In this document: positions 1-64,000 of the stretch, piece after piece
Position numbering within the stretch: position 1 is the stretch's first letter
Layout of the letters: the number at the start of each line of letters is the position of its first letter
Assembly: GCF_021869535.1 (NCBI RefSeq)
Contig: NW_026262675.1
Location: 1,302,001 to 1,366,000 of the forward strand
DNA length: 64,000 nucleotides
Direction of reading: 5' to 3'
Origin: Mytilus californianus
Lineage: Eukaryota
Notes under the pieces: model-generated
Databases searched by the model: none
The model's input: only the letters and a program-made list of their open reading frames with translations
Told to the model about the DNA's origin: nothing
Program-made: the position numbers and the translations under genes

Positions 1-335
1 CATTAGAATTTATTGACACACAGGAGAATATACTTTAAAGATTCTCAGCAAAATAGATTTAACTGCATTTCTTAAATTAATTCTTAAAAACAATGAATTT
101 GAGTTTAATGGACTGTTATACAAACACATTATAGGAGCGCCCATTGTCACCAACATGCACAGATCTGCATCTGTCTGCCCTATTCATTAAAATCTTAGAT
201 AAGTTCCAATGGAGAGAAAACATCAAATTACACTGTCAATAGGGATGACGGTTTTATGGTCTTCACAGGCAAATTAGAGCAAGTTGAAGATTTCTTTAAC
301 CTTGCAATTGAAATTGACCATCTACTTAAGTTCTA
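1..335 (+). mobile_element. Degenerate Penelope-like reverse transcriptase fragment
   Basis: Reads LKLILKNNEFEFNGLLYKHIIGAP, then after a frameshift RDDGFMVFTGKLEQVEDFFNLA...HLLKF (YxDD-type motif). Confidence 0.65.
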
Positions 336-367
336 ATATGAGGTGTCGACATCTAGTATGGCCTATT

Positions 368-906
368 TAGAGGGAGTAAAGGGTTATTTTCGTGCAACGT
401 TTTCGGCCTTTTTATTTTACGTGTTTCCGTGTTTCGACGTTTTATTTCTCGTTTTCTCATGTTTGGTACGATGTGCGTGCTTCGTGTTTTCCCTTAATTA
501 TTTTCCGTGTTTCGTGTCCGTACTCTTATTTTCTCGTGTTTGTCCCGCATTTGATTACAAAGTAAACCGGGACTAATTCAAAGTCAGCCCAAATATTGTT
601 TTAAATCATAAACTTATTAACTGGTCCCAAGATATTTATTAATAGCCTATTGTATTACTAGGATAAATCGGATTCAACTAACGGACGCTAAAAGGTGACC
701 ACATGGAGGGTCGCCATGTCCATTAATAATGACTGCATGATCTCCAAGAACGGTTGAGTAATAACTTTTGGTACTCTTTTCCTTAATATTTACGATTTTA
801 TTCCTTGGCTTCGTTTTTCCAGAGTGTTTTTTTTTTCCGTGCAACGTTTTGCGATTTGTTATTTCACGTGTTTCCGTGTTCAGACCCTCCCTTTTACCAC
901 CCTCTA
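368..906. mobile_element. Non-autonomous TIR element (MITE), copy 1
   Basis: Termini tagagggagtaaaggg and cccttttaccaccctcta; a homologous copy lies at 34786-35342. Confidence 0.7.
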
Positions 907-2260
907 TTTAGATACCGAAGTGTACAAAAGTAAACGATTCCTTAATAATGGAATTCTTGATGTTAACGTATCAATATTTACCAATCACTAGTGCACATCC
1001 AAAACACACATAAATTTAAGAGCATTACAGTGTGCGAACAATATAAGAAATTTCTACTTCTACCACTAAGTGACCACCGTCATTTGGTTGACTATCCTGT
1101 CACTGTTTGGTGTGCGCTTGCATACTTAACAAGTCCAAAAATAATTTTAACAGAAAGAAAATAAGTTGTGCTGTACATAACATTTATACATGGTGCAAAT
1201 AAGAACATGGGACTTGAAATTTAATGTGCATGCAGTAGTCACTTGAACGAGTCAAGACTTTCTGCAGCGGTCACTGAAATAATAGTGACATCAATGAATT
1301 AAATAAACATTTAATTAACTTACAAGATTACTTAATGGATAGAAAATACAGTAAAAAGGAAACAGTAAAAGTTGTAAAAATTTATATTAACGAACAGTCT
1401 TTATTTTACTTGTTTTATTTTCATTTGAAACATATTTTTTTTTATCTGATTTGTCAAAATGACAAGTGTGCATAATGATTTTATTGTTACAAATCAAATC
1501 CCAAAGCCCACTATAACTCACTATGAAGAAACCACAGCACTATTTTAAAATATCGCTCTGTGAATATCTTGACACAGATGTTTGATACCATAGGTCGTTA
1601 TAATTAAATCTTGACCATTTAACTTTCACTTGTTTATCAAAGGGAACTGTCAACTTTGCTCAAGTCAGTTAACCCTTGCAATGCTTAAAATGTAGCTTTA
1701 CAATAAATATACATGTTTGAAAAGGATCTATAGATTGTTTATTATCATATATCAGATAAGTGAATTAGCGATCTGTGAAAATTCTTTATTGTCATGTTTT
1801 AAATATCTCAGATACACTGTATGGAGGTGCTCTTAATTGCAGGAAGCTAATTACAGATAAAATGAATAGGTGTTCCGAATGAAAAATAATTTAGCTTCCG
1901 AATATTCCTCCATAGACTATACCATATTTCTAACTAATAAATATGCGTGAACCCTCAGGGGTTCACGCAATTAATAAAACAGACTAACAGCGATTTAAAA
2001 CAACGATATTGAATATACAAACAAAAATGCATACACAATTTTACAAATAATTCAATGTCTGTTTCAAATATGCAAACGATTATGTATATTTAGCAAACAA
2101 TGTTGACATTAAAACAACTTCGTTTCACAAATACATTTAAACACATTAAACAATTTAAATGTGAGACTCAATCTATTGATTACATTTTTTACATCTTCAT
2201 TCATAATTTAAACAAATCGTTCAATAATATTGCTGCCTCTAGTTGTTTCATGCGATCTAA

Positions 2261-2298
2261 TTACTTTAGTTCATCGCATGTCATCATATAAAAGAATT
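2261..2298 (-). CDS. CaM-like gene A terminal exon ([12 protein letters not shown])
   Basis: Acceptor tttattttgtag, phase 1, matches the CaM C-terminal EF..MM motif, TAA stop. Confidence 0.85.
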
Positions 2299-5200
2299 CT
2301 ACAAAATAAACATATATGATATTAGGTATATGTATGTCAATAACTGCATTTCAGTTCATATTTCATTTAATGTCCCATATTAAAAATGTACTAAAATCTA
2401 AGGTATATCCAAAATTCAATTTCAAAATATTATACTAGCTACTTGTTAAATCCCTTCAGACTTTCCTCATTGGAACAATTTAGATTGTTTTTCATAATAT
2501 TGTCACGGAACAGGCACTTTCGAATAAAATTGTAGGTTTAGCCAGGTTTACAGCTCACCAAACTTCCAACTTGTGTGACATTCATTTCAGTTCAAATAAA
2601 CTACCTTGATGACAGCAATCAATCAAATAAACTTTGAAATTCGGAGCCAACGTCCTCACTTTGACGACGTTGTGCATACAGCCTAACAGTCGTCCTTAAT
2701 TAAGAGTTGTTGCAATTGCTCCTTGATTCATGTTACCCTTGTTTATAGGTACTCCCTCTTATGTACTTATCACAGTTAGTAGCCATCATAAGTGCGGGAT
2801 GAATGGTGAATGCTTTTTTTTAATTCTTCAAATAACTTCTTATATGTATACTGCTTCATTTTCTCACTTTTGGCCAGTTGGTTTACTGGTATCGGAATTG
2901 ATATGCAGTTAACCCGAACTACTTGCTCTTTTCATACAGTATTTCCTGCCAAGAAATCTAACATTTAGGTTGACGTGGTTTTCGAAATTTTGTATTGTGC
3001 CTGTATTTTGCATTGAAAATATCGGTTACTAGTATTTTACGAAAACATTCAGAAAGTATATGCCTGTAAGAAAAGGTTCCAAATTCGGGAATAAAATTTA
3101 CAATAAATATCCCATTTTATTTGTTTACTACTATATATCTACTATCAAAATAAACGTGACTGCGTACTTATACATTATGCACGGCAAAAATGGTTCACAA
3201 GTTAAAAAACGGTGGTATGGGCTACATAAACAAAATGCTCCTATATTCCCTAAATGAATATGGTAAAAATAAACCACAAACAGATAACTATACAAGCAAA
3301 ATAAAAACTTATGAAAAAAGAATAAATACAGAAATGTCATGTCCAACGCAACGTACAAACAAGACTTATTCGTGAGTACTTTGGTAATTTTTTTGTTAAA
3401 GCACCACATAAAGAATAAAAAACAGCTAGACTTAGTTTTGACATTAGTACATTTAAGGCACATATCAAATTAAAAAAAGATGTGAATTCGTGAACAATAA
3501 CCATTATGACGAATTTTGTCCGTTTTAATGGACTTCAACCAATTTGCATTTACCTTTGAGTCCGGTGTTTTTGTTATACTTTATTCGAAGTAATTATTTC
3601 AGTGAGAAAAACACACTTTTCGTGCGTCCAAAGCGATTTTATTGGATTCACCATAATCAGGAACGCTCAAACCAAACATTCAGCTTGACCTAAGAACCCT
3701 TGGTTCAGTGGCTTCCCTGTTAGTAGCACCAACTATTGACAACATCCAGCTTGACCTAAGAACCCTTGGTTCAGTGGCTTCCCTGTTAGTAGCACCAACT
3801 ATTGACAACATCCAGCTTGACATAAGAACCCTTGGTTCAGTGGCTTCCCTGTTAGTAGTACCAACTATTGACAACATTCAGCTTGACCTAAGAACCCTTG
3901 GTTCAGTGGCTTCCCTGTTAGTAGCAACAACTATTGACAACATTCAGCTTGACCTAAGAACCCTTGGTTCAGTGGCTTCCCTGTTAGTAAAACCAACTAT
4001 TGACAACATTCAGCTTGACCTAAGAACCCTTGGTTCAGTAGATTCCCTGTTAGTAGCACCAACTATTGACAACATTCAGCTTGACCTAAGAACCCTTGGT
4101 TCAGTGTCTTCCCTGTTAGTAGCACCAACTATTGACAACATTCAGCTTGACCTAAGAACCCTTGGTTCAGTGGCTTCCCTGTTAGTAGCACCAACTATTG
4201 ACAACATTCAGCTTGACCTAAGAACCCTTGGTTCAGTGGCTTCCCTGTTAGTAGCACCAACTATTGATAACATTAAACTTGACCTAAGAACCTTTGGTTC
4301 AGTGGATTCCCTATTAGTAGTACCAACTATTGACAACATTCAGCTTGACCTAAGAACACTTGGTTCAGTGGCTTCCCGGTTAGTAGCACCAACTATTGAC
4401 AACATTCAGCTTGACCTAAGAACCCTTGGTTCAGTGGCTTCCCTGTTAGTAACAACAACTATTGACAACATTCAGCTTGACCTAAGAACCCTTGGTTCAG
4501 TGGCTTCCCTGTTAGTAGCACCAACTATTGACAACATTCAGCTTGACCTAAGAACCCTTGGTTCAGTGGCTTCCCTGTTAGTAGCACCAACTATTGACAA
4601 CATTCAGCTTGACCTAAGAACCCTTGGTTCAGTGGCTTCCCTGTTAGTAGCACAAACTATTGACAACATCCAGCTTGACCTAAGAACCCTTGGTTCAGTG
4701 GCTTCCCTGTTAGTAGCACCAACTATTGACAACATTCAGCTTGACCTAAGAACCCTTGGTTCAGTAGATTCCCTGTTAGTAGCACCAACTATTGACAACA
4801 TCCAGATTGACCTAAGAACCCTTGGTTCAGTGGCTTCCCTGTTAGTAGCACCAACTATTGACAACATTCAGCTTGACCTAAGAACCCTTGGTACAGTGGC
4901 TTCCCTGTTAGTAGCACCAACTATTGATAACATTCAGCTTGACCTAAGAACCCTTGGTTCAGTGGATTCCCTGTTAGTTCCACCAACTATTGACAAAATC
5001 CTCAAAACGCAAGGGAGAGATATTAATACGCCATATGCAAGTACTCCAGAAATGATGCAACTTAAATATGGTTTGTGTATGTTCACAATGAGAAACATGA
5101 AGTCATTTTTTTGTCGTTAAACTAGTTACCCACTGACCATTCACTGTCGATTTCAAGGTATAAATCAATGTATAGACAGAACTTATTGATATGTGTAATC

Positions 5201-8200
5201 TCTTACTATAACCCCAATGAAGCAATTGAAATGAACACGATCGCCAACAATGAATTACTCAATGAAAATATATTTTCAATATGTTATTTGCGGAACGTAA
5301 AGTAAATGGATGATGCAAACTTAATTGTATTATTCTTGAAAAGCCATTGCATGAATATGAAGCAAAAGGAAACATTGGTTACAAATCAAAGAGACAGCAA
5401 ACCAAAGTCACAGAAAATCAAAACGACATTAAAAATAGTCTGTTGCATACGTATTGAGGAACACGTCACCGAGAAGAGGACATTGTTTGTTCCAAGAAAA
5501 GGGTAAACAGTCAATTGATAATTAAATATAGTTTATATAATATGCAAGTATATTGACGATGCCATTTTTAAGAAAACTTTTTGTTATAATCTGAGTGTTT
5601 TTTATCAAAGTTTAAAGTGTTCCTTTCTGAAACAAGATATGTTTATCTACGATGACCATTCATTTTATGAACAAAATTGCAATTAACATTTTACAAAATT
5701 ATTTTTTTACCTGAAAAATTAATCTTGCCATCTCCGTCTTTGTCTGCTTCCTTTATCATAGCCATTACATCTTCGTCTGCTAAATCCTCTCCTAAATTAG
5801 CCATCACCTGTTTTAGTTCTTTTGTATTTATAAACCCATCTCCATCTTGATCAAAAACACTAAATGCTTCCTTAAGTTCTTTCTCAGTGTCAGCGTCTTG
5901 AACTTTTTTTGACATCATCATAACGAACTCCTCAAAATCTATTTCACCGTTTCCTGAAAAAGGTACAGAATACAAAATGTATCTTAACAAAATTAATGTT
6001 AATTATGTTATCTAACTGATTTTCAATTGAAAATATAAATGCAGTACCTTCCATAGTTCTGTATCCAACCGTTTAACATGTAAGCATATTCTAAATGTTT
6101 AACTTGTAAAGTCACTTGCAATTCTTATTTCACGTAAAACAAATGTAAGAAATTAAACAAATGTTTCCCCCTTACGGCTTTTAATATTTTCTTTATAACA
6201 AAACAATTATACTGTCATGACATGTTTACAAGTGATAAGCCGATCATTTTCTTTTGTATTTTAAGGTATGGGTATTGAATATTGACTTTGTTTATATAAT
6301 ATATTACAACGGTATTTGTAATCAGTGACACAACTGAATGAATTTGTCATAATAGTCAATGATCATGTGATACCTATTTCAGGACTATTTCATAATTATG
6401 ATGGTCTTATAAAATATGGATATTCAGTTATAAAAATACGGAGATATGGTTGCCAATTAGGCAACTTACCACCAGAGACCAAATGCCACCGTTCGACCTT
6501 CAACAATGAACAAAACCCATCCCTTATAATAAGCTATAAAATGCCACGGCATGACAAAATGTGAAACAATTCAAACGAGAAAACCAACGACCTTATCTAT
6601 ACTACTAAAATAACGAGGTCCAAATTGTTAGCCGGCATGACGCATAAACGTCGAATCAAAGAATTCAACTTTATATATAACTACTATAGGACAATGGTGT
6701 TGATTAAAATTACACCATTCCAGGCCCATTTGTTTTCCACATATGATAAGCAACTTCCGGGTCGAATCAGATACCGATACCAATAGATTATGTCACATGT
6801 AGTTTACGGTTGTAGTTCTTGCTTTATTCGTCCCTCCACTATCTGGAGTACCACTACTGTATTGTAGCAAGAAAACCATGACGGGTTCAAACAGAAAGAT
6901 TTTAAAAGCAGAGAAAACGGTGCACCTTTTAATCAGCATGACTTTATCAAATGAAAATACGAATACTGAAAATCCAGGCTGAAAATAAGGTGTAGGTACT
7001 TAATTCAGTCACGGAGCCGCGATGTCGCGTGTGTGTTCTATTTTACTAATAAGAAATCAATAAACGGAAAACAAATATGATAGAGAGTTACCAACGAAAA
7101 TCACGGAATTACAGTCCCCTGGTGCTTAGTTCGTTTCTATTTTAAATATCTGGAAAAAAACAAATTCTTCATAGTCACTGTATTCATTTCTGGTTTTGTT
7201 TTGATATATGGTTAGTGTTTTATAGATGTTTATCCCACATTTAAAATTATCAATTATATTCCTCCGGCATAGCTGACCTGACTAGGTTTTGTCTAACCAG
7301 TGTTTATGTCCTTATTGGTAAAGCCTGGATCATGGCTCACTGGTTGACAGTAGAATGAAAAATAGATATTGGGCCATGGTCCCAGGCTACTTTATGGTTT
7401 TGGCGCTCATAAATCGTCACCATACGTTGCGTCGATCTATTCTGTGCTAATTATACAATGAAGAAAGAAGAAAAACAGACATTGGACATCAGAATGAGAA
7501 AACAGCCTTTAAAGATTCAAACATGTAATTAAAGATTCCCTATAACTGTAGGAGGTGCAAGTTCTTCAAACAAATAGAATTAGTATTCAATGTTCTGTTG
7601 TTCAAAGATATGTCAAAATGGCAACAGGGGCAAGACAAACATAAAAATGCTGCACATGTAAATATTGGAATCGCATACCGGCACTGGACTGAACTGGACA
7701 GAAATCATGTTTCCTGAAGAGTCAAGAATATAATTTTGTAAGCTTTAGTAAGTTGTTTATTGCATTGACTACGCTGTCTTTTGTTCTGAGTTTAACTGAA
7801 TGGTACAAATCAAGATTTAGTAAACAGAAGTAATCAGTCAAAAACCCATTCCTAGATCTAGTACGGCGGCTTTGTGAAAAATTGTGCACATCCTGCTACA
7901 AGCATGAAATTTGGCATAGACCTTCCTCAACTATTACTCTTTTATATCAGATAGGGAGGCATGTGAAAAAAAAAAACCACTTCCGGTAAAATCCAAAATG
8001 GCGGACATCATACTTAAATCAGCCCAATATCGATGGCTAGTATGTGAAAAGGTGTTATTATCAAGCTACTATCATAATATTTGGTACAAACCTTTGTTAT
8101 GTACTACTTTTGGATATATTATATAGATTAGATGTCTTCAAAAACCCTACTTCCGGTAAAATCGAACATGGCGGACATTGTACTAAAATAAGCTTATTTT

Positions 8201-11200
8201 TAGGGAGGGTAATTGATATGTGTTTTAAAGTATTGCTTCTATCATTATATTGTGCAGGAACCTTTCTTTGGTGCTTCTCATGGATACAATTTATAGGACA
8301 TATGTCTTTAAAACCCCTACTTCCGGTGATATCCAATATGGCGGACATAGAAATATAAAATTTTTATTTTAATATTAATTTTTTTACAAAATGTCAAGAA
8401 AATGTTTTTTTTGTGCTGGTCATTTAATTTTTGGCTGTAAGTTATCCTCAAAACCACTAAATCTATTCAACTGTAAATGTTTAAATACAAAGTTAACACT
8501 TCAGGTAAAAAAAACCAATATGGCGTAAATTTCAAAGATGAGTCCTCAATCCATATCTTCGATGTAGAGTTTTGGATAGATTGATTAAAACAAAATAAAA
8601 TCACTTAAGTAATAAAACATCTTTTGAATTACTAATTTATGGCCGCAAATACATGTTTATTCACAATCGGAGAGCTGATTTTCCACATGTACAAAGACCG
8701 TGAAATTGTCTTTTACATCCAATGTACAAGCTCCTGATAAGATGAAGAGGCCTCACAAAGAGTTGTCCAAAAGGGTTCCCATGGATTATATTTTTCCCTT
8801 CGCCATTCATAAGCGTCTGGACTAGCTAGCATTGGAACCAATTCAAAGCTTGTTACTCATTCGCACCCGCCATGGTATATTGCACGTTTTACATGCTGAA
8901 AAAGACTAGACCGAGTCGTGGGAATAGCCTCAATAAGTCTTTCCTCTTCCAAAAACACATGTTTTCTTGCTTCGTTAACCCCATCTGATAAATTTGTTCG
9001 ATCTTACAACAAAACCACTTATCGTTTTATCAATGACATTATCAAATCCATATCTGGTGATGTTGGCTGATCAATCATCATTCTAAATGATAAAGTCACA
9101 TCTTCAAACGCCATCCATGTCACCAACGCAGTTCCTTTTCCAGCAAACGTGTAATCTCTCAATGCCTAGTGCATTTGAAAGGTCATGGATAGATATATAT
9201 CTAAAGCTTTTCCCACTTCCAAATGCAAGCCAAAGTTCGTCTGCTCCTATGACACGGAATAGCGAAACAGCAATTACAACAACATCAGTATCGACTGTTC
9301 GGGTCATGACTCAGTTAAGTCTGTGTTTCACTGCATCAGACACATGCATCTTGATTCTAGTGTCAGCCTCTTCATGTGAACATGGTGCTAAACTTGAAAC
9401 ATCATCATGTGGTGGATAACACAGAACATCCTCAGCATTTGTTGCTACAACTACATTTTCCTCAAAATCTATTGAGCAATCTGCTGTGAATGAAAACTAA
9501 AAAGTTCTTTATTATTGTCGTCATCTCTCAGAAAACTTTGCCAATTTTGAGGAATTTGTTTTGACCCTGGATTCGCCTGTGTATTCCCTTTCCCCTAAAT
9601 GTAGCTCTTGCTTCTTGAAGCAGCCTGTAAACTACCGGTATTGTCTATGTACGCATCCGAGACTACATTCACTGTTGTTACTGTTTCAAGGTGTTTAATA
9701 ACGAGTATGCTGATAGGGTATTATGTCATACCTTAAAAAATACTTTAAAACTGTTACAGGAGTGGAAGAAGTCTTGGATGCGTATGGTACTTGTAGCAAC
9801 AAATGCTCAGGATATTCTATCTTATCCACCACGTGAAGTATTTCAAGTTTAGCACCATGTTCGCATTAAGAGGCTGACACTAGAAGCATGGTGCATGTGT
9901 CTGATGCAGTGAAACACGAACTCAAACGAGTCATGATTCGAACAGTCGTTACTGATGATGCTGTCATTACTATTTCGCTATTCCGTGACATTTGGGTAGA
10001 CGAACTATGGATTGTGTTTGGGAGGGCAAAACGTTTTGGATAAATGTCAATCAATGACCTTTCAAATGCACTAGGCAATGAGTGATCACACAGACTTATT
10101 GTGCTCCAAGCCTTAACCGGTTGTGATACGGTTCTATGTTCGCTTGAAAAGGAAAAAAAGACTGCGTGGGAGACATTAATGGCATTTGAAGATGGGACTT
10201 TAACACAAGGAATGATGATTGATCAGCCTAAATCACCGGGGTTTAACTGTAAAATCGCACAAACTTATCAGATGGGGTTAACATGGTTAACGAAGCAAGA
10301 AAATAACTATTTGCGCAAAAGGGAAGGCTAATTGAGGCTATTCCCTCAACTTGGTCTAGTCTTTTCCAGCATGTTAAACGTGCAATATACTAAGGCAGGT
10401 GTTAAGGGGGGCGAGCTTGGAATTGGCTCTTATGCTACCCAGTCCAGGCGCTAATGGATGGCGAAGGGACAAAGAGGATCACTTTTAAAAAAAACTCTTT
10501 CTGAGGCCTCATCATTTTGTCAGAAGCTTGTACATTGTGGATGTAAGAAAGGATGCCGTGGTCGTTGTTAATGTGGAAAATCGGGTCTCCCGTGCACTGC
10601 TTTGTGTGCATGTGGTGGTGAGTGTGAATATACATGTATTTTTGGCCAAATAGTAGTAACTTTAAAAATATTTTAGTACTTTTATTAGTGATTTTATTTT
10701 GTTTAATCAATCTATCCAAAACTCTACATCGAAGATATGGATTGAGGACTCATCTTTGATATTTTTTTACCTGAAGTGTTAACTTTGTATTTAAACATTT
10801 ACAACAGGATAGAATTAGTGGTTTTGAGGATAACTTAAGACCAAAAGTTTAAGGACCAGCACAAAAAAAAAACATTTTCTTTACATTTTGAAAAAAGTTG
10901 AATATTAAAGTAAAAATTTGATATTTCTATGTCCGCCATTTTGGATATTACCGGAAGTAAGGGTTTTAAAGACATATGGCTTATACATTGTGTCCATGAG
11001 AAGCACCAAAGAAAGGTTCCTGCACAATGTAATGATAGTAGCAATACGTTAAAACACATTTCAATTACCCTCCCTAAAAAAAAGCTTGTTTTAGTACAAT
11101 GTCCGCAATGTTGGATTTTATCGGAAGTAGGGTTTTTGAAGAGATCTAATCTATATAATATATCCAAAAGTAGTACATAACAAAGGTTTGTACCAAATAT

Positions 11201-14200
11201 TATGATAGTAGCATGATAATAACACCTTTTCACATACTAGCCATCGATATTGGGCTGATTAAAGTATGATGTCCGCCATTTTGGATTTTACCGGAAGTGA
11301 GACATTTTTTTCAAATGCCTCCCTATCTGATATAAAAGAGTAATAGTTGAGGAAGGTCTATGCGAAATTTCATGCTTGTAGCAGGATGTGCACAATTCGT
11401 CTGAAATATGCTTGTAGCCGCTGCACTAATCTGTTTACTTCTTACCATCAACGTCAACCTCATTAACCATATCTTCTAACTCCTGATTCGTTGGGTTTTG
11501 ACCTAATGACCTCATAATTGTTCCAAGTTCTTTTGTTGTTATGGTACCATCGCCATCCTTATCAAACATTTTAAATGCTTCGCGATATTCTGCAAAAATA
11601 AATTATCAATCTTTTAATAATACAAAGATTTTGCTATTTTTAGGTGAAATATGGTAAAATAAATTAGCATGTTGATATAATGACAGCCGTACTGCGAAAT
11701 ACTAAGATACTTCCTTATAACGAGAGTCAGTGCTTTTACTTCTGTGTCATTTTTTTCTTATGCTCAGATGTCTACATATATAAACTTAAGAAACAAATTT
11801 AATCTTGAAGCAACAGTCATAACGACGAATAAAGAAAAAAATGTTGTATGCTCATATTGCAGGAATATTAAATATAAATTATATTTTTTGTTGGTATTAG
11901 TTGGTGATGTTTGACTCAATTCCAGTTTTTTTTTCGATCGGTTAGCCGAAATATAAGTACATTATTTAGTTGAGATGAACTGTGCATCGTTGCTTATTCT
12001 ACTGCAGAAAAAGAAAACTACACAAAGAACATCTGCTTTAGGTGTATATATTTTTACATTGGTAACGCTTTTATTTTTAAGATAACTGTTTTATATGTAT
12101 ATATAGTGCACCAGACGTCAATGCTCAATATTTCTACAGTCAAGACGTATTAATTCTTGAGATAACTTTTCATGTATACTTATTCATTTTCCCCTTTTTC
12201 CCCGTTTGTTTATCGAATGGAATTTGCAATACAGCCAACATGACTTATCTGCCTTATTCAGTATGCATTACTTCCTTCCAAGTTATCCAACATATATTAT
12301 GATTGGCCCTGAGGTAGTCCAAATGTTTGGATTGTTTCTGTTTATATTTTATAAGATTTATAAGATTTATGACAGTTTTTTTCCCAGCAACTGTGGTCTT
12401 CAATGCACGGTTGCAATAAAGTTCCACTCAAACTGGTGTTAGGGTCGTCTTGAACACGCATTCATATGTGAGCCCTGGTTCCATGTTAAAAGCCTCATTG
12501 TGACTTTGAAACTTTTGCAATAAAAGCGTTGTTAGTTTTGCTTTACGTTTAGGAAAGTGCGTGTTATGATTGTTTTTTTCAAGAATAAAACACAGTGTCA
12601 GTACTATTCACTTTTGTCGCTTACCTTGAATTTGTTCTGGCGTCAAGTTCTCAACCTGAAAAAAAGGAAAAAGTTCTTCATGCTGTTTAAATGCAATATA
12701 AGTTGAAGAGTCAGAAAACTGTACAAAACTGCAGAAAACGTTTATTGCACATTTTAGATATAATTTACCGAAATTTTAGATATACTCAATGACCTACCTT
12801 TTTCTTTATGAGTGACATATTTATTTTCATTAACTCTATTTTCCCACCAAACTTTAACCAGCATGCTCCCTTTAACTGTTCGTGTATCGATACAATGTAC
12901 CATAAACTTACTTTTCAAAAAAGCAATTGCTTTTAATCATCCAAGAGTCCTTGATGTACATATCACGTTCAGGTATTCGATATCAAATGAAATAAATGTG
13001 AATAATAATTAGTTATTAACACTTAGCGTGCTGATAGTCATTTGTCGATCTACTGTAAACTTAATTGATGTGTCGTGTTTGGTATTTACTTATAATCGAC
13101 CCAGCATCATCTCTTAGTTAAAAACCATATCGGTGTAACATCCATGTTCTAACATTAAGCCTGATCATTGAAATTTCACACACTGTATTGATCAAGCTTG
13201 TTCTTGCTTGATTTATACTTTATATGGATAAGTAACCGGTGTGTGAAAAGGTTAAAAGCATCAAAGTTTATAGTATTCGGTCATTTAAAAAGTGAAATTT
13301 GTATTTAATGAATAGTGTGTTTAAGTGTCTCTCTTTTATTGTTTTATTACAATCAATATTTGAAAGTTGAACAAAAAGAATAAATTAGTTTGAAATACCA
13401 GACTACTTTCGTCCTTGACAGTATATTCCTTCTGCATGACTGAACGAGTCCTTTTTGCTGACTTGATATTTAAAAAAAAACCTAGGGTTTAGTTTTCTTA
13501 AATCTAACTAAGGATTTTATTAACTTCTCAATCAAAGTTTTATTGGGCTGTTTCTCTTGGATTTGTTATGCAAATATTTGACAAACTGAACATTTATACA
13601 TATAATTTAATATTTATTGTGTTAATATAACTGGAGGCTCTAAAGAGCCTGTGTCGCTCACCTGGGTCTATGAACATCTTCAACAATGTACTCTCTCCAA
13701 CATTGTGGACTTGAAGAGAATTCATGACAAAAATCTTTTTTTTTTGTTGATCTTGTATTGCTGAAATTTTTTTCTGTTAACTGTAAACCAACAATTTCGA
13801 CAAAAATTTTACTAATTTGTAGATCTTGTCTTGGCTAGTTGCTCACACCTTTGTCATTTAGTCTTTAATGGCTGGTATTCTCAAAGGCAATCAAACCACG
13901 TCACCTTATTTTTAGCAAGTTGCTGTTCATTTTTGCTATTTTAAGTGTCCATCTATCTTTTATTTTTGAAGATAGTAGTCAAAAATGTAAAATATTGGTA
14001 AAAATCGGCATTTAAGAACAAGTACTCCTACAAGGAGTCGACTGATGATTTCGGCTATTTAACTTTTTTGAAGATCAAGTCTTGCTGATCATTTTTGCTA
14101 ATTTAAGTTTCTATCTATCTATAATAGTTTTTCCGATATTAGGCAAAAACGCAAAAATTTTAGGCCAGGTGATCTAAAAATAAGGAGACGTGGTTTGATT

Positions 14201-17200
14201 GCCTTTGAGAATACCAGCCATTAAAGACTAAATGACAAAGGTGTGAGCAACTACAAGTCATCGTACGGCCGTACCCCTGAATGAGAAAAAACTCGTACCG
14301 TATAGCTAGTTACAAAAGGCCTCGGCATGGACAAAATTGAGAAAATTCAAAAGGGAAAACCAACAACCGTTTTATACTACAACAATAAGCAAAAACAACT
14401 ACAACCGACGACAACCACTTGATTACAGACTCCTTGGTTTAAAAAGGCACACACAGAATGTGGCGGGTTTCAAAAATCAACCCCTTAAAAACAAGAAAAA
14501 AAAACTGGGACAGAAATGTAAAATGCAACATTAGAATAAAGTGTAAAAATTGGTTGAAAAGGGCTTGATTCATCAGATCGACACTAAGCACAAAAACAAT
14601 AACAGAAAAGTCAAAAGACACAAAGTATCGATCTAAAATTACTTAAAGTTATACTGAAAGCTATAATTGCAAAGCCCTATTTCAACTAATAAATAAACCA
14701 TGTTATCCAAGACTAAAATATCAATCAGTACACCGCCAACAGATTTAGTGTAAAGACGCCATAAGCAGTCAGAGAAAACTATAACTTTATATAATGTCAA
14801 AATATCGACAAGATGTAGGACTATAAGTTTCAATAACTGGATAGCAGGTTATTTTTTTACGAAACCCATTTATGAAATTTCACATCAAGAATTTGAAAAT
14901 GTTAATATTTTTAAAAAGCAAAAATTTCGTATTTTAAGATATTGTTTATTTTATATATAATTAAACGGTGCAGAAAGTATAAAGATTGTTAAACCCATAA
15001 TGCCAAATTTCAGACTTATTCTTTTCGATCATGTTCACGTTTACTGTGCAGCGTTGCGGCGCTTTGTAAGGTTGCCTATATTAAAACATTGATTTGATAG
15101 ACTGTATTTGAGATCTTCACATGTACTAAGTTCCAACAAAAGATTTAAATGGACAAATAAAATACATGTTACAATAAAATCATATTGACCTCTTGTGTAC
15201 AAGATTAAATATCAAATGATTGATTAACATTAGCATAAACACTTTAAAGGTTTTGAAGTACCTATATTATTATGGAAACTATGTACTGATTGTTAAATCA
15301 AAATATTTTTCATATGTATACAAAATCTCAAGCACTACATATAAATTTTCCTTCATCTAAATTATATGTACTTTGCTGTATATTTGATTTAATCAACAAA
15401 ATTGAAGGGTCCATACATGAAGAACATATGCAATTGTAATAAATTTGGTTTGAATACGACACGAAAGGAAAAAACATACGCCGACTATTATTAACCTTTT
15501 AATATATCATGATTATGGTCAATCTTTTCAGTTTTGTAATTATGCAAACATAATTCACATGTGTATAACGATCAAAAGATTAAGTATGGCATACTCCCAA
15601 TGAGACCAGCAACCAAGGATAAATATATAGATCGTCAGATGCTTATACAATATGTCAGGCTCAAAATCGCCCAAATTCCTGACAAGTTGTGAAAAAAGTG
15701 TATCACAGACAACTAAAGATCTGTCAACAACACCAAATGCATGAAAGGACGGATAACATACAGATATAGTTGACGAGGACTGGTAAATATTACAGAATTT
15801 CAAAGTGGTTGGGTTAACTGTTGTTTTAATTAACACTGAACCTTTCCCTTTATTATTATCCTCCCCTATATGTTGACCCTCTCTTTATTTACACCATCAG
15901 TGAAATAACAGAAGGTACACTGGTACACGGAAGAACATCAATTATAAATTCAGTTAAAAACACATAACTTTATAATTTCGAATAAAAGAACACAATTATA
16001 CTTAGGTACTCAATCTGCATATACAAAAATCATACTTTGTTACACTCAATATCAGCCGTATGTGTAATCATTTCAGAGAAATTTAGTTGCGAGTACATGT
16101 CTTGCAGCAACGTAATAAATCCTACCGAAAACAGACATAAGTTTATGTACAGAATTTGAACAGAAAACAAATGAAACTTCAAACTTATAATTATCAAACC
16201 AAAATTAATCTTATCCTTGCTCTCTGTAAAATGCATAATACTTGCATTAGAGAAGTGAATGGAAAACAAATACGAAATCGTTCACATATGCATTTTCGAA
16301 TAAATACACAACGACACCTGTTGTTATCTCAAAATTATATCCATTCCTAGTATGCCCTAAACTTCCAACCTGATAGATTCCCATACATAAAAACATATTA
16401 TATGTATGGTTGTAATAGTATCCACTTCAAATAAAGTGTGCCACATGTGGAGCAGGATCTGCTTACCCTTCTGGAGCACCTGAGATCACTATGTTGTGGT
16501 ATTTTGTGTACTGTTTGTTTGTCTTTTCGTCGTTTTTCGTTTTTTGCCATGGCATTGTCAGTTTGTTTTCGACTTATGACTTTGAATATCCCTTTGGTAT
16601 CTTTCGCCTCTCTTTAACAAAAAAAAAAAGTAATTAATTCTTCAAAATGACACAAAAGTTGCATCGTCTTTAGATGTTGATAATTCTGTGAGCCAATAGA
16701 ACTTCTTATATTATTTTTTTTTCTGATAAATGAATTCATTCGCTTTCTTTGTTAAGCGTTCAACAATTGTCATGGTTTGTACACGACTATTAGTGAACTA
16801 TGTAGTGTTTGTGTGTACTATTATTTGTCTGTTTGTCGTTATTCGTTTTGGTCATGGTCATTTAATTAGACTTATGGTTTTTGATAGCCCATTACTCTCT
16901 CTTTTTCAAAATTTTTACGTTCTTGAAATGCGAAAAAAAACCTGACAAACTGTACAAGCTATTTCCAGAACATGACAAAAGACCACCCGTGTACAAAAAG
17001 AGACAGAAATCTTAAAATTTGTACTTTAAAAACTTTGTGTTCTAGTAAGACTATGTATAGGGGCATGGAATACTTACCTGTAATCTAGATCGTACCATAA
17101 GGTATACTATCTGAATTGTATAGGACATTATTATGTATGATGACATCAATATTATCTTTATCAAAATCTGAGTATAAGACAATGATCAATAAATAATTGT

Positions 17201-19500
17201 GCAACTTTATTTGGTCGGGATTAAATGAATAAGATGTACGATATATTTTGTATAAAAGACAAATGTCAAGGCCCACTAGGTGCGATAAGGGCATTAATGA
17301 AACGTTCCTGGTATTCGTAAATAAAGATCACATGCGGGTACCAACTAGATAATTTAGAATTTAGAAATAACATCTATATTTCTGTAAAACATTCCGGTTT
17401 TTTGGGGGGAGGGAAGGGTCGCACAAATTTCATTTATTTATTTTTTCCAATACAGGGTTTACATTCTTATAACCTTCAAGATATAAATATTTTTCTTAAA
17501 GAACACATCTTTGCCAGTCGTCACTCCGTTCTTTTTCCCACAACCCTTTACAAATATCTTTAAGGTCGACACCATGTTTTGTCTTTTAGTTTTCATTGTT
17601 TATGATGCGCAAAATTCCGTTTGTTTTAGGGCAACAAGGATTATAAGTATACCTCAACCTTTATAAAGGTTAATCTGCAATATCAAGTCAGACGTTTTTG
17701 ATTTATACATATTGACATGGTCTTAACGTACAGAAAATGAAAGCTAAACTAAAGATAGTTTGAAGGTTTTCTGTGAGATGGGTGTTTCAAAAAAAATAAA
17801 CAGAAAACGTTTTATCACTCACATAGCAAAAATGCGCCCTTGATAATGATTGCCAGAAAAAAGAGAAAATGAAAATGTCATTTCTATTTAAGCAAAAATT
17901 CGCACCTCCTCCCTTTCCACCTCTACACCCATAACAGACTTGATTTAGTAAGTCCGGAGGAAGGAGGGGAATCTTCGACTCTAACCTGCGATTAGGTAGT
18001 GTGTTGGCAACCAAAATTGAGGCTAATATATACAGTGTATAGAAAAAAAATCATTATATAATTGCATAAAAATGATTTCTTTTAACAATAATGAGTTCCT
18101 TTCTTCGTATTTGGTAAAGATATATGAATGCCAAACAACAATAAAATCTGCGACCTTCTTTTTCACTGATATTAGGTCTTTTGATAGTCACTGTTCAAAA
18201 TTTTTACTATTAGTGTAAACAGGTTAATCAAGATCTGAACATATTTTCATAGATCAGGTGCGAATCCAGGATTTTGATAAAGATGGGGTTCCCTGGCAAG
18301 CCAACGTTTGGAGTGATACTTGTAAAAAGTCTATGCATTTATCATATATGTAGCTCCATAAGGGGAGCCGGACCCACTCCCCTAAATCCGCCTCTGTAGA
18401 TGCATATACTTTTCTATTGTTGAATACGTATGATGCTCTATAGATGTTCTTTTTTCTTCTTTTATAATATTGCTCGGTTTCAGTCTCATTGATGTATACT
18501 CTAATAAAACCTCTTATTTGTATGTTTTATTTCAATCGTGAACCTTGTAAAAAGAAAATACATATATATACACCACTGGCTGTATTTTAAGTGTATTTGA
18601 CATTCGGATTTGAGTAAATATTTGGCTTATATTTTTGTATGTTTGAACACTTATTAAAATCAAAATTTTGTATCAACATTACTGAATTTATAATGAATTT
18701 TACTCGTTTTTTAACAGAATTTTCCAGATGTTGGCTTTTTAATATAAATTTCTATAACAGTTTCAAACTAAATCTTGAGAAAATCTACAAGTATGATAAT
18801 ACATAAAAAATATTGGACAGGGCAACAGACCACAGCAACCGCCAACCTCTTAATTCTCCGAATAAAATAAACAACGTACAAAGACAAACAATAATCATTG
18901 ATTGTTGGTTACTTAACGTCCAGTGGCAAATAATTCATGCATGCTCGGGACGAGTAAAACAAACAATGAACACCACATGGTACAATTTAAGGCATATACC
19001 GTAAAAGCAAAATACACAATTTGCTCTATGAAGGCCCTAGAATGTTTTCCCGACGCTTAAGGTGAATGCGCGTATATTTTTCAAATTATAATGTATTTAT
19101 TTTTTATATAACTTTATAAATGTTCATAACCATACATTGGTATTTATAAAAATTATAATATACATATTGAACATGTGCACCGCATATAGTTTTGAAAAAT
19201 AATATACATCTGCGTTTACTCTTGTTTGAAATCATGATTGTTTGCAGCTAATTTCACCGTTGGTCATAGCTTTGCCGAAACGTGTGTTCTAACCTCTGAT
19301 ATTTCGACATGAAGAGTCGTTTGTTAAGTGTCATTCAGTGTCATATGTAATGACCTTAGGAAATTAATAATTATAATTGTAGATATTTAATCATTACAGA
19401 AATTTCGATAGCAACAGTAGTTCGGTCTACTGTCGTAAATATGTGAGTAAAAAATTGCTGAACATAAAATAAATATGAACACATTAAGTGTACCTACCAT
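2261..19500 (-). CDS. Calmodulin-like gene A (152 aa, four canonical EF-hands), spliced
   Basis: Exons 19498-19500 (ATG, tentative), 12625-12655 (31 nt), 11446-11589 (144 nt), 5711-5953 (243 nt), 2261-2298. All junctions are GT-AG and phases are consistent. Product: [152 protein letters not shown]. The 31- and 144-nt exons match the canonical calmodulin exon sizes. Confidence 0.9.
3620..3672 (-). ncRNA. Degenerate minimal type I hammerhead ribozyme relic
   Basis: Minus strand gagcgttc-CTGATTA-TGGtgaatCCA-ataaaatcgcttt-ggacgc: stem I gcgttc/ggacgc and stem II TGG/CCA are retained, core is mutated. A related relic lies at about 46425-46460. Confidence 0.4.
3675..4997 (+). repeat. 66-bp minisatellite, about 20 copies, in intron 4 of gene A
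   Basis: Unit start at 3681, 3747 ... 4935 (period 66); the + frame is open as ([22 protein letters not shown])n. Confidence 0.95.
5711..5953 (-). CDS. CaM-like gene A exon 4 (EF2 loop to EF4)
   Basis: Acceptor ttttcag, [10 protein letters not shown]...[12 protein letters not shown]...[11 protein letters not shown], donor gtaaaa. Confidence 0.95.
7859..11428. mobile_element. Non-autonomous Academ (AcademX-type) DNA transposon made of two inverted 3' halves
   Basis: TAG...CTA termini, 3-bp TSD ATC (7856-7858 and 11429-11431), about 780 bp high-identity inverted ends. Degenerate XPG/FEN-like motifs ([29 protein letters not shown]) and a Cys-rich [12 protein letters not shown]...CTALCAC...C segment at 10536-10626. 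Confidence 0.8.
11446..11589 (-). CDS. CaM-like gene A exon 3 (EF1)
   Basis: Acceptor ttttgcag, [33 protein letters not shown]...VDVDG, donor gtaaga, 144 nt. Confidence 0.95.
12625..12655 (-). CDS. CaM-like gene A exon 2 ([11 protein letters not shown])
   Basis: Acceptor tttcag, donor gtaagc, 31 nt, homologous to CaM ADQLTEEQIAE. Confidence 0.88.
13628..14180 (-). mobile_element. Helentron/HINE-type interspersed element
   Basis: Stem-loop ggctctaaagagcc next to subterminal repeat gctcacctgg, with inverted partner ccaggtgatct near 14165 and a T-rich end. Confidence 0.55.
16435..16617 (+). repeat. 3'-tail-like interspersed repeat (tggagcaggatctgcttaccc...ggtatctttcgcctc)
   Basis: Its last ~50 bp recur after the RT fragment at about 33055-33105 and at about 22495-22545. 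Confidence 0.45.
18255..18396. mobile_element. Short MITE with CAG...CTG ends and 5-bp TSD (TAGAT)
   Basis: caggtgcgaatcc...aatccgcctctg flanked by tagat at 18250-18254 and 18397-18401. Confidence 0.65.
19498..19500 (-). CDS. Candidate ATG-only first coding exon of gene A
   Basis: aaaATG|gtaggt; an ATG-only first coding exon is typical of calmodulin genes. An alternative candidate lies at 17078-17098/17110. Confidence 0.5.
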
Positions 19501-20056
19501 TTTGATGTCTCTTGTGGTCCTCTAGTTAATGAAAGTTGTTGAATCAGTTCATCAGAATATGTAATGCAGCAGTTTTATTTATGAACTCATTCATGATATC
19601 ATCTTCTTATGATAGTTCTATAGGAACAAATAGAATTTAATAGTGTCCGAATGTATATTACACTAATAACAGTTATGAAAAAATGGTATACTATTTTTAA
19701 TTAATACATTATGATTTAAACAAACAGGTAGATTTGATATTTGATGAACGTCAAATTAAGGTACTTCCAGGGGTCAAAGGTCTGTTGTATTATGTTATTA
19801 TATGTTTCGGTCATTTAATATGATTTGTTACATACTACAGTTAGATCACGTGACAATACAGCGCTAAATACAACCCGTTTAAATGTTATGTGAATAACGA
19901 AAGAGAAAGAAAAAACAAACATATTTACATTTTTTTATGATGCTGTTGTGCGTTTTCTATATAGGGCTACAATGAACAGTGACTGAAAAGTCACAGTAAC
20001 ATTTTTAATAGCTTGTCTTCTGTAATGTCAATCTATTTATCCAATGCAGGAATCTG

Positions 20057-20857
20057 GGGCCAGTTTCACAAAGCTGTCTTAGGACTAAGATATGTCTTAG
20101 GATGGTCTTACGACATATCTTAGTCCTAAGTGGGTTTCACAAAGTGGTCCTAATTTAGGACATCTCTTAAAGTTGGTCATAAAGTTAGGACTACACGAGA
20201 GGTGTCTTATGATGGTCTTCTTCTTCCAAATACTGCCCACATTCAACATGATGAATATTCTGGCAAGTTATGTTATTATTATTATTTGATTATCTAATCT
20301 CCTTGTTCTACTCGAAACAAAATCTTTATAGGTTGGGGGATTATCAACAATGATTTATCAACAATGAACATTCGATTTATTTATATCAAAAATGCACGAT
20401 TTTATCCTTTAACCTTTTTATAACCGATACAGTGAAAACTTGAATTCAACTCACTTGTACAAAATCAAATAATCATCAGCTTATTGTTTTTTTTTCTCAA
20501 ATTTTTATTTGAATTTTTATATGCATATTGGTGTATTATTAATAGATTATTTATATAAATTAAACTAATGCTTTATATTAATTTTACGAAATATCTAATT
20601 CTGGAATATTAATCAATACGTTAAGTAATTTATTGGAAGCACATAATACATTTACATGAATTTTTCCATGAATCCATGTTAATATTTAAAAATTTAAAGA
20701 ACTTGCGACAGGTTTAGGATATCTTAGCTAAGATCATCCTAAGACAGCTTCGAGGCGTGGTCTGAGATATGTCCTAGGATAGTCATAAGAGGATCATAAG
20801 ACATGTCCTAAGATATATCTTATGACAGGTCTTAGGATAGCTTCGTGAAATCGGCCC
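20057..20857. mobile_element. PIF/Harbinger-like non-autonomous element
   Basis: TIR gggccagtttcacaaagctgtc / gatagcttcgtgaaatcggccc; 3-bp TSD CTG at 20054-20056 and 20858-20860; subterminal cttagga-type repeats. Confidence 0.75.
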
Positions 20858-21354
20858 CTGGTCAGTGATTTCCGCTGTGTATTTGTATTTTTGTCTGTTT
20901 TAACGTTCGATACTTATTTCAGATCTTTTTACTGTTGGGTCCATTCACATTTCATTTGAATTATATTTGTTGACGATTATATGCACGAGCTTACTTATCT
21001 GTCCTGTTGTAAAAATGCGTGAAACTGTAAATTTTATTTATTTTCCTCTTTTTATGTCATATTTGGTATCAAAAGTCCTTACTTTTCATGAGTAATGCGT
21101 TTGATATTTTTATTAACAAAGAAGTGCATTTTGTTCGAGAAATCCGAGTTTTAAACTCTTTTTTCAAAATTAGTTGGATTAGAGACAATTTTAGTTGTGT
21201 GAGCGTTACTATGAAATATTTATGGAACAAGATTAAGATTATGTCGTGAGAATACCTTTTGACAACAACGATAATAAATTTTATTCACTTTAATATCAAC
21301 ATAGAAAATGTTCATAAGGTGAAAAATGTCAATTAACCCTTAATTTAATCTGCT

Positions 21355-21670
21355 TTCGGAGGGTATCACCAGCCCAGAAGTCAGCACTTCTGTGTTGACA
21401 TGAACTATCAATGACATAATCATTATTATAGAATAACTGTTTGTAAAACATTGAATTTTTCGAAATACTAAGGATTTTCTACCCTAGGAGTAGATTACCT
21501 TGCTGTATTTGACAAAACCTTTCGGATTTTTGGGTCTTCAATGCATGCTCTTCAACTTCGTACTTTATTTGGCCTTTTAACTTTTTTTCGAGTATCACTG
21601 ATGAGTCTTTTTTAGACGAAACGCCATTTTGGCGTACAAAATTTTAATCCTGATATCTATGATGAGTTTA
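21355..21670 (+). mobile_element. PLE/retrozyme-like repeat carrying a degenerate hammerhead (core at about 21591-21636)
   Basis: tatca-CTGATGA-GTCT ttttt AGAC-GAAA-cgccattttggcg: intact CUGAUGA and GAAA boxes and stem II. Confidence 0.55.
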
Positions 21671-22654
21671 TTTATTCGATATAATTCATTGTTTGGAAAC
21701 AACTTATTTATTTTCCCCCTTTTCTTTTTTCATTGGTTAAAACGTTTCTAGGGTCTGATGTTTTAAAAGGGTTAGTTTTGAGAGAAAAAGAGAGGAAACC
21801 AATCAACGCACCTGTTCGCCCCGTACTCGATCTACGAGTAGCGGCGTACGTTAAATGTACGTTGCAATGATAACTGTTCTGTAAATACGTTTTGTGCACT
21901 GAATGTATATATGTTTGATGGGAAAATAAAGAATGCAAACGTCATGTATTCAGTCTTCTTCCCGGTGTCCTTAATGAAGCAAAACTGAAGAGTCTTTTTT
22001 TTTTATTTTCTTTTCGGTAAATAAAAAGTCTTTTCATAAGGTATGATCTTAAATTGCGTTTCGTGTAGTTCTGGTTTTGTTGTCTGTGATACTGACATTA
22101 TTGAAACATTCAGGTTTTCTGTGTTACAGTAAATTCGCCTTTTTTTTTCCTTTTTTTTTTTCTTAATTTTTCTGATTTAGACAATAGAGAGAATTAAGAT
22201 CATATGTCGGGCGAGGTGTTATGTGTTTCTGCGGATTGCTACCTCGTTGTTAGAATGTCGATTTAAGTTCTAAGTAAATCTCATATTTACATAATTAAAA
22301 TGCAATCCATTCTGCAAAACTTTGAACATTCGTATATACTCTCTCTATTTTGTTTACTCTTTTTTATTCTATTGTTTATGACTGAAGTACCATTATATTG
22401 TTCAAAATTTGTGTAGGCTTAAACTAGAAAGTCATAATTTTCTGGATTAGTGATTGTCTTTTCGTCTTTTTTCTATTTTGGCTATGGTCTATTCCGTCTG
22501 TCTTCGACTTGTGGTTTTTGATTGCTCTTGGTATCTTTAAACTATTTCTAAACTAGGTATTGACTCCATTTAATTAATTCTGTTATAACGTCGCTTGAAA
22601 AAAAAACAAGACATAAAATTCATTTTAAACATGCTGTTGATTGATTGGTTGTTG

Positions 22655-22801
22655 GTTGCTTAACGTCCAGTGGCAAATATTTCATGCATGTTCAGGACAT
22701 CCTATTGAGTTAATTCGACAATGTGATTGTTGATTGCTTAACGTCCAGTGGCATATAATTCATGCTTGTTCAGGACATCCTGTTGAGTTAATTCGACAAT
22801 G
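22655..22801 (+). repeat. Two-copy tandem duplication of a SINE-like segment (ttgcttaacgtccagtggc...ttcgacaatg)
   Basis: Direct repeat visible; the same motif occurs at about 18905-18950 and 60355-60385. Confidence 0.65.
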
Positions 22802-23309
22802 GAGACGAAGTACTGCGCTGTAACATGAATTTATTGAAAAGTCACTATGCAGTCATATCTCTCCAAACATAGTGAAAATATAAAGCTATTTTGACAATAC
22901 ACAGATTAAAACGAGATCTCGAATTTAACAGAAACCACTTTTGTACAACACAATTATACCACTTTAAAATAAAGGAAAAATTCTATTTTTGTTTCTTCTT
23001 TTTTTTTTTGGGGGGGGGGGGGGTGTTATTGTGTAGTTTGGTTGCTGTCTCGTAGATTAATTCATAAATAAAAGTTCCTAAAATACAATTTGCTGTTCTA
23101 TAATTTCAGTATAGAAAAGACGATTTTATTTGATCAAGTTTAGAATAGAATGTGTGAGATTGCTGTTTCCTTTCTGTCAGATATTAATGCTGATAATTTG
23201 TCTCTTCTGACATAATAGTCGTATAAATTTGCTTTCTTGCAGTTTTTGCTGTATAGATCAGACCACAAAACGAGTTAATTGCAAGCAGTCAGTATTTTGT
23301 CATCGCCAA

Positions 23310-23344
23310 TTAAGATGCAGAATTCTTTATCATTGTCTCAAATT
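23310..23344 (-). CDS. Gene B terminal exon ([11 protein letters not shown])
   Basis: Acceptor ttcatttcag, phase 1, TAA stop. Confidence 0.82.
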
Positions 23345-26300
23345 CTGAAATGAAATTTAATAAAATATGTAAGCAAGGCAAAACTTATACCTCCTAGTCT
23401 GTTATGTGTATATAAGTCTAATAGTGAAGAATATGCTTTAATATATAATTTTTACTGCTAGTAACTGATAAAATACGTTTTTTTTTCGGGTTACACTACT
23501 TACTCATAGGTTCATCAAAACGACGGTTGCATTCCAGCATGCAGCCACTACACTAGCTTATACCCTTTCCGTTTGTCTTCCAACAATTACTAGAGTCTAG
23601 GCATTTTTGTCCCCCGGGCGACGCGTTGCGGAGGAAATAGAAATACCGGCAATCCGTCCGGTCTTGTTGGCGCTCTCATGTGTACAATTCTTGCCAGATC
23701 TTTATAAAACTTATATCATAGGTTTATATCACCAATGTCTCGAACATGTTCGAAAATTGGTGCCGATCAATTATTTTTGAAAGAGTTATGTCCCTTTGAA
23801 ATGTTAATATATGAAAAAATTCATTGTTAGCGTTGTCATGTGTATAATTCTTGTCAGATTTTTATGCAACTTATATAATTGGTTTATATTACTAATGTCT
23901 CGGACAATTTCGAAATTTGGTGCCGATCAATTATTTTTAAAAGAGTTGTGCCCTTTGAAATATTAATTATATGAAAAAATTGCATTGTTAGCGCTATCAT
24001 GTGTACAATCTTTACCAGATTTTTATGAAACTAATATCATAGGTTTATATCAGCAATGTCTCGGACAAGTTCGAAAATCAGTGCCAATCAATTATTTTTA
24101 AAAGATTTGTGCCCCTTTGCAATATGAACTATACGGAAAATTGCATTGTTAGCGCTCTCATGTGTACAATTCTTTGCAGATTTTTAGGAAACTTATTACT
24201 AGTATATTATAGGTTTCTATCAGCAATGTCTCGGACAAGTTCGAAAATTGGCGCTGATCAATTATTTTTAAAAGAGTTATGCCCCCTGAAAATATTAAGT
24301 ATATTGGAAATTACATTGTATTTGCTCTCAAGCCTTTATTTCTATAAAGTATTTATGAGAAGTTTAAAAGAAAAAAAATTGTTATTGTCCTTGGATAGAT
24401 AAAATATGTGCAACGCGGGGACATTGGAACTCTGTTCATTTATAATTCCAATACATGAAGTGGTTAATGATACATATGGTATTGATGAATATTTGTATCC
24501 AACCAATAAATTCTTTGGCAATTTAACCCTTTCCGCACCCATTGTATAAAAAATTTAATCAATATGTGGTTGTCAATGATCTCAGAAGATGATTGGATGG
24601 GTCATAACTTTTATCAGCTCACTGGATGAATCAAAATGTGCTAATAGGTGTTAATAAAATTGACAACTTTGTGGAATGTGGAAGGCACCTCGAAGGGGAT
24701 TTTCGTTTATCAAAAATGAAAAATTATTTGATAATCATTAGAGAAACAGATTCTTACATAGTAACTCGTGGATTATCGGATTTATCCAATCTCGATAGTA
24801 AAACTATCAATTTTAAAGTCCTCGCCGAGGCTCGGACTTTAAAATTCGATGATTTAACTATCTCGATTGGATAAATCCGATAATCCACTGGTACCAATGT
24901 AAGAATCGAGAATCTATAGTTATTGTTTAAAAATTAGCTTAAATCTTGAAATAAACTGTTTATTTGTTTTTAAAAAATGATTACATTAGAGGCAACAATA
25001 GTTTACCGATGTTCAAATCGTATCTCTAGTGAGTAAATTAACTGAACAATATATAATCATAGAAGAGTTCTGGATTTATTTATACTGCCTTTAGAACTAT
25101 AAGTATACCAAATAGTGTTCATACCTTCAAAATCAATCACACCGTCTTTCTTAAGATCAGCTCCATCTATCATTAGTTTAATTTCATCCTCAGAACATTT
25201 TATCCCAAGACCAGAAAAGACTTTCTGAAGATTATCACATGTAATTAATCCAGTGTTATCAACATCAAACACGTTAAATGTCTCTAGAACAACATCATCC
25301 TCGTTTTCTCCATTGGTTAATACCTTGTCCTTCATCATTTCAACAAATTCGTCGATCTCAATTGTTCCATTTCCTACAAAATAACCGACCTACTTATATT
25401 TAATGTAGAAGAGCATGCCAGAATTTAATTTTGATACAGAGAGACAATTTTATTTGTTGTTCCTTATTTAACAAAAAAGATTCGAATTTGCAGTAATGCT
25501 TGTGTGAAATAACGAGCAACAAAAACGAACACTTATTAATTGCGCAGTTTATAAAGTGTAGTTTTGAAGTTAAAAAGTTAATGAAGAGTTTTTACTCATA
25601 TCTATTTATAAGGGTAAATATAGTCGGTTCAAAAACACACTACAAAACCTTCGTTTTAGTTTAGTTTAGTTCAAACTGCGTAGTCCCCCCACTGCAAAAT
25701 GTTATTTCTCAAAGAATGAAAGTGATGAAAATTAATCAAATCTCTCGGTCCTAAACAACAGACAAGTAAGTCGCTCATTTGAAATGATGTGAAATGCTTT
25801 TCACGTTTACTTTACAAAAATTAATGCGAGTTAGATTTTTAAAAGTACATTTTGTACTTCCGAATCGGTACAAATTCGCGTTTTTTTCTTCTCCAAATTA
25901 CCCTTTTATTTTCTGTGCAATGTGATCAGGTAAGCATTTAGCGTGATTATCGAGGTCGCATTTGTCTATTTGATAGTTTTTTTCTAACGCCAGTGTCAAA
26001 TTCAGGACGAGAACAAATTACCAATATGCTTTGTAAATCAGCATAGGGGACCGAAATGAAAGGTGACAATTTCAACTCATTGTTAAAGGCTATACAGTGA
26101 CCAATAATTGCTTATATCTCCGTCATTTGAACTTTGGTGGATAATTCTCTCATTTGCAATCATATCACATCATTATTTTTTATGCAGTTGCTTGGCACTA
26201 TGCTTTCACGCGTCATCTTCAATTTAACGTCCAAATTCCGACCGGACATAAATGCGTATTGAGTATTACTGACAGATTAGAAAAGTCCAGAGAGGGTCAT

Positions 26301-29300
26301 AATTCTACATCCAGGTGAATCTCTTGGTACCGATGTTTGAAGTTTACTGTCATTTTAGATCAAAGTAACACAAACAAAGTAGTAAAAAGGGTACAGTATA
26401 CCAAAGGGACAACGAAAAACCATAAATTAAACCATGAAGTAAACAGTATAATCATAAGAATTAAAGACGAACAAACAAACAATCCAATAAGATAACACAG
26501 ACAACAAAAGATTCAGCACCACCTACCCCTAAAAAACTTGAGATGAACTCAGGTGTTCCGAATGGTAAATAGTTTCTGCTCCATTAGTGACACCAGTCTT
26601 AATGCTTATTTTAAATTACAAATGTAAAAACATTTTGAGAGAGTCGCATTTGGTTATGTTATAAATTAGGAAAAGAAGATGGGGTGTGTCTACGACACGA
26701 TGTCATCTGATAATGTCATCTGATACAGATATTCCATAACAGTCAGCCAAATAACGATGCCACCCCAAAACGTGGCTTAAACTTTACTATTAAGGAGCCA
26801 AAGATTCAATTTATGTTGATTCAATAATGTAAATTAAGTTTAAATATAAAATAAAAAAACGAAGAAAATGTATTTGATATGAATAAAATATGTGGTTTAT
26901 GTCAACGAGACAACAACCGTTCGACAAAAATAGCCAAAAATGAGGCGGGCAAATGATATCTAGAATGTTTTAGCAAAATTATTATTTATAGATATTTGGT
27001 TATATACTAATCAGCAGCATTATATTTTCATGTGTATATTTATAGTCCACAAACCGTCTTCATCAACTTCATTTATCATATCCTGAAGTTCGGCCTCAGT
27101 TGGATTCTGTCCAAGTTGCCTTAAAACTGTGCCTAGTTCTTTTGAAGTAATAGTGCCTGAATCATCGTCATCAAACAGTTTGAAAGCTTGTTTGAAATCT
27201 AAATAGTAATACAGACATAATCGAAATTAAATAAGGGTAAGTTACTGCAAGCTTCTGTTTTGTATTTAAATAGATTAAAACATAATGTAGATCTACCGTA
27301 AACATGTTCATTGCGGAACTTTTCTCAAAGTGGATGTGTTAAACGATTGGCACGACTGTATAAAATAGTTTACTCGTTAAACAATTAACAAACATTTGCA
27401 GACATTAACAGTCATCAGATATTGTCTTGTTTTAAGTGCATGAAATATTTCTAAATAGATAATATTCAAGAAATCAACAATCAACCAATATTTTCATATC
27501 CTGAAATTCGGCCTCCGTTTGAGTTGCCTTAAAACTGTACCTTGTTCTTTTAATCGATTGCAGGCGCGGATCCAGGATTTCATTTGGGGGGCGCTCCTCA
27601 GAATTAGGACCATATTTTGAAAAACAAATTGACTGTAATTTTACCTATAAATAACTTTTTTTTTCTTTTTTTAAGGGTAGCGGGTGCGCCTCAGTCTGAA
27701 TCAGAGCCTGGATTGGTTATTAATTCATTGTTTTATAATTGTGTGATGAACCCCCAGTGTCAAATAGTTAATGAATACACAGAACAAGAATTACAAAATT
27801 GACAAAACTATAAAAAGTAAGGATCTGTAATGTGGGTCGATCGCAATAAAGGGCGATGCAACTTAAGACTGCCTCTTAAAAAAGGTGGAATATTGCATTT
27901 GATAGATGCAGAACATTTGCCTTGCAATAGGCCAACTGCGAACCCTCATAGAGTTGATGCAATGGTTCTTTCCAAATGTACGTGGCACTCTACGTACACG
28001 AGGCATCTGATTTAGCGTCCCCGTTCCGAACGAATGTGCCTGCTGGTTTACAAATCCCGCACAGACACACAGACGCCCTTCTTTGGCATGGATTTTAATG
28101 CCATATCGGACCATGTCTCTATACCCCAGTCAATCAATGGGGTTAAATGTGTTTGAAGAAAAGTTTTACCTGCTAAAATGTCTGGTGGTATCTCAATTTC
28201 TTTTGGTGTTTCCGGTGTTTGCCGACGAGACGCTCTGCTTGTGCTTGCCTGAAATTATCCATTCTATGAAAAATTTAAACTAAAACTGAACTACAACCTT
28301 TATTTTCAAGGTGATATAAATAAAACGAATTTACGTTTATCCATTATATACCATAAAAGTCAAATTTGAAAGAATTGCGAGCTGGCCTTCCTCCTCCAAT
28401 TTATATAAATGTTACAAAATACATTTTCTAAGCCCCATTCCTACTTCTGATTAAAGTGAGATACAACAATAAAAAGGTCCACAAAACCATAAAGCATCGT
28501 AGATGACAATGAAACTAATACTAGTATGTGGTTTAGGAGAGTTGACGATATAAATACACACACTCTCTTTTGTATATACATATAAGTACATATAAAAATA
28601 AGGTGATGTGGTATGATTGTCAATGATACAACTATATATCAGATACCAAGAATAGAAGATGTATACAACTGTTTACTGTCATAATCCCGCTGAAAATCAA
28701 AATTCAAACCAAAGATGCACTACGAATTTATCTTAAAGAATCTGTAAGAGTTTAATTTTAAAATCAAATCAAGGGTAAGTACAGAAGAATTTGCAGACAC
28801 AAATTCATATTCCTTTCGAAGATATGGCAAAGTACAGATTTCTTTTTAGAATTAACATATTTGGATAAAAATAGTAAGTCCTTTAAAACATATCTAAAAA
28901 ATCCAGGTAAAAGTTACATTCCGTGGTTTAGAAGAGCACATATCTAAATGTTTGCCTATCTTTTTAACTTAAAGCAAATTCATTATATTCAGTATATTGC
29001 GATTGAACCCCTCCCCCCCCAAAAAAAAACAACGTAGAAAAAAATCCGATTTCAATGTCATTAGTTATAATAGATTCTCTGATAGATTATTTACATCAAT
29101 TGTTCAGAAAGATATAATATGCAGACGTAAGAGGTGTTTAACAAAGTAAAGAAGGTTGTCTATTCCAATCTCCATAAAACAATTACCAGATAAACACGAT
29201 TGGGAACTATCATGGCTTTAAATATAAAAGCTAAAACCCAAATTAACGGTTTAGAATTGATTCCCTCTCTCTGTTTCACTCTCTGTTTCACTTTTGGAAA

Positions 29301-29359
29301 AATACATCTCTATTCGTCGAAAAAGAAAATAATGAATTGTAAATTAAAATACTTACCAT
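23310..29359 (-). CDS. Calmodulin/centrin-like gene B (169 aa, basic N-terminal extension), spliced
   Basis: Exons 29357-29359 (ATG|gtaagt), 28170-28248, 27055-27198 (144 nt), 25125-25373, 23310-23344. Product: [169 protein letters not shown]. Confidence 0.88.
23604..24330 (+). mobile_element. HINE-like element with about four 161-bp internal tandem repeats
   Basis: Unit starts at 23670, 23830, 23991, 24152; 5' hairpin-like ttttgtcccccgggcgacgcgttgcgg. Confidence 0.7.
24768..24888. repeat. 121-bp fold-back palindrome
   Basis: 23-bp perfect outer arms gtggattatcggatttatccaat and 13-bp inner arms aattttaaagtcc. Confidence 0.85.
25125..25373 (-). CDS. Gene B exon 4
   Basis: Acceptor tttgtag, [10 protein letters not shown]...GVIDFE, donor gtatga, 249 nt. 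Confidence 0.92.
27055..27198 (-). CDS. Gene B exon 3 (EF1)
   Basis: Acceptor tatttag, [48 protein letters not shown], donor gtttgt, 144 nt. Confidence 0.93.
27494..27551 (-). pseudogene. Degenerate partial copy of gene B exon 3
   Basis: aaaagaacaaggtacagttttaaggcaactc-aaacggaggccgaatttcaggatatga versus exon AAAAGAACTAGGCACAGTTTTAAGGCAACTTGGACAGAATCCAACTGAGGCCGAACTTCAGGATATGA. Confidence 0.8.
27561..27710. mobile_element. Short MITE with CAG...CTG ends and 5-bp TSD (GATTG)
   Basis: caggcgcggatcc...gaatcagagcctg flanked by gattg at 27556-27560 and 27711-27715. Confidence 0.65.
27830..28130 (+). mobile_element. SINE-like element with a Nin-domain-like core
   Basis: ggttctttc...tacacgaggcatctgatttagcgtc...ccgaacga resembles the conserved Nin-SINE central domain; recognised from memory, not aligned. 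Confidence 0.4.
28170..28248 (-). CDS. Gene B exon 2 (N-terminal extension)
   Basis: Acceptor tttcag, [26 protein letters not shown](D), donor gtaaaa; phase 0 in, phase 1 out, open frame. Confidence 0.75.
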
Positions 29360-29767
29360 TATTCCTTCAGGATTACGACGACAGTGACATCCATTTATTG
29401 TGTGTTTGAAGGCCGAAATCCATTCTTGTGAATTAACATATTTAATAGATAACAATTTAAATTTAAACATTCTTTTATTTGAATTAATATTCTTTACAAA
29501 ACAATAACCGTACATTTTGAATAATTTAAACCAGACATCAGATAAATAATGAAATAAATCAAGACAACCCATTGTGTTATTTCTGAACTGACTATAGCCT
29601 TTATTACGTATATGGAGCTTAAAGATCGCACTTCGTTGGTAATATTACCTTATATAGAATCCTGGGTTTTGATTGGGTATAGCTGGTGTATTTTTTCATG
29701 TATTTCATTTAGTAAGATTAAAATTGTTCATATTTCATTATCACCGCTATATATTCACAAGGATCTG

Positions 29768-30854
29768 TTTTTATCTCACCTTTCCACAGGAAATGTGAGC
29801 TTTTGCCATCACTTGGCGTCCGTCGTCGTCTGTCGTCGTCCGTTGTCGTCCGTCCGGTGTAAACTATTTCAAACATCTTCTTCTCTGAAACTACTGAACC
29901 AATTCCAACCAAAATTAAGCTGAATGATCCTTACGTTATTTGGATAAAGTTTGTGTTTTATTTTCTGTTTCGTCAAAAAACATGGCCGCCATGGCTGAAA
30001 ATTGAACATAGGGGCCAACTGTAGTTTTTGGCTTATATCTCAAAAACTAAAGCATTTAGAGCAAATCTGACATGATGTAAAATGTTAATTTTGTCAAGTT
30101 CTATCAGCCCTGAAATTTTCAGATGAATCTAACAACCCATTTTTGGGTTGCTGCCACTAAATTGGTAATTTTAAGGAAATTTTGCAGTTTTTTGTTATTA
30201 TCTTGAATATTGTTATAGATAAAGATAAACTGTAAACAGCAAAAATGTTCAGCAAAGTAAGATCTACAAATAAGTATTTATATGACCAAAATTGTTAATT
30301 GACCCCTTAAGGAGTTATTGCCCTTTAAGGACAATTTTACACAATTTGTTTATCATGTTTTCTAACTTTACAAAATCTTCTCCTCTGAAACTACTGAACC
30401 AAATGAAACCAAACTTAAGCTGAATGATTCTTAGATTATCAAGAATAAAGTTTTTATATGACCAAAATGGTCACTTGACCCCTTAAGGAGTTATTGTCCT
30501 TTAAAGACAATTTTTCACAACTTGTTAATCTAGTTTGCTTACCTTAAAAAATGTCTCCTTTGAAACTGCTGAATCAATTTCAGCCAAACTTGGGATGAAA
30601 AAGTTTCAGAGTACTAGTATAAAGTTTTTATTTTATTTCCTTTTACCTCAAGAAACATAGTCACTATGGCTAAAATGGAACATAGGGGTAAAATGTATTT
30701 TTTTGCTTTTGAAGAAAAATGACAGATACAAAGAACATTTAAATGTCATTTTTAAGCCACCCATTAATATATATTGAAAAGCAAAAATAATCATTGATGA
30801 AAGACTTAAGCAAAACATTATAGGTGAGCGATTCAGGCTCTTGAGAGCCTCTTG
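29768..30854 (+). mobile_element. Helentron/HINE-type element, copy 1
   Basis: T-rich end, subTIR tctcacct / aggtgagcg, (gtc)n microsatellite, 3' stem-loop ggctcttgagagcc; paralogous to 39896-41279. Confidence 0.75.
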
Positions 30855-31662
30855 CTTGGATTATGATAAACTTCATCAGATACGATCGGGACTACACGTT
30901 TGGAAAGCCCAAATTTTGATGAGTTTTTGAAGGCATAAAAACCAAAAGAGTCTAAACAAAACATAACATGTATTGCTAAGTTTGCATTTAGTTCGATGTA
31001 GTGTACGCTTTACCTTGCTACATGTATTGTCAATTAGGAACCGTTTGGGTGTGCGAGGTGTAAATAAGTAGTCACCTGAGTCTGATTGGTGACGTTAAAT
31101 TAAATACACATGATGAAGTTTTTCGGGTTGTGACGAACATACACGCTTGCAGCTTCTCTTGGTGATGGGCATACGTTGAGTATGCGGGATGTATGGAAAC
31201 GGGGAATGTTCAAACAAAGAAACAAAATCCCGACCAAAGAGCAAAAACAGCCCAAAGCCACCAATGGGTCTTCACCGCAGCGACAAAATCCCGCCTGCGG
31301 AGGCTGGCTTCATGTGGTCCCTAAACAATAATGTATACTAGTTCAGCGAAATGGACACCACACTAAACTCCAAAACAAACAAATGAACCAAAATTAAAAA
31401 AACACACAAGACATATATTTTGCCCACTGTAAAGCCCTATTCAACACTCCAGAAAACGCCCATATCATCAATAAAAATAAGTCCACACGTCAGTTTTATT
31501 GTGCAACATATGATTAACAATGGTTTATGTTTTTTAAAACATTATTGTCATAATAAATTTACCCCAAATATAACTAATCTTTAGACTCATCGGATATATA
31601 AGCAAACACAAATATTGTTGAATAAATAATACTAATCAGCTCCAGCAAACATTGAATACTTC

Positions 31663-31703
31663 TTAGCTGTCATTGTCATCGTCTTTTAGCATGGTCTCAA
31701 ATT
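31663..31703 (-). CDS. Gene C terminal exon (EFETMLKDDDNDS*)
   Basis: Acceptor ttttttatttcag; shares EFETM with gene B's last exon. Confidence 0.82.
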
Positions 31704-34700
31704 CTGAAATAAAAAACAGCTTCATTATAAGTAATGAAACAGTTATCTAAATGATTTTATGTACAATTATATGTTAATTTGTAAACTTATCTTAACTTAT
31801 ATCCACTTCATTTGAACTTTGGTGGATAGTTGTCTCATTGGCAATCATACTACATCTCCTTTTTTTATATTATATTATGTGCTCTATTTGTACATTTGAT
31901 AAAATTATATCCGTTTTCGACATTGATAACATATAAACTCAATCATGGACAGAACTTATTGTGTTCTATTTGTTCAAAAAGAAACTGGTCAAAGGTACAA
32001 TCATAAACATTATAATCACATTTACCAAAAATTACATTCACAAACAAGAAAACAAAGTTTCAGTATAGAAAATTAGGATCCCAAAACTTCGAGCTTAAAA
32101 GAATAAAACATCAAAATTACATATCAACACGACGACTGACTTATAGAATGAATAAAAGAAAGAAACGCACTGGTCACACGTAGCAAGTTGGTTCCCTTTC
32201 CTCATACTATCAGGAAGTTTTTAACAAAAGACCTTTTAGCTCGAAATAGTGTGCGTATTATATGTCTTTTTGCCTATCTTGTTTTTTTTTAATGTTTAGG
32301 TGATATAACCTTTAAACTTGGTGGTTCTGTATTTGATCAGTTCTCAGTTTTTTATTTAATTCTTCTGTTTTCGCTTGGTCTCAATTATTTGAAGAAAAAA
32401 AACATTTTAGTTAATTAAACATTATTTCATTTTTATTCCATATGGGAGCTATACTGTTTACTCAAAGCTTTTTCCTAGCTTTATATCATGTTAAATATGA
32501 GTAGTTGCATGAAGACTATAGACAATGAAAACAAAATCTTCCTCTAATTTTTTAATAATTATACGCGAATGTCAACAACAAAAACAAAGATTTTTTTCAT
32601 TGTAATGGACAACTTGACAAAAGATGGATTATATGTGCACAATTCTTTCTACTGTTCCGAAGTTTTGGAAGGATGGATGGCTTTCTGGTTAACGTCCATT
32701 GGCAAATTAAATGCATATTCAGGAGGAGAACATATGATTCATAATGATGAAATGTTTGTAGAGATTCTCAGGAAGAAAGAAAAGACGTTCGCATTATCCT
32801 TTAGCTTCACTTTCCGCTATATAGATGATGTTCTCTCACTAAATAATTCAAAGTTTTTTTACTATGTTGAACGCATCTATCCCATCAAATTTGAGATAAA
32901 GGATACTACAGATACAGTTAATTCTGTCTCATATCTTGACTTATATCTAGAAATTGACAATGAGGGTTGGTTGAAGACAAAACTTTACGACAAAAGAGAG
33001 GATTTCAGCTTTCCAATTGTGAACTTTCGATTTCTATGTAGCAACATTCCAGTTTATTTTCGACTGAGCTTGGATGCCCTTTTTGGTATCTTTCGCCTCC
33101 CTTTAGTAGACCTTATGATATTAGGGAAACATTTATTGGCTGTGTATATTTTTTACATTGTTGATTAAAGACATTAGGAAATAAACGCTAAGAACCTTCC
33201 AGACTGAAGCTTACCTTCAAAACCTACTCTGTGGTCTAAATCTGCACCCAGCACCATTTGGTACAATTCACTTGGTTTGACATCTAAACTTAAACATTCC
33301 ATGGCGTCTTGTAGGTCAGAAATCGTAATGAAGCCGTCGCAATCTTTGTCGAAGTAGTTAAATGTTTCCCGTAGCTCCTGTCTGTCCTCACTTAAATCCG
33401 ATTCCGCAAAATCTTCGTGTTTCAGCATTTTTATCACGTCAACGAAAGAACACTTTCCGCTGACTGAAATAGTTCAGATGTTTTAATGAATTTGTTATAT
33501 TGAGTTAATATAAGACATTTGATGGTAATGTTAAATTTCTTCATGTTATTCCAACTTAATCATTTTAAAGCGTTAACCATTCAAAACACCCTTTTCTGGC
33601 TATGATATTTCTCCAGTTTTAAAAACTCGCAGATTTTAAAGTTTCTGAAATAAAAATTGTACTTCCAAATTCCTACTTATATGCGATTACCAACGGCAAC
33701 TTAAGACTAAATTTTTAATCAATCTTAAACTGGGCTACAAGCATTTCTGTGATTAGACTTCGCGTACGCGTGTGTCAAGCCTTGTGTTGTTCATTTGAAG
33801 TTAACCAACATATAAATGTAGGGTATATATAGTTTGTTAGTTATAACGATTGTCATACATTTTATGATGACAAACACGTAAGGTAAAAGCGGTAATTTTT
33901 AATAAATGTCTTATCTTGGTGTTTTATCTTAGTGTTTTATCTTGAACACAGTCTTTGTTGGTGATAAAAAAAACAATAATCATATGAACATGTATTTTAA
34001 AATATGAAAAATAAAAAAGCAGCTTTAACATCAAACTTGCTGAACATCTTACCTTTAGCATTATACACACTTTCGTTTTCTGACCGAAAGTTTAAATCCT
34101 ACACTAGACCCGCTAACATTTTGAATTAGACCTGCATAAATTACCAGTTTCTCAGACACATGGAGTTGTAATAAATGGACAATTTATAATGTATCTTGTG
34201 TCATTGGTTAAAAACACGCTAAAGATTACATACTATACAAGTATTGTTTTACTCACTACCAGAATTCTTCATCAACATGCCGATTTCCGCTTCCGTTGTA
34301 CTAAAACCTAGCTGATTTATAACTATCTTCAAGTCTTTTGTTGACATTGTCTCTTCTGTTTCTGTTGTTTCAGGTATGCTGTTTGTTTTTAACAGTTGTG
34401 AAATATAACTGTCTGGCTTGATATCTTTTGATGATGTCGATGCATTTGCACAGAGTTCGAAAACCTGTCTGTATACTAAAAGAGAGAAAAAAAACTGAAT
34501 ATTTCAATTTCTTTCACCTCATTAACTTAGCTTCTTTTTTTGTTTTGATCTTTCCATACATCATAGTTGATAAGCAATAATACTTAAGAAAGCGATTGTA
34601 AAGATTTGTGGTACTCTATTTACTCAGAGAGTCTCATCTCTCTATTATCAGCTTGATCAGTTAATTGTATAAAAAGGCAGTGAAAAACCCTGGAAATGTT

Positions 34701-37700
34701 CTTAACCCTGTTACGACAGTAATTGTGTTGTTCGTGTGACGATTGGAATAAACTTTTAAACTTTAATAACGCAACACTTAATGGTGAGGGTGGTAAAGGG
34801 TTATTTTCGTGCAACGTTTTCGGCCTTTTTATTTCACGTGTTTTCGTGTTTTGACGTTTTATTTTCTCGTTTTCTCATGTTTGGTTCGACGTGCGTGCTT
34901 CGTGTTTCCCCTTATTCATTTTTCGTGTTTCGTGTCGGTACTCATAATTTCTCGTGCTTGTCCCGCATTTGATTAAAAAGTAAACCGGGACAAATTCAAA
35001 GTCAGCGCGGATATTGTTTTAAATCATTCTACATTTGCAATTCTATTGTATATGTATGGTATGTAATAAAGTCAAGCAAATTACAATGAATAATATTTTT
35101 TTTTCAAATCAGATGCAACTAGCGGACGCTAAAAGGTAACCGCAGGGTCTTCATGTCCATTAATAATGACTCCATTATCTCAAAGAACGGCCGAGTAATA
35201 ACTTCTAGTCCTTTCTTTCATAATATTTACGATTTTATTTCTCGTGCATGCTTCGTTTTTCCCGATTTTTATTTTCCGTGCAACGTTTTTGCGATTTTTA
35301 TTTCACGTACTTCCCTTTTCAGACACCCCTTTTACCACCCTCCTTAATGTGATCTAAAGATCAATTTATCCTTATTTTGAAACTGAAAGGAATAATTGCA
35401 TCAGTTTGAAACTTAACATGTCTCATATGATTTGTTTTTGTTTTAGTATGGCCAATCTGTTGAGCTTAAACATTGAATAAGTGTCAAAACGAAGCATGCA
35501 GAATTAACTGTTTAAAATTCTCGAAAATATAAACTGATATGCTAAAATGTTCTTGATATCAGAAATGTTTACGGTCAACATATCTGTAGTTGTATCCAAT
35601 TTATCCTGATTCTTTGTCCTTCAGGAAATTTGTGTCAATGGTAGATCTTTGGTAGTATCGATATCTGATTGATTGTTTAGACTCGTACGACTAGGACTTT
35701 GATATATTGTATAGAGTTCTTGACTATTGTTGAAGACCGTAAGTTTACCTTCAAATGATATTGTTTGTGTCATTGGGTTGTTGTCTCATTGACCTATTCC
35801 GGACAAAATTTTTTTTTATTATAAAGATAAAAATATTAAATTGGCAACCCCGCAAAGATGAATCCTTGAATGTCGAGTGTCAATGGTAGATCTTTGGTAG
35901 TATCGATATCTGATTGATTGTTTAGACTCGTACGACTAGGACTTTGACATATTGTATAGAGTTCTTGACTATTGTTGAAGACCGTCAGTTTACCTTCAAA
36001 TGATATTGTTTGTGTCATTGGGTTGTTGTCTCATTGACCTATTCCGGACAAAACTTTTTTTATTATAAAGATAAAAATATTAAATTGGCAACCCCGCAAA
36101 GATGAATCCTTGAATGTCGAGTCCCTCTAACTCTTGGGGGTTAACAGGTGTGGGTGCGCTGTGGTATTTTTATTCAGTTAAAGTAAAGTCATTTGCATGG
36201 AGATATAACACTATTTCAAACATAAAAACGTAAAATAAATAAACATTTTTAATGATATTTGAAGCAACTATTTAGATATACAAGCACTAATACAGTATTT
36301 TTAAATTCTCAAAAAGTAAACAATTCTTAAATAAATAAATAACGCAATAATATTAAATATACAACAAATGTCAGTTAAAATAAGAGCACAATTGCAAAGA
36401 CATTTTGAACATTATATATACATTATTAGAAATTACATTGAGTTATACAGCTGTAATGCACTGGATGTTGGTGATGAGCATTTTTGTACTTTATGTATTT
36501 ATTACATACAGAACAAATCAAGGCGAGTATCACTGTCCATATTGTTTAAATCGGTTAGTGAGTGTGAGTTTGTCTGGGATACAAAAAGTTCATTAGCACT
36601 GGTTAACCTGTGGATATCTATTTTGAAGTACACAGTCAATGTGTCGTTGAGGAGAACAGATGAATTTAATCTTCTTTGGAAGAATCTATTAACTGTAACG
36701 ATTGTATCTTCATGGAAAAGAGCAAATGGCGATGAACGCAGTGTCTTTTTGGTCATAATTTTCTCTAAGCTACAGTTGATCAGCGATGATTCAATTGTGG
36801 AGTTGACCTGTGAATAGTTAGAACAGGATAGCAACTTGGCGCTCAACTGGTAGTTTTTGCTGTGCCCAGTAGTACCACTTGGTTTGATGATCATACACCA
36901 TTCTATATCGTGTTGCATTGTACCAAATATAGTAGGGCTGTGTATCTCTTTAGTAAGTTGACTTATGTTGTATACAGTCCACAGATACCCATCATCACAA
37001 GGTTCCAAAGTATGAGTAGACATTTCAGAGTTTTTGTTAAGGAGAAGTATGTCTGCTTTTAGTACATATACTAGTATTATAACATCCCAAAAATTCACAT
37101 ACAATATATAGGGCTGTCAGCTTGTACTCAAAATTATTAAGGTCCTTGATCTTAATTTCTAAGAGAAAACCGACTTTTATGTTTTCTAATCACATTTATT
37201 TTTAATTAATGTTTGCGCAATGAGTACAATTTCTGGCTTCATTAATAGATATGATAATAAAATAAAGTTAGAATTGTTTGGACTATTCACTTTTAATTAT
37301 GTCCAATCATTGTTTTTTAATGACGGGTTTAACCTAGTTAGAAAAAAGGGGAACACTTTATTGATTAATCATTTAATTTTTATAATTGGTGATAGCCTTT
37401 TAATTAGGAATATATGCGCTTGTATTAATAAAGAACGAACACAAGGGGGAAACCAAATTTTATTTCACTTTAATTTTCTTCATGGGGTTATAGACGACCC
37501 TGACCTACTAACCACACCACCACATACGTCACCCTTCAACCTAATATCTAAAGAGCCTATAGAAGCTACCATACTATCAGAACGGCCAAACACTCCGTAC
37601 CAGCAACAACACCGAAGTTGGAGCAAAATGAAAGCAAAAACACAAGCAGATCCAACCCTGCAACAATAGGGACGATAGTCCGCAATATCCTAAAGGATAG

Positions 37701-40700
37701 CCGGATCCTAAAACCCACATATCAGCATTATCAATTTTCCTCATAGACTTGCATTTACAAATTGAATGTAAACTATGGTCATTTGATAATTTTGATCGTA
37801 ATGATTATGTTTTTCTGATTGATAAAAATGTTGTATCAATTAATTTCTTCAAATTTTAAGTAATTCACATTATTTTATTATATTCATGTTATCTATAAAT
37901 AATAATGAAAGAATAAGATTAATTGAGATAGAAGAAAAAATTCGTACCCTGGCAAAAACCAAGTTCGTACCCTGACCATTTCGTACCTCATGAAATATTA
38001 ACAGTATACCATTTCGTACCTCATAGAAGATTAATGTGTATACCATTTCGTACCTCATGGAAAATTTGTATGTATACCATTTCGTACTTAATGGAAAATT
38101 TGTATGTATACCATTTCGTACCTCATGGAAGATTTGTATGCATACCATTTCGTACCTCATGGAAGATTTGTATGCATACCATTTCGTAACTCATGGAAAA
38201 TTTGTATGTATACCATTTCGTACCTCATGGAAGATTTGTATGTATACCATTTCGTACCTCATGGAAGATTTGTATGCATACCATTTCGTACCTCATGGAA
38301 GATTTGTATGCATACCATTTCGTAACTCACGGAAGGTTTGTATGTATGTCACTTCGAACCTCGTGGAAGATTTATATGTGTTTCATTTATTTGTTAAAAC
38401 AGCCTCAATGACTTTTTATTGTAAGGCGACAGAGGTCACGAGAAATATCTAAAATTCAAAATGTAAGCAGCTATGAGATATTATATAGGAATAAAGTCAA
38501 CAAACGATTTTTTTTTAAATCTGTAAAACTGTAATTAAGATATTTATTTCAAATATAAGCTGGCGCTTTAGTAACAGTTCACATTTCTGCCGATAACATT
38601 GATTTTTTTTAAATTTGGTATAAACTTGTAACTAAAGACACGCGTCATACTGACGTGTTGTTTTAAAAAGGTAGCGTTCTATTTAATTGGATTAAAAATG
38701 TTTATTGAATACACGTGCCATTTGAAATTGCAACATGTGCCTAAATATTGATATATTTAGAGTTGAAAAATTAATTAAGGATAAATCCTGCAAACAAACA
38801 AAGTGTAATTAAAACTATTAAAGTTTTCAAGTGCTGCTTAATCAAACCAATCATCGGTCTTTATAAAATTCTTACGACTGGATGCATTTTATTTATGTTA
38901 TATTAAAAAGAAATTAAAATCATCTCAAAATGTTTTATATCTTAAAAAAATGAGAATTTTTACAAATATATGATACGAAATGATAAACATGTATTAAGTC
39001 CATGAGGTACGAAATGGTAGATGAATTTGGCCAATAGGGTACGAAATGATTTTTATCGTGGGTACGAAATGGTAAATGTTGGGTACGAAATGGCAGAGGT
39101 ACGAAATGGTCTAGGTACGAAATGACTTGCTACCGTTTAAATGTGCGGTCGTAAACAATTTGTCTTGTAACAAATGCAAAAATGGCAAGAATCATCAACT
39201 TTCGTCGTTTCGTTGCGACAACTGCTAATTATTTTCTGACTTTCCAGGGTTATTAGTGACTCCAAATGATTTTTTGTTTCCCTTATTCAAACGGCATGTA
39301 CATTTTATTTTCATTAAAAAAATCATTTATACTTCGAGTCAAGAAGCTGAAATTTAAAACGATGAACACCTCGTTGGAAATATCAATCGATAAGATACTA
39401 TGGCTGATTTTTATGTCTTTGTTTTTATGTTGCAGTACCTGTTATTTCCTTTTTACACTGACCTTGCTTTTTGGAACACTTAATCTGAAATAAAGTCGCA
39501 ATTAAAGATGATATTTTTTGTATGGAAATAAAAATTAAGGAGATGTAGTATATTGGATGTGAACAACTATAGGACCTTAAAAATTTTCATATTTATTTTT
39601 TTGGCATAGTCGTGGTCTTGACATATAAATGAAACCGTCATCGAACTACCTCTCATATTGTTATACGTACCATCGTACACTGCCTGGGAATATTTTATTT
39701 TTACCTTCGTATTCCTTAGTGAAAACGTCAGTTTGTGGAGTTTCGTTTATTCCATCTGAAACTGCGGAATATGGGGTCTGTCGTTTTTCAGAATTCTGAA
39801 ATAAAACGTACTGAAATGTCAGTCTTGCTACAAAATCCTTTATGGTTTCAGTTGAAATTGTGAAAATTATCTAAATTATAATTCATTTGGCTGCATTTTT
39901 AGCTCACCTTTCCGGCAAAGGAAATGTGATCTTTTGCCATTACTTGGCGTCCGTCGCCGTCGTCCGTCGTCGTCGTCGTCCGTCCGGTGTAAACTATTTC
40001 AAACATCTTCACCTCTGAAACTACTGAACCAATTCCAACCAAAATTAAGCTGAATGATCCTTACATTATTTGGATAAAGTTTGTGTTTTATTTTCTGTTT
40101 CGTCAAAAAACATGGCCGTCATGGCTGAAAATAGAACATGGGGATAAAATGCAGTTTTTGGCTTATATCTCAAAAACTAAAGCATTAAGAGCAAATCTGA
40201 GGTCGAGTTAAAATGTTCACTAGGTCAGGTTCTATCAGCCCTGAAATTTTCAGATGAATCTAACTACCCATTGTTGGGTTGCTGCCACTAAATTTGTAAT
40301 TTTAAGAAAAATTTGCAGTTTTTGGTTATTATCTTGAATATTATTATAGATAAAGATAAACTGTATACAACAAAAATGGTAAGCAAAGTAAGATCTACAA
40401 ATAAGTTTTATATAACCAAAATTGTCAATTGACCTTTAAGGACAAGTTTACACAATTTGTTAATCATGTTTTCTAACTTTAAAAAATCTTCTCCTCTGAA
40501 ACTACTTAACCAAATAAAACCACACTTAAGCTGAATGGTTCTTAGGTTATCTAGAATACAATTTGTGTTTTATTTTCTGTTTCCTCAGAAAACATGGCCG
40601 CCATGGCTAAAAATAGAACATAAGGTAAAATGCAGTTTTTGACTTATATCTCATAAACTAAAGCATTTAGAGCAAATCAGGCAAGAAGTTAAAGTATTCA

Positions 40701-43628
40701 TTAGGTCAAGGTCTACCTGCCCTGAAATCTCAGCCAAATCAGGTATCTGATTTTTAGGCTATTGCCCCTGAATCCATGATTTTAAGGCAATTTTGCAGTT
40801 TTCGGTTATTATCTTGAATATTATTATAGATAAAGATAAACTGTAAACAGCAAATAAGATCTACAAATAAGTTTAATATGACCAAAATTGTCAATTGACC
40901 CCTTAAGGAGTTATTGCCCTTTAAAGACAGTTTTTCACAATTTGTTCATCTAGTTTGCTTACTTTAAAAAAAAAATCTCCTTTGAAACTGCTGAATCAAT
41001 TTCAGCCAAACTTGGGCTGAATGAGTTTCAGAGTATCTTGTATAATTTTTTTATTCTATTTCCTTGTACGTCAAGAAACATAGCCACTACGGCTAAAATG
41101 GAACATAGGGGTAAATTGTATTTTTTTGCTTTTGAAGAAAATATGACAGATACAAAGAACATTTAAATGGCATTTTGAGCCACTCATTAATATATATTGA
41201 AAAGCAAAAATAATCATTGATGAAAGACTTAAGCAAAAAATTACAGGTGAGCGATTCAGGCTCTTGAGAGCCTCTTGTTTTTATTACGAATGAAAATGTG
41301 GCCAACCAACTATAAATAGAAGAGATGTGGGATTCACCTATACAACAACCCAGCAGAGTAAGACGAGATGCAATGGAAATCTATATATAAACAACCAGAT
41401 ATCTGACAACAATATATACCCCCTAAAACCCTTTTATATGTAATATTCTGCCGAAATATACACAAAAAAGAACTTATTTGAATAAACAGCAATAAATGTC
41501 CTTTCCTAGATTTAGATATTTCAGTTTGACACTGTAAAACTCTGCACAAACACTAACAACATAATGGACGATTTTTCGTTCCCTATTGTTGATTTTCCTT
41601 TCTTTGGACGGTCAAATTTATTGGCACCACCTTACGGTGTTTATTCATCCCTACTCATTCGCCCATGTCTGAAGTGATGTTTTTGATTTCAATGAACGTA
41701 ATCTATGTATTACTGGTAAATTATTAAGTCAATGATTTCGTTACCACAAATTGCTTTAAATCTTTACTGAATTCTTTCATCATTACAAAGATTTGGTTTG
41801 GAAAGTTGACTGTACCTGTTGAAGACTTATTACACACGGGATGTCACATCTTAAATTTTACGGTGATGTTGTCTACCGAGCCCGTAAATTTAGATACCAC
41901 CCAGGTAAACTTATCGATCCTTTAAATAAACTTATTCTGAATGGTTAACAATTCAACACTGTAATTAGATCCTTGAATATTGTTTTATATAAACTTTGAT
42001 TTTGTTATAAATGAATTAAAACCAATCTTGATATCATTGTTATATACATTTGTACATTCACGGTCCTACAATCGGTCGATATCTATATTTTGGCATAGCA
42101 CAAGGTCATGTTTTCTCTTACTGTTAATGACGTCTTTACGCTAAATCCATTGGATGTAGGATGTGTACTGATTGATATTTTAGTCTTAGATACAGTTTTT
42201 TTTTTTATTTATTATAGTTGTCATTGGCTTTAAACTATCCAGTAACGTAACTGCAAGTGTTCTTAGATCTGTTCTTTGTGATTTTGTGTTTTTGTTCAGA
42301 GTTTTTTGTGTTTTTTATCGATCTGTTACACCACTGACCAAAGTTAGGGGGAAGGTTTGGCGATAGCAAACATGTTCACCCCCACCACATAATGTATATC
42401 ATATTCGTTTTTCGTTTACTGTTTTGTACATAAATAATTCTCGTTTGAGTAATTTTACATTTGTCATTTCGGAGCTTTTTATAGCTTACTATGCGGTATG
42501 GGGTTTGCTCATTGTTGAAGGCCGTACGGTGACCTATTGTTGTTAAATTCTACGTCATTTGGTCTTTGGTGGAGAGTTGTCTCATTGGCAATCATACCAC
42601 ATCTTCTTATCTCTATATTATAGTTATTGGCAAACACAATTTGTAAGACTCCAACTTTCTCACAAAGTTACTATATTTAAATGCAATATCTTATGTTGTT
42701 CTAAATTAAAACAAGTACTTTTTCATAATAGAAAATGAACTATTGAAGCCTGGTGTGTTTCGATGTGATTTAAGACGTTAAAGATTGTAACCAGTTTACA
42801 TGAAACAATATCATAGTGTATATAGTCTCGATTTTAAAGTTTGCGCCTTTTATTTAGAATGAATATTGACGTACTTTCTTCTCAATTTTGAATGTGAAGT
42901 TAGTGGTTGGTAAAAGATGCTCTAATATTCGAAATACACTTTATTCTTGTTTATTGTATTTCTGCAAACATCGTGCACATTGAATGCCGCGACAACTTAC
43001 TTGTAGTTTCCATCAGTCCGTGTGGGAAAGAGGATCGTTCAAAGAAAAAAATGTACTATGAATAAAATGAGTTGTGGATATACCTCGATGGTACAGCAAC
43101 CCGCCCAACATCACCATTGAATTTAAAAAGACTTCAAGAGGCCAACTGACATACGGTCTTTATTCAAAATATGCCACGCTCCCCTTTGAACACCTTGGAT
43201 GTTACTGAATATTTTATTCCCGTTAAAACTTTACTGTGAATATCATTCTCGAATGTCATATTCTTATTACTGATTGCTAAGACTATGTATGCATGTAAAC
43301 AGTATCGCGAAATGAAGGCGAAGACTAACCAAATATTCCAATAGTTTCATCACTGCGGATGTAAATAGTGGACAAAAGTAAGCACAGGGTATCAAACTGT
43401 AAATTGTTTTGAATAAAGGGATGCATATTGCACCATATCTAACCACGAATCGGACGTTCATTTTTCATATTTTGTAAAATGCTATTAAAATATATATTTA
43501 GATATTTTGTAAATGGCTAGTTGTTTTAGGTCTTTTGTAAACAGTCATTTTACAATATGAAAAGTCTGAAATTGCCTGAAACTTACATACTGCAAATGTT
43601 ATTAACAAAATCTTACCGTCGAACTCAT
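31663..43628 (-). CDS. Divergent calmodulin-like gene C, spliced, with or without an internal MATH exon
   Basis: Firm exons 34257-34475, 33215-33463, 31663-31703. Probable exon 2 at 39705-39795. Tentative first exon 43617-43628 (ATG AGT TCG ACG|gtaaga). Model gives 203 aa without and 390 aa with the 36510-37070 MATH exon. Confidence 0.65.
32762..33051 (+). mobile_element. Penelope-like RT C-terminal fragment in the last intron of gene C
   Basis: FRYIDDVLSLNN...SYLDLYLEIDNEGWLKTKLYDKREDFSFPIVNFRFLCSNIP. Confidence 0.8.
33215..33463 (-). CDS. Gene C EF3/EF4 exon
   Basis: Acceptor tatttcag, SGKCSFVDVIKM...RETFNYFDKDCDGFITISDL...GADLDHRVGFE, donor gtaagc; 249 nt, the same length as gene B exon 4. 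Confidence 0.9.
34257..34475 (-). CDS. Gene C EF1/EF2 exon with expanded EF1 loop
   Basis: Acceptor ttttctctcttttag, donor gtgagt, 219 nt open: YRQVFELCANASTSSKDIKPDSYISQLLKTNSIPETTETEETMSTKDLKIVINQLGFSTTEAEIGMLMKNSG. Confidence 0.82.
34786..35342. mobile_element. Non-autonomous TIR element (MITE), copy 2
   Basis: TIR gagggtggtaaaggg / cccttttaccaccctc; same internal sequence and orientation as 368-906. Confidence 0.7.
35633..36121 (+). repeat. Near-identical 245-bp tandem duplication
   Basis: Units start at 35633 and 35878. Confidence 0.9.
36502..37070 (-). CDS. MATH (TRAF-like) domain exon/ORF of SPOP type, no BTB domain
   Basis: YLWTVYNI, EWCMIIKPSG, SKNY, KLLSC and LLNDTLTVYFKI align by eye with SPOP MATH motifs YMWTINNF, KWCLRVNPKG, SKDY, LLVSC and LLPDDKLTLFCEV. 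Standalone ORF ATG 37023 to TAA 36502 (173 aa), or internal exon 37070/37052-36510. Confidence 0.82.
37943..39135. mobile_element. Fold-back element remnant with a 34-bp minisatellite
   Basis: About 11 copies of the 34-bp unit gtataccatttcgtacctcatggaagatttgtat at about 37975-38360; inverted ggtacgaaatg repeats at about 39000-39125. Confidence 0.7.
39705..39795 (-). CDS. Probable exon 2 of gene C (NSEKRQTPYSAVSDGINETPQTDVFTKEYE)
   Basis: Acceptor gttttatttcag, donor AAG|gtaaaa. Open only in phase 0 to phase 1, like gene B exon 2, and shares its RQTP and ETP motifs. Confidence 0.6.
39896..41279 (+). mobile_element. Helentron/HINE-type element, copy 2 (extra internal repeat)
   Basis: tttttagctcacct...aggtgagcgattcaggctcttgagagcctcttgttt. 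Confidence 0.75.
41490..41990 (+). mobile_element. Degenerate Penelope-like RT C-terminal fragment
   Basis: FLDLDI...DDFSFPIV...PPYGVY...DFNERNLCITGKLLSQ*FRYHKLL, with stops and frameshifts. Confidence 0.65.
42400..42620 (+). repeat. Representative copy of an abundant interspersed family (ttgttgaaggccgtacggtgacctat...gagagttgtctcattggcaatcataccacatcttc)
   Basis: Partial copies at about 6430-6620, 14185-14420, 26080-26145, 28600-28680, 31805-31870, 44630-44780, 46020-46140 and 57385-57540. Confidence 0.7.
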
Positions 43629-44317
43629 GTCGGACAATTTTTACATGATAAAGTGTATATTCATTCATATATGAAGTTGAACAATTTTTGCATTGTGTAC
43701 ATTGTCTGTACAAATAAAGAAAACGGTAAACGGTATACATTTGGATGGGTTATCTTCATAATCTATATCCTATATCATTAACATTTAAACACTGTTTTTA
43801 TCTTCCTTGCAAACCAAGCATTGTACCAGTTATAATATGTGTACACGACAATCATTTAAAGACGTTTTCAAATAATATCTTTCACTGTACAGAATTGGAT
43901 CAAGACATATTATGAACTTTTTTTAATCTTCACCTTTTTATTACAGTATGTACTTGAATTTGGAGTAAGAGACTCGCAACTCTACTTAAAAAAACTACAC
44001 CACTAGAAATCCTGCTTAATACACATAAAACTATACTTCATATACTTTAAAGTGTCAAGTTAGTACCAGTCATAGTGTCGGGCTCATTACACATTGTGAT
44101 TTACAGTAGTACCACGATGTTAAGTAGTCTCCTTTGTGCTTTGGCATTTCAAGGAATCCTCTTTATTTAATGATAGTTTTTGTGTCAGCAGACTGGAAAG
44201 GGTATAGGTTAATTAGTCGTTTGACTTGTATGCAATGTTATTTATCAAATCATTTTCGAAATTCTTTTGCAAGTCTTTTTTTAAAATATGGATTATTTTA
44301 TCTTGTATGTATATCTA

Positions 44318-45077
44318 CGGAAGCTTATTAGCGCCACACAACTTTTTTTTTAATACTTCTTCCTATGTTTGCGTTATAACGCAAACCTTTGCGAAATAAC
44401 GCTAACCTTTGCGAAATAACGCAAACCTTTGCGTTATAACGCAAACCTCTGCTTGTTTGGATCTAAACAACCATACACAATCCTCAAACGAGAGCTTACT
44501 TTGGAAGTATATTTATATTTGGCCATAGCTATATTAGCAGGGTTGATTTTTTATATTCTTCGATACAACTTCAATTTACTCAATTTTCTTTGTAATATAT
44601 ATATACATGTATTATCATGTATATAATTTTTGGGGCCCTGTATAGCTTGCTGTTCGGTGTGAACCAAGGCTCCGTGTTGAAGACCGTACTTTGACCTATA
44701 TTAAATGGTTTGATTTTACAAATTGTGACTTGGATTGAGAGTTGTCTCATTGCCATTCATACCACATCTTCTTATATCTATTATCCAACTCATTATTAGT
44801 CAATGATATGTTCTAAATATTCAAGCATTTTTCTTTGTTATGAGTACAAAGGAGGATACATTTTAATGTATGCAGCCTCCTCCATTTATAACTGCTGCTT
44901 CCTTTGAATCTTAAATAAGAAATAAGATTAAAAAAAATGTTTGCGTTATATCGCAAAGGTTTGCGTTAGGTTTGCGTTATTTCGCAAAGGTTTGCGTTAT
45001 ATCGCAAAGGTTTGCGTTATAACGCAAACATAGGAAGAAATATTAAAAAAAAGTTGTGTGGCGCTAATACGCTTCCG
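44318..45077. mobile_element. TA-flanked (Tc1/mariner-like) MITE with ~130-bp TIRs
   Basis: cggaagcttattagcgccacac... / ...gtgtggcgctaatacgcttccg, TA on both sides; TIRs contain tttgcgttataacgcaaacc repeats; a nested repeat lies at 44630-44780. Confidence 0.75.
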
Positions 45078-46602
45078 TATATATCTGGGTTTACTATTAA
45101 GGTTTTAGAATGGAAACACTGAGTAACATCTGAAGAGAAAGAAGATAAACTGGGTTTCGGATTTATATACTAACTGTTCATGTTTACTTTGTTTGGTGTT
45201 ATATTATTAAAACCATTTGTATTATTGTTACCTCATATTTTTCCAATTAAGACCCCTCCAATTAACGCCTTAATGTTTTTCTTGGAAAAATACCAAATAT
45301 AACACCAAGAGTAGATAGCATAATCAGAAAAAAAGGTACATAGCAAAAAAGAATATGAGGAAACGAATCAAACTCAGATATGTATGGGAGTTAAAAAAAA
45401 GAAGTCAAAGATCACCAAACAAAGACTAAATTTATTTATATCCGAAAGAAATTCAAGCAGAATTTTTGTTTTGTTAAAGAAAACTCCTTATATATGTGTT
45501 TTGATAAACACTCAAAATTTTCCAACATCATTCAAAATGGCAGTTTTTAATAAGCTTCAGTCGTTCATAATTTTGTTTATTTGGTTTGAAATAAGCTACA
45601 GATATGTCAGAAATTCAAAGTAAACCCCGGTAGTTGTAATACTGTGCATTTAAGTAAATAATAAAAAAAACTGAATAAAAAATCTGTTTTGAAAATGGTT
45701 CTGGTTTGAAATATATTTTTCGGAAACTAATACTACCTATTTCCGATCCTACAAAAATTTTCCAGTTGGGAGGGGGAGGGAGCAGTTTCTTTGTCACTAT
45801 TTCGATCCATCTGCTCTTCGACTTCGAACCAACATAAATTTTCTACCGGGTGATAGAGAAAAAGAATAAATCTTAAAACTATCAGAGCTACCAAAACCGG
45901 TGAAAATCATTTAGATCTTATAAATGCAGTTTTGTTTTTAAATTATCATGTTGAAATTTTATCAGTTCATAGCTTTTTTAAGATGATCATAATAAACTTA
46001 GGACCATTTAGAGCTTTGTGCCTTGACATTTCGTATGGATACCTGTCTATTGTTGAAGACTGTATGTTGCCATCTAGATTTTTTTATTGTCGTTGGACTG
46101 CTGTCTCATTTACGTGTTCCCCAATATCCTTTTTTCATATTACCAGAAGTTTATTGCTAAGTCCATTATTTGGGATTTTCCCTAGTAACTGACTTCTGAA
46201 ATTACCTCTGTCCTTCCCTTATTCTGTCCTTTTGCTTGTAGATCTAATGGCAATCACTTTTTATTCATAAGTCCTTAATGTTCAGTTACAAGTAGAGTTC
46301 GAGTTCATTACTGGTGACCTTCTTTTCACGGAATAGGTCCTCGAACTTAGAAAAAATAAATAAATTTGTACTTACCAAACTTTGTTCGTTATAAAGTAGA
46401 TGAAATGATACTTTATAAATTTCGTGCTTTCCTGGATTTACCTTCATCCGGAAAGCTCAAATCCACTGATGATGTTCCTGACTTTGGAGAGGTACGTTAA
46501 TATGCGGCAGGGTTAAATAAATTTTTTTTATATCTCAATCCGCTCATCATTTGGTCTCGACAAGTGGATTAACAAAACCCGATCATACAATAATATACAA
46601 GA

Positions 46603-47150
46603 ACAAGAGTGCACACGCTGAAATGTCTCGCCTGGTTTACTTATAATTAATGATTGAACTTATGTTGAAAGTCTGTAATATGAAGATTTTACTACATAAA
46701 CTAAACATTATCAATGATCCATGTAAAAAGTAAAATGACAAAAATACCGAATTCCACATCAAACGAATGGAAAACAACTGTCATATTCCTGACTTGGTAC
46801 AGTCATTTGTAAATGTCATTATCAGGCAAGGTCAAAGGAACTTGTCAGACAGACGTGTACATTTTACAATCATACAGTACACCAAATATTGCTTATAGCA
46901 TATGAAAAACAGCCCGAATTTCAAAAACTGACCAATGAACCATGAAAAATTGTGTCAAGGTCATATGAAAACTCCCAGACAGACATGTACATCTTACAAT
47001 CATTCCATACAACAACTATACTGACCCTAATGTTTATAGTATCTGAGAAATAGACCAAACAACAAAAAAAACTTAACATTGATCGATGAACCATGAAAAT
47101 GGGGTCAAGGTCAGATGAAACCTACCGCAGTCTGACATGTGCATCTCGCA
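46603..47150 (-). mobile_element. HINE-like element fragment
   Basis: aacaagagtgcacacgctgaaatgtctcgcc end plus internal repeats (ttgaccaatgaaccatgaaaa...tcaaggtca...gacatgtacatcttacaatc). Confidence 0.45.
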
Positions 47151-48773
47151 ATCATTCCCTACACTAAATATAGTTGGAGCGCCGAATATGAAATGTGCTT
47201 CGGTCAACGCTTTTACATTCTAATAAAATTACACAAAGAAGCGTTCAATTTTTAAATGAAGATCCACCAACAAATATTCAATGTAAAACGATACATGCAC
47301 TTTTCATTCGACCCATTTTATAAGAAAAAACTATTATTGTTTATAAATAATCATAAAGGAACGAAGACAACGGCAAATTATTGTTTCAAATTGGTTCGTT
47401 TTTATAGAAATTAGAAAAGCCAGGATTGGAAACAAATGACGGCTATATCTATGGACTCAATGGCGGCCAATCAAAGTATAAGGAGCGTTTGGGTTTTTGT
47501 GATACCCGCAATCAATTTGGTCCTCCTTTTGACATCTACAAAAAGGAATATTGAACGTGAAAACTATACAAAGATTGCCAACTATGGTCAGCATTCATCA
47601 AAATTTCAATATTTCATAAGCTGACAGTGGCAATTCAATAAGATTCAGTGTAGTCCGGAAGGTTTCATTTTCAAAACTCATAAAGGCTCCCGTAAATTCC
47701 TTTGATTTAAAAAATAATAATGTGCCGGACTGTTCATATAATTAAACACGAACAGATCGGTTGGTTAGGAACCACAGGAATCTATATATACAAAAAGCTT
47801 AATTTGAAACCAGACACTCTACTGTGAATGTCAACCGATATTGACAAACATAAAGCACAGGACATATAGACATAAGATATAGACATAGATAAGACATGAC
47901 ATACACACAGAACATAATACATAAACATGCAAAAATATTAATCATATACAATGAAAAAACTTGGCGGCATACAAATGTAAAAAAATGCACTCATGCAGTT
48001 GTAAAACTGTTCAAACATAACTTTTTAACAAAGAAGAAGCACATATAGATATAAGTTAGGTGACATATTCTGCCATTCCTGGTGTTAAAAGGTTTTGTAA
48101 TTGTAAAAATACCTTTCTCCTCTAAGTTTCTTTTCATTTTTAATATGATGGCGGTAGTTTAAATTTTTCCTAAATTTCCCCATATGTTCTCTTTTGATTA
48201 CGTTGAAACTTGAAACATTGCACTGAATTTTAGCGGAACAGTTCATATTTTGCCAGAGCCTAAAACTATATGTTATTATATGTCTCTGATCTTACTAATA
48301 ACTAACTAAAACTGAATGCTTCCGCTGCTAGCATTAGACTTCATCATTGCTAATGTGTTGAATTAAATTAATAGTGTTTTATAAACTGGGAAGAGCACTA
48401 AATATCATACTGGAGACACAAATGAATCGCATCCGAATGAATTTTAGCAAGGATTTGTATAGTATATTATACAATACAAATCCTTGATTATAGCTAAATA
48501 GAATATAGAAAAATAATGAAATTATCTAATAAGCATAAATTCTACTTTGGAATTTTTTTCAATATTCTTCATTAGTTATGCCCCTCGAACAAATTTAAAA
48601 AGGTTTATATTGCAGTGTGCTGATCGAAGTGGTACGTTGTTGTATGGAATTTTTTTTTTGTTGGTAATATGTCAGAATATCAAATTGTCTCCCTTATATA
48701 AAAAATGGTCGAGAAAAGTTTACAACTTCCGCGATAAAAAGTTAAGGGTTTAACGCCCATAAAAGGCGATTCA

Positions 48774-48872
48774 ATGGCAGAGAGAAAATTTAGACAACAT
48801 ATTCTCAAAAGAGGGGATGCAGCTAAAATCCGAGATGAAGTTGCCCAGGAGATGCGAGAGAACATTATTCAA
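48774..48872 (+). CDS. DOCK9: DOCK exon 1
   Basis: MAERKFRQHILKRGDAAKIRDEVAQEMRENIIQ|gtaagt. Confidence 0.85.
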
Positions 48873-51800
48873 GTAAGTTGACAGCAAATATATTTTTTAC
48901 AAATGTCAAAATAATCAGATAATATTGACAGTAGAAATTATTCAGAATACAATAGACATAAGACAGGTTCTGTAAATTGATAGTTTGAGCTAAATTATCA
49001 GCTAATTAAAAGCTTGATCCAATACAAGTTTGAAAAATTATATTATATTTTTTAAATGGAATTTCAGTTTTCATTTTTTTTGGGAAGAGTATCCTGGTGT
49101 CTTCGGTTCTCGATAACATAACAAACAAGTTGATCGTATCGCAAGTAAAGCTAATAAATATGCCCAAGTTTGTTTGTGTTATTTTATTAAACACTTGCCT
49201 TTATTTTCCCAAAATCCCGAAGCTTTCCCCGTGAAATAGTCCGAGATTACTCTGACGTCCAATGGCTGTTTTGCCAGACAAGCACGGCCTCAGCTTGTCT
49301 GGCAAAACAGCCATTGGACGTCAGAGTAATCTTGGACTACCCGTGAAACACAGAACAAAAAACAAAACATTTGTATTTTTACACCTTTATGACATGTTGA
49401 GCACTGCATCATCAGTTCTCGATAGTTTTCAACATCAGTGCTCATTTAAAGACAACTCGGACCACTTTCGAAGACAATTTGGACTAGTTTGAAAGACAGC
49501 TCATACATTGTCATACCAGCTTGTGAAACACTTGTCAGACTAGAGGCTTTTACATTTGATATGATTTTGTTTATTTTCTAGATTTGACTGAAGTTGCATT
49601 ATACATATATACATGTATAACATTTGAAATTAAATTGTGCATTGCAAAGTATAGACCTCCAAGAATTTCGTTTGAATATTCTTAAAAGGCTTGAATATTC
49701 TTAAAACGCTTACCGGTAGGTTATCTTTTAAAGTACATGTACATGTATGTCTGTGAACCCAATTTTAACAGATTTAATGCAAGTCAAATCATTTTTTAAA
49801 CAATTAAATGTTTTCATATTTCTTTAGACATGTTAGAAATGAAGTAGTCATATGTTATCAAATAAAATTATATTACATCATTTTTTACTTAAATCTTAGA
49901 AATTTGAATGAACAAGGATATCAATTGGATCCGAATCTTAATCAAACGCATATGATACATCATTTATAACGAAGTTATTTTTAATTTCATTAGGAATAAA
50001 TTATTAGCTGCTATCTTTCAGTGTATCTTTTCCTAATGGTTACATCAAAATTATTTCACAAAGTTCTTCTTTATTGTCATGCTTCAATATGTATTTTTTA
50101 TGTCAAAACAGAAAACAAATACCGTTAACGTTATTCAGGGGCAAGATTTTTAACATTATTCGTTGTGAAGGTACTTCCATTACGACCCTCTTTCAACTAT
50201 TTCTGTGTTGTCTTCATACATTGTAGGCACTGGCTACGGTTACATAAAAATGTAACAATAATAAAAAAATTATTGTTAAATTGGAAACTAATTGCCGGAA
50301 TGCATGGTTGGGTAAGGAACCGATTAATTACGAATGTAACAATAATATTTGTGTCTACGGTTACATTGCGTTATTGTTACATCGTCATCAATGCACTGCA
50401 ATGTACGATGGGAGTAGTAATATCATGAATTTGTATTAAAATAAAACTTGAAAACTTTTATTTGAAATTTACAATATTGCATACAATTTTTTAAATTTTT
50501 ATTTACAATGACAGTTTCTACAAATCCAGTATGTTGTTTTTGGAGAATGCAGCCATCACAAACCAGTGATGAGGCATTGTGCACGTCTGTATTGCATACT
50601 GTACAATTCCATTCTGCACTTTTTGAAGTTAAAAATATTTGAGTCTTGATTTTGTTTTAGTTTCGATTCAAACGCATCCCAAGTTTTAAATTGTTCACCC
50701 AAAACAAATTTGGTAATAGGAATCACTTCATCCATTGTTCAAAGTGTAATGACAGTAATAAGGGTAGGTGTGCAGTTAAAAACATAGAAGTGAACACTTT
50801 TCTGTCCTAGTTCTTAACAACGAACCCTTGAAATATATTTTTCGCCTTTGGCACTACTAAACTGTAGCAGTATCTTTTAGAAAATCAAAACTTAATACTT
50901 AATTATATAAGGGTATTTAAACACTATTTGTTGAATATAAATAATATTATTATTATTATCATTATTACAAATATTATCTAGTACATATCGAAGAATTAAG
51001 CAACAAAACTATTGAAGGTTTCAGTTTAACAAATCTAGCTTACATGTACATGGCATTCTTTAATGTAACAATAACGCAATGTAACCGTAGACACAATTGT
51101 TATTGATATTATTTTATTATTGTTACATTTCCATGTAACCGTAGCCAGTGCCTACATTGTAAGTGGTCCAAATAGTCTTTAAACTGGTTGGAGTTGTCTT
51201 TAAAAGTGGTCCAAATAGTCTTTAAACTGGTTGGAGTTGTCTTTAAAAGTGGTCCAAGTTGTCTTTAGATTGGTCTGAGTTGTCTTGGTCTGACTTGACT
51301 TTGGTCCAAGTTGTCATGTAATCATATGTAGTAGGGTACTGCTGAATATGATTTTATAATATCTTTTACTCTTACAAGAGACTTACATGTACAAATGATG
51401 TATAATGCAAGAGATTTGCAACTAGATGAAATCTCTTGATATCATGTCATGTATTTGGCCCTCAATCATGAATTAATTGAAAATGTAACCAATACTGGTT
51501 ATATCAGATGTAGAAGGATGAAGGTGCATGACTGCTCACTTGTTCATTATTCTCATTGTGACATCTCTTCTGCGCTTATAAAAGGTATGCAATTTTTAAG
51601 ATTTGGGTCTAGGAACTGTAGAATCAAAAATTTAAACTTTTTTATCGAAAATCACAAAAAATATAAAATAATACATGCAATACCCTATTAAGAAATCATT
51701 TAGAACTTAATGTTTTGTAACATCATGCATATAATTTGTTATATAAAAAAAGAGGTACATGTATCAACCATAGCAACACCAGTCTTCTTTCTGTGACTTC

Positions 51801-54800
51801 AATGAATTTTGTTGTCAATTTACGACTTTCAATGGTTATAAAAAAATTAAAAAATGTCTGTTCATGAAAAAGAAGTGTATGAAAAATAATATGACAGCTG
51901 TTAGCTACATATACACCTATACTTAGATTTAAAATGGAGTTGCCAATCTCTTGTATGATATGTCTCTGTTGTTTCCCTTGAAAAAATATATCCCTAAAAC
52001 TCATGATTGAAGTTAAATAAATTAACACAGAATATTCACCTATGTGTTTTTTAATCATGCCTTTAAAGCTTTAAACTGAATTTTCAAGTACAGGTAATAA
52101 TGCAGAAACTGAAATTACATTTGAAAAATGTTAAACAGAGATAATTTTTTATACATGTAGCTCATTCAAACTATTCTCAATTTTATTTATTACATTGTAT
52201 ATAGCCAAATCAAGCTATATCAGCTGATATTGTACTGTATTTATACTGACCATGTTTGAGACTGACACCAATATTGGTTATATCAGCTGATATTGTACTG
52301 TATTTATACTGGTTAAGACTGACACCAATATTGGTTATATCAGTCGATATTGTACTGTATTTATACTGGTTGAGACTGACACCAATATTGGTTATATCAG
52401 CTGATATTGTACTGTATTTATACTGGTTGAGACTGACACCAATATTGGTTATATCAGCCGATACTGTACTGTATTTATACTGGTTGAGGCTGACACCAAT
52501 ATTGGTTATGTCAGCTGATATTGTACTGTATTTATACTGGTTGAGACTGACACCAATATTGGTTATATCAGCTGATATTGTACTGTATTTATACTGGTTG
52601 AGACTGACACCAATATTGGTTATATCAGCTGATATTGTACTGTATTTATACTGGTTGAGACTGACACCAATATTGGTTATATCAGCCGATATTGTAGTGT
52701 ATTTATACTGGTTGAGGCTGACACCAATATTGGTTATATCAGATGTAGAAGGATGAAGGTGCATGACTGCTCACTTGCTCATTATGCTCATTGTGACGTC
52801 TCTTCTGCGCTTATGAAAGGTATGCAATTTTTTGAGATTTGGGTCTAGGAACTGTAGAATCAAATCTATTAGTTTTGTCAAAGAAATTGGCTGGGCTGAT
52901 TTTCATGAATACTCATTACTCATGATCTTACTAGTTCACAAAACGATGAATGTTTCCTATACAAATTCTTGTGAAACTTTGAATTACAATGTATAAGAAT
53001 CAACAATTATATATATACTGAAGTTTCTACCAAGTCTACAACCTTTGATCAAAAGAAACTTTGTTTTTCAAATCAATCGATTTGTTTGAAATGCTTTTAA
53101 ATTTTTCATATTGCTAGTAATCGCAGTATATATATCACGTTCATGTACAGAGCAGGACATTAAAATATTCTTGTCAACATCATATTGAAATCCATCTTAC
53201 TTGTTTATTCCATTTCTGCTAATATTTTCTCTATTGATGTTTTTATTATGCCCCCGCCGTAGCAGTGGGGGCATTAAGTTTTACCCTTGTCCGTCTGTAC
53301 GTACGAAATTTGGTGGGGACACTTTTACCATTCTTCTTCCCTTTATAAACATAAAAATTGCTGAATTTTTCGTTTCCGTTCTCTAACTTTTGTTTGTTTC
53401 AACCAAATGTTATAAAACTTATACACAACCATTCTAGAGTTATGTGTGTTTACAAATAGAAAAATTGCTGAATTTTTAGTTTCTGTTCTCTACTTAAGTT
53501 AGCCTCAACCAAATGTTATGAGACTTACACACAAAACTCAGATCAAGTTCAAATTTGGGTAGCGTCACTTTTACCGTTCTTCAGTTATGTCCCTTTATAA
53601 CTACATGTATATGATATGCAAGCGGGGGCATCATCTGTGTCCACATGTGGACACTATCCACATTTATTTCTTTTCAATACAGAACTACATTTTTGTACTT
53701 TGCCAGTACTGTCTCTATCTATCTATCTTCGTATTTCCGCACTCAGTCACAACTTTGACTAAAATTACGTCTCATTTCATGTGCAGTAAATTCAGAAATT
53801 ATTGCGTTCATTTATTATCACAATTTTTGAAGAATGGACAAATATGTGAGATTTTAATTACTGGTAGATTGCCCAAGTATTTTCAGGAGTGTGGTCTACT
53901 GACAATGGACCCCAAGTGAGAGCATTGGTCATTACTATTTTTCTAAATAGAACATAATGAATTCATTTGTCAGATGTCATGAAAAAACCCATGCATATGT
54001 TTATTTTGCTCTACTATGCAAGATTTAAGCCAGACTTTATAGTTATACATTTGCAAAATAATGAGACAGTAGTGAATCATTTTATCCTTTAGGTCTTTGA
54101 TACACCTTCTGATAAGATCAACCAGTAAGTGATTTTCCCTTCAAACTTTTAACCTGCTTTTCAATCAATTAGCAAGATATTTGAAAGAATTTATGTAGAG
54201 CTGAGCAAATTGATATCTGAGAAGTTTAATTTTAACATTTCTTTATACTGCTTAATGCCTACAGCTATTCTGGGAAACACAATGAATTTATTCGTGGGGA
54301 ATACAATAAATTTATTGGTTAAGTTTAAGTTTTCAATCTATTCTTTCAAACAAATATGTTTGCAATTCTGCCCTTCAATTGGCACCTTAATTGGTAAATA
54401 CCTGGTAAAACAGATTTACACTATCTGTATTTGTTTCTGAATAAAAATTCAAAAGTCAAAGAGATATTTTTTTCTTGATCAGCCAAAAACAAAAAATGGT
54501 ACAAAAGAAGAAGGTAAAAAAATATAGACATTGAACAAAAAAAATCATATTAGTAAGATGAAAGCTCTACTATATAGCACAGTGCCTGTCAATCATAATA
54601 GTTAAAATTCAATATCATCCTCATCCATTTCAACTTTTCTTGCTAGTCTACTTGTTGAATGGACTGGTGAGATGACATGCCCATCATTTCTAAAAAAAAA
54701 TTACGTGGTTTCCTGAATGTAACATGGTTGGAAACAAGGTACATGTAGTCAAAATTTTCAGGCTAAGATTGGGGTGTGTGTAGTGTTTACAAATAGAAAT

Positions 54801-57800
54801 AGAAATGACAAATTCCTTTGATTAAATAGATCAAAATATCATTTGTAAGAAATATAACATTATGCTTTTGCATCAGGACTCAAGAGAATTAATATGTCAT
54901 TGTAAAGCATTTGTTTTACATATATGCACATTGTTCAGAATAGTTTGTTCCATACTAGAATTGTTATAGTATCATGAACCAGAGACAAAGTGCAGATTTC
55001 ATTAGTTGATGCATAATTAATTGTCAATAAAACAACTACATGTAAATTCATTACTGACTGGTTTGAAGAGCTTATTTAGATCTGTGTTAAAACATTTTCA
55101 CTTTTAAATGGTATTTTATTCAATTAGAAATCCACATACCCTTATAATTGCAAATAGATTCCCCTCCTTAGAGTTTAGAAAAATGTTGAACTTATTATAC
55201 TGAATTAATTACTTTTTTTTAGGTTCTTGGTATCAGGTATTCTTTTTAACATTTGATATTTATAAGGAAGGTGGTTTTTTTTATCATTTTTTCCGTTTGA
55301 ACCTTAATTGGATTATTTTAAAAGATTAGTTGAAACAACACTTTATTTGTTATTTCAATAAAAGGTTTTAAATAACAACAAGGAAGCAAAACTGACTAAA
55401 TCATCTATTATTTGTACATCTATATGATTACTGACATTTAGTGTTACCAAAAAATCACTGACCTTTTCTGAACTGTGTTTACCAGTTACATTTTTGTACA
55501 TGCAGTTATGTAAAATGATAAAGAATCACAGTTGATTGGATTTTCAGATTTGACTTTTGTTTTTTTGTATTTTGATTTGTTATTAATGGACAGAAGAAAT
55601 GGCATTGTGTCATCTAACTAGTGCAGTGAATACATATTTTTTGGATCCAATTTTAAAGGTGAATTGATTTCATTATTTCAAACAGAGTTTCAATTTGGAT
55701 TATAATTATAGATAAGTACTGTACAAGTAGAGCATTGTTATACATTTGTAGAAGTGTGTATAAGGTTTTTAAAAGTCATTATCTTATGAAAATAGAAATG
55801 TTTGTATAGATTTGAATGATAACCTTAGGATATAATGTAGACTTATTTTCTTGTTACCGATAGTTCTAAGCAGAATCAGTACCTTATGTGGTTTTGTTTT
55901 CCCTACCTCCTCAAATACATGTAAAAATGTACATGTATGGTCCTTGAATTAAAATTGTATTGTAGCATGTACTTATGTAAGCGTACTTTCATTCCGCCGT
56001 GTATTTATTCCGGGTAACTGTTTTTCACCAGAGAATATTGGATGTAAATAGTGTGAAAGCGTCGATCTTGATATTGTTGTTTTGTTTATATTAGACCGGT
56101 TTATTGTTTACATAAATAAATAGGTTAAAATTAAAATAATTTTCAAGGAACCAGTTTAATTAATCTGAGTCAATCTAGTAAATAATATTGATGATGACGA
56201 GGAGGATATTTTTATAACTCTTAAAATACGTTATCAATGATCAGGACATTGAACTTGATATACACCAAATTTAAAGAACAGATTTGTTCCTACATAAAGT
56301 TTCAATTATAGAAGCATCCTTTGATATTGACAAAGAAGATATGATTTTATATCCAAGTCGACCGAAGAGCAAATACACAGAAAAACTTCGGCAATCCAAT
56401 AAATATAAATATTACAATTAGTGAAAATTTAAAAGTATATGATTTTATAGATTTGCATAGAAAAATGTTTTAAATCTTATTCGTTAATAAGCATTATTGT
56501 GTTATCGTGTGTTCAAAATGAGTACTAATCACTTCATCAATGTATGGATCTAAAGCACTAGTGTAATTAATCCCGGTATAAAATAACTAGTGCAATCATT
56601 CCGGTTCAAAATCACTAGTGTAATAATTCCTGGTTCAAAAACACTAGTGTGAACATTCCTTGGATGAAAACTCTCCACTTTTTATATAAATCAGCTATGC
56701 AAGTTTCAAATACACTAAAAACTATAAAGCCACATTTTATATATATTTCCCCTTCAAAAAACCTTTTTTAGAAACTTATAATGACTGGTGGATGTTTTAC
56801 ACTGGACCCGGATAGAAAAACCTAGTGAATTTTTGTTGGTGGATAAAAATCACTGGGGATTTTCTTCCTCCGGACAAAGTACACTGGCGGAATCAAACCA
56901 CTGTTACACTTACTAGTGCTAAGACCTTTTAAAGAAGAACTTACATGAATGATATTTAGAATGCAGTTGCATTAATATCAGAGCATGTTTTTTAATGCAG
57001 AATTAGCTTAAGTCTCGTTATTAGTTCATGGTCAGTTGACTTTTTGAAACTAAAATATAATTACAATACATGTACCGGTATAAGGAATTTAAATTAGGAC
57101 TGTTCACCAGGGAAGTATCACACAATTTGTAATGCTTTTAGATTAGGAATGTTTACCAGGGAAGTATAATACAATTAGGAATATTTACCAGGGAAGTATA
57201 ATACAATTTGTAATGAATTTATATGAGGAATGTTTCCCAGGGAATTATAATTACAATATAGGGAAGTCATTATAATCATTCATTTCAAAACAGAAAATGT
57301 TACTCAGCTAATTATTTTGTATATATGAAGGATATTAACTTAGTAATTTTTTTGTTCAAGTGAATGACCATGTCAGGACTTTTTGAAGCTGGCTGTACAG
57401 TATGGGTACTACGTATTGCCCATTGTTGAAGGCCACCATACCTGACCTATAGTTGCTTACATTTACATCATTAGGTCTTCAGTAGATAGATGTCTCATTT
57501 GCAATCATAACCTATATATATATATCTCCTTATTTTTTATATTCAATCAGCTATTTGGATTTTTTTTTAATTTTCAGGCACGTCCAAAAGCCGTTGATCC
57601 TGTTGATTACGAAACCTATGTGACAAAGAATAAAACGATTCTACACAATGATCCTCAGAGAGAAATGCTCACATTCCCATATGATGACATTATTATTCCA
57701 GTAAGTCAAGTTATCATTAAGTTGTACTGTATGATTTACTGATGTTACTGTCTTACTGAACATGTATTACCATTAGGTTGTTAAATTCCCTCATTGTAAA

Positions 57801-60800
57801 ATTTGGGATCCAAATAAAACATTTACAATATATAGCATTGTTGATAGTAAAATACCAAAATATCTAAAGGAAATAGTTCCAGCTGTATTATGAGTGAAAA
57901 TACAGAAGCATTTGTTTCACATCAATTATTTTTTGACATCACTAATGTTATAAACAGCAGTAATGCACATAGGAATATGGTATACAAATGTGCATTTGAT
58001 TCCAGTTGTCACAATTGTTATATGTCAGTTATATTTTCCTTGATAGGATCAATGTAATGACTAATAGAATAATTGCTTTTGTAAAGTGAATTAGAAATAC
58101 ACCACTCCTGTCAAAAACCAGCAATGATTCAGTTGAACTTCACACATTTATGATAGTGAAACCTTCCAAAAATATACCCAGCTGGTAACTGAAGAGTTTG
58201 TCCAGATTAGACAGGTGTTTCTTTTACACAGGTTGAATTACTATATGATCTTCATTGTACATGTATGTACAGGTATAAAGGTTGAGTTTAGGTAGGTTTT
58301 TCAGTTTATGCAGGGCTCAGTTAGACAGGATTTACTGTATAGTTTTCATATTCAAATTTTGCAAGTAGCTATTTTCCTGTGGATATAGATTTTCCTGCTG
58401 CCTCAACTAATTAGAATAATTCTCCACTCTAGATTGTTATAGCATAGATTTTCTACAAGTTAATGTCAAACAAATCATAGAATATTAGATTGGTTCTTCA
58501 GCAAATAAAACAAAATAAACCCGTTATCTATACAAGATAATTTACAGGAATAAAGATTGGTTTGAAATTCATGTCGACAAAAACTCCTATTTACCGACTT
58601 ATTCATTCTTTTTACTGGATATAAGTTATGTCATTTTAAACTTTAAAGTTATTGAAATAGGCGTATGATGTATATATAGAACAAGGTTCACTTTTAGCTA
58701 AATATGGCCTTGAATTTCAACTTACTCATAAAACATCAGAAAGATCATAAGTTGGTTCTTCAATTGATCTATTTAAAAAGCCTTAATGCTTGGTAAAACA
58801 AATTTCCTCATAAGAGAACATTACATGCTCCAAAGCTAGCTTATTTTGGATACATTGTTAAAATATGATGATTTTGTGTATTTTTCTGATCTAAAAGCTT
58901 TAGGAAAACCTTGTCTGCAACCTACTATGCAAAATATTGTTTAACCGAAAGGAACATATTGTATCCCTGGACACAAACAATTTCTGGATAAAGAATTGCA
59001 GCCAAAGTAAATTATGCTGGAAACTGTTATTAGTATATATTATGGAGAAATTGGACTATAACTGACTTACAACACAAATCATGCATAATTAAGGTGTCAT
59101 TACTTCATTATTTAAAATGTGATATGTCAAAATAGCATATATTGTATTTTGAAATAGTAATATCACTGCTATTTCTATTTGAAACTTGTACAATGTAGTA
59201 TAGTGACCTGATTTATAAAACAGGCAATTCGCAAAATCCTGAAGCTAAAGAACAAGATTTTTATGCTGTTATAGTGTTCTTCATCTTAAAGTTACAGTTT
59301 ATAGGTCTTAAATAAGGAGCAAAAGCTCACACCCAAATGTGCATTCAAGAGCTCCCTTTACACTGGTTGGAAGCCATTCTTTGCCAAATGTTGATAAAGC
59401 TAATCTGTCTTTTGAAACACATAGATGTTGGGTAGTAAATGTATTAACAAATTACAGACTGTAATTGGCAAAGAGATATCTCCCATTCAAGTAGGTTTGA
59501 TCAAACGTTATGAATCTTATACACAATGCATATTACAACAAAACACAGATCAAGTTTAAATTTTGGTGGCGTCACTTTTACTGTTTGTTCTAGAGTTATG
59601 TCCCTTTACAAATGGAAAAATTGCTGAATTTTTCGTTTCCTTTCTCTAATTAACGTTTGCCTCAACCAAATGTTATGAAACTTATACACAATGCTTATTA
59701 CCACAAAACTCAGATCAAGTACGAATTTGGGTAGCGTCACTTTTACTGTTCTTAAGTTATGTCCCTTTATTACGTTATATGCAAGTGGGGGTATCATCTG
59801 TGTCCCATGGACACATTCCCCATTTATTTTGTTTTTCCATCAACATACAGATAATGCAGTCATTGAAAAGTAAAGCGGGGAACAGTTTTCTCTGACTGAG
59901 TAGCACTTTTTAACAGTTTTAGCATACACAAAAACTTCTTGTTTATCTGTAAAGAATTCATTAACTTGTTAAAATCAATCTTGCATTACTAGTGATTGCC
60001 AATATTTTAACTTAATTTTGTAAACTGAATGGTTCTTGTAAAATGGTAACATTTATCCAATAAAAAAAGCTGTTTGACCACAAATGTTTTGTAAGTTTGT
60101 TTTTATGAAAATGAAAGTTTTACAAAGAGGTAAAGGATTTTTTTTAACAAAAGGAGAGAGATATATAAGGTATATGTCTATGAGACAGCAACCCAACAAT
60201 GCAATGAAACCAATAAAGACATCTCTAGGTCATCATTAGCCTCCTGCTAAAGACATGTGACTAATTCCATATTATGCACATGTTACGCTCTAAGTTGCCT
60301 TGAGCCTAAACAAGTTTTGCATGTCTTTTTAAAGTTTTGATTGATTGATTGATTGTTTGTTGCTTAGCCTCCAGTGGCGAATGTTTACGGGACGTATTAT
60401 GGTATACTGTTGTCAGTCCGTCTGTCGTCAACATGTCGGACAATAACTCAAAAAGGCTTAAATCAATTTTCATGAAACTTTGGTGAATTGTTTATATCTA
60501 TTGACTTAAGATCCTTTTTCGATTTTAATAAATTTTGGATTTTACGTTTCCGAGTTATAGGATTTTATTCATAAAAAGGGGAAATTTTCCAGTTTTTTTC
60601 GGACAACCACTCAAAAATGCTTTGAGCAGTTTTCATGAAACTTTGGTGACTGGTTTATATCTATTAAAATAAGCTCCCTTTAGTTTTTTTTTTATAAATT
60701 TCTGATATGACATTGAGGAGTTATGGAACTTTATTCGTTGAAAAGCAACAGACATATAATGGGCTCATGGCGCAGCTCTTTATTAAGTTTTGTGGTGATG

Positions 60801-63800
60801 TGTAATTGAAAAAGTCTAAAGATAGACATGTTAGTTAAATGACATCTGTTGGATTTTAAACAATAGTTTAAGTTTACACTGTGTACATTTTAGTTTGTCA
60901 TTATATCTTGCCTTTATTTTCAGGATTTGTTCATTTGAATATAATCATTCTAATGTGTTTAAATTTAGCCACCTTCACCACCAAAGAAGATGCGAACATT
61001 ACATTCGACAGTACCACCTACTGCCACACAAGAAGCCACCAACCTGTTGGTACGAGAATGTATAAAGTCATACACAGATAGCTGTCATGTTGTCAAGTAT
61101 AAATATGAACAGTACTCAGGAGGATACCAGAAACTTCTTAAGTAAGATCTACTATAGTATACCAACTCTATATAATGTGGATGAATGTCTGATATGTGAG
61201 AAATCAACCATTTCTATTATAAATAGACATCTGAGGATAAAGTAGCCTTGTAAAAATGTTTGAATTGAACAAATAATTACTCCAGATACTCACCTATATT
61301 TTGAATTAAAATTCATTTGATTCGTACTTAATTTTGAGCTTAGGGCAAGGTGAGTGCAATTCAATAAGAAATGACATTTTTGCACTGTTAACATTTTCAT
61401 GAAATTTTTTAGTCATTGGAAAGTAGGAGACTTTTTGTTTTACATAAGGTTGGATTGGTTATGTCTGGAAAACTGAAAAATAAATTCTCTTACATTCTCA
61501 GGTTCAGTTGTAAACATCAAATGCACTGAATCACATTCAGTTTATACAGCCTCGTTGGATTTTAATGATAATTTAACACAATACAAACTAGCTTTCCATT
61601 AATACACAAAAAAAATATTTATATCAAAGATAAAGTGTTTGCTTCATTAATTTACTGACATAATTTTTAGGTAGGCATAAGAAACCAAGAAAGATTGAAA
61701 CACATTCAAAGACAATATTTTGTATAGACCTTATTGTTATATGAGAAAAAAACTTATTGTCAAAAAAGATTTGCTTTATATTAAAATGATTTTCTCCAGA
61801 TTAAAGACACCTGAAGCCTTACCTGAACATGTGTTTGAAATTGATGCAGAAGTGGAAGAGAAAGAAAAGGATGAGGTATATCTGCTGACATGGATACAGT
61901 TTTAGTTTAACACTAATCATTTGTAACCTGATATTTTAGGCTACTGTCATTTGCAACTTCGATTTTCATTTGATGACATCAAAATAGTTATAGAGTAAAA
62001 TTCATGATCAACCAGATGAAAAAGTAACTACCACTGAAATCATTTCTGTTAATTTAAAATTTACTGTAACTGACAAATGTCAGCCTTTGTGTTTGAGTTT
62101 TGTATTCTATTTGGATATTTGTCATTATCATTCATTTTGTTATTCTCTGATTCTTGAGTTTTGGTAACCTGAAAAATTGTGTGTTTTCCAATCATTCATC
62201 AACCTTCTTTTTACCAAATACATTTGTACATATAAATTCTTTCATACACATAATGGCCATATATGAAATTTCCGTCGCTTTCCCAGGAACTAGAAATCAG
62301 AGCTTCATTAAATTTGTTAGCAAGCTTAGGCAAATTACATGCTTTCACATTCTTGACCATTTATGATGCTTTGGTCACATTTTTGTCTCGCCTTGACGGA
62401 GTCAAAAAGCGAGACATAGGTATGCTGTTTCTGGCGGCGGCCGCGTTGTCGTCAACAATATATTAGTTTGTGATTAGGTCTAGTTCATGGGGAATCACTA
62501 GTGGTAGGTCAATGATATTTGGTATGCAGTTGTATTAGCATTGGCACATCTCATTACCATGGAGATTATTTGGCCCCGCCCCCTCAATCAAGGTCTATTG
62601 ACTTTGAAACTTTTCATAGTTTACATGTATTAGTTTGTGATTAGGTCAATGTATGGGGAACCACTAGTGGTAGATCAATGATATTTGGTATGCAGTTGTA
62701 TAAGCATTGGCATATCTCATTTCCATGGAGATTATTTGGCTCTGCCCCCTTAGTCATGGTCTATAGACATTGAAAATTTTGCTAAGTTAACATGTATTAG
62801 TTTGTGATTAGGTCAGTTCAAGGGGAACCATTAGTGGTAGGCCAATGTTAATTGGTGTTCAGTTGTATAAGCATTAGCACATCTCATTTCCATGGAGAAT
62901 ATTTGGCCCTGCCCCCTGTCATGGTCTATTGACTTTGAAACTTTTGCTTAGTTTACATGTATTAGTTTGTGATTACATTGTAGATCAGTTTAAGATGAAC
63001 TGCTAATGTTAAGTCAATGATATTTGGTATGCAAATTTATTGGCATTTGCAAATATCGTTTCCATGGAGATTATATAGCCCCACCCCTGATCATGGTTCA
63101 TTGACTTTGAAACTTTTACATAGTTTACAAGTTAATGTTTGTGTTTAGGTCTGTTTAAAGGGAACGACTTATAATAAGTCAATGGTATTTGGTATGCAGT
63201 TGTATTAGCATTGGCACATCTCATTCCGTGGAGATTGTTTAGCCATGTACCTTCAGTCATGGTTCATTGACTTTGAATATTTGCATAACTTACATGTTAA
63301 AGTATTGCTATTATAATTTCAACATTTGCATTATCAAAATTACAAAAAGGTGAGACATATCTCTGTGATAACAGTTTATTTACTCAGGAACTATGAATCA
63401 ACACCCTGAAATTTTAAATCAACATTTATGTGAGCATGCTTTACCATGTGATGCATTTTCACATACATTGCTCTTTAACTTTTTTTTAACCAAATACTTA
63501 TAGCTGGGGTATCATTAGCGAGCAGTAGCTCACAGATTTACCTGTTTGAATTAGATATGTGGAAAATGATGTTTTAGTTATTCTTTGTTATGTAAGACAC
63601 AATGCATTTGCCAGTGTAAATTTCATATATAAAGTGAGTCATGCCTGTTTAGATCATGTGAAAGAAAAATACATGTATGTTGATCACTGCTAAACTAAAA
63701 GATGTCAAATGGTATTAAAATCATCAAAGAAAGAGATCCTAGTACCTCTTCACAACATTTCTCCACCCTTGATAGTTTAATTTTTTTGAGTGCAGAAAAT

Positions 63801-63973
63801 GGTATTTCCCTATGTGCAATAATGAAAAATGAAACTAGATTCATTAAAAAGTTTGATTGAATGTCTATTTATAGGACTCTATCAGTAGACAAATGGTAGA
63901 TGTGGTTACAAAAGAAGGTTGGTTATACAAAGGTCCTGAAAGTGGCAAAGAAAACGTCATCAGTTTTACCAAG
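48774..63973 (+). CDS. DOCK9: Dedicator of cytokinesis D-subfamily GEF (DOCK9/10/11, zizimin-like), 5' part; continues beyond window
   Basis: Exons 48774-48872, 57578-57700, 60969-61141, 61800-61875, 63875-63973, GT-AG, in frame (190 aa). Motifs ERKF, DPVDYE, REMLTFPYDD, LVRECIKSY, YKYEQYSG, LPEHVFEID and TKEGWLYKG (start of PH domain) correspond to the DOCK9 N-terminus. One-to-one orthology among DOCK9/10/11 cannot be assigned. Confidence 0.93.
49440..51318. mobile_element. Fold-back element with subterminal repeats (aaagacaact / agttgtcttt), host of a nested MULE
   Basis: Inverted repeat clusters at about 49445-49505 and 51162-51318. Confidence 0.45.
50226..51152. mobile_element. Mutator-like non-autonomous element with 9-bp TSD
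   Basis: TIR ggcactggctacggttacat / atgtaaccgtagccagtgcc; TSD TACATTGTA at 50217-50225 and 51153-51161; minus-strand PHD-like relic EWNCTVC-x11-CDGC-x5-H at about 50531-50617. Confidence 0.8.
52215..52745. repeat. 57-bp minisatellite, about 9 copies, in DOCK intron 1
   Basis: Unit cagctgatattgtactgtatttatactggttgagactgacaccaatattggttatat; starts at 52284, 52341 and onward. Confidence 0.95.
53242..53662 (+). mobile_element. HINE-like element (related copy at about 59500-59820)
   Basis: ttttattatgcccccgcc...gggggcat 5' hairpin, gtccgtct motif, and 3' gcgggggcatcatctgtgtccacatgtggacac stem-loop. Confidence 0.6.
55976..56908. mobile_element. Degenerate TIR element with ~30-bp actagtg subterminal repeats
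   Basis: tgtaagcgtactttcattccgccgtgt versus acactggcggaatcaaaccactgttaca. Confidence 0.4.
57095..57270 (+). repeat. Short degenerate tandem repeat (taggaatgtttaccagggaagtataatacaa), about 4 copies
   Basis: Directly visible. Confidence 0.7.
57578..57700 (+). CDS. DOCK9: DOCK exon 2
   Basis: ttttcag|ARPKAVDPVDYETYVTKNKTILHNDPQREMLTFPYDDIIIP|gtaagt. Confidence 0.93.
60969..61141 (+). CDS. DOCK9: DOCK exon 3
   Basis: tttag|PPSPPKKMRTLHSTVPPTATQEATNLLVRECIKSYTDSCHVVKYKYEQYSGGYQKLL|gtaaga. Confidence 0.92.
61800..61875 (+). CDS. DOCK9: DOCK exon 4
   Basis: ttctccag|(K)LKTPEALPEHVFEIDAEVEEKEKDE|gtatat. Confidence 0.9.
62380..63378 (+). mobile_element. HINE-like element with about five ~166-bp internal repeats in DOCK intron 4
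   Basis: subTIR tgtctcgcctt / aaggtgagaca; units start at 62461, 62628, 62795, 62960. Confidence 0.7.
63875..63973 (+). CDS. DOCK9: DOCK exon 5 (start of PH domain)
   Basis: ttatag|DSISRQMVDVVTKEGWLYKGPESGKENVISFTK|gtatgt. Confidence 0.9.
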
Positions 63974-64000
63974 GTATGTCTAGATATTTATAACCTGGTC

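What the first reader, a model, noticed from the sequence alone, without database searches (positions are those of the whole stretch)
31663..39795. SPOP-type MATH domain as a symmetric phase 1-1 exon inside a calmodulin-like gene: predicted MATH/EF-hand chimera
Seen: a stop-free MATH-coding stretch on the same strand as gene C, between probable exon 2 (39705-39795, phase 1 out) and exon 3 (34475, phase 1 in). It has a consensus-like donor TTC T|gtatgt at 36510/36509 and in-frame phase-1 AG acceptors at 37070 and 37052 (561 or 543 nt, multiples of 3), although their pyrimidine tracts are weak. Inclusion gives N-extension, MATH, then degenerate 4-EF-hand lobes (about 390 aa); skipping gives a plain CaM-like protein; read-through of the donor gives a MATH-only protein ending TGT ATG TAA with AATAAA overlapping the stop. 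Established: SPOP MATH binds degrons while BTB recruits Cullin-3, and symmetric 1-1 exons are the classic exon-shuffling module. Here BTB is absent and the SPOP DWGF substrate-groove motif is replaced (DTIV). Inference: a shuffled, possibly alternatively spliced adaptor coupling a MATH interaction surface to a pseudo-calmodulin, or a BTB-less decoy. I do not know of a described protein with this architecture, but could not search.
Basis: partly seen in the sequence, partly recalled or inferred. Interest (0 to 1): 0.85.

Follow-up and report, generated by a model that had tools for sequence, protein, structure and literature searches.

The report
Unannotated MATH-only gene inside calmodulin-like intron
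A small conserved protein-coding gene with a SPOP-like MATH domain and no BTB domain sits unannotated inside an intron of a mussel calmodulin-like gene, and comparison with two other mussels indicates it is a separate nested gene, not an exon that fuses MATH to the EF-hands.

Summary
A stop-free minus-strand stretch (37116-36505) encodes a SPOP-type MATH domain.

The window is Mytilus californianus. Its RefSeq product (203 aa, calmodulin-beta-like) joins exon 2 directly to exon 3 and is the longest product on record, so no annotated isoform holds MATH.

The same nesting occurs in M. edulis and M. trossulus. In all three the ATG-to-stop unit is 522 nt with no indels, 89-95% identical against 71-83% in the flanks, with dN/dS 0.19-0.36 (bootstrap upper bound 0.49). 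It is real coding sequence, called in none of the three annotations.

Conservation starts at the ATG. The 81 nt upstream are the least conserved part. M. trossulus has a frameshift and an in-frame stop there, M. edulis has lost one of the two proposed acceptors, and both acceptors have poor pyrimidine tracts. A TATA-like box, the start, the stop and a downstream ATTAAA are conserved.

Best reading: an independent single-exon MATH-only gene. The cassette-exon chimera is not supported. A fusion from an alternative first exon through the GTATGT donor is not excluded, because the one true RNA run covered neither gene.

The parts
36502..37023 (-). MATH-only ORF: ATG at 37023, 173 codons, stop TAA at 36504-36502. 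SPOP-type MATH fold in residues 1-140. The tail (residues 142-173) aligns with the MATH-BTB linker and the first residues of BTB.
37104..37110 (-). TATA-like box (CCCTATATA invariant in three species), 87 nt upstream of the ATG. Inferred promoter element.
   Evidence: alignment columns 98-108
37161..37220 (-). Conserved upstream island (85-93% identity, no gaps). Possible promoter-proximal element.
37024..37116 (-). Least conserved part of the block, and frameshifted with a stop in M. trossulus. Read as 5' UTR, not coding.
36504..36509 (-). It overlaps codons Cys-Met and the first base of the stop, and is invariant in three species. 5 of 9 matches to MAG|GTRAGT.
36498..36503 (-). AATAAA overlapping the stop. 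AATACA in M. trossulus and AGTAAA in M. edulis.
36248..36253 (-). ATTAAA conserved in all three species at the end of a conserved 250-nt 3' flank, after which alignment collapses. Inferred poly(A) signal and 3' UTR end.
43617..43628 (-). Host gene exon 1 (ATG AGT TCG ACG, then gtaaga), calmodulin-beta-like.
39705..39795 (-). Host exon 2, phase 1 out. ORF and both splice sites are conserved in M. edulis and M. trossulus.
34257..34475 (-). Host exon 3, phase 1 in and out (degenerate EF-hand 1 and the start of EF-hand 2). Acceptor invariant in three species.
   Evidence: contig 17 of run X3
33215..33463 (-). Host exon 4 (the only canonical EF-hand loop, DKDCDGFITISD).
31663..31703 (-). Host exon 5 and stop codon.

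Best explanation
The stretch is a separate, single-exon, protein-coding gene nested in the sense orientation inside intron 2 of the Mytilus californianus calmodulin-beta-like gene. Its product is a 173-residue MATH-only protein with three parts: a divergent SPOP-type MATH beta-sandwich, a remnant of the MATH-BTB linker, and the first few residues of a BTB domain. It ends two codons after what may be a former exon/intron boundary (Cys-Met-stop read from GTATGTAA).

Shown: it is coding and under purifying selection in at least three Mytilus species. Its start, stop and length are fixed. It has no BTB domain. The aromatic residues of the SPOP substrate groove are replaced.

Inferred: it is transcribed from its own TATA-containing promoter about 60-90 nt upstream of the ATG and polyadenylated at the stop-overlapping hexamer or at the conserved ATTAAA 250 nt downstream. 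The host pre-mRNA removes it with the intron.

Inferred, weak: as a BTB-less MATH protein it cannot recruit Cullin-3. It would then act as a stand-alone interaction module (adaptor or competitor) with a ligand specificity different from SPOP's.
For: 1. Coding and constrained. The ATG-to-stop unit is 522 nt without indels in M. californianus, M. trossulus and M. edulis. Identity is 89-95% in the ORF against 71-83% in the flanks. Differences by codon position are 23/7/28, 21/6/28 and 6/3/19. dN/dS is 0.19-0.36, with bootstrap 95% intervals of 0.07-0.49 and none of 500 replicates reaching 1. Random substitutions at the observed number keep the frame open in only 5-10% of trials.

2. The unit's boundaries are the ATG and the stop. 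The 60-nt bin just before the ATG is the least conserved in the block (0.63-0.68). The ATG has ACCATGG and GCCATGG contexts in the other two species. The stop is TAA/TAA/TAG at the same codon.

3. M. trossulus carries a 1-nt deletion and an in-frame TAA three codons before the ATG.

4. A conserved CCCTATATA lies upstream. A conserved 3' flank ends at an ATTAAA shared by all three species.

5. The RefSeq product of this locus (P0006, 203 aa, the longest product on record) joins exon 2 to exon 3 directly.

6. MATH identity rests. No BTB domain is found anywhere in the window.

7. The tail aligns with the linker and BTB start of a MATH-BTB protein.
Against: No transcript evidence was obtained.
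- The only true RNA run (X7, 6% of it read) has zero depth on the ORF, and also on host exons 2 and 3.
- The ORF is called in none of the three NCBI annotations and is absent from the 15-billion-protein collection. This could mean very low or very restricted expression.
- The promoter and poly(A) assignments are motif matches in AT-rich DNA. AATAAA occurs 21 times in the intron.
- The GTATGT donor is invariant, and its phase fits exon 3.
Confidence: 0.68

Rival explanations
1. Alternative first exon. A promoter in intron 2 starts a transcript at the MATH ATG. The conserved T|GTATGT donor after 36510 is spliced to host exon 3 at 34475. The product is a MATH-linker-EF-hand fusion of about 335 aa that lacks host exons 1-2.
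For: The donor hexamer is invariant in three species and leaves phase 1, which matches the phase-1 acceptor of exon 3. The promoter-like conservation upstream of the ATG would serve this transcript equally well.
Against: The donor's invariance is confounded by its coding role (Cys-Met-stop). It matches the consensus at 5 of 9 positions, no better than 122 of 272 GT sites in the intron. The stop codon stays a stop despite a substitution (TAA to TAG in M. edulis), and a 250-nt flank downstream of the donor is conserved up to a shared ATTAAA, which fits a 3' UTR better than an intron. No annotated product longer than 203 aa is on record for the locus.
Confidence: 0.1
2. The MATH stretch is a symmetric phase 1-1 cassette exon (37070 or 37052 to 36510) included between host exons 2 and 3, giving a chimera of about 390 aa.
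For: In the window the frame and phases fit and no stop intervenes. The first acceptor AG, in frame, is kept in M. edulis.
Against: M. trossulus has a frameshift and an in-frame stop between both acceptors and the ATG. M. edulis has lost the second AG. The stretch between the acceptors and the ATG is the least conserved part of the block. Pyrimidine fractions are 0.50 and 0.39, and neither site has the tttcAG/ttttAG ending that all four annotated acceptors share. The annotated product skips it. The exon 2/exon 3 join falls inside what, aligned from memory with calmodulin, is the entering helix of EF-hand 1 (TKEYE-V-YRQVFEL).
Confidence: 0.04
3. A silent relic. The ORF was a functional gene in the Mytilus ancestor but is no longer expressed in one or more of the species, and it has not yet picked up disabling mutations.
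For: No expression was seen in run X7. It is not annotated in three genomes whose pipelines use RNA evidence. All three sequences fall below the Pfam gathering score.
Against: Purifying selection is seen on all three pairwise comparisons, including the short M. edulis-M. trossulus one (dN/dS 0.19), with no indel in 522 nt while the flanks have many. The host gene was equally uncovered in X7, so that run says nothing. Single-exon ORFs with weak homology are routinely missed by annotation pipelines (general knowledge).
Confidence: 0.12

Closest known systems
SPOP (speckle-type POZ protein), MATH-BTB adaptors of Cullin-3 ligases
   Same: The MATH domain is of the SPOP type by sequence: the best 21 PDB matches are all SPOP, E about 3e-6. 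It is also of the SPOP type by predicted fold: the top 50 PDB matches are all SPOP MATH, rmsd about 3.1 A over 136 columns. The C-terminal tail aligns with the MATH-BTB linker and the first BTB residues.
   Different: There is no BTB or BACK domain, so no Cullin-3 binding or BTB dimerisation. The groove residues Y87, F102, Y123, W131 and F133 (SPOP numbering from memory, placed on the alignment) are S, I, S/P, T and V. Identity is only 21-25%.
MATH-only proteins (a recognised subtype of the MATH family in insects and plants; C. elegans math genes, from memory)
   Same: A single MATH domain with no partner domain. [quoted passage not shown]
   Different: No detectable close relative. An exhaustive search of 1.84 billion representatives gave only three hits, all multi-MATH nematode proteins, two of which also carry a BTB domain, at 26-30% identity. 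No function is known for this lineage.
Sense-strand nested (intronic) genes in animal genomes
   Same: A complete small gene lies inside an intron of a larger host gene. The arrangement is conserved across species.
   Different: From general knowledge, most described nested genes lie antisense to the host. This one is on the host's strand, so its poly(A) signal sits in the path of host transcription.
Calmodulin-like EF-hand proteins (the host gene, RefSeq calmodulin-beta-like)
   Same: The host has the four-EF-hand layout with phase-1 introns. EF-hand 3 is canonical: EF-hand_7 at 44.8 bits and EF-hand_1 at 33.7 bits.
   Different: Pfam detects only the C-terminal pair. The loops of EF-hands 1, 2 and 4 are degenerate, EF-hand 1 carries an insertion, and there is a 30-residue N-terminal extension. 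The MATH unit is not part of this protein in any annotated product.

Membership tests
MATH/TRAF-homology domain (Pfam MATH_2, PF22486) | Significant match to the family profile at or above the curated gathering score (32 bits) | tested here: not met
   24.6, 27.9 and 29.7 bits for the three orthologues (E 3e-5 to 8e-7). Each covers 132-134 of the 136 profile positions but falls below the cut-off.
MATH/TRAF-homology domain (Pfam MATH_2, PF22486) | Eight-stranded antiparallel beta-sandwich fold | tested here: met
   The AlphaFold model has eight strands in residues 3-138, pLDDT 70 and pTM 0.67. Foldseek probability is 1.00 to SPOP MATH structures, TM by target 0.72-0.78. The model was built from an alignment of 13 sequences that included MATH domains.
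SPOP / MATH-BTB Cullin-3 adaptors | BTB/POZ domain C-terminal to MATH | tested here: not met
   The ORF stops about 5 residues into the position where BTB starts. There is no BTB Pfam hit. tblastn with two BTB-bearing MATH-BTB proteins (and a third, multi-MATH one) finds no BTB anywhere in the 64 kb.
SPOP / MATH-BTB Cullin-3 adaptors | Conserved substrate-groove residues (Y87, F102, Y123, W131, F133 of human SPOP) | tested here: not met
   HMMER alignment to SPOP chains: KDWGF aligns with EDTIV, FKF with IES, LSLYL with LSAKL. The replacements are shared by the three orthologues. Residue numbering is from memory.
MATH-only proteins | MATH is the sole recognisable domain of a complete ORF with its own start and stop | tested here: met
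   The ATG, stop and length are conserved in three species, and no other Pfam family matches.
Cassette exon of the calmodulin-like gene (symmetric 1-1 exon) | Functional acceptor and donor conserved in related species, with coding constraint extending to both splice sites | tested here: not met
   The acceptors are weak and not conserved in frame, and constraint starts at the ATG. The donor is conserved, but that is confounded by its coding role.
Cassette exon of the calmodulin-like gene (symmetric 1-1 exon) | Junction reads or cDNAs joining it to host exons | tested here: inconclusive
   Run X7 has zero depth on the ORF and on host exons 2-3. No splice joint appears in any of the four runs. 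The longest annotated product lacks it.
Independent nested gene | Own transcript with 5' and 3' ends inside the host intron | not testable with these tools
   Only motif and conservation evidence is available: TATA box, Kozak context and ATTAAA.

The most novel reading that the evidence does not exclude
The invariant GTATGT at the end of the ORF is a working, perhaps regulated, splice donor. A promoter in intron 2 would then yield both a MATH-only protein (read-through, intronic polyadenylation) and a MATH-linker-EF-hand fusion spliced to host exon 3. That would couple a SPOP-derived interaction surface to a degenerate calmodulin-like module, an architecture I found no record of.
Probability: 0.08. 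Interest if true: 0.6.

Novelty: new member of a known kind. Interest (0 to 1): 0.3.

Why it matters
The proposed MATH/EF-hand chimera would have been a new domain architecture, and the comparative evidence speaks against it.

What remains is more modest. It is a conserved, selected, 173-codon gene that three NCBI annotations of Mytilus genomes missed, probably because it is intronless, nested in a sense-strand intron, and below Pfam's MATH threshold.

It is a clean example of a BTB-less derivative of the SPOP lineage. It apparently arose by truncation at the start of the BTB domain, possibly at a former exon/intron boundary, and was then kept by selection with a remodelled binding groove. It therefore bears on how ubiquitin-ligase adaptors give rise to stand-alone interaction modules or competitors.

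It also corrects the host gene models. The M. edulis and M. trossulus calmodulin-like models appear 5'-truncated relative to the M. californianus one.

Tried and rejected
1. Decayed pseudogene fragment of a MATH-BTB gene (my first guess). Rejected: dN/dS is 0.19-0.36, there are no indels, and the frame is intact in three species.

2. BTB-coding exon downstream of the donor. None was found by tblastn or by reading all minus-strand frames.

3. My own candidate exon 1 at 39940-39908 (MAKDHISFAGK). Rejected: it lies in a very abundant repeat (depth above 26,000 in X1 and X2). The RefSeq exon 1 is at 43628-43617.

4. Exon structure of the closest relatives. The three hits are Strongyloides UniRef entries with no contig on record, so I could not test whether MATH exons in that family are phase 1-1.

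5. Expression.
- Run X7 covers neither gene.
- Runs X1 and X2 are only guessed to be RNA. They cover single-copy intron at the same depth as exons, so their contig running unspliced across 36510 (36484-36746) proves nothing.
- Run X3 has one exact 205-nt contig inside exon 3 and nothing on MATH. This is too thin to use.

6. Exact look-ups of the ORF products in the assembly collection returned nothing.

7. Earlier notes of this scan returned nothing for the place or for the word MATH.

8. I did not type a spliced protein into any tool. The stored RefSeq protein P0006 served as the spliced reference.

Full report
**1. What is in the sequence**

On the minus strand a frame is free of stops from 37116 to 36505, 204 codons. 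The first in-frame ATG is at 37023 and the stop TAA at 36504-36502, giving 173 codons. It is the longest open frame in the 64 kb outside tandem repeats. At 32% G+C about 7.6% of random codons are stops. By my estimate a 204-codon gap is then expected about once in a thousand such windows.

The product matches Pfam MATH_2 over almost the whole profile, but at 24.6 bits, below the gathering score of 32. Against PDB sequences the best 21 matches are all SPOP (E about 3e-6). An AlphaFold model built on a 13-row alignment has eight strands in residues 3-138, mean pLDDT 70 and a disordered or helical tail from residue 142. Its 50 best PDB fold matches are all SPOP MATH domains (probability 1.00, TM by target 0.72-0.78). 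"SPOP-type MATH" is therefore correct.

No BTB domain is present in the ORF or anywhere in the window. The other aromatic groove positions are also replaced (SPOP residue numbers from memory).

**2. The host gene**

A search with the exon 4 frame found Mytilus calmodulin-like proteins. A second search found P0006, "calmodulin-beta-like [Mytilus californianus]", 203 aa. Its locus L003 is 100% identical to window 53628-21663, so the window is that assembly (GCA_021869535.1).

P0006 is reproduced exactly by these exons, all on the minus strand:
- exon 1: 43628-43617
- exon 2: 39795-39705
- exon 3: 34475-34257
- exon 4: 33463-33215
- exon 5: 31703-31663

The annotated product joins exon 2 directly to exon 3 (…TKEYE-V-YRQVFELCA…). 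Aligned from memory with calmodulin, that stretch looks like the entering helix of EF-hand 1. The collection keeps only the longest product of a gene, and here that is 203 aa. No annotated isoform therefore contains the 187-codon MATH stretch.

**3. Comparative evidence**

The loci of the M. trossulus (L001) and M. edulis (L002) orthologues were fetched with 10 kb of upstream flank. Both hold the MATH ORF on the same strand, between a conserved exon 2 and exon 3. The nesting therefore predates the split of M. californianus from the M. edulis group.

From ATG to stop, the unit compares as follows:
- It is 522 nt in all three species, without a single indel.
- Identity is 89-95% in the ORF, 71-80% in the 180 nt upstream and 80-83% in the 117 nt downstream.
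- Differences by codon position are 23/7/28, 21/6/28 and 6/3/19.
- dN/dS is 0.19-0.36 by three methods. Bootstrap 95% intervals are 0.07-0.49, and no replicate of 500 reaches 1.
- Placing the observed number of substitutions at random keeps the frame open in only 5-10% of trials.

The protein is as conserved (83-85% identity) as the host protein (80-87%). This is coding sequence under purifying selection, not a relic. My first guess of a pseudogene was wrong.

**4. Exon or gene?**

Constraint starts at the ATG.
- The 60-nt bin just upstream (37100-37041), which holds both proposed acceptors, is the least conserved in the whole alignable block (0.63-0.75).
- M. trossulus has a 1-nt deletion there and an in-frame TAA three codons before its ATG. 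No phase-1 acceptor upstream of the ATG can feed the MATH frame in that species.
- M. edulis has AA where the window has the second AG.
- The two candidate acceptors have pyrimidine fractions of 0.50 and 0.39 and end in atactAG and aaagcAG. The four annotated acceptors have 0.56-0.94 and all end in tttcAG or ttttAG.
- The ATG is invariant and sits in ACCATGG and GCCATGG in the other two species.

The cassette-exon model therefore fails the conservation test.

The candidate donor T|GTATGT is invariant. However, it is also the codons Cys-Met plus the start of the stop, so its conservation is uninformative. It matches MAG|GTRAGT at 5 of 9 positions, no better than 122 of the 272 GT sites in the intron.

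Several features point to a transcription unit of its own:
- CCCTATATA is invariant 87 nt upstream of the ATG, and a conserved island lies at 37220-37161.
- The stop stays a stop (TAA, TAA, TAG).
- The hexamer over the stop is AATAAA, AATACA or AGTAAA in the three species.
- About 250 nt of 3' flank remain conserved (up to 92%) as far as an ATTAAA shared by all three at 36253-36248. Beyond it the alignment collapses.

A conserved flank that ends at a poly(A) signal fits a 3' UTR better than the start of an intron. These are motif-level inferences in AT-rich DNA, not proof.

**5. RNA**

The one read-laying run used the only true RNA run (X7, raw reads, about 6% read) and three runs of guessed type. 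X7 has zero depth on the MATH ORF and also on host exons 2 and 3. All its reads lie on repeats. It therefore says nothing about splicing.

X1 and X2 come from a related organism (about 5% divergent). They hold a contig that runs unspliced across the donor (36484-36746). They also cover single-copy intron at the same depth, so they may be DNA. X3 has an exact 205-nt contig inside exon 3 and nothing on MATH. No splice joint of any kind was reported. Expression of the ORF is therefore unproven.

The ORF is called in none of the three annotations and is absent from the protein collections.

**6. Origin and likely working**

An exhaustive search of 1.84 billion representatives gave only three hits. 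All are Strongyloides multi-MATH proteins, two of which also carry a BTB domain, at 26-30% identity. True SPOP orthologues would fall above the E-value cut-off at that database size.

The tail …SLTDLNNMDSDTRLDLFCM aligns with the linker and first BTB residues of a MATH-BTB protein (…SLDYENLYDPSSFYDCVIKV…). The frame ends two codons into a GTATGT. The simplest history, which is inference, is a partial DNA copy of a MATH-plus-linker exon of a SPOP-like gene. That copy reads into its former intron and was later kept by selection with a remodelled groove.

Without BTB it cannot dimerise through BTB or recruit Cullin-3. Without the SPOP groove aromatics it is unlikely to bind SPOP-type degrons. It most likely acts as a stand-alone MATH interaction module. 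MATH-only proteins are a recognised subtype of the family (PMC12785250).

**7. Verdict**

- A fusion from an internal promoter through the GTATGT donor cannot be excluded without transcripts (about 0.1).
- The finding is a new, unannotated member of a known kind, nested in a host gene, and of moderate-to-low interest.

Noticed in passing
L001:32-122 and L001:~9960-10221; L002:~4010-4100 and L002:~9880-10100: The NCBI models of the M. trossulus (161 aa) and M. edulis (142 aa) orthologues start inside exon 3. Yet exon 2, its splice sites and the 5' part of exon 3 are conserved and open in both. These models look 5'-truncated relative to the 203-aa M. californianus model.
   Followed up: partly
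window 39913-40100: An extremely abundant repeat (summed contig depth 26,000-37,000 in runs X1 and X2; most RNA reads of X7 in the stretch fall here). It contains a GAC/GACG-rich run and an ATG-to-GTGAGC stretch that mimics a first exon. Related copies lie near 30000-30700 and 40250-41130.
   Followed up: partly
window 32569-33168 (+): A 199-aa open frame on the opposite strand inside host intron 4. It has no Pfam match. It contains YIDDVL-like and KLYDKREDFSFPIVNF motifs that, from memory, resemble fragments of a repeated invertebrate mobile-element protein.
   Followed up: no
window 35624-36030 (-): Two direct copies of about 245 nt, 98% identical, in intron 2 (each with an open frame DNNPMTQTISFEGKLTVFNNSQELYT…). 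They lie just downstream of the MATH unit's conserved block.
   Followed up: no
window 37870-38450: A tandem array of a 34-nt unit, open in several frames on both strands, in intron 2. It is covered by many contigs in X1-X3, so it is a dispersed satellite.
   Followed up: no
window 3708-5120 (+) and 52210-52764 (both strands): Long tandem-repeat arrays that produce 470-aa and 184-aa open frames (units of about 23 and 19 codons). The second lies within the span of the annotated DOCK-family gene.
   Followed up: no
window 23310-29515 (-) and 48774-53628 (+): Annotated neighbours. A second EF-hand gene (AIF-1/EF-hand families, 221 aa) lies directly downstream on the same strand. A DOCK-family gene (2147 aa product, cut by the locus end) lies on the opposite strand upstream. 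M. trossulus also has the second EF-hand gene downstream.
   Followed up: no
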